Shown: piece after piece, positions 1-23,264 of the stretch
How the letters are laid out: the number at the start of each line of letters is the position of its first letter
Position numbering within the stretch: the first letter of the stretch is position 1
NCBI GenBank assembly: GCA_964534375.1
Contig: CAZHPN010000085.1
Location: 1-23,264 of the forward strand
Source of the DNA: an uncultured bacterium
GTDB taxonomy: Bacteria > Lernaellota > Lernaellaia > Lernaellales > Lernaellaceae
Length of the DNA stretch: 23,264 nucleotides
Reading direction: 5' to 3'
Made by a program: the position numbers and the translations under genes
Notes under the pieces: generated by a model
Told to the model about the DNA's origin: nothing
Databases searched by the model: none
The model's input: the letters and a program-made list of their open reading frames with translations, nothing else

Positions 1-122
1 CGCGCCGTTGTTCCATCCCGGCGAAGTCCCGTCGTTGTCGGAAGGGTGTTTTTTCTGGCTTCATGCCGCGGCATGTTACCAGAAGAACACCGGCTTGTCA
101 CTCTATTGTGCGAGAGTCAATA
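1..122 (-). mobile_element. Probable left end of an IS630-family insertion sequence; transposase N-terminus truncated by the window edge
   Basis: Minus-strand ATG at 64 reads MKPEKTPFRQRRDFAGMEQRR off the edge. RRDF..(L/M)E.RR resembles the N-terminal HTH start of IS630 transposases. The AT-rich segment TGTCACTCTATTGTGCGAGAGTCAA (96-120) is followed by TA (121-122), fitting a terminal inverted repeat plus TA target. Only 21 codons are visible. Confidence 0.5.
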
Positions 123-214
123 ATTGTCGAGTTCCGGCAAGGCAATACCCAACTCCTTTCCCCCAGTCAGCCGCCCGCAGTTTTGCCGCTCACGCGCCAG
201 GCCGGATTAAAGCT

Positions 215-276
215 GCGAGTTATCCACACCGCGCGGGTTGGCCGCGACGGACCGCAGCCGTCATATTAATGGTAAA
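215..276 (+). repeat. 62-bp diverged direct repeat, copy 1 (promoter-like)
   Basis: Aligns without gaps to 1326-1387 with 53/62 identity (counted by eye). Contains TTGGCC-N18-CATATT. Confidence 0.85.
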
Positions 277-353
277 CAGGCCAACAACGACCGGTGCCGT
301 CAAAAAAAATGACACCTCTCGCGGATGGCCGATTTCCTACTTTCGCAGTCGGG

Positions 354-599
354 CTAGAAACTTTTCACGTTGCCTATTACCGCCGCCGCGTTTTTGCGAT
401 TTGCCTCGTTCGTGATGAAATCGACTTGTTCTTGTGCCTCAGCGTCTGTGTCGCACCGGACGACCAGTTCTTTTTCTTTCGAATCTTTGAAAACGATTTT
501 CAAGACGAGGCCAACGTTGCGATCAAAGGTGTAACCTGCGCCGGCAACGCGCGTCGGATCGATGGTTGCCTTTCCATTAGGAAGTTTGACTAACGACAT
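354..599 (-). CDS. Hypothetical protein, 81 aa (MSLVKLPNGK...)
   Basis: GGAGGT Shine-Dalgarno just upstream of ATG 599; protein-like composition; no family recognised. Confidence 0.65.
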   Translation of the reverse strand: MSLVKLPNGKATIDPTRVAGAGYTFDRNVGLVLKIVFKDSKEKELVVRCDTDAEAQEQVDFITNEANRKNAAAVIGNVKSF

Positions 600-630
600 T
601 TTTGACCTCCACAATAAAGTTTCTCTTCAT

Positions 631-672
631 CGGCCTCAGAAACGGAAACTGCCGTTTCCGTTTCTGAGGCCG
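631..672. repeat. Perfect 19-bp inverted repeat with 4-nt loop
   Basis: CGGCCTCAGAAACGGAAAC-tgcc-GTTTCCGTTTCTGAGGCCG; no U-tract on either side. Confidence 0.9.
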
Positions 673-712
673 CTGTCCTCGGGGCGTCAAATGCGCGATA
701 CCCCCACCCGGT

Positions 713-997
713 TTAAGCTTCCTGCATCAGTTCGTGAAGACCTTGGTTGCAATTACACTGCCGGAGGGCGTCCACGGCGTCGCCGCACGCAGCGTCTTCG
801 CCGCCCTTGGCCACGTGGAAATTCCGTCCAGTTTCGGAATCCATTCGACCGGCAAATTCCATTACCGTCGCGATGGCCGAGCCCACCGATTGTTCCGACG
901 GCCAAGGCGCGGCAACGACGAGATACCGGTTAAAAGGAATTGGCATACCGTAAGCGTCGCGCTCGTCACCATAAAACGTCACCATAACTCTTTTCAT
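713..997 (-). CDS. Hypothetical protein, 94 aa (MKRVMVTFYG...)
   Basis: AGGAGG upstream of ATG 997 (ORF track extends to 1030); no family recognised. Confidence 0.6.
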   Translation of the reverse strand: MKRVMVTFYGDERDAYGMPIPFNRYLVVAAPWPSEQSVGSAIATVMEFAGRMDSETGRNFHVAKGGEDAACGDAVDALRQCNCNQGLHELMQEA

Positions 998-1325
998 TTG
1001 GCACCGCCTCCTGAGAGCTGAAGCCCTCATGTCTTTGCAACCAATATGGTCGCCGTTTTGTCAACATGTTCTTGCGTTACACCCTGGCGCGCAGTACTTA
1101 ATCATTCCGTCCGTGTCCGTCAACCGAAGAGTCCTAGTCACGACACTTTGGGGCTCAATCCGTCTCATGACTATGCCAAAAAATGCTAGCCGCAGACCGG
1201 GAGCGCCGCGTGTGGGTCTGAACGATTATTCCTGTACATTCAACGCATTACGTTCTGATAAAACCGGAGTTGCGGTGTTCCGGCCGAGTGGGCCAAATCA
1301 AACGAGAATCATTCTCGCCGGAGCG

Positions 1326-1387
1326 GCGAGTTATCCAGGCCGCAGGGGCTGGCCGCGACGGGCCGCAGTCGTGATATTAAAGGTAAA
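1326..1387 (+). repeat. 62-bp diverged direct repeat, copy 2; probable promoter region of the AlkZ-like gene
   Basis: 53/62 identity to 215-276; ends 25 bp before GTG 1413; contains CTGGCC-N18-GATATT. Confidence 0.85.
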
Positions 1388-1412
1388 GCAACCGGAAAAA
1401 TTTGGAGGCGTC

Positions 1413-2513
1413 GTGCCGAACACAACCCTGACCCTTCGCGACCTCAATCGCGCGACGCTGGCGCGGCAGATGTTGCTCGCGCGCGAGAAGACCACGGCGC
1501 TTTCGGCTATCGAGCGGTTGGCCGGCATGCAGGCGCAATTGCCGCGACCGCCGTTCGTCGGGCTTTGGACGCGGGTGGCGGATTTCCGGCGCGAAGACCT
1601 CGCGCAGTTGCTGCGCGGGCGCAAGGTCGTGCGCGCCACGCTGATGCGCGCGACGCTGCACCTGATGAGCGCGAAAGATTACGCGAGCCTGCGGCCGGCC
1701 ATCCAGCCTGCGCTCACCCGCGTGTGGCGGCAGATCCTGCGCCAGCGCGCCCACGCCCTCGACCCTGACGCCCTGGCCGCGGCGGCGCGCGAGTTTCTCG
1801 CCGAAGGGCCGCGGACATTTCAGGAAATCCGGGCCCATCTCGCCGCGACGTTTCCCAAAGGGGACGAGCGCGCGATGGGCTACATCGTGCGGACGCACCT
1901 GCCGCTGGTGCAGGTCCCGACCGAAGCCGAATGGGCGTTTCCGAACATTGCGGATTTCACGCCGGCGGATGCCTGGCTGGGAAAACGGCGCGGCGCGGGC
2001 GATGAAAATCCGCAGGCGTTGATTTTGCGCTACCTTTCCGCGTTCGGCCCGGCGACGCCGGGCGACGCGCAAACGTGGTCCGGCCTCGCGGGCCTGCGCG
2101 ACGCGTTCGAATCGCTGCGGCCGAAATTGCGCACGTTTCGCGACGAACGCGGCCGCGAGTTGTTCGACCTGCCAAACGCGCCGCGCCCCGGGGGCGACGC
2201 CCCCGCGCCCGTGCGGTTTCTGCCGGATTACGACAACCTGCTTTTGGCGCACGCCGACCGGACGCGGGTCGTCGCCAACGCGCATCGGGCGCCGGTTTTC
2301 CTGGCCGCCGGGCGCATCATGGCGACGTTTCTAGTGAACGGCTTCGTGGCGGGCACTTGGAAAATCGCGCGGACCAAACGCGCCGCAACGCTGAAGATCG
2401 CGCCCTTTGCGCCGCTGCCGAAAAGCGCACGCGCCGAACTCGTGGAGGAGGCGGAAACGCTGGTGCGCTTCGTCGAGGCGGACGCCGAAAAACTCGAGAT
2501 CGCCTTTGCGTAG
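1413..2513 (+). CDS. AlkZ-family (HTH_42, winged-helix) DNA glycosylase / interstrand-crosslink repair protein
   Basis: LNRATLARQMLLAR start, GMQAQ (QxQ catalytic motif, AlkZ-like rather than YcaQ QxD), MRATLHL, RYLSAFGPAT, LPDYDNLLL, VAGTW. GGAGG SD before GTG 1413; the ORF-track extension to 1029 runs through intergenic DNA. Confidence 0.88.
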   Translation: MPNTTLTLRDLNRATLARQMLLAREKTTALSAIERLAGMQAQLPRPPFVGLWTRVADFRREDLAQLLRGRKVVRATLMRATLHLMSAKDYASLRPAIQPALTRVWRQILRQRAHALDPDALAAAAREFLAEGPRTFQEIRAHLAATFPKGDERAMGYIVRTHLPLVQVPTEAEWAFPNIADFTPADAWLGKRRGAGDENPQALILRYLSAFGPATPGDAQTWSGLAGLRDAFESLRPKLRTFRDERGRELFDLPNAPRPGGDAPAPVRFLPDYDNLLLAHADRTRVVANAHRAPVFLAAGRIMATFLVNGFVAGTWKIARTKRAATLKIAPFAPLPKSARAELVEEAETLVRFVEADAEKLEIAFA

Positions 2514-2660
2514 ATCGGTTGCGTGATTTTCAGCGAAACGCAGCGGATTTTTTGTCGCGAACCGGCTTCGCCTGGCTTCTTCGGTCGGGCGACGCAAAGG
2601 CCGCGAGGAAGGGCGTCGGTTCCGCCTATGCGCCCTTTTCGGATTCGCTTGACGCGTTCC

Positions 2661-2749
2661 GGGGGCGCTGCCCCAGGCTATGATAGCGTGGGCCGTTGGC
2701 CTTTTTGACGATGCGCAGGAACAGCCGGCACAGCCGAGGGCGGCTGCGC
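2661..2749. repeat. Two stacked short REP-like hairpin elements
   Basis: GGGGC-GCT-GCCCC...GGCC-GTT-GGCC (2662-2701) and CAGCCG-AGGG-CGGCTG (2731-2746) between convergent genes. Confidence 0.55.
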
Positions 2750-2756
2750 CACACCT

Positions 2757-2847
2757 AGAAACTAGGGACGGTCACCGGTTTTTTTTGGCCGCCATCAACG
2801 ACGACCGACAAACACTGATGACAGTCCCGGGGTTCTTTCTAGTTTCT
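2757..2847. repeat. Imperfect palindromic REP-like element at the downstream border of the pAgo island
   Basis: GAAACTAGGGACGGTCACCGGTTTTT ... GACGACCGA ... AAACACTGATGACAGTCCC, plus outer IR AGAAACTAG/CTAGTTTCT; clearly related to 5797-5871. Confidence 0.75.
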
Positions 2848-2867
2848 TTCATGATCGGCATCCGCCG

Positions 2868-4313
2868 TTATATATAATATTTAAAATTGGTTAACGGTTC
2901 GCGGTCTTGTGGTATTTCGCGCATTATTTCTCCAATCCGTCGCGAAAACAATAATGTGATCGGCAGAAGACCGCCCAAACGCGCCGAATTCCAATTCATT
3001 TTGGTCAGTATCAGTATTTCGCGAAGCAGCGTGTCGCGTGATGTGTCACCACCAATATGATCAGCGATTTGAAGCGCAGACGGCACGTGAACGCTATGAA
3101 ATTGCTTTAAGTCTGCCAGATAGCCGGTCGTATATAAGAAATCAATATCGCCGACAGAGAAATGCGTGCCGCGCAACGGTGGATATTTGTTCGCCGAAAA
3201 CAGTCGTACATTGCTCTGAGCCTCGAGCGCCATCAAATCGTACCGGCTGACTTTGTGCTTCAACGCCTCTTCGAACCCAATCTTTTCCTCCGGCCAATAA
3301 CGTGAACTTTTGTGCACGACAACTCGTTGGGGGTCCTGGCGCATTTCATCCCTATATTTACTTAGAACGAGATCGACCAATCGGGATGCATCTTCCCTTC
3401 CCAAATGAGGCGCTTTTGATCCCTCTTTGTCGGAATCCCACAAAAAATCGTGGCCGCGTAATACAAGGCCGTCCCCGTGTTCGTCGAACGCCTGCACTAG
3501 ACTCGTTTGAACCCTCGGATCGGAGGAGCCCAATGCCCTGAAGAATCCGATGCCAATGTAGCAAGTGCCAGGGATTAGGCCGTTTGGCCCCCAAGGCAAT
3601 CCGCCTGCTTTGTAGTACAGGCCGGTAAAAAAATCCCACGCGATTTCTGATGGATAATCTTTTCGAACCACTTTTGTGGGGTCGAACTGCTCCATCGTTT
3701 CGTTTCTAAGGATTTGCGTTGGCATCCTGAATTTCATGGCTCTTGCTTTGTACGCCCTGCGCAAATTTCTGAAAACAGAGCCAAGCACGCGGTCCTTATA
3801 CTCAACTACAGCACAATCCTTGAGGAGCTCGTTGGGCAGCGCACACACGATATATTCCGGCGGTCGATCCTTCGTAGAAAGTAACTCTGTTTTTGCCTCC
3901 AACAGATCGAGGGCCGCCGCAAATTTTGCCGCCGGCCCCCTTGTATGTATGACTTGATCTATTTCCGTATGACTCAATTGTGCCAGCCAGTGCTCGTCGA
4001 ATAGCAATTCAGAAAAAAAACCTCTGTCGGGCATAAAACCCGGAAATTCTGGACGTTCCGCGTTTGAGGACGAAATCCCCCTGGCGCACGTCTCCAACCA
4101 GTCCTTGCATTTTTCAATTGATTCCGCCGAACCTATCAGGCCCACGCGCACTGTCGCTGGATGGTTATCTGCCGGTTCAAACGATTTGGGGCCGAACCGC
4201 GAAATACCGAGTTTGGGATCGACATGTTCACCACTGTCGCCGAAAAGCAGCAGTGGCTCTTCGATATAACCGCACCTCAATTGGGCGTCCGTGGAATTCC
4301 TGCGCGGCCGCAT
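2868..4313 (-). CDS. Short prokaryotic Argonaute (MID-PIWI), catalytically inactive
   Basis: 481 aa. N-terminal IEEPLLLFG..HVDPKLGI..FGP; MID motif LRRAYKARAM..MPTQIL and LYYKAGGLPW; PIWI CYIGIGFF and VVVHKSS (both lacking the catalytic Asp), YPPLRGT, LYTTG, LTKMNWNS, PITLLFSRRIGEI; C-terminal FKYYI as in short pAgos. No PAZ or N domain. Confidence 0.95.
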   Translation of the reverse strand: MRPRRNSTDAQLRCGYIEEPLLLFGDSGEHVDPKLGISRFGPKSFEPADNHPATVRVGLIGSAESIEKCKDWLETCARGISSSNAERPEFPGFMPDRGFFSELLFDEHWLAQLSHTEIDQVIHTRGPAAKFAAALDLLEAKTELLSTKDRPPEYIVCALPNELLKDCAVVEYKDRVLGSVFRNLRRAYKARAMKFRMPTQILRNETMEQFDPTKVVRKDYPSEIAWDFFTGLYYKAGGLPWGPNGLIPGTCYIGIGFFRALGSSDPRVQTSLVQAFDEHGDGLVLRGHDFLWDSDKEGSKAPHLGREDASRLVDLVLSKYRDEMRQDPQRVVVHKSSRYWPEEKIGFEEALKHKVSRYDLMALEAQSNVRLFSANKYPPLRGTHFSVGDIDFLYTTGYLADLKQFHSVHVPSALQIADHIGGDTSRDTLLREILILTKMNWNSARLGGLLPITLLFSRRIGEIMREIPQDREPLTNFKYYI

Positions 4314-5669
4314 TTATGCCTCGTCCTCAAATTCAAATACTTCATCGTCGCCGTCATCGTCTTCTTCAATATCGCGTAATTCCGCCAAACTGAAAAGGTC
4401 GTCTTCGTAAGAGATATTTCTAAACGGCTTTTGGTGCTCTGGCGGAATTCCTGGCCAGACGATTTTAGCACTAAGCATAGTGGCCGACACGATGACTTGT
4501 TGTCGATCCGGTCCGAAATGAAAAATAATTCGCGGGCGACTTCCGCACAAAAAATCGCGCCAAAAATTAAACTCTGCCAACAAATCATAGTTGAACATCC
4601 GGGATGTTTTTCGAGTCACTTTTCGGCCTACGAGCGAATGATCAAGGGGGGTCTCGCCATCCTTCGTGATATGCATTTCGGGCCGAATTCCGAGGCACCA
4701 ATCCCGAGCCGATATTCGTAAAAAAACAAGATGGACCGCTCGATGGTACCAAAAATTCTTGGGAATATTTGTTTTTTTCGTAATAGGCTGCCATACAACT
4801 TGACGCCTGGCTGTTTCTTGGTTCATCGGCCGGTAAGAAATTTCCAAAGGCTGGCCCTTTTCGCAAGGAATGAAGTAATACCGATTATGTTCCCGGTCCC
4901 ACCGAAGGGCTTTTCTGCCCGTCAGTTTATTCAATGATCGTTTCAGGAGAGCCGCCAACCAACGCGATCGATCCGGGTCATCGACCCACTCTGAAAGTCC
5001 TTCCCGGCGAACTATCCGCCCGTGTGCCAAACGTCGAAAAGGGCCTTTGCTGAGTTTCATGTCTTGAAAGCAGTAAATATGTTTCCCGCGAACGATAAAG
5101 GGAGCCATCTCATGTTTAGTACCGTCTAGAAGGATTTCCTTTTGTACGTCTTTTTCCTGCACGTCATTTAGATCACACGCGACGTTGTATATGTAACGCG
5201 GCATCGTCTGAACGGGCAGTAACGTGCTGTAAATCATTTCAGACACATAAGGGGTTTTCGGTGGACGAGCGTGCTTCGACACCCGGTCCTTGTCCGTAGC
5301 TTTTTCAATAAACCTTTCGTGGTCGCATTTCATTTGCCGAAGCCGTTCCACGGTAAAATAATGAACTTGTTTGTCGACGCGATGATGGTCCTCTTCGCAA
5401 AGAAGAATAAGATTGTCGTATTTGTCGCGTTCTGAAGGTGGCAGGGGATAGCCACCCCGTGGGCCATCCGGTCTCTGCGCGACTATGTGCGCAACCTCAG
5501 AAACGGTTCCCCCACCATCCACCGCGGTTTCAGGGAAGGTTAACAGTTTGTTGCAATCGGGATAGGCGCACCGATTTCCCGAACGCTGAAACAGCATTTT
5601 TTGGTCGTTATATGAGATCGTCATTCGCGGAGCATCCTCGTCATCCTCCCGGGAGCCAGGACTCTTCAT
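4314..5669 (-). CDS. HNH endonuclease-APAZ fusion, partner/effector of the short pAgo
   Basis: N-terminal SGNRCAYPDC...AHIVA...GPRG...NLILLCEEDHHRVD (Zn-binding HNH like Cap5-type HNH domains). C-terminal ~300 aa has APAZ-like motifs (EMIYSTLLPV..MP..IY, RPEMHITKDG, RMFN..L....FW..FL). Its TAA directly abuts the pAgo ATG. Alternative start ATG 5624 (MTISY). Confidence 0.88.
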   Translation of the reverse strand: MKSPGSREDDEDAPRMTISYNDQKMLFQRSGNRCAYPDCNKLLTFPETAVDGGGTVSEVAHIVAQRPDGPRGGYPLPPSERDKYDNLILLCEEDHHRVDKQVHYFTVERLRQMKCDHERFIEKATDKDRVSKHARPPKTPYVSEMIYSTLLPVQTMPRYIYNVACDLNDVQEKDVQKEILLDGTKHEMAPFIVRGKHIYCFQDMKLSKGPFRRLAHGRIVRREGLSEWVDDPDRSRWLAALLKRSLNKLTGRKALRWDREHNRYYFIPCEKGQPLEISYRPMNQETARRQVVWQPITKKTNIPKNFWYHRAVHLVFLRISARDWCLGIRPEMHITKDGETPLDHSLVGRKVTRKTSRMFNYDLLAEFNFWRDFLCGSRPRIIFHFGPDRQQVIVSATMLSAKIVWPGIPPEHQKPFRNISYEDDLFSLAELRDIEEDDDGDDEVFEFEDEA

Positions 5670-5717
5670 CGCTTCGAAGAAACTTACGGCCTGACGAACA
5701 AACGCCTCTCGTTGATT

Positions 5718-5746
5718 AGCATATACGAATCGGACGGGTTTCGCAA
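5718..5746 (-). promoter_or_regulatory. Putative sigma70 promoter of the HNH-APAZ/pAgo operon
   Basis: Minus strand TTGCGA (5746-5741) - 17 nt - TATGCT (5723-5718), about 50 nt upstream of ATG 5669. Confidence 0.6.
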
Positions 5747-5796
5747 ATGGACAGAGTTGTCAACCGCAAAGGTATCTGCGCATTGGCCCCTACGGG

Positions 5797-5871
5797 GAAA
5801 CCAGGGACAGCCACCAGTTTTTGCCGGTCTTGTTCGAGGACGACCGAAAAACTGGTTACTATCCCTGGTTC
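5797..5871. repeat. Imperfect palindromic REP-like element at the upstream border of the pAgo island
   Basis: 24-bp arms AACCAGGGACAGCCACCAGTTTTT (5799-5822) and AAAAACTGGTTACTATCCCTGGTT (5847-5870), 21/24 complementary. Loop shares GACGACCGA with the 2757-2847 element. Confidence 0.8.
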
Positions 5872-5917
5872 ACGGTGTCCTCTGTGGCTCGGTGGTTCAA
5901 TCCGCCGCCGCCACAAC

Positions 5918-6619
5918 CTAACTGCAAAAGCCGTTCGGGTCGCACGTCATGCCGTTGCCGCAATCCCAACCGAGGCGGCAATCGGGCAAACAGACCATCA
6001 GCACCGGATTGCACAGGTAGCCGGCGCGGCAACTGGCCGGGCCGTTGCAATCGGGCAGGCAGAGCGAGGTGGCGCCGAGTTGCAGGCAGGTGAAGTCGGC
6101 CGGGCACGCGCCGCAGATCTGCGAGCACATCCCGTTTTCCCAGGCGAGGCCGTTCGCGGTTTGTTGCTGCGGCAAGCAATAATTCGACAGGCAATCGGCG
6201 TTCAGCGTGCACGGGTCGCCCAGGTTTTGCGTCGGCGGCGGCACGCATGCGCCGTCGGCGCCGCACACGAAGCCGCTGCCGCAATTCCAGCCGCGGCGGC
6301 AATCCGGCAGGCACGCTTGCAGCGTCGGATCGCAGATATAGCCCGCGCGGCAGTTGCTGTTCGCGGCGCAGCCGGCGAGGCAAAAGGATTGGCCGCCGAG
6401 CGACGCGCACACCGCGCCGCCGCCGCAGCCGCCGGAGCAGCTTTTCGTGCAGTAGCCGCCCGGCCAGCCGGTCGACTGGCCCCACTGTTCGGCCTGCAGG
6501 CACAGATCCGAGCGGCATTGCTCTTTTTCGGTGCAGGCGGCGCCGAGCGGCCGCGAACCAGGGCCGGAGCACGCCGTCAGCGCCGCAAGCAGGCACGCCA
6601 GCGGGAGCAGCCGTCGCAT
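5918..6619 (-). CDS. Cys-rich lipoprotein with two tandem 16-Cys modules
   Basis: Signal peptide with lipobox LTAC. Two ~105-aa repeats each with 16 Cys (CRAGY.C.P....CLPDCR.GW.CG.G..C...G.C). Last gene of the operon. Confidence 0.85.
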   Translation of the reverse strand: MRRLLPLACLLAALTACSGPGSRPLGAACTEKEQCRSDLCLQAEQWGQSTGWPGGYCTKSCSGGCGGGAVCASLGGQSFCLAGCAANSNCRAGYICDPTLQACLPDCRRGWNCGSGFVCGADGACVPPPTQNLGDPCTLNADCLSNYCLPQQQTANGLAWENGMCSQICGACPADFTCLQLGATSLCLPDCNGPASCRAGYLCNPVLMVCLPDCRLGWDCGNGMTCDPNGFCS

Positions 6620-6623
6620 CGCG

Positions 6624-7262
6624 TTACAGCCCTTTCAAGCCGGCGAGCGCATTGGCGTTCTTGCGGTGCACCGCCAAGACTTTCTTGAACATGTCGCGCG
6701 CCTCCGCCGACCGGCCTTGTTTGAGATATGTCCACCCGAGGCCGAGCATCATTTCGAGCTCACTGGGGTAATTTTTCAGCGTCGCCTGATATTGCTGTTC
6801 GGCGAGCTTGTATTTGCCTTCCATGTAATAAACATAGGCGAGGCGGCTGCCGGCGAGGTAGTTGTCCGGCGCGCGGGCTGCGAGCTTGCGCCCCAGCGTT
6901 TCGGCGTCGTCCCACTTTTGCGCGGCCATCAGCGGCAGCAGCAACCCCAATTGGGCCTCGATCGCGCCGGGCGCCAGCGTCATCGCCCGCGTGTAATACA
7001 CGATCGAATCGGCGAAAGTGCCCTTGCAATAGCACAGCCAGCCGAGGCGGTAATTCGCCACGTAGTTCGCCGGATCGAGGCGCAGGATCGCCGTCACGTC
7101 GGCGATCGCCTGCTCGATCGTGCCCGCTTGCTCCTGCAGGTACGAAGACTCGAACAGGGCCGCGATTTCCTCGGCGTGACTCTGCGCGCGGGCGGTTCCG
7201 GTCGTCGCCAGCGCGACGGCGGCGCACAAAAACAAGGTCGCAAATCCGTGGTGTCGCCTCAT
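6624..7262 (-). CDS. Secreted TPR protein
   Basis: Signal peptide ending ARA; TPR-like helices (YRLGWL.Y.KG, YLAGSRLAYVYYMEGKY, LGLGWTYLKQG); GGAGG SD. Confidence 0.88.
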   Translation of the reverse strand: MRRHHGFATLFLCAAVALATTGTARAQSHAEEIAALFESSYLQEQAGTIEQAIADVTAILRLDPANYVANYRLGWLCYCKGTFADSIVYYTRAMTLAPGAIEAQLGLLLPLMAAQKWDDAETLGRKLAARAPDNYLAGSRLAYVYYMEGKYKLAEQQYQATLKNYPSELEMMLGLGWTYLKQGRSAEARDMFKKVLAVHRKNANALAGLKGL

Positions 7263-7272
7263 GAACGCCTCC

Positions 7273-8706
7273 TCAAAAGTTCGCCTGCAAACCGAGCGTG
7301 CCGCCCAGCAGCGAGAAATTGTGTTGCAGGTATTCCTGCTGGATGCCGAACGATTGTTGAAAATCGAGCGTGATTTGCAAATATCGGCCCGCGCTGACGG
7401 CCAGGCCCGCGTCGTATCCGCCCGCGAACAGGTCGTCGCTGCTCCAGATCGACACGCCGCTGTCGTCCACCGCGTGCCGCCGCCGGCCGTAAAAACCGGA
7501 GGCGGACAACGTCAACGGGCCGACGACCTGCCAGCGCACGTAAACATGCCCGGACGCCAGCGTCTCCTCGCGGACCGGTCCCGGGACGGGGCCGTCCTGT
7601 TGGTGGGCGCCGACGGCGATGATTTCCGGCCCGACGCCGATGACCGCGCGGCGCGCGATGCGAAAAACGGCCTCCGCATCGGCCTGAAAAACCGCGAACG
7701 ACGGATAAAAGCTGGCCGCGACGGCGCCCGCGGCGCCGGCGGGCGCGCCGTCATAGCCCGCGCGCAACGCCACGGTTTTGGTCGTGTTGACGTCGGCTTC
7801 ATTGCTGATCAGCCACGCGCCGCTGCCGCCGAGCCACCACCGGCCCGGGTGATATTCGACGCCGACGACCGGCTCCCATTGCCAGAAATTATCGACAGTG
7901 TAGTTCAGCACCGAGCGGGAGTACGACACGCCCGCCCACGGGCTCACGCCGACCGGAAAGGTTACGGCGCCGGTCGCGGTGATGTTTTCGACGTCGCGCA
8001 AATCCCACGGATGGGTGTACTGGAGATACGTCGCCGACGCGGTCACGGCGCCGGTCGTTTTCGGCGCCGGCGCCATCGCCAGGCATTCGTCGACGCGAGG
8101 GTCGGCGCCCAGTTTCGCGCGCGCCTGCTCGCAAAGCCCGCGCCCTTCCGCAACCGCGCCTCGCCGAATGCGCGTGAAGCCCAGGCCCAGCAGCATTTCC
8201 GGTTCGTCCGGCCGAAGCTGCAGCGCGCGGCGATAGAGCGTCTCGGCCGCGGCGTACGAGCCTTGCATGTAAACGGCGAACGCGTCGCGCGCCGTCGCCC
8301 AGTAGTTGTCCGGATCGGCCGCCAGCGCCTTTTCGCCCGCGGCTTGCGCGGCGCGCCAATCCTGCCGCTGCAACGCGACGAGTTGCAGGCCGAGCCACGG
8401 GTCCGCCGAGCCGTCGATCATCTGCGCGGCCCGCCGATAATTCGCCTCGGCGGCGGCGAGATCGCCGCACTTGAAATTGAGCCAGCCGAGCCGCAGCCGG
8501 ACCGCATAAACGTCCGCGCGCGCCAGAATTTGCTCGGCCACGGCGCGGGCCTCGGCGAACTGCCCGGCCTGCGCCAGCGCGTCGCACTTCGTGTACAGCG
8601 CGTCGAGCGTTGCGGACGGCGCCGCGGGCTCGGCGGCCGCGGCGGTTCCCCACGCCAGAAAAACGGCGGCCAGTTGCGCCAACGTTATCCATCGCCGTCG
8701 CGTCAT
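7273..8706 (-). CDS. TPR protein with a C-terminal predicted outer-membrane beta-barrel
   Basis: Start at 8706 gives an ATGA overlap with the upstream gene. Signal peptide, ~6 TPRs similar to those of the downstream protein, then alternating beta-strand pattern ending GGTLGLQANF (C-terminal Phe). Confidence 0.78.
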   Translation of the reverse strand: MTRRRWITLAQLAAVFLAWGTAAAAEPAAPSATLDALYTKCDALAQAGQFAEARAVAEQILARADVYAVRLRLGWLNFKCGDLAAAEANYRRAAQMIDGSADPWLGLQLVALQRQDWRAAQAAGEKALAADPDNYWATARDAFAVYMQGSYAAAETLYRRALQLRPDEPEMLLGLGFTRIRRGAVAEGRGLCEQARAKLGADPRVDECLAMAPAPKTTGAVTASATYLQYTHPWDLRDVENITATGAVTFPVGVSPWAGVSYSRSVLNYTVDNFWQWEPVVGVEYHPGRWWLGGSGAWLISNEADVNTTKTVALRAGYDGAPAGAAGAVAASFYPSFAVFQADAEAVFRIARRAVIGVGPEIIAVGAHQQDGPVPGPVREETLASGHVYVRWQVVGPLTLSASGFYGRRRHAVDDSGVSIWSSDDLFAGGYDAGLAVSAGRYLQITLDFQQSFGIQQEYLQHNFSLLGGTLGLQANF

Positions 8707-10865
8707 GACGCCGCCTCCGCCGTCAATATTTCCCGTTCGCCGCGCCACGCGCGCATCGCGGTCGGCCCGCGCCCGGGCGCCAGGTCGATTTCGATGCGAT
8801 CCGGCAGATCGATGCGCAAGGCCGCGCGCGAACGGCTGCGCACCTGCGTCGCGACGCGGATGCCGCCGGACCAGGGGACGATGGCGCTGGCAGTTTCGAT
8901 TTTGACGATCTCACCGAAGGGCAAGCATAGCTCATGAACGAAACGCGTGACCAGCGGCAAAAACGCATTCGCCGCCGGGCCGTCGTTCCAGCGGATTTGC
9001 GGTTCGGCGACGAACGGCGCGCGCGGCAGGCCGAGATAGAACAGCCCCAGCAGGCGCTTCGCCGGGCCCTGATAATCGAGCAGCGTCACGTAGCTGCCGT
9101 CGGCGAAAAACGGCACGGCCGCGCCGCCGTCGTCCGCGACCAAACGGCGGCCGCCCAGCGGGTCGATTTCGCTCGTCCAAGCCTCTTGCAGGCGTTGGCC
9201 GTCGCGCGTTCCCGACCAGCGCCACTCGCGGCCCGGGGCGAGCGTCAGCGCGCGCCGCACTTCCTCGTCCACCTCGAGCCGGGCGACGATCGCGCCCTGC
9301 GCCGGCGCACCGTGCGTGACGTAACGGCGGCCGGCCGCTTCGCCGGCCACGTAATGCAGAAACTCGCCGTAGATCGTCGGCGCGCCGATCTCGGGCGACG
9401 CCTGCAATTGAAAATGCAGGTGCGGCGTCGGCGAGCGGCCCGAATTGCCAACCCGGCCCAGCAACTGCCCCGCCACGACCGCGTCGCCCTCCTTGACGAC
9501 GATCGAGCCTTTCTGCAGATGGCAAAGCGCGGAGTAGATCGCGCCCGCGTGCCACAGCACGACAAGGTTGCCCCAGTTGTTGGCGATGTTCACCTCGCCG
9601 AGCGGGTTGTCCTCGAAGTGATTGACGACGCGTACGACCTTGGCGTCGCCCGGCGCGAATACCGGCGCCTGAAACGCGTAATAGTCGGTGAGCGCCGCGC
9701 CGTCGCCGCGATGCGCGCGCCCCTCGTCGTCGCCGATGTCGAAATCCCACGCCTGCGCCCATGGGCCGCGGTGCGTCTGGTCGCCGCCAGGCCCCTGCGC
9801 GATGCGCCAGCGGCCGGACACCGGCAGGTAGACCACCGGGACCGCCGGATCGGGATAGCGCCGTTCGCGGTGCAGCAGCCGGCTCAAGTTCTTCTCGGGC
9901 GAATCGATTTCGCCATAGATCAATTGCAAACGACCGCGCCCGGCGCGGATCATCACCGCGAATAACATTAAATATGTCGCGACGATGAACGGCGCCGCCA
10001 GCACGGGCAGTTCATAGGGCCGCAGCAAGCCGGAAAACGCGGCGGACAGCACCGCGGCCAGCGCGCCGCCGCACAGGGCGAAGAGCAGCGACGCCGGGCG
10101 CAAGGCGATCCACACGCCGCCGACGGCGATCGCGGTGAGGATGAAGTTGAGGCCGACGAATTGCGCCCGCAGATCCAGCGCGTTGCCGCCGAGCGCCGCG
10201 TACATGCCGTAGCCGCCGGCGAACCCGATGATGGAAAGCAGCGTCGCCCAGCGCGAAAACCAGAGCAGCCCGAGGAAAACGAGAATGCCGGACGCCACGC
10301 TCAACTGGTAAAACGCCGCGCCGAGCGAACGCAGATACAACTCGACGAGGCCCGGCAGCGCGCCGCCGCCGAGGTCGGCTTGCAGCACGGGCTCGAGCGT
10401 TTTTTCGACGCCGGCAAAACCGGGCGCCGCCAGCCACGCGGCCCAGGCGGCGAGCAGGAAGGGCAGGCTGAGCACCGGCAGGCCGAGATAACGCTGGAAC
10501 AAATGGCGCAGCAGCGCCGCCGCCAGCACGCCGAAAAAGACGATCGCCGCGAGAAAGAGCGCCGCTTGCCACGTCAACGACAAGCGCCAGCCGAGCGCCA
10601 GGCCGATCAACAGGCCGTTGAAGCCGTAGTAGCCGTCGGCGATGTGCTCTTTCGGCCGGCCGAGCAGCCGCGCGAAGAGGTCGGCGAAGGCGAGACCGAG
10701 CAGACCCAGCAGGCCGTGCCGCGGCACGACGAACGTCGCCGCGGCGAAGAGCAGCCCGGCGACGAGGCTCTGCGAAAAGTAGATTTGCGCATACGTGCGC
10801 AGCCACGCGGCCAGCGCCGCCTTGGACGAGCCGATAAAGCGGAGTGTGGCGGGCTCAGACGCCAT
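8703..10865 (-). CDS. Urea-transporter-family membrane domain fused to an M23-family peptidase domain and an unknown C-terminal domain
   Basis: Two UT-like repeats (AQIYFSQS..GYYGFNG..LSLPF; GAAFYQ..GLNF..LAAPF) with ~10 hydrophobic segments, then M23 motifs THRG....WDF, PVFAPGDAKV, WGNLVVL.H, LCHL, G.VGNSGRS..PHLHFQ. Confidence 0.85.
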   Translation of the reverse strand: MASEPATLRFIGSSKAALAAWLRTYAQIYFSQSLVAGLLFAAATFVVPRHGLLGLLGLAFADLFARLLGRPKEHIADGYYGFNGLLIGLALGWRLSLTWQAALFLAAIVFFGVLAAALLRHLFQRYLGLPVLSLPFLLAAWAAWLAAPGFAGVEKTLEPVLQADLGGGALPGLVELYLRSLGAAFYQLSVASGILVFLGLLWFSRWATLLSIIGFAGGYGMYAALGGNALDLRAQFVGLNFILTAIAVGGVWIALRPASLLFALCGGALAAVLSAAFSGLLRPYELPVLAAPFIVATYLMLFAVMIRAGRGRLQLIYGEIDSPEKNLSRLLHRERRYPDPAVPVVYLPVSGRWRIAQGPGGDQTHRGPWAQAWDFDIGDDEGRAHRGDGAALTDYYAFQAPVFAPGDAKVVRVVNHFEDNPLGEVNIANNWGNLVVLWHAGAIYSALCHLQKGSIVVKEGDAVVAGQLLGRVGNSGRSPTPHLHFQLQASPEIGAPTIYGEFLHYVAGEAAGRRYVTHGAPAQGAIVARLEVDEEVRRALTLAPGREWRWSGTRDGQRLQEAWTSEIDPLGGRRLVADDGGAAVPFFADGSYVTLLDYQGPAKRLLGLFYLGLPRAPFVAEPQIRWNDGPAANAFLPLVTRFVHELCLPFGEIVKIETASAIVPWSGGIRVATQVRSRSRAALRIDLPDRIEIDLAPGRGPTAMRAWRGEREILTAEAAS

Positions 10866-12219
10866 CGCCGTCTGCCGCCAGGCGCGCGGGCAGCCGCTCC
10901 AGGCTCTTGATGGCGTCGATGGATTCCGCCTCGCGAATGACGTCGACCTTGCCGGCTTCGCCGATCAGCACGACCGGCGGGCGCAGGCGGATGAACTGCA
11001 TCCACTGCGTCACGTTGTAGGCGCCGACCGGCCGGATGACCAGCGCATTGCCCGGCTCCATCGGCGGCAGCAGCGCCGACGGCCGCACGACGTCGATGTT
11101 CATGCACAGCGGCCCGTAGACGACGGTCTCCTCCAGCATGCCGCCGCGATCCACCGCCGGCAACACCTCGTGCCGATACCAGAACGAGGTCAGCAGCGAG
11201 TTGACGCCGCAGTCGATCACCATCGCTCGCGACCCGTCGGCCAGCCGCTTGTTGCCGATGACCCGCGCCAGCATGAAGCCGGCCTCGTCGACCAGCGCGC
11301 GGCCGGTCTCCAGAAACAGCGTCGGCCATTCGGCGCCGGCGAAGCCGGCCTTGAGCAGCACGCCCGTGATCGCCTCGGCGTAGTCCTCCAGCGAAGGCGA
11401 GCTGTCGACGCCCGGCGCGTACTGCTCGTGCAGCGTGCTGCGCGAGGCGAAACCGCCGCCGAAATCGAGGTAGCCGAGCGCCGTCCCGAATTCGCTCTTG
11501 AGCTGCTTCGCCATCGCCACCAGCTTCGTCGCCGCCTGCGCGTACGCGTTCGGCTCGAGCACGAATGTGCCAATGTGGCAGTGCAGTCCGTCGAGCTGCA
11601 AATGCCCCCCGGCGTGAATCCGCCGCGCCGCGTCCAGCGCCTCGCCGTTGTCGTAGTTGAAGCCGAAGCGGTCCCACCGCGGGTAAATGCCCGTGTCCAT
11701 GTTCACGCGAATCGCGACCTTCGCCGGCCGGCCCATTTCCTTGGCGATGCGCTCGGCCAGGTACAGCTCGTCGTAGTGGTCGAGGTGCACCTTGGCGCCT
11801 TCGGCGAACGCGCGCCGCAATGCCGCCTCCGGTTTGTACGGGCCGTTGAACAGGATCATCCGGCCCGGAATGCCGAGCCGGCGCGCCATCTCATATTCCA
11901 TTTCGGAAACGACCTCGGCCCACGCGCCTTCCTGGTGGAAAATGCGGCACACGGCGTCGAGGTAGTTCGTCTTGTACGACCAAGCGAACTGCACCTTCGG
12001 ATAGCGCGTCGAGAAGGCGCGGCGCGCCTCGCGGATCTTCTGCCGCAGCGTGTGCTCGGAAAAGACGAACAGCGGCGTGCCGAACCGTTCGATCAGGCTC
12101 GCGACTTCCACTTCGTCGATGCGCGGCAGCGCCCGCCGCGCCGGGCCGCGGCCGAACTTGTTCGCCAGGCCGAAGGCGTGGCGGATGATGCTGGGTTTTT
12201 CGTAGGGGAGCCGGCTCAT
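10855..12219 (-). CDS. Group IV (fold-type III) PLP-dependent decarboxylase, LysA-like but with an atypical specificity loop
   Basis: FGTPLFV, WSYKTN (PLP Lys), HCHIGT, DFGGGF, ETGRALV, GPLCMNID, GAY. The true start is ATG 12219 (ATGA overlap with the ATP-grasp stop); the ORF-track extension to 12720 overlaps that gene. Confidence 0.88.
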   Translation of the reverse strand: MSRLPYEKPSIIRHAFGLANKFGRGPARRALPRIDEVEVASLIERFGTPLFVFSEHTLRQKIREARRAFSTRYPKVQFAWSYKTNYLDAVCRIFHQEGAWAEVVSEMEYEMARRLGIPGRMILFNGPYKPEAALRRAFAEGAKVHLDHYDELYLAERIAKEMGRPAKVAIRVNMDTGIYPRWDRFGFNYDNGEALDAARRIHAGGHLQLDGLHCHIGTFVLEPNAYAQAATKLVAMAKQLKSEFGTALGYLDFGGGFASRSTLHEQYAPGVDSSPSLEDYAEAITGVLLKAGFAGAEWPTLFLETGRALVDEAGFMLARVIGNKRLADGSRAMVIDCGVNSLLTSFWYRHEVLPAVDRGGMLEETVVYGPLCMNIDVVRPSALLPPMEPGNALVIRPVGAYNVTQWMQFIRLRPPVVLIGEAGKVDVIREAESIDAIKSLERLPARLAADGDGV

Positions 12220-13289
12220 GATTTCTCCTCGGCGGGCGGCGTCCGATGGACTTCGCCCAGCGTGGTCAACGCTTCGTAGTCTGCCAGGCGGCAGATTTGA
12301 TCGAACGAGTGGCGCAGGAACATCACGCCCGGCTCGGCCGGCGGCATCGGCGGCACGGGCTGGCCGAGCGCGAGCATCACCGTCGCCCACGCGAGGTTGC
12401 GGCCGGCGCCGACCGCCAGGTACACCCAGGCGGGAAAGCGCGGGTTGATTTCGAGCAGGAACAGCTCGTCGTTGCGGCTCGCCCGCATCACTTCCAGTTC
12501 GCACGGCCCGCGCCACCGCAGCTTGCGCACGGCCTCGGCGACAAACTGGTTCAGCCGCTCGTCGCGGATGGTGATCCCGCCCCAGGCCTTGCCCTTGTCG
12601 GTGAGCTGCATCTTGCGCATCGCCGCGGCGCCGACAAGGCCGCCGTCGCCGTCGCCGACGGCGACGATGTCGTATTCCTCGCCGGCGATGTATTCCTGAA
12701 TGATCACCGGCGCGCCCCATTTGTTGCGCAGCCGCACGAAATGGCCCTCCGCCTCCATCGGCGAGTAGGCGATGCTGGCGTCGTAGAACTGGCCCTTGAC
12801 CATCACCGGAAACGCGAACTCCTCGTCGAGGCGGCGAATCGCCGTGGCGTCGTTGATCGCGACGCTCTTGGGCACGTTGATGCCCAGGCCGGACTTCAGT
12901 TCGTAGAATTTCGCCTTCGAGCGCAGCTTCAACTGCTCCTCGGTCGGCAAGAACGTCTTGATGCCGAGCCGCAACAACTCGTCGAGCAGCTTCAGGTAAG
13001 CCGGCAACTCGGCGTCGAGCGTCGGGATCAGCACGTCGATCGGGTGCTCTTTGTGGATGTGACAGAGCCGGTCGAACACCGCCTGCGCGCCTTGCGACGG
13101 ATACGGCATCAGGTACACGTGGTCCGCGATGTCGGTCATGTAGTTGCCCGGGTCGAGCGGATCGTACGACAGCCCGACGATGCGCACCGTCTCGCCCGCC
13201 TGGTGGCGAATCGCGCGGATCAGCGGCACGCCGGGCGCCGGGTTGTCCGTGGCGTTCAGCCCGGTCACCGCGATCGTCAGCGGCCTCAT
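12216..13289 (-). CDS. ATP-grasp enzyme (PylC / carbamoyl-phosphate-synthase-like ligase)
   Basis: DVLIPTLDAEL, FPVMVKG, IIQEYIAGEEY, WRGPCELE, LLEINPRFPAW. Confidence 0.9.
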   Translation of the reverse strand: MRPLTIAVTGLNATDNPAPGVPLIRAIRHQAGETVRIVGLSYDPLDPGNYMTDIADHVYLMPYPSQGAQAVFDRLCHIHKEHPIDVLIPTLDAELPAYLKLLDELLRLGIKTFLPTEEQLKLRSKAKFYELKSGLGINVPKSVAINDATAIRRLDEEFAFPVMVKGQFYDASIAYSPMEAEGHFVRLRNKWGAPVIIQEYIAGEEYDIVAVGDGDGGLVGAAAMRKMQLTDKGKAWGGITIRDERLNQFVAEAVRKLRWRGPCELEVMRASRNDELFLLEINPRFPAWVYLAVGAGRNLAWATVMLALGQPVPPMPPAEPGVMFLRHSFDQICRLADYEALTTLGEVHRTPPAEEKS

Positions 13290-13543
13290 AGCTCTTGCTC
13301 CTCGGCGTCGATGACCTTCAGGTCGCGCAGCCGAAAGAGGAATTGCTCCACATCGCGCCGCCCGTTTTCGGCGTCGGTTTCGAACGCCGCCGCCAGCAGC
13401 GCCGGCAGGTCGTCGGCCGCGGCGCCGTCCATCAGCTTGCGCAGCAGAAAGGCGCCCGTGCGGTTCAGGCTGAAGGTGTTGCCGGTGCGGGAATCGAACA
13501 GGAACCCATTTTCGCTCAGCGCCAGGTATTCGAAGGCGGCCAT
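13286..13543 (-). CDS. Stand-alone PqqD-family protein (RiPP recognition element, RRE)
   Basis: 85 aa. GFLFDSRTGNTFSLNRTGAFLL..L.DG ... DVEQFL..L....VI matches the 3-strand/3-helix PqqD pattern; ATGA overlap with the ATP-grasp gene. Confidence 0.88.
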   Translation of the reverse strand: MAAFEYLALSENGFLFDSRTGNTFSLNRTGAFLLRKLMDGAAADDLPALLAAAFETDAENGRRDVEQFLFRLRDLKVIDAEEQEL

Positions 13544-13598
13544 CGCTTGGATTCTCCCTGGTTTTTCACAGATTGTCTTGCAGCCGCCTTCATCATGC

Positions 13599-13657
13599 CG
13601 GCGAATTGTAATGTCTTTGTTTCGAGAAACGCGGCGAATTGTAAAGATTGGGTAAAG
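13599..13657 (-). promoter_or_regulatory. Phased direct repeats upstream of the RRE operon, probable regulator-binding site
   Basis: CGGCGAATTGTAA at 13599-13611 and 13632-13644 (33 bp apart); GTAAAG at 13641 and 13652 (11 bp apart); minus-strand TACAAT at 13610-13605. Confidence 0.55.
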
Positions 13658-13667
13658 GCTCGCGCGC

Positions 13668-14822
13668 CTATTCCATCAGGTCATGCCAATCCGGGTCGTC
13701 GTTGACGAGCTGCCCGAGCCATTGATAGTACGTTGTCCCGTCGATGGCGTGCTCGCCCAAATCGGTCATCGCGAGCATCGTGTGGCCGTAGCCGTTCGTG
13801 AAAAACCGATGAAAGCGGTCCGGGTGCGCGGTTTCGATGTTGCCCGTGATCTGCAGCAGCGTCTGCTTGAATTCGGCGGGCGGCATTTGCAGAAAGACCA
13901 GCGTGATCACGCGGTCGTAATACGACGAATCCATCGCAATGCGCACCTGCGGGTCGAGGTCCATGAACGTCTCGAACATATACGTCATGATGGGCCCGTC
14001 GCACTTGGTGCACTGGGGCGGCATCTGCACGTCCCACGCGCCCGAAATGGACGCCCATTTCGCCGGGTCGTCCGGATTCCAGAACCCGACGCCCGAATCG
14101 CTGACGAGGTAGGTGTCCGTGTCCATGTACTGCGACTTCATGATCGCCCAGCCGAAGAGCGTGCCGAAACCGCCCGCGCTGGAGCCGACGATCAACGCCT
14201 TTTTCGGCGACGGGAAGATTCGCTTCATCAACGCCACGGCCGCCGCGGTGTGCCGCACCCCCCACTGCGCCGCCGGGCCGCTGGGATAATCGACGATCGC
14301 GTTGCCGAGATGCAGGCTGGCGTCGCAATAGGGGACGTACACGAAATTCCAATCGCTCAACGGATTGCCCGGGAACGGCAGTTTGAAGAGGTTGAGCACC
14401 GGCGTGTCGACGTTGACCACCAGGCCGCCGCCGGGCCACCGTGCCCCGCCGCCTTCGAGAAACAACATCACATTGTCGGACGTGCCGCGCTGCACGGCCA
14501 CGCGCGCTTGCGAGCCGTCGAAACACCGCACGTCGTTCTCGTTGAAATAGTAGAAGGTGAAGCCGTCCGGGCCGGCTGCGACGCTCTCCGGCTCGATGTC
14601 GAGATATTGTTGGAAGCCCATGCTCGTGAACATGGCGCTGAGGGTCGGCTGCGGGTTGGCCGGCGAACTGTCGTCGTCGCCGCTTGCCGAATCGTCGTCG
14701 CCGCCGGCCGCGTCGTCGTCGTCATCGCCCGCCGCCGGCGCGCTCGCCGGCGCATGGCCCGCGCACGCCGCCAGCAAAAGAAGCAGCGCGCAAACCCATG
14801 CCGCGCGTTGTTTTAGGTGCAT
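13668..14822 (-). CDS. Pectinacetylesterase-family (alpha/beta hydrolase) lipoprotein
   Basis: Lipobox LAAC, Asp-rich linker GDDDDD..GDDD..GDDD, FLEGGGA, YVPYCD...H.G, nucleophile GSSAGG, late His (GYGHT). Confidence 0.85.
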   Translation of the reverse strand: MHLKQRAAWVCALLLLLAACAGHAPASAPAAGDDDDDAAGGDDDSASGDDDSSPANPQPTLSAMFTSMGFQQYLDIEPESVAAGPDGFTFYYFNENDVRCFDGSQARVAVQRGTSDNVMLFLEGGGARWPGGGLVVNVDTPVLNLFKLPFPGNPLSDWNFVYVPYCDASLHLGNAIVDYPSGPAAQWGVRHTAAAVALMKRIFPSPKKALIVGSSAGGFGTLFGWAIMKSQYMDTDTYLVSDSGVGFWNPDDPAKWASISGAWDVQMPPQCTKCDGPIMTYMFETFMDLDPQVRIAMDSSYYDRVITLVFLQMPPAEFKQTLLQITGNIETAHPDRFHRFFTNGYGHTMLAMTDLGEHAIDGTTYYQWLGQLVNDDPDWHDLME

Positions 14823-14906
14823 GCGTACGCCCCCGTTACGCGTTCACATTCAACGCCGACCAGACCAGAAAATCCTCGCGTTCTTCTTAGCATGGCGGGG
14901 AAAGAG

Positions 14907-15021
14907 AAGGAAGAAGGAAAAAGGAGAAAGGAAAAAGTGCCGAACTGCCTTGATCACGCTGGTTCTCAAATTCGCGCCGGGGTCGGTATGGTCCCAGAAT
15001 TCCCAGAATTCCCAGAATTCC
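14907..15021 (+). repeat. Short tandem repeats in a divergent intergenic region
   Basis: Heptamers AAGGAAG AAGGAAA AAGGAGA AAGGAAA (14907-14934) and TCCCAGAAT x3 + TCC (14992-15021). Confidence 0.85.
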
Positions 15022-15169
15022 AATGCTTCCCCGGCGGCGGTTGCTGTCTCTTCGGGCGCGGGCCGTCTCTCCCTTGACGCGGGCGCCGCGCATGTGTTTT
15101 CTTTGCCGCAAGTTTTCCCTGCGGGGGCGGGACGAGGCGCGAGGTCGCCGCGTGCCGGAAGGAATCGTC

Positions 15170-16330
15170 ATGAGCAAGGTCCGTTTGCCGAAGAAATTTG
15201 TCAGCCAGTACCCGCACAAATTTTCGCAGGGCAAAGAGCGGTTTCTCTGCGGCAAACGCATCTCGCCCAAGCCGATCACGGGCAAGGAGCCGCTCGACGA
15301 GCTGATCGACGGCACGTTCCTCGCCTACAACGCGGGGCGGCTCGGCGAGGCCTGCCGGTTGTTTTCGGAAAAGATGCTCGACTCCGACGTGACGATCGGG
15401 ATGAGCCTGGCGGGCGCGCTGACGCCGGCGGGGCTCGGCGCAAGCGTGGTCGTGCCGCTGATCCGGGCGGGGTTCATCGACTGGATCGTCTCGACCGGCG
15501 CGAACCTCTACCACGACCTGCACCACGCGCTGAACTTTCCGCTGCACCGCGGCTCGCCGTACGCTAACGACCGCGACTTGCGCAAGGTCGGCGTGGTGCG
15601 CATTTATGATATTCTGTTCGACTACAACTCGGTCCTGATGGCGACCGACAGCGTCCTGCGGCAGGTTCTCCGGCAGCCCGAATTTCAAAAGGAAATGGGC
15701 ACGGCCGAACTGCACCACCTGCTCGGCAAGTACTGCGCCGAATTCGAGAAGGAACTCAAGCTGCACGACGTCTCGATGCTCGCCGCGGCCTACCGCGCCG
15801 GCGTGCCCGTTTTCTGCCCCTCGCCGGGCGACTCGACGATCGGCATGAACATCGCCGGCCTCGAACTCGAAGGCAGCCAATTGCGGATCAACCCGTCGAT
15901 CGACGTCAACGACACCAGCGCCATCGTACTCGGCGCCAAGCAGGACCGGCGCAAGACCGGCGTCGTGCTGGTCGGCGGCGGCTCGCCGAAGAACTTCACC
16001 TTGCAGACCGAGCCGCAGATTCAGGAAGTCCTGCGCGTCAAGGAAATGGGCCACGATTACTTCCTGCAATGCACCGACGCCCGGCCGGACACCGGCGGCC
16101 TTTCCGGCGCGACCCCGCAAGAGCCCGTGAGCTGGGGCAAGGTCGATCCGGGCCAATTGCCCGACGCGATCGTCTGTTACCTCGACGTCACCGTCGCCGC
16201 GCCGCTGCTCACCCATTACGCGTTGGCGCGCCGCGCGCCGCGGCCGCTCAAGCGGCTCTACGACCGCCGGGGCGAACTGACGGCGAACGTCAAGCGCGAA
16301 TACCTCGCCCGCCACCGGAGCGCCGACTGA
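15170..16330 (+). CDS. Deoxyhypusine-synthase-like protein (probable homospermidine biosynthesis)
   Basis: [59 protein letters not shown] (active-site Lys retained). AGGA SD before ATG 15170. Confidence 0.92.
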
Positions 16331-16361
16331 CGACTCCGCACGCCAGACAAAGGCTGAAAGC

Positions 16362-17501
16362 ATGATCTCCCTGAAACAATTGAAGACGCTCGCCGCCGAG
16401 CACGGCACCCCGCTGTTCGTGGTCGATCACGACGAGGTGCGCCGCAACTACGCCGCGTTCAAACGCAGCCTGCCGCGGGTGCAGGCCTACTACGCGATCA
16501 AGGCCAATCCCGACCCGGCGATCGTCAAGACGCTGTACGACGCCGGCGCGAGCTTCGACGTCGCCTCGTTCCCGGAATTCCGGATCGTCTACGAGAATAT
16601 CAAGAAACTCCCGGCCGCGGCGCGGCAGGCGTTCATTTGGGATAAACTGATCTACGCCAACCCGATCAAGGACGACGAGACGCTCGCGAAACTGGATCCC
16701 TACAAGCCGCTAGTGACCTACGACAACCTCGAAGAGATCAAAAAAATGCGCCGCTGCTCGCCGCACGCCGGGCTCGTGCTGCGCATCCAGGTGCCCAACA
16801 CCGGCTCCGTCGTCGAGCTGTCGTCGAAGTTCGGCGCGGCCCCGGGCGAAGCCGTCGACCTGATCGAGGCCGCGCGCGCCGCCGGCTTCGTCGTCGAAGG
16901 CCTGAGCTTTCACGTCGGCAGCCAGGCCACCAATTTCGACAACTACGTGCAGGCGCTCAACATCGCGGCGGATATTTTCCACGAGGCGCGGCTGCGCGGT
17001 CACGACAAGATGAACGTGCTGGACATCGGCGGCGGCTTCCCGGCGCCCTACGACGATCAGGTCAAACCCTTTCCGGCGCTGGCCAAGGTGTTGACGCAGG
17101 AAATCGACCGGCTGTTTCCGAAAGACATCGAGATCATCGCCGAGCCGGGCCGGTTCCTGGTCGCCACGGCCGCGACACTGGTCGTCAAGGTCACCGGCAA
17201 GGCCATGCGCGACCGCAAGCCGTGCTATTACGTCGACGACGGCGTCTACGGCACGTTTTCCGGCATTCTCTTCGACCACTGCCAATATCATCTCGAAGCG
17301 TTCAAGAGCGGACCGAAGGAAATCTGCTCGGTGTTCGGCCCGACCTGCGACGCGCTGGACACCATCTCGCGCGCCGAGGAATTGCCGGATCTCGAATTGG
17401 GCGATCTCCTCTATTCGCGGAACATCGGCGCCTACACCAACGCTTCGGCCACCGACTTTAACTGCATTCCGCGGGCGAAAGTATTGCATGTCCATCGTTG
17501 A
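16362..17501 (+). CDS. Ornithine/lysine decarboxylase, fold-type III (eukaryotic-ODC-like)
   Basis: YYAIKAN, FDVAS, SKFGA, SFHVGSQ, LDIGGGF, EPGRF, DGVYG.F, GPTCDALD, GAYT. Confidence 0.92.
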   Translation: MISLKQLKTLAAEHGTPLFVVDHDEVRRNYAAFKRSLPRVQAYYAIKANPDPAIVKTLYDAGASFDVASFPEFRIVYENIKKLPAAARQAFIWDKLIYANPIKDDETLAKLDPYKPLVTYDNLEEIKKMRRCSPHAGLVLRIQVPNTGSVVELSSKFGAAPGEAVDLIEAARAAGFVVEGLSFHVGSQATNFDNYVQALNIAADIFHEARLRGHDKMNVLDIGGGFPAPYDDQVKPFPALAKVLTQEIDRLFPKDIEIIAEPGRFLVATAATLVVKVTGKAMRDRKPCYYVDDGVYGTFSGILFDHCQYHLEAFKSGPKEICSVFGPTCDALDTISRAEELPDLELGDLLYSRNIGAYTNASATDFNCIPRAKVLHVHR

Positions 17502-17525
17502 GCGTTCGCCCAAGGCCGCCCGCCG

Positions 17526-18020
17526 GTGAACGACGCGCGCCGGCCCGATATCTACATTGACGCCGACGGCTGTCCCGTTAAAGAAGAGATCTATCGCGCG
17601 ACGCGCAAATACGGCCTGACCGTGTTCGTCGTGTGCAATTCGCCGATGGGCACCCCGCCCGAATCGCGCATCCGGCTGGTCGTCGTCGAACGCGGGCCGG
17701 ACGTCGCCGACGATTGGATCGCCGCGCACGCCGGCGCCGGCGACATCGTCGTGACGACCGACATTCCGCTTGCCGATCGCTGCCTGAAAAACGGCGCCCG
17801 GGCGCTCGACGCCCGCGGCCGCGAATTCACCGAAGACTCGATCGGCTCGGCGATGGCCTCCCGGGAATTGATGCAGCACCTGCGCTTGATCGGCGCCGCC
17901 TCGGGCGGCCCGCCGCCGGTGGAAAAGAAAGATCGCTCGAAATTTCTCGCCAAGCTGCACGAGGTCATTCAGGCGGTGCTGCGCGCTTCGGGTCAGGGGG
18001 AGCGCAAACCGGAATGTTGA
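17526..18020 (+). CDS. yaiI: YaiI/YqxD (UPF0178) family protein
   Basis: IYIDADGCPVK, DVADDWI, GDIVVTTDIPLA..CL, GGPPP. Confidence 0.92.
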   Translation: MNDARRPDIYIDADGCPVKEEIYRATRKYGLTVFVVCNSPMGTPPESRIRLVVVERGPDVADDWIAAHAGAGDIVVTTDIPLADRCLKNGARALDARGREFTEDSIGSAMASRELMQHLRLIGAASGGPPPVEKKDRSKFLAKLHEVIQAVLRASGQGERKPEC

Positions 18021-18093
18021 ATGCTGAATGGCGAACGGCGAATTTCGGGCGGCGTCGGCATTTCTCCGTTCGCCATTCGCCATTCTCCATTGT
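18012..18093. repeat. Inverted heptamer tandem arrays between convergent genes (possible terminator or stability hairpin)
   Basis: GAATGTT GAATGCT GAATGGC GAACGGC facing CCGTTCG CCATTCG CCATTCT CCATTGT; includes a perfect 13-bp IR at 18026-18038 / 18066-18078. Confidence 0.75.
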
Positions 18094-18292
18094 GCGGGGG
18101 ACGGGTTCGTAATAATCGATCATTTCGAGAAAATCGACAGTCTCTGAATCGCTGGGCTGCTTACCCGCGCCCAATCCCCGGGCTTCGCGCCGATCGCGCA
18201 TGCCGATCGGGAAACACCCGTCCATCTGCGCGATCTTGTCGAACAGGCGGGTGGCGACACCCGCGCTCCCGGGCCCGGCTGCCGCGCGCCAT

Positions 18293-21200
18293 TTATTGCG
18301 GCTGCAGCGCCTCTTCGGCGCGGGCGAGCCGCTGGCCGTCGTTCGGATAGGCCGCCTTGACCTGCTGATAAATCGTCGTCGCCTTGTCGGTTTTGCCGAG
18401 CTGGCGATAGGTCTCGATCAGCAGGATGTCGCCGTCGTAGACCTTGTTCGGGTCGTTGAACGAGCCAATCTCGCGTTCCAACAATGCGACGGCGGCGTCG
18501 CCGCGCTTCGTTTTGCACATCAGCCGCGCCTGGCGAATGATGATATCCGCCCGGTCGCTGCCGGGCCGCGACCAGATCGTCAGCATTTTGGCGTACAGCT
18601 TCTCTTCGTCGGCGAACCGCGACTGCTCGTCGAGCATGTCGCTCCAGAAGACGCCGGCGTTGAACGCCTGCCACGGTCCGCGCGGCTCGTCGAGCAACCC
18701 GCGGTACAACTCCTCGGCCTTCGCTTTCTCTTCCGTGCGGCGATAGGTGTTGGCCAACTCCAGCCGCGCCGACATGCCGACGTCCGTATGGCCGTTCAGC
18801 GACGCCGCGTCCTTGAGCAGCGGCAACGCCTTGTCGGGCAGGCCCTTGGCGACGTAGGCGCGGCCGACGATGAGTTTGAAAGCCGCCGTGCGTTCGGCGT
18901 CCGCGGCGAATTCCTTCACGGCGGTCGCGTAGAGTTCTTCCAGAGCCGGCAGATTGCCCTGCTCGCGATCGAGATCGAGCAGCATGCGATAGCCCTCGAA
19001 ACGCCGGCCGCGGTCGGCGAATTTCGGCAGTTCGCGCGCCAGGAGCGCGGCGGCGAGGTCGGTCTTTTTTTGCCGTTGCAGCAGCGCGATCTGGCGCAGC
19101 ACGATGTCGGCGCGTTCGTCGTCCTTGGCCGCGTGCTCTTTCGCGAGTTCGGCGAGCAACGCTTCGGCTTCGGCGAATTTCTGCTGGTCGCCGAGCAGAT
19201 CGGCAAGGGACAAGCCGGCGGCGAGCGTTTCCCAGGTGTCCTTTTTCGCGGCCATCACCTCGCGAAACATTTTTTCGGCGGCGGCGCGATCGCCTTCGCG
19301 GCGCATTTCGTTGGCCAGGTTCAGCTTGGCCTCCAGGACGACGGGGGCGTTCGGATAATGGGCGATCAGTTCGCGGTAGACGGCGGCGGCGCGGTCGCCC
19401 TGGCCCTGATCGACGTGCATCTGCGCGAGCGACATTTTCGCCGCCACGAGCCGTTCGTCGTCAGCGCCGATCGTCTTGGCCAGTTGGCCGAACGCCTCTT
19501 CCGCCGCCTTCGGTTCGCCCTTGCCGGCGTACAACTCCATGAGCAGGGCGTTGGCGTCGGTCAACCGCTTGGTGTCGAGGAATTTTGGCATCTCGGCGCG
19601 CAGCAGGGCGATGGCGTCGTCGACGCGGTTTTCCTTTTGATACAGGCGCGAGCGTTGGATCACGATGTCGGACCGCTCTTCCCGCCGGTTGCCCCAGCGC
19701 TTGATCATGGCGTCGAGTTGCTTGTCGGCCTCGGCCGTTTTGCCTTCGGTGGCCAGGATATCGGCGACGGTCGCCGCGGCGGCGAACACCTGCCAGGAAT
19801 CCTTGGTGCTCTCGGACAACTCGCGGAAAATTTTCTCGGCCTTCGGCAGATCGCCGGCGCGCCGGAGCATGCCGCCGAGGTCGGCCTTGGCCTGCAGCGC
19901 CGCTTCGGAATCGGGGTACTGGGCGATGACTTCGCGGAAGGTCGCCCCGGCCTTGTCGTTCTGGCCCAGCCGATCGTAGGCCTTGCCGAGGACGACCTTG
20001 GCCTGCGCGAGCCGCGCGGGGGCCGCGCCAGCGGACTTCAATGTCGCCTTGACCGTCTCCTCCGCCGCCTTCATGTCGCCGGCGGCCGCGTAGAGTTCGA
20101 TGAGCAGGAACTGGGCGTCGACGGCCTTGGCGGGGTCGGTCAACGTCGGCAGTTCCTTTTTCATCAGGGCGACGCCCTCGGCCGGTTTGCCGACGCGCTC
20201 CAACAAAGCCGCCTGATGAAAGACGATCTCGGCGCGTTCATCCGGCTTGGATTCCCACTTCTTGCGCATGCCGGCCAGGATCTGCTGCGCTTCGTCATAC
20301 GCCTGCCGGTCGATGAGAATATCGGTCAGCGACATCCCCGCCTGGAACGGCTGCCAACCGTCGATCGAGCCCTCGAGCAGTTCACGATAGAGTTTTTCGG
20401 CTTTGCCCTGATTGCCCGTCTGCCGATATTGGTCGGCCAGGTTCAACTTGGCCTGGCTCTCGGCGTCGGCGTTGTGCGATTGCGCCAGTATCTCGCGGTA
20501 CAACGTTTCCGCTTTGTCGTTCAAACCCTTGGTCGAATAGAACTGCGCCATTTCCACTTTCGTGCGCGACATTTTCTCGGCGTCCTGACCGAAATGTTCC
20601 TGGATGCGGCGGTAGCATTCTTCGGCCGCCGGGAGGTTGTCGGTGATCCGGTAGAGATGCAGGAACTGGAAATCCGCGTCGTATTTCTTGTTCGGATCCT
20701 TCAATTGCGGCGCGAGTTCCTGCAGACGGGCGATCGCCTCCTGGTTTTTCCCTTCTTCCTGCAGCAGGCGGGCCCGGCGCAGCAGCACGTCGGCGCGATC
20801 GACGTCCGGCTCGCGCCAGCGGGCTTCCATGTCGTCGAGCTGCTTTTCGGCGTCGGCGAATTTCTTTTGCTCCGAGTAGGATTCGACGAGCGTCAGACCG
20901 GCGGCCAGCGTCTGCCAACCGGCGCCTTTGCCCTCGTACAACTCGCGGTAGATCTGCTCGGCCTTGTCGCGCGACCCGGCGCGGCGCAACGCCGACGCCA
21001 GATCGAGCTTCGCCGTCGCCACCTGGTCCGGATTCGGCGAGTGCGCGATGACCTCGCGGTACAGCGCTAGCGCCTTGTCGCCGAAGCCTTTGCCCGCGTA
21101 CATCCGCCCCATCGCCGTTTTGGCGCCGGCGACGCGCTCGGGATCGGCGGCGTATTTCTTCAACACGTCGTTGTAAATGGCTTCGGCGGGCGGGAGGTTG

Positions 21201-23104
21201 CCCGCGGCGGCGTAGAGCGACAGCAGCGACATGCTGCCTTCGTAATATTTGTTGCGGTCTTTGAATCCGGGGAGCGCGCCGGCGAGCATGGCCAGGGCCT
21301 TGTCGGGTTTGCCCATGGCTTCGAGCAGGCGGGCCTGCCGCATCACGAGTTCGTCGCGCATTTCCTCGGTGGTCGCGCGCCGGGTCATGTCGGCGATCAG
21401 GTCTTCGGTTTCGCGGAAGCGCCCTTGCCCCTGGTACAGTTCGACAAGCTTGATGCCGGCCGGCCCGGAAATGGTCAGGTCTTTCGTCCCGGTGTAGACC
21501 GACTTGTACCGCTGCTCCGCTTTGTCGAGGTCGCCGCGTTTGCGCAACGCGTTGGCGATGGCCATTTCGGCGTCGACGCGCATCCAGAGGCTGGTGGCGC
21601 CGGCGTCGTAGTCCTTGAGCCGCGCCAGCGTCTTTTCGGCGTCGTCGATGCGTTCCAGGGCGCACTGCACGGCGATCGCCTCGGCGAGCGCGCGATTGCC
21701 GATGCTCAATTCCGACTGGAATTTGTCGAAGACGGCCAGGTACTTGGCGAGCGCCTCTTCGTTGCGGCCTTCTTTTTTCAGCAGTTCCGCGAGGCCAAAA
21801 TCGGCGCTGGCCTCGGCATCCGGATTGTCGACCTCCGTTTTGCGGATCTTTTCGTAGAGCGCGCGGGCTTTGTCGGGTTCCCCCATTTCGGCGTAGAGCT
21901 TGGCCATGGCTTCGATGGCGAACACGGCCTCAGGGTTGCCCTCGTAGGTCGTGGCGATCGCCTCAAACTGCGCGAGCGCCTTTTCGTATTGCCGGCGCTG
22001 GGCGTACACGCCGGCGATGGCCAGCTTGGCGGCGGCGACGCGGTTGGGGTCCGCGGCGTACTTTTGCACGATCACCTGATAGAGCTTGATGCCGGCGTCG
22101 TATTCGCCGAGTTTGACCGTTTTTTCCGCCTGCTTCTGCAGCACGTCGTACGACCAGTGTTGCGGACCGGCGAAAAAACGGTATGTGAAAAAAGAGATCG
22201 CGGCGATGGCGACCAGCACGACGGCCTGCGCGACATGGCTGCTGCGCAAGAGCCGCAGGAACCGGCGGATCAGGAACATGTCGACGAGCGCGCCCTGGCT
22301 CTTGTAGCCCCGCAGCAGTTCCTCCGACACGCCGGAGATGGACTTGAGCGAGGCTTTTTTCAGAACGGCGTCCTGAAAATTGATGTTCTCCTGGTCCGAG
22401 CCGTTGAAGACCGCGCCCGAGAGGTCAGCCCCGGTGAAATTGACGTTTTCGAGCACGCCGCTGAAAAATTGCGCGTTGACGAGGCCCGCGCGGGAGAAAT
22501 CGACGTCTTTGAGTTCGGCCAGCGAGAAATCCACGCCTTGCGCATTCAACCCCGCCGCTTGCACGCGCGCCAAACGGCATTCCTGGAAGACGCCGCCCCG
22601 CAGATCGGCGCCGGTCAGGTCGATGTCCAGCAAATCGGCGTCGGCGGCTTTGGTTCCGACGCACTTCGCCCGAATCAGTTTGGCCCCGGAAAGCCGCGCC
22701 CGATGAAATAGGGCTTTGGACACATCGGCGTCGGTCAAATCGGCGTCCTGAAACACCGCCTTCCCGAAGTCGGCCTGCAACGCCTTGACGCCGGCGAGCT
22801 TGGCGCCAGTGAAGTTGGCCTCTTTGGCCTTCGCCTGGTCGAGTTTCGCCCCGGTGAGATCGGCCCCGGTGAAGTTGGCTTCGCGCAAGTCGGCGTCGGA
22901 CAGATCGGCGCCCGAGAGGTCGGCGCCGGACAAATCGGCCTTGCGCAAATTGGCGCCGCCGGCCGCGATGTTGCGGAGTTTGGCGCCGCGCAGATCCGCC
23001 TTGGGCAGCTTGATGTTCGCGAGGTTGGCGCCGACGAGTCCGCCCGTCTTGGCCTTGGCGAACACCTCTTCCGGCGTTAACGAAATGCCCGATTTTTCGG
23101 CCAT
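18293..23104 (-). CDS. Large membrane-anchored protein: pentapeptide repeats, single TM helix, long TPR-like solenoid (1603 aa)
   Basis: A(D/N)LxG pentapeptide repeats in the first ~260 aa, hydrophobic VAQAVVLVAIAAISFFTYRFF, then TPR-like helices. GGAGG SD before ATG 23104; ATG 23173 lies inside the putative -10 box. Confidence 0.9.
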   Translation of the reverse strand: MAEKSGISLTPEEVFAKAKTGGLVGANLANIKLPKADLRGAKLRNIAAGGANLRKADLSGADLSGADLSDADLREANFTGADLTGAKLDQAKAKEANFTGAKLAGVKALQADFGKAVFQDADLTDADVSKALFHRARLSGAKLIRAKCVGTKAADADLLDIDLTGADLRGGVFQECRLARVQAAGLNAQGVDFSLAELKDVDFSRAGLVNAQFFSGVLENVNFTGADLSGAVFNGSDQENINFQDAVLKKASLKSISGVSEELLRGYKSQGALVDMFLIRRFLRLLRSSHVAQAVVLVAIAAISFFTYRFFAGPQHWSYDVLQKQAEKTVKLGEYDAGIKLYQVIVQKYAADPNRVAAAKLAIAGVYAQRRQYEKALAQFEAIATTYEGNPEAVFAIEAMAKLYAEMGEPDKARALYEKIRKTEVDNPDAEASADFGLAELLKKEGRNEEALAKYLAVFDKFQSELSIGNRALAEAIAVQCALERIDDAEKTLARLKDYDAGATSLWMRVDAEMAIANALRKRGDLDKAEQRYKSVYTGTKDLTISGPAGIKLVELYQGQGRFRETEDLIADMTRRATTEEMRDELVMRQARLLEAMGKPDKALAMLAGALPGFKDRNKYYEGSMSLLSLYAAAGNLPPAEAIYNDVLKKYAADPERVAGAKTAMGRMYAGKGFGDKALALYREVIAHSPNPDQVATAKLDLASALRRAGSRDKAEQIYRELYEGKGAGWQTLAAGLTLVESYSEQKKFADAEKQLDDMEARWREPDVDRADVLLRRARLLQEEGKNQEAIARLQELAPQLKDPNKKYDADFQFLHLYRITDNLPAAEECYRRIQEHFGQDAEKMSRTKVEMAQFYSTKGLNDKAETLYREILAQSHNADAESQAKLNLADQYRQTGNQGKAEKLYRELLEGSIDGWQPFQAGMSLTDILIDRQAYDEAQQILAGMRKKWESKPDERAEIVFHQAALLERVGKPAEGVALMKKELPTLTDPAKAVDAQFLLIELYAAAGDMKAAEETVKATLKSAGAAPARLAQAKVVLGKAYDRLGQNDKAGATFREVIAQYPDSEAALQAKADLGGMLRRAGDLPKAEKIFRELSESTKDSWQVFAAAATVADILATEGKTAEADKQLDAMIKRWGNRREERSDIVIQRSRLYQKENRVDDAIALLRAEMPKFLDTKRLTDANALLMELYAGKGEPKAAEEAFGQLAKTIGADDERLVAAKMSLAQMHVDQGQGDRAAAVYRELIAHYPNAPVVLEAKLNLANEMRREGDRAAAEKMFREVMAAKKDTWETLAAGLSLADLLGDQQKFAEAEALLAELAKEHAAKDDERADIVLRQIALLQRQKKTDLAAALLARELPKFADRGRRFEGYRMLLDLDREQGNLPALEELYATAVKEFAADAERTAAFKLIVGRAYVAKGLPDKALPLLKDAASLNGHTDVGMSARLELANTYRRTEEKAKAEELYRGLLDEPRGPWQAFNAGVFWSDMLDEQSRFADEEKLYAKMLTIWSRPGSDRADIIIRQARLMCKTKRGDAAVALLEREIGSFNDPNKVYDGDILLIETYRQLGKTDKATTIYQQVKAAYPNDGQRLARAEEALQPQ

Positions 23105-23171
23105 GTTGCCTCCGCTTCCCAGTTGCGCCTCTCGTCGAAAAAGAAGGCGGGAATCTAGTGCACCGCTGGTC

Positions 23172-23201
23172 ATTATTATGCGGCCCGTTTCCCGCCGTCA
23201 A
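23172..23201 (-). promoter_or_regulatory. Putative sigma70 promoter of the pentapeptide/TPR gene
   Basis: Minus strand TTGACG (23201-23196) followed by CATAATAAT, giving AATAAT at 18-nt spacing. Confidence 0.5.
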
Positions 23202-23264
23202 TAACAGCCGCAGGGCAACGGCAAAGTCGATTTAGGATCTCCGAGCAACGCGAAAGCGTGGCCG

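Follow-up and report, generated by a model that had tools for sequence, protein, structure and literature searches.

Among the short prokaryotic Argonaute (pAgo) systems, the closest described counterparts of the locus reported here are the SPARHA systems, in which the gene for an HNH-APAZ protein is followed by that for a short MID-PIWI pAgo. Three members (AcaSPARHA, MllaSPARHA and LheSPARHA) have been characterized; the published work on SPARHA includes biochemistry, in vivo assays and a cryo-EM structure, 9OM4, of the Acidithiobacillus caldus system (Kanevskaya et al., Nat Commun 2025, PMC12738770). According to that report, SPARHA is guided by RNA, senses DNA targets and assembles into filaments; its collateral DNA degradation takes place with Mn2+, and the outcome is abortive infection. 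It protects against plasmids and phages. The three characterized systems differ among themselves in 5′-nucleotide preference, and all three, as well as SPARTA, SPARSA and SPARDA, combine an RNA guide with a DNA target (PMC12738770).

Two other short pAgo systems and one CBASS effector provide further points of comparison. SPARDA (DREN/DUF4365-APAZ; 9jsb, 9qbl, 9qbq) possesses the same S2B-type short pAgo and an APAZ protein, and shares filament-triggered activation and collateral nuclease activity with SPARHA (PMC12738770), but its effector is DREN, a PD-(D/E)XK-type nuclease, rather than HNH. SPARTA (TIR-APAZ; e.g., 8fex, 8ifk) is likewise a heterodimer of a short pAgo and an APAZ protein; it performs RNA-guided DNA sensing and oligomerizes upon activation, with an acidic APAZ tail blocking the cleft at rest (PMC10899771). 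Its effector, however, is an NAD+-depleting TIR NADase and not a DNase, and the active form is a tetramer instead of a filament. Outside SPARHA, the closest solved HNH fold is that of Cap5, the HNH-SAVED effector of CBASS (7rwk, 7rwm, 8ysq), and SPARHA activation has been modelled on the Cap5 HNH tetramer, with 8FMF as the structure compared (PMC12738770). The Cap5 sensor, in contrast, is a cyclic nucleotide-binding SAVED domain, with neither Argonaute nor APAZ nor guide-dependent recognition.

Here, we describe a gene pair in a 23,264-nucleotide stretch of DNA from an uncultured bacterium (GCA_964534375.1, CAZHPN010000085.1:1-23264; hereafter the window). We assign a probability of about 0.9 to its being an intact SPARHA that a high-GC, Planctomycetota-like bacterium obtained by horizontal transfer of a two-gene cassette. 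The host genome, which is high in GC and distributed over many contigs, looks like that of a member of Planctomycetota.

Gene pair and relationship to SPARHA

The pair consists of two minus-strand ORFs, 4314..5669 (451 aa) and 2868..4313 (481 aa), which are co-directional and abut exactly. The HNH-APAZ gene lies upstream and the pAgo gene downstream, with the stop codon of the former (TAA, 4316-4314) placed directly before the start codon of the latter (ATG, 4313-4311); ORF calls and translations thus reproduce the abutting TAA-ATG junction at 4316-4311 given in the original prediction. Both frames are open and full-length upon translation, and the pAgo gene (2868..4313, minus strand) terminates with TAA at 2870-2868. 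For the HNH-APAZ gene, the longest ORF begins at ATG 5669, and the protein collection lists a gene model that begins at ATG 5624 (M16), yielding 436 aa. The N-terminus falls at the M16 column in 27 of 31 aligned homologues and is longer in the other 4, and a GAGGA motif is located 10 nt upstream of ATG 5624. On this sequence evidence, ATG 5624 rather than 5669 is likely the true start, so that the effector gene probably spans 4314..5624 (minus strand) and encodes 436 aa.

Searches against solved structures matched both proteins to 9OM4 along their full length. The HNH-APAZ protein aligned with chain A, annotated as ′HNH endonuclease′ (E 2.8e-101, 343 bits; query 19-449, chain 4-429), and the pAgo aligned with chain B (E 5.1e-152, 510 bits; query 9-481, residues 5-471 of the 471-aa chain). 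The pAgo therefore comprises MID and PIWI alone, without N or PAZ domains, and PADLOC model pAgo_I covered its residues 14-481 (5.6e-139). NCBIfam returned no match to either protein; in Pfam, the pAgo produced just a sub-threshold hit to the unrelated DUF6511 (E 0.23), and its partner produced sub-threshold hits to HNH_2 (E 0.041) and HNH (E 0.14). Because Pfam and NCBIfam miss both proteins, we base the assignment on PADLOC, PDB and alignments with homologues. The PADLOC models and full-length 9OM4 matches agree with the pairing of a short pAgo and an HNH-APAZ effector that had been proposed earlier, and the accompanying suggestion that this HNH variant might already have been reported as SPARHA is borne out by PMC12738770. 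Since SPARHA was characterized in 2025, the locus represents a further member of a known system.

Ranked by score, which is not a tree, the pAgo is closest to SPARHA (510 bits), followed by SPARDA (196 and 177 bits, E 1e-56 to 6e-51) and then SPARTA, whose matches (~150-158 bits) are confined to the C-terminal part. Within SPARHA, the pair shares with the three characterized systems the two-gene plan, the bridge Glu and the acidic tail, and with AcaSPARHA in particular the catalytic H/N/H of the HNH domain, the R/K residues for the guide 5′-phosphate, the U2-contacting Asp, the interface loop and the sensor loop SL1. It nonetheless belongs to a lineage distinct from AcaSPARHA, with Asp replacing His at a presumed zinc ligand and A/V/N replacing G/R/D at the A1 contacts. 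AcaSPARHA scored below all 120 listed HNH-APAZ relatives (343 versus at least 443 bits).

Domains and conserved residues

The N-terminal part of the effector (residues ~1-112 of the 436-aa form; 5289..5624, minus strand) is a Cap5-type HNH nuclease domain, as delimited by PADLOC, PDB matches and column conservation. It contains C19, C24, E43, H46, N71, C76, D79, H80 and D84 (436-aa numbering), and matches the PADLOC HNH models PDC-M68A (1.2e-32), SAVED_HNH (4.1e-27) and CBASS endonuclease effector (5.4e-27) over ORF residues ~15-130, together with the Cap5-like chains 8ysq, 7rwk and 7rwm (E 7e-11 to 4.8e-6, residues ~13-131). Across the 120 listed homologues, C19, C24, H46, N71, C76, H80 and D84 vary little or not at all; of the catalytic residues expected in a SPARHA HNH domain, namely a His general base, an Asn and a metal-binding His, H46 and N71 are retained in every homologue (120/120 each) and H80 in 119. 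In the sequence alignment to 9OM4, these three residues coincide with AcaSPARHA H46, N71 and H80, and the N71A/H80A mutant of AcaSPARHA is dead (PMC12738770). E43, a Glu in 100 of the 120, sits three residues before the conserved His, and the ′bridge′ residue E50 of MllaSPARHA is likewise three residues ahead of H53 (PMC12738770).

The presumed zinc site carries the sole departure from this pattern. We derived its ligand set from the legend of Fig. 5 in PMC12738770, the HNH domain being unresolved in 9OM4. C19, C24 and C76 are kept, and the fourth position is occupied by D79, where 118 of the 120 listed homologues have His. Asp is also present at this position in one other homologue (P0070), indicating that the variant recurs. 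Asp is able to bind zinc, and D79 may affect the stability or activity of the HNH domain. With this one exception, the homologue columns agree with the original prediction that the partner protein retains its Cys/His HNH motifs.

The HNH domain is followed by an APAZ domain (4377..5288, minus strand), the counterpart of N-L1-L2, expected to pair with the short pAgo. It was recognized by the PADLOC models Aga_REase-PNTD1-PNTD2 (2.8e-31, ORF residues 116-389) and Aga_SIR2-PNTD1-PNTD2 (4.9e-29, residues 144-429), which, combined with the full-length match to 9OM4_A, substantiate the earlier reading of the C-terminal region as APAZ; the DREN-APAZ chain 9jsb_D also matches residues 178-385 (E 7.2e-5). 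The protein ends in an acidic tail (4317..4376, minus strand) of 20 residues, 65% of them Asp or Glu, compared with a median of 25 aa and a D+E fraction of 0.54 among the 120 listed homologues. Acidic tails are a feature of S2-clade APAZ proteins and are autoinhibitory in SPARTA (PMC10899771).

To locate the PIWI catalytic positions, a profile of 24 relatives was aligned with Thermus thermophilus Ago (TtAgo) by hhalign, at a moderate probability of 74.6% (E 2.7e-5). The TtAgo catalytic tetrad, which we take to be D478, E512, D546 and D660, was read from positions in the translated sequence. D478, E512 and D546 are matched here by F258, P302 and S336, while D660 is not covered by the hhalign alignment and was placed on R458 only by visual inspection. 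Judged from these residues, the PIWI site is dead and cannot slice, and the three mapped positions match the earlier statement that the catalytic Asp residues are missing.

The guide-binding residues display both conservation and divergence. R185 and K189 in the MID 5′-phosphate pocket (3747..3761, minus strand) are invariant across the 24 relatives and align with AcaAgo R180 and K184, the contacts for the guide 5′-phosphate (PMC12738770). Similarly, I201 aligns with Aca I196, and D219 aligns with Aca D212, which contacts guide base U2 (PMC12738770). The contacts to guide base A1, which in AcaSPARHA are G163, R164 and D178 (PMC12738770), are A168, V169 and N183 in this pAgo, implying that guide preference may differ.

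Sensor loop SL1 (residues 297-304; 3402..3425, minus strand) aligns with AcaAgo 290-296, the deletion of which inactivates SPARHA (PMC12738770). It stands where active Argonautes have their glutamate finger, with TtAgo E512 aligned on P302 (hhalign), and its P302-H303-L304 motif is family-invariant, as is the interface loop DEHGDG.

Genomic context, distribution and flanking repeats

The base composition of the pair differs sharply from that of its surroundings. In 500-nt segments, GC is 0.48-0.51 across 3001 to 5500, versus 0.68-0.70 in 1501-2500 and 0.63-0.72 from 6001 onward; taken as a block, 2514-5917 has a GC of 0.509, versus 0.648 in the remainder of the window. The drop in GC relative to the flanks noted in the original prediction is also evident at third codon positions, where GC3 is 0.50 and 0.54 for the pair versus 0.82-0.91 for host-like neighbours (1509-2513 and genes from 5918 on). 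The lower-GC stretch 1-1508 yielded no convincing gene.

In word-filtered searches of 5.8 billion proteins, which returned 783 HNH-APAZ and 1,021 pAgo cluster representatives, the nearest relatives among the matches listed were 58% (HNH-APAZ) and 66% (pAgo) identical. Of 80 related loci from many phyla, 76 have HNH-APAZ upstream of pAgo in the same orientation, with at most 125 nt between the genes in 72. The distribution among relatives is patchy: a search of 40 related genomes, among them 7 from the same family and 9 from the same class, gave no pAgo match. The low GC3 and the lack of a match in these genomes point to a foreign origin of the pair. Among plasmids (93 records, all below 60% identity), the best pAgo was 34% identical, with SMEK or DUF4365 as partners, and no phage record matched the HNH-APAZ protein. 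Decay was observed at four related loci, one in which a DDE transposase gene truncates HNH-APAZ, leaving 349 aa (L037), and three retaining only the C-terminal part of pAgo (L039, L053 and L081).

Two copies of a repeat that is dispersed in the host genome and resembles a miniature inverted-repeat transposable element (MITE) flank the pair in direct orientation. The right-hand hairpin (5797..5872) is a short copy with an inverted repeat at 5799-5822 and 5847-5870 (88% complementary) and a DNA fold of -23 kcal/mol (z -4.55). The left-hand copy (2758..2848; motif hit at 2760), which ends 20 nt beyond the pAgo stop, is degenerate and folds weakly (-14 kcal/mol, z -1.92); among 200 shuffled sequences, 7 reached an equally stable fold. 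The two share a 56-nt direct repeat (2758-2813 and 5797-5852, 73% identical). Genome-wide, the arm motif was counted 40 times, on 23 contigs, versus 0 times in the control, and the copies mostly show no link to cargo. We also considered the hairpins as attC sites of an integron cassette and rejected this reading: the copies do not form arrays, the elements delimited by most pairs are 350 nt long with interiors 76-93% identical, and the bases at the outer ends misfit the attC R-box consensus. No target-site duplication was seen by eye around the pair, and no transposase, integrase or plasmid genes were found in the window.

The neighbouring genes encode an AlkZ-like glycosylase, TPR proteins, a urea transporter-M23 peptidase fusion and polyamine enzymes. 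Among ten neighbouring ORFs, PADLOC identified no defence families apart from weak TPR-type matches, placing the pair outside any recognizable defence island. Three plus-strand ORFs (5747-6688, 6531-7373 and 7261-8937; GC3 0.57-0.72) were rejected as genes; the minus-strand ORFs overlapping them have GC3 of 0.82-0.85, and two carry TPR matches. A tRNA scan and an Rfam search of the whole window found nothing.

Upstream of the longest HNH-APAZ ORF lies a non-coding gap of 248 nt (5670..5917, minus strand), which contains the right-hand hairpin and is the place for any promoter of the pair; the next same-strand gene, judged by GC3, is ORF 5918-6619 (minus strand, GC3 0.85). The gap makes a separate promoter possible. 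The original prediction had credited the pair with its own promoter, but a sigma-70 consensus scan of 2400-6100 detected no promoter-like site on the minus strand; the two sites in total were both on the plus strand, against 2.6 in shuffled sequence. The sigma-70 consensus is a poor description of promoters in the host's phylum. The single minus-strand terminator-like site in the same region falls inside the HNH-APAZ gene. The codon composition of the pair is far from that of the host, which could limit expression.

Proposed mechanism and alternative readings

By homology to the characterized systems, the two proteins would be expressed and assemble as a heterodimer, with APAZ completing the Argonaute fold and the HNH domain kept inactive. 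The pAgo would be loaded with small 5′-phosphorylated guide RNAs derived from abundant transcripts, and guide pairing to complementary invader DNA would displace SL1 and expose the PIWI interface loops, whereupon the heterodimers would polymerize into filaments. The freed HNH domains would then dimerize via their N-terminal helices, producing tetramers with double active sites that cut dsDNA indiscriminately with Mn2+. Such collateral cutting would kill or arrest the infected cell, resulting in abortive infection. The guide-activated collateral DNA cleavage envisaged in the original prediction is thus supported, by analogy with characterized SPARHA.

The inputs of the system could deviate from this scheme. 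The A168/V169/N183 set, in place of G163/R164/D178 of AcaSPARHA, and the differing 5′-nucleotide preferences of the three characterized SPARHAs (PMC12738770) would suit a SPARHA-like system that takes DNA guides, guides with a different 5′-end preference or RNA targets. Conservation of the 5′-phosphate pocket and of the U2 contact D219 argues against this, as does the use of RNA guides and DNA targets by the tested SPARHAs, SPARTA, SPARSA and SPARDA (PMC12738770), and we regard such inputs as unlikely. It is quite unlikely that the pair is a SPARHA by descent alone, silent as a recent, untranscribed arrival or crippled by the His-to-Asp change in its HNH domain. The missing promoter-like site, the GC3 contrast with host genes (0.50/0.54 versus 0.82-0.91), the Asp at a position that is His in 118 of 120 listed homologues and the decay of SPARHA at the four loci above are compatible with inactivity. 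Yet both frames are open and full-length, all other catalytic, guide-binding and interface residues are conserved, Asp at the zinc position recurs in P0070, and the sigma-70 consensus describes the promoters of this phylum poorly.

The position of the pair between two direct-orientation copies of a dispersed hairpin repeat, its foreign composition and the lack of a match in related genomes would also be expected of a selfish, addiction-like module between MITE-like repeats that serves mainly its own maintenance and spread and not host defence. This we consider very improbable: the window contains no transposase, integrase or plasmid genes that we could find, the 40 occurrences of the repeat, spread over 23 contigs, mostly lack a link to cargo, no target-site duplication was visible, and homologous systems protect against plasmids and phages (PMC12738770). 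The preferred reading, an intact and horizontally acquired SPARHA, can be extended to propose that the pair is cargo between the MITE-like repeats, captured or moved as a small, non-autonomous defence cassette, and that its rare Cys3-Asp zinc site and altered first-base pocket set its guide preference or metal behaviour apart from those of the three characterized SPARHAs; this extension seems unlikely.

Collectively, the locus extends an already large family by one divergent, intact SPARHA whose high-GC host lineage is poorly sampled. The mechanism of SPARHA was elucidated in 2025. The locus raises no new question on Argonaute immunity. It does offer a clean example of a defence cassette of foreign composition situated between host repeats, and a natural variant whose His-to-Asp zinc site and altered first-base pocket may be usable as probes of guide selection and HNH stability.

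Identity and layout of the gene pair

Neither the pAgo nor the HNH-APAZ protein was recognised by Pfam or NCBIfam. Among PADLOC models, the pAgo matched pAgo_I (5.6e-139, residues 14-481), while HNH-APAZ matched Cap5-type HNH effector models over ORF residues ~15-130 (1.2e-32 to 5.4e-27) and the PNTD1-PNTD2 (APAZ) parts of REase-, SIR2- and TIR-APAZ models over residues ~116-429 (2.8e-31, 4.9e-29). A search of all PDB chains paired both proteins with 9OM4, a cryo-EM structure of SPARHA from Acidithiobacillus caldus (AcaSPARHA) in its activated, filamentous state (PMC12738770): HNH-APAZ aligned with chain A ('HNH endonuclease'; E 2.8e-101, ORF residues 19-449 on 4-429) and pAgo with chain B ('prokaryotic argonaute MID-PIWI family protein'; E 5.1e-152, 9-481 on 5-471), bearing out the original prediction of a short pAgo with an HNH-APAZ partner. 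Among solved structures, the pAgo scored 510 bits against SPARHA, compared with 196 and 177 for SPARDA and ~150-158 for SPARTA, and Cap5-like SAVED-HNH proteins were the next-best PDB matches to the HNH part after SPARHA. Judged by sequence, the locus is a further SPARHA system, of a kind already known. SPARHA was published as a preprint in April 2025 and in Nat Commun in November 2025 (PMC12738770), in keeping with the prediction's mention of a recent report under that name, and has been cited in later reviews. Within the literature searched, the term 'HNH-APAZ' was confined to these two texts, and nuclease-APAZ classes including HNH had been listed earlier (PMC10810196).

Both genes lie on the minus strand, the HNH-APAZ ORF at 4314..5669 (451 aa) and the pAgo ORF at 2868..4313 (481 aa). 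They abut as predicted, the HNH-APAZ stop codon TAA (4316-4314) directly touching the pAgo start codon ATG (4313-4311), and GAGGACGAGG stands immediately 5' of the latter. The most likely HNH-APAZ start is ATG 5624 (M16 of the ORF): the M16 column is the first residue in 27 of 31 aligned homologues, the other four having longer N-termini; GAGGA lies 10 nt 5' of this ATG, whereas ATG 5669 has no comparable site; and the protein collection's own gene call is 436 aa. HNH-APAZ residues are therefore numbered below in the 436-aa form (ORF numbering is +15). The promoter that had been proposed for the pair did not emerge from a consensus scan of 2400-6100, which found no minus-strand promoter-like site.

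Conservation of the pair and its functional residues

Word-filtered protein searches scored 4622 candidates for HNH-APAZ and 8000 for pAgo, yielding 783 and 1021 relatives, with top non-self identities among clustered relatives of 58% and 66%, respectively. A genome scan using one genome per species gave 132 stretches with relatives, of which 80 loci were retained, spanning Cyanobacteria, Chloroflexota, Planctomycetota, Acidobacteriota, Nitrospira, Pseudomonadota, Verrucomicrobiota and others. In tblastn with both proteins, a same-strand HNH-APAZ homologue was located upstream of pAgo in 76/80 loci, and in 72 of these 76 it lay ≤125 nt from the inferred pAgo start, with HNH-APAZ alignments ending ~22 residues short of the C-terminus, inside the acidic tail. 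The remaining four comprise two at contig ends (L008, L061), one partial match (L046) and one with a 1.9-kb gap (L037). In this last locus (Anaerolineae assembly, 644-5054), the HNH-APAZ ORF stops early (349 aa) and an opposite-strand DDE transposase gene (1820-3232; DDE_5, E 2.6e-14) lies between it and pAgo; an insertion sequence thus appears to have interrupted the SPARHA system of L037. No HNH-APAZ match was obtained at four loci: L067 lacks upstream sequence; L039, L053 and L081 retain only the C-terminal part of pAgo (query residues from ~102, 238 and 287, respectively) and may reflect either gene decay or breaks in the assembly.

HMMER alignment placed H46, N71 and H80 of HNH-APAZ at AcaSPARHA H46, N71 and H80; nuclease activity is lost in AcaSPARHA N71A/H80A and in MllaSPARHA H53A (PMC12738770). 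Conservation of these residues (H46 and N71 in 120/120 homologues, H80 in 119/120), together with C19 and C24 (each 119/120) and C76 (120/120, as is D84), agrees with the predicted retention of Cys/His HNH motifs. E43, a position occupied by Glu in 100/120 homologues, precedes His46 by three residues, as the MllaSPARHA 'bridge' E50 precedes H53 (PMC12738770). Position 79 is His in 118/120 homologues; this protein and one homologue have Asp instead. As 9OM4 does not resolve the HNH domain, we infer that the family's position-79 His is the fourth zinc ligand from the Fig. 5 legend of PMC12738770, which refers to 'cysteine/histidine residues holding a Zn2+ ion'. At the C-terminus, the HNH-APAZ acidic tail has 20 residues, 65% of them Asp/Glu (family median 25 residues, 54%). 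It is of the same kind as the SPARTA tail that fills the nucleic-acid cleft at rest; such tails are noted for S2-clade APAZ proteins in PMC10899771, and no mention of one was found in the main text of the SPARHA paper (PMC12738770). Elsewhere in the alignments, F344 of HNH-APAZ corresponds to Y340 of the Aca APAZ domain, K376-Y377 of pAgo to Aca R367-Y368, and the interface loop reads DEHGDG, compared with DEQGNG in Aca and a loop bearing R273 and D275 in Mlla.

The PIWI site was mapped by hhalign of a profile of 24 relatives against Thermus thermophilus Argonaute (TtAgo, plasmid pTT27; probability 74.6%, E 2.7e-5, 221 columns). TtAgo D478, E512, D546 and D660 make up the catalytic tetrad; at this probability, the first three align with F258, P302 and S336 of pAgo, while D660 falls outside the aligned stretch and was matched by eye to R458 through the motif P-x-x-L-x-x-x-D/R. 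By this mapping the PIWI site is dead, as the predicted lack of catalytic Asp had implied. P302 belongs to the invariant P302-H303-L304 of sensor loop SL1 (pAgo residues 297-304), so that the alignment with E512 agrees with the discussion in PMC12738770, where SL1 is the counterpart of the glutamate finger; SL1 deletion (Aca residues 290-296) inactivates SPARHA (PMC12738770).

In the guide pocket, R185, K189 and I201 correspond to Aca R180, K184 and I196, the residues that hold the 5'-phosphate of the guide in place, and D219 to Aca D212, the reader of guide base U2 (PMC12738770). In contrast, the A1 contacts of AcaSPARHA (G163, R164, D178; PMC12738770) are A168, V169 and N183 here, suggesting that first-guide-base preference may differ from that of AcaSPARHA; the three tested SPARHA systems are already unlike each other in this respect (PMC12738770). 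Divergence from any clustered relative (≤58% / ≤66% identity), one changed zinc-site residue, the first-base contacts and the genomic setting distinguish this locus from the characterised SPARHAs.

Genomic setting and origin

The GC content of 500-nt windows is 0.48-0.51 at 3001-5500, compared with 0.68-0.70 at 1501-2500 and 0.63-0.72 from 6001 on; overall, bases 2514-5917 average 0.509 against 0.648 for the remaining window, substantiating the predicted drop below the flanks. GC3 is likewise 0.50 and 0.54 for the pair, versus 0.82-0.91 for the host-like neighbours (1509-2513 and genes from 5918 on). The genome (6.30 Mb, 381 contigs, 94% completeness) carries one pAgo, and this protein as query matched none of 40 related genomes sampled, including seven of the same family (two of them only 84% complete) and nine of the same class.

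Convergent with pAgo is a plus-strand AlkZ-like glycosylase (domain ~1509-2513). Directly upstream of the pair is a host-like minus-strand gene (5918-6619, GC3 0.85) whose product matched no Pfam, NCBIfam or PADLOC family; it contains a 102-nt repeat (5930-6031 / 6251-6352, 74% identical). Further upstream, all on the minus strand, are two TPR proteins (6624-7262, 7273-8748), a fusion of a urea transporter with an M23 peptidase, and polyamine enzymes. A neighbouring deoxyhypusine-synthase-like protein shares 83% identity with its best relative, and its named relatives are mostly Phycisphaerae/Planctomycetota assemblies, with a few otherwise labelled, making Planctomycetota the probable phylum of the host. 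A minus-strand 1626-aa protein (18293-23173), with N-terminal pentapeptide repeats and many TPR repeats, is unrelated to the pair. Searches of the window around the pair gave no tRNA, no gene for an integrase or transposase, and no additional defence gene. Foreign composition, absence from the searched relatives and ordinary neighbours together indicate that the island is a small, horizontally acquired two-gene unit.

The pair is bracketed by a 56-nt direct repeat (2758-2813 / 5797-5852, 73% identical) within hairpin copies at 2758-2848 and 5797-5872 in direct orientation. The right copy, part of an inverted repeat with 24-nt arms, folds far better than its shuffles (z -4.55); folding of the left copy is weak (z -1.92). 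The 23-nt arm motif (≤3 mismatches) occurs 40 times on 23/381 contigs, including those labelled C66, C76, C92, C94, C111, C265, C317 and C380, and is absent from the reversed genome. Many copies form inverted pairs ~352 nt apart, and these elements fall into two subfamilies with internal identities of 80-93% and 76-88%. From these sequences, the dispersed repeat resembles a MITE family, some of whose members are short derivatives scarcely exceeding the two terminal arms. No target-site duplication was seen around the pair.

Window positions 1-1500 have lower GC (0.54-0.57) and no convincing gene; Pfam, NCBIfam and PADLOC gave no match for the small ORFs on its minus strand, at 354-614 (86 aa) and at 713-1030 (105 aa). 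This stretch contains a hairpin at 628-675 (22 nt, 95% complementary) and a 66-nt direct repeat (211-276 / 1322-1387, 85% identical). Since the second repeat copy lies just 5' of where the AlkZ-like gene probably begins, and GC3 steps from 0.58 (1029-1508) to 0.84 (1509-2513), the 494-aa ORF 1029-2513 is probably overlong at its 5' end.

Proposed mechanism

By homology with the systems described in PMC12738770, HNH-APAZ and pAgo would assemble into a stable heterodimer, with pAgo holding the HNH domain in an inactive state, and pAgo would bind 17-21-nt guide RNAs with a 5'-phosphate, derived from invader transcripts that are abundant. Once guide and target DNA are paired over >10 bp, the duplex would displace SL1 and extend the connector loop, a change upon which heterodimers would polymerise into helical filaments. 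HNH domains would pair by way of their N-terminal helices and assemble into tetramers with double active sites, which with Mn2+ would cut dsDNA to leave 1-nt 3' overhangs. The resulting degradation of cellular DNA would lead to abortive infection (PMC12738770).

Follow-up and report, generated by a model that had tools for sequence, protein, structure and literature searches.

RREs serve as a class-independent flag for RiPP clusters, and their ligand is assumed to be a short precursor peptide. In borosins, the core peptide is fused C-terminally to its own methyltransferase and is self-modified; no RRE takes part. BtrI-BtrJ-BtrK of butirosin and LysW/LysX are known as carrier-tethered ATP-grasp/decarboxylase pairs. 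Their carriers are separate small proteins, which use an ACP thiol or the C-terminal Glu of LysW, and no RRE is involved. The decarboxylase FslC of rhizoferrin synthesis works with a NIS synthetase as its partner. The ligand motif of lasso-type RREs is given as [Y/W]xxPx[L/V/I/F/A] in the available portions of PMC13381572 and PMC10368454, and such a motif is present in the enzyme tail described below. According to the same portion of PMC13381572, the LppB RRE reads an N-terminal YxxP on LppA precursors of up to 200 residues, where its Asp70 contacts the Tyr hydroxyl and its Asn33 the Pro kink.

The window, which is the whole stretch of 23,264 nt that was analysed, carries a cassette of five genes. 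One of the genes encodes a lasso-type RRE, which apparently recognises a leader motif at the N-terminus of a full-size metabolic enzyme. The features are the following.

13644-13632 and 13611-13599, minus strand: direct repeat of 13 nt, present twice as TTACAATTCGCCG, within the 124 nt that precede the RRE gene
13286..13543, minus strand: stand-alone RRE of the PqqD family, 85 aa (Pfam PF05402)
12216..13289, minus strand: ATP-grasp ligase, 357 aa (Pfam ATPgrasp_Ter and ATP-grasp_3)
10855..12219, minus strand: PLP-dependent decarboxylase of LysA/FslC fold, 454 aa (Pfam PF02784 and PF00278)
12151..12219, minus strand: N-terminal tail of the decarboxylase, residues 1-23, with the leader-like Y6-x-x-P9-x-I11 at 12204-12187
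12159-12157, minus strand: K21 in the second patch of the tail, which consists of G17 and then N20-K21-F22-G23
12121..12150, minus strand: variable linker by column entropy, decarboxylase residues 24-33, which joins the tail motif to the fold
8703..10865, minus strand: membrane protein, 720 aa (Pfam UT 1.2e-55, M23 6.6e-15)
7273..8748, minus strand: fifth cassette gene, with a signal peptide, Pfam TPR and a putative YaiO-like outer-membrane beta-barrel

The decarboxylase begins with the minus-strand ATG at 12219. ATGA overlaps are found at both ends of the ATP-grasp gene, one with the RRE stop and the other, at its own stop, with the decarboxylase start. A sequence-only reading of this DNA had claimed an extension in front of the decarboxylase fold with YEKPSI at 12204-12187; the coordinates are exact, and the motif corresponds to residues 6-11. 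The N-terminus, MSRLPYEKPSIIRHAFGLANKFG, comprises roughly 30 residues before the LysA/FslC fold. The lysA profile aligns from residue 34 onwards (profile position 11), and solved FslC from residue 30. Therefore, about 23-30 residues precede the fold. The nearest solved structure is FslC, an N-citrylornithine decarboxylase (7kh2, 208.7 bits, residues 30-430), and the other solved relatives are LysA (137 bits) and BtrK (104 bits). The scores were below the cut-offs of both the LysA equivalog TIGR01048 (213.7 vs 297.9 bits) and the FslC model NF041039 (213.5 vs 500 bits). The PLP lysine is K83, which lies within an invariant S-Y-K83-T motif. The overall pLDDT of the AF2 model was 85.6, while residues 1-3 and 7-25 of the tail were below 50 and had no secondary structure. 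The tail is thus predicted to be disordered and not packed, in a monomer model that is unable to reveal contacts of the tail across the obligate decarboxylase dimer. Pfam and NCBIfam scans of three tails with E values up to 10 gave zero matches.

Among the 5809 long ORFs in the same genome, 77 (1.3%) have the motif [YW]xxPx[LVIFAM] within their first 30 residues. Since it is this frequent in a single genome, the weight rests on its conservation. Judged from the alignments, the YxxP motif is within chance in one sequence and far beyond chance as a conserved feature. The extended motif occurs a single time when the entire 6.3-Mb genome is translated in six frames. The motif was present in all 78 readable decarboxylase N-termini from 80 genome loci, and it occupied the same alignment column in 70/70 complete orthologues, which are genome-derived sequences from at least four phyla. 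In these orthologues, Pro9 and Lys21 were invariant (70/70 each), and Tyr6 was kept in 69, the remaining one having Trp. Ile11 was found in 64 (the others have Met, Val or Leu), Gly17 in 65 and Gly23 in 68. Lys21 usually lies 15 residues past Tyr6. The mean column entropy was 1.40 bits for residues 4-23, 2.37 bits for the linker of residues 24-33 and 1.15 bits for the fold. YxxPx(I/L/V) was retained also in a second cassette type, whose decarboxylases are about 40% identical. Among ten type-2 decarboxylases with mutual identities of 29-42%, the pre-fold invariants were Tyr and Pro besides the start Met. On the other hand, Lys21 was replaced in at least four representatives, by Thr in P0104 (62% identical), Pro in P0127, His in P0152 and Ser in P0177, and also in the type-2 locus L099 (NTFAG). 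The tail of locus L092 has no Lys past the motif.

The alignment of orthologue N-termini against RRE presence, proposed by the sequence-only reading, showed YxxP conserved wherever the RRE-ATP-grasp-decarboxylase cassette was found. The reverse relation, no tail and no RRE, was true in 5/5 cases, all of which are distant LysA-type paralogues. Tail-less decarboxylase relatives exist among the representatives (P0142, P0143, P0147 and others). A profile for the tail-less relatives (A5) was run on 301, 401 and 401 genomes of three phyla, and only tail-bearing cassette decarboxylases appeared above 1e-100. A predicted ATP-grasp-decarboxylase fusion of 871 aa (P0125) has YVRPSI between both domains; it is a lead that may be an artefact of gene calling.

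The RRE matched PF05402 with 46.7 bits against a cut-off of 23.4 (residues 15-78), and type-2 RREs were above this cut-off too (51.4 bits in L094 and 36.5 bits in L100). Its best solved relatives are the leader-binding lasso B1 proteins TbiB1 (5v1u/5v1v) and TfuB1 (6jx3), with an E value of 1.7e-10. The cut-off of the NCBIfam model lasso_PqqD (NF033530) was not reached (51.1 vs 70). Asn27 and Asp64 of the RRE align with positions G42 and Q79 of PbaB1, which correspond to N33 and D70 of LppB. As described in section 10 of PMC13381572, within its available portion, those positions form hydrogen bonds with the Pro(-13) kink and the Tyr(-16) hydroxyl. Asp64 was kept in 69/69 readable rows and Asn27 in 61/70. 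By sequence, the RRE belongs to the lasso-B1 type and retains the residues that contact Tyr and Pro.

The RRE was found, whole or partial, in 79 of the 80 genome loci, and the remaining locus is cut by a contig end. Of 50 metagenome loci with sufficient upstream DNA, 49 likewise contained it. In G810, the RRE is retained in the genome and unlinked to the cassette. In L061, the RRE and ATP-grasp have no adjoining decarboxylase, and a search of this MAG, whose completeness is not established, with the present query found no decarboxylase. L092 has no RRE within its fragment. In most loci the genes of the cassette are overlapping or almost contiguous, and the 80 related loci have only these five genes in common. 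The five-gene cassette was detected in 46/401 sampled Myxococcota species genomes, 31/401 of Bacteroidota and 4/17 genomes of the small phylum of the window. It is present also in Cloacimonadota, Spirochaetota and MAGs labelled Rickettsiales (L064) and Victivallis (L007).

The covariation of the tail with the RRE was analysed in pairs. Asp64 was present in 109/111 RRE/tail pairs with a Tyr or Trp tail, and in 17/17 and 43/43 pairs of further such sets, where some genomes overlap the earlier loci. All of the 15 Phe-tail pairs were without the Asp, which was replaced by Tyr (10), Ser (2), His (1), Glu (1) and Ala (1). Parsimony gave three changes for the aromatic tail residue and two for the Asp/non-Asp state. 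A phylogenetic test of the Tyr/Phe-Asp coupling was not significant. It had only one independent pair on well-supported branches, and the sign test is unable to reach significance. A single Phe clade was not rejected in the AU test (p = 0.154), and the covariation may be explained by one evolutionary event. The Tyr-to-Trp change gave no covariation signal; the Trp-tail loci whose RRE is readable (L002, L162 and L263) retain Asn27 and Asp64.

The co-fold of the RRE with residues 1-32 of the decarboxylase, also suggested by the earlier reading, gave 0.53 (0.55, 0.52 and 0.53 in single runs), whereas the best of three controls was 0.02; the co-fold clears its controls, and the result lends weak support to docking. 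The runs shared at least 95% of contacts, and the pLDDT of the partner was at least 57. In calibration, the mark was reached by 116/157 solved complexes and 2/215 mismatched pairs. Only 18/157 solved complexes and both passing mismatches reached it at 0.60 or lower, and a pass in this weak band is oftener wrong than right unless the guess is likely a priori. Because solved lasso RRE-leader complexes exist, the pass may also reflect memory of likeness.

The conservation and disorder of the tail, the type and contact residues of the RRE, the covariation and the co-fold give computational support to the docking of the RRE on the decarboxylase tail, as had been claimed from the sequence; each computational check suggested by the sequence-only reading turned out in its favour. 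The best explanation is that the RRE probably binds the YxxP tail as an adaptor, which would bring the decarboxylase to the ATP-grasp ligase. We infer the actual binding, the bridge to ATP-grasp and all of the chemistry and export. The 85-aa RRE would grip the disordered tail via Y6-x-x-P9-x-I11, like lasso B1 on YxxPxL leaders. The binding mode would be strand addition, in which Asp64 bonds the Tyr hydroxyl and Asn27 holds the Pro kink. Since the binding would go through a leader-like motif, the tail would be a built-in leader. Its likeliest purpose may be assembly, where the RRE gene would be translationally coupled to the ATP-grasp gene. Two things suggest the bridge from the RRE to the ligase, namely the gene overlap and, by analogy, the behaviour of RREs in RiPP systems. 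An amide made by the ligase could be handed directly to the FslC-like decarboxylase. That FslC is the closest solved relative suggests, as the substrate, an amino acid whose far end carries an amide linkage. The tail patch, (N/S)-K-(F/Y)-G at about 15 residues past the Tyr, would be placed beside the ligase. At the membrane, the UT-like channel, the amide-cleaving domain fused to it and the TPR/beta-barrel protein may then take over the product or its carrier.

The AF2 model of the ATP-grasp had a pLDDT of 90.6. Its Foldseek neighbours among the best 50 were 2pn1, biotin carboxylases, CPS, L-amino-acid ligases, PurD and PurK. A graspetide synthetase was absent among the matches listed, which are a ranking and not a membership test. 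The sequence matches in PDB were weak, the Foldseek neighbours were generic, and a weak match to a PylC-like N domain was obtained. The 720-aa protein is composed of a urea-transporter-like domain (20-303), an M23 metallopeptidase domain (399-488) and a beta-rich C-terminal domain, for which an Atlas search gave no named family. The metal ligands H365, D374 and H482-x-H484 were conserved in 56 sequences. The fusion partner of the UT channel is M23 in type 1 and SIR2 in type 2, with an additional GNAT in L094. The fifth gene lies downstream of UT-M23 in 60 loci, the window included. It likely starts at ATG 8706 and probably encodes a YaiO-like outer-membrane beta-barrel; the YaiO-type barrels given by the Atlas structure search are a lead in this respect. 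The pair of 13-nt repeats is possibly an operator or promoter element.

Another ligand of the RRE was also searched for. The claim of the sequence-only reading that no precursor ORF lies near the RRE gene holds, with no conserved small ORF in or beside the cassette. No small ORF conserved across phyla was found within 900 nt of either cassette end in the 80 loci. A single PqqD gene and a single tail copy were found in the own genome. No candidate emerged among short proteins when three exact 5-mers in common with residues 1-40 were demanded, a test too strict to show absence. Pfam scans of the main ORFs of the window revealed no lasso cyclase (Asn-synthetase-like) and no B2 transglutaminase-like protease. 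A precursor encoded elsewhere is possible. Apart from the tail motif, [YW]xxPx[LVIFAM] is fully conserved at just one place of the cassette, W191-GAPVI of the ATP-grasp (76/76), which was rejected as an RRE ligand because its position is inside the core that the model folds confidently. A macrolactam of the lasso kind was likewise rejected for the tail, there being no Asp or Glu 7-9 residues past G23 in the tails of the window and of Bacteroidota.

It is unlikely that the RRE serves a peptide from a separate gene, or that its function is confined to stabilising the ATP-grasp. The role of the tail would then be independent of the RRE, for instance as a cross-dimer active-site lid, an autoinhibitory product mimic through Lys21 or a membrane/UT-docking signal. 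RiPP precursors can generally sit away from their enzymes, and the RRE and ATP-grasp of L061 stand without a decarboxylase. The commonness of the motif alone, the weak co-fold and the blindness of the AF2 monomer to dimer-crossing contacts point the same way. However, the 80 loci contain no conserved small ORF, and the own genome has one extended motif and one PqqD gene. The RRE also retains the Tyr- and Pro-reading residues and lost the Asp exactly with Phe tails, where independence predicts otherwise, and the tail is predicted to be disordered rather than packed. The tail as a built-in carrier or primer seems improbable. Here, the RRE would present Lys21 to the ATP-grasp, the ligase would acylate its epsilon-amine with an amino acid, and the decarboxylase would act on the tethered group by the logic of BtrI/BtrJ/BtrK or LysW. 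The UT-fused domain would finally cleave the acyl-lysine bond, freeing the product for export. PylC acylates a Lys epsilon-amine, and SIR2 enzymes are acyl-lysine deacylases. The invariance and usual spacing of K21 in the genome-derived orthologues and the PylC-like match agree with such a carrier. So do the amino acids with a far-end amide or thioester linkage used by the solved relatives FslC and BtrK, and the two unrelated amide-handling domains in the same place, M23 in type 1 and SIR2 in type 2. However, the replacement of the Lys in P0104, P0127, P0152, P0177 and L099 weakens this explanation, L092 has none past the motif, and a stoichiometric carrier doubling as an enzyme would be unusual.

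A wider proposal, which is quite unlikely in its entirety from Lys21 loading to channel exit, is that RiPP recognition machinery was co-opted for a non-ribosomal product built on the decarboxylase tail. The RRE would hold the YxxP 'leader', the ATP-grasp would load an amino acid on Lys21, and the decarboxylase would trim it in cis or across the dimer. Because each decarboxylation would regenerate a primary amine, the cycle would possibly repeat to give a side-chain-free polyamide. The M23 or SIR2 domain would release the product, and the slot-like channel would serve, with the TPR/beta-barrel protein, as its way out. An architecture of channel and TPR/beta-barrel is otherwise typical of exopolymer export. 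Leader-guided processing is very unlikely. By this account, modelled on lasso B1 passing the leader to the B2 protease, the RRE would hand the tail to M23, and a cut near F22|G23 would set the decarboxylase free at the membrane or switch it on. M23 enzymes prefer bonds that contain Gly, and the M23 metal ligands are conserved. Y6 and G23 are 17 residues apart, the spacing that lasso precursors have between Tyr(-17) and Gly(+1), and 68/70 orthologues keep G23; YxxPxL is placed at -17 to -12 of lasso leaders in the available portion of PMC10368454. However, type-2 cassettes keep the RRE and YxxP with SIR2 instead of M23, and therefore M23 is not the general partner. In addition, G17 is off the lasso -8 position, residue -2 is Lys and not Thr, and the M23 domain may not face the cytoplasm.

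If the binding of the RRE to the decarboxylase tail is true, leader-RRE recognition would be a general protein-recruitment device outside RiPPs, and some 'orphan' RREs would have no precursor for genome miners to find. A widespread pathway would then be testable in the cultured Mariniphaga anaerophila DSM 26910, Mariniphaga sediminis and Maribellus mangrovi. The natural Tyr/Asp and Phe/non-Asp pairs are ready-made material for specificity swaps. No published description of this cassette was found, while supplements of related papers may list such RREs. The available portions of PMC12710340, PMC13097080, PMC13622209 and PMC7470986 hold no description of it.

Compared with FslC, the catalytic body of the decarboxylase is related, whereas its tail does not align, and the cassette has an ATP-grasp. 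As in BtrI-BtrJ-BtrK and LysW, an ATP-grasp stands beside a LysA-fold decarboxylase. In those systems the amino acid is tethered to a separate small carrier, whereas the only candidate attachment site here is the tail Lys of the enzyme itself, which is not universal. Recognition or substrate peptide and enzyme form one polypeptide, as in borosin-type precursors. With respect to LppB, Asp64 and Asn27 are at matching positions with the same 37-residue spacing. However, LppA of the linear polyphosphorylated peptides serves solely as a precursor and undergoes phosphorylation and cleavage, as far as the available text describes it, whereas the motif here heads a catalytic enzyme, with no kinase and no signal-peptidase-like protease. 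The lasso B1 proteins TbiB1 and TfuB1/FusB1 share the PqqD fold, give the best solved sequence match and are likewise stand-alone small genes, and the RRE of the cassette has the same Asn and Asp contact positions. On the other hand, the window is without a lasso cyclase, a B2 protease and a separate precursor. The partners of its RRE are an ATP-grasp and a PLP decarboxylase, and its ligand is presumably the N-terminal end of an enzyme of 454 aa.

The cassette in the window consists of five minus-strand genes, which overlap or abut one another:

13543..13286, minus strand, RRE, assigned to the PqqD family, 85 aa
13289..12216, minus strand, ATP-grasp, 357 aa, ATGA overlap with the RRE stop
12219..10855, minus strand, PLP decarboxylase of the LysA fold, 454 aa, ATGA overlap with the ATP-grasp stop
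10865..8703, minus strand, urea-transporter-like (UT) domain, M23 peptidase domain and unnamed C-terminal domain, 720 aa
8748..7273, minus strand, secreted TPR protein, probable outer-membrane barrel

The fifth gene surfaced during the small-ORF search and is present in 60 loci. Two copies of a 13-nt direct repeat, TTACAATTCGCCG, lie 33 nt apart (13599-13644) in the 124-nt intergenic stretch ahead of the RRE gene and are a possible operator or promoter element. Directly upstream, on the same strand, a pectinacetylesterase-like secreted protein with an Asp-rich N-terminal region is encoded (13668-14822, minus strand), and its conservation was not seen in related loci. Beyond it, on the plus strand at 15170-17501, lie genes for a homospermidine-synthase-like protein (NF001980, 520 bits) and for a decarboxylase of the ornithine/lysine type. 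These were found with the cassette in 0 of 80 related loci; therefore, the polyamine genes adjoin it in this genome only. A 1626-aa protein (18293-23173, minus strand) carries pentapeptide repeats at its N-terminus and many TPR repeats. Past the TPR/barrel gene, two more minus-strand ORFs of high GC3 occupy 5918-7262:

6624-7262, minus strand, TPR protein, 212 aa, high GC3
5918-6619, minus strand, protein without family, 233 aa, high GC3

The sequence-only reading had located YEKPSI at 12204-12187, and this is exact (decarboxylase residues 6-11). The lysA profile starts at residue 34, and solved FslC aligns from residue 30 onwards, so that 23-30 residues stand ahead of the fold. Of 5809 long ORFs in the own genome, 77 have [YW]xxPx[LVIFAM] within their 30 N-terminal residues. 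The motif in a single sequence is therefore not more than chance, but as a conserved feature it is clearly more. A scan with the ATP-grasp gave 80 loci of identical gene order, in MAGs as well as isolates, whose labels are Myxococcota, Bacteroidota, Cloacimonadota and Spirochaetota; the Bacteroidota are Prolixibacteraceae, including cultured Mariniphaga and Maribellus, and single MAGs are labelled Rickettsiales and Victivallis. The conservation among orthologues that had been proposed as a check was borne out, with the motif in all 78 readable decarboxylase N-termini. Among the 70 complete sequences, Tyr6 is found in 69 (Trp in the other), Pro9 in 70, Ile11 in 64 (Met, Val or Leu otherwise), Gly17 in 65, Lys21 in 70 and Gly23 in 68, and position 22 is Phe in 54 and Tyr in 10. 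The motif spacing is nearly fixed, with one extra residue in loci L008 and L013. The ten-residue linker after the tail is variable: its column entropy is 2.37 bits, compared with 1.40 in residues 4-23 and 1.15 in the fold. In the AlphaFold2 model the decarboxylase body has a pLDDT of 85.6, while residues 1-3 and 7-25 are below 50 and have no secondary structure. As judged from the alignment and the model, the tail is built like a short linear motif on a tether.

The best solved relatives of the RRE are the lasso leader-binding proteins TbiB1 (5v1u/5v1v) and TfuB1 (6jx3), with an E value of 1.7e-10 for a profile of 36 orthologues. According to PMC13381572, Asp70 of LppB bonds the Tyr(-16) hydroxyl of the leader and Asn33 holds the Pro(-13) kink; the Trp-reading PbaB1 carries Gln79 and Gly42 there, respectively. 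In pairwise alignments, Asn27 and Asp64 of the window RRE fall exactly on the LppB Asn33 and Asp70 positions with the same 37-residue spacing. All 69 orthologues that could be read have Asp64; at position 27, 61 of 70 have Asn and the others Ser. Since both residues stand at leader-contact positions, the RRE is predicted to be equipped for reading a YxxP ligand.

The two partners also vary together. Phe replaces Tyr6 (FERPxI) in 12 metagenome loci and three Bacteroidota genomes, and RRE position 64 is non-Asp in all 15 of these pairs: ten have Tyr there, for example the L247 and L253 genomes, two have Ser, and His, Glu and Ala occur once each. By comparison, 109 of 111 Tyr/Trp-tail pairs have Asp64 (L116 has Asn and L016 is truncated), as do 43 of 43 and 17 of 17 further pairs, some of whose genomes repeat earlier loci. 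The pattern is the one that a putative contact between the Tyr hydroxyl and Asp would predict, and variation at position 64 is apparently tolerated only in pairs whose tail lacks the hydroxyl. On the tree, this signal is thin. One supported clade with an unresolved interior unites the Phe rows, L116 and a Tyr/Asp Prolixibacteraceae clade; parsimony gives three changes for the aromatic residue and two for Asp/non-Asp, the supported branches provide just one independent pair, and a single Phe clade is not rejected by the AU test (p-AU 0.154).

Co-folding had been suggested as well. Run with a 36-row alignment for the RRE and 35 rows for decarboxylase residues 1-32, it lent weak support: the pair passed its controls, yet within a weak band. 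The score was 0.53 (runs 0.55, 0.52 and 0.53) against 0.02 for the best of three controls; the runs share at least 95% of contacts, with a partner pLDDT of at least 57. Of the solved complexes, 116 of 157 reached the mark, as did 2 of 215 mismatched pairs; passes at 0.60 or lower comprise only 18 of the 157 solved complexes and both of the passing mismatches. Because lasso RRE-leader complexes are already solved, a pass may reflect likeness to known complexes, not binding.

As to other ligands, it had been claimed that no separate precursor ORF lies near the RRE. This holds: most loci lack the intergenic room, and no small ORF conserved across phyla was found within 900 nt of either cassette end. 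The genome that the window comes from, 6.3 Mb in size and 94% complete, contains a single PqqD gene and a single instance of the extended motif; the tail was not found a second time. Elsewhere in the cassette, [YW]xxPx[LVIFAM] is fully conserved only as W191-GAPVI of the ATP-grasp (76/76), which was rejected as a ligand since by position it is located within the confidently folded core of the ATP-grasp model.

Decarboxylase relatives were searched among 1.84 billion representatives. Those of at least about 49% identity align from residues 1-5, and others, at 30-45% identity, have retained just Y-x-x-P-x-(I/L/V/M/F); in ten of the latter, Tyr and Pro are the sole invariant pre-fold residues besides the start Met. 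A metagenome scan with these distant proteins gave 80 loci, mostly with the same cassette as the window. A type-2 order (large TPR protein, RRE, two ATP-grasps, decarboxylase with the YxxP tail, UT-SIR2 instead of UT-M23) is seen in L094 (184-9546), where UT-SIR2 additionally carries GNAT, and in L095-L097, L099, L100, L102 and L166. L094, L095 and L102 have a Cys/His-rich open frame upstream of the RRE domain. Two metagenome representatives are predicted fusions: P0125 (871 aa) is ATP-grasp-linker-YVRPSI-decarboxylase, with the motif between the domains, and P0141 (781 aa) is decarboxylase-UT. They hint at physical association of the partners; they may be gene-calling artefacts, overlapping genes read through, rather than real Rosetta-stone fusions.

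Sixty-six of the 80 metagenome loci were scorable, and the RRE was found in 49 of the 50 with enough upstream DNA (exception L092). In genome samples, the cassette decarboxylase occurs in 46 of 401 Myxococcota, 31 of 401 Bacteroidota, 7 of 301 genomes of another phylum and 4 of the 17 species genomes of the window's phylum, the four falling in two of four families. Its patchiness in this small phylum and presence in several others suggest horizontal transfer. All readable N-termini in these samples bear the tail. The proposed association of motif and RRE was upheld: the RRE is present wherever at least about 1400 nt lie upstream, save four Bacteroidota loci (L220, L229, L234, L239). On longer stretches, two of these had the RRE, one ran off the contig, and in genome G810 the cassette is split, with ATP-grasp, decarboxylase and UT-M23 on one contig and the RRE on another (L240, G810:C21; L244, G810:C10). 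G810 also has a 146-aa reverse-strand ORF between ATP-grasp and decarboxylase. Five LysA-type paralogues have neither tail, RRE nor ATP-grasp.

Taken with the conservation, the contact residues, the thin covariation and the weak co-fold, the claim that the RRE docks on the decarboxylase tail is favoured, and such binding is probable. Locus L061 counts against it, having RRE and ATP-grasp with no adjoining decarboxylase; none was found with this query in its MAG, whose completeness is not known. Tail-less close relatives from the representative search (P0142, P0143, P0147 and P0159 among them), none of them placed in a genome, count against it too. Lys21 of the tail had alternatively been proposed as an attachment site presented to the ATP-grasp. 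M23 and SIR2 are two unrelated amide-handling domains at an equivalent place on the channel, and the replacement of one by the other speaks for such a carrier, but Lys21 itself is replaced in P0104, P0127, P0152, P0177 and L099, and we consider this role unlikely.

Beyond docking itself, we lean towards a fuller account in which the tail would serve as an inbuilt leader, with the RRE as the adaptor that recruits the decarboxylase to the ATP-grasp. In its catalytic body, the decarboxylase is most like FslC, which decarboxylates ornithine acylated on the side-chain amine, and it is also related to BtrK, which acts on carrier-bound glutamate. This likeness suggests that the ligase probably forms an amide and that the decarboxylase then acts on the amide's free amino-acid end; we infer this chemistry, the product and the roles of channel and barrel. 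Carriers of the cassette include cultured strains such as Mariniphaga anaerophila DSM 26910. No published description of the enzyme ligand, the partners or the cassette was found in the literature searched, which took in passages of the RRE surveys. The recognition mode, an RRE reading YxxP, is already known; what would be new is an enzyme as the RRE ligand, an ATP-grasp and a PLP decarboxylase as partners, and the cassette itself.
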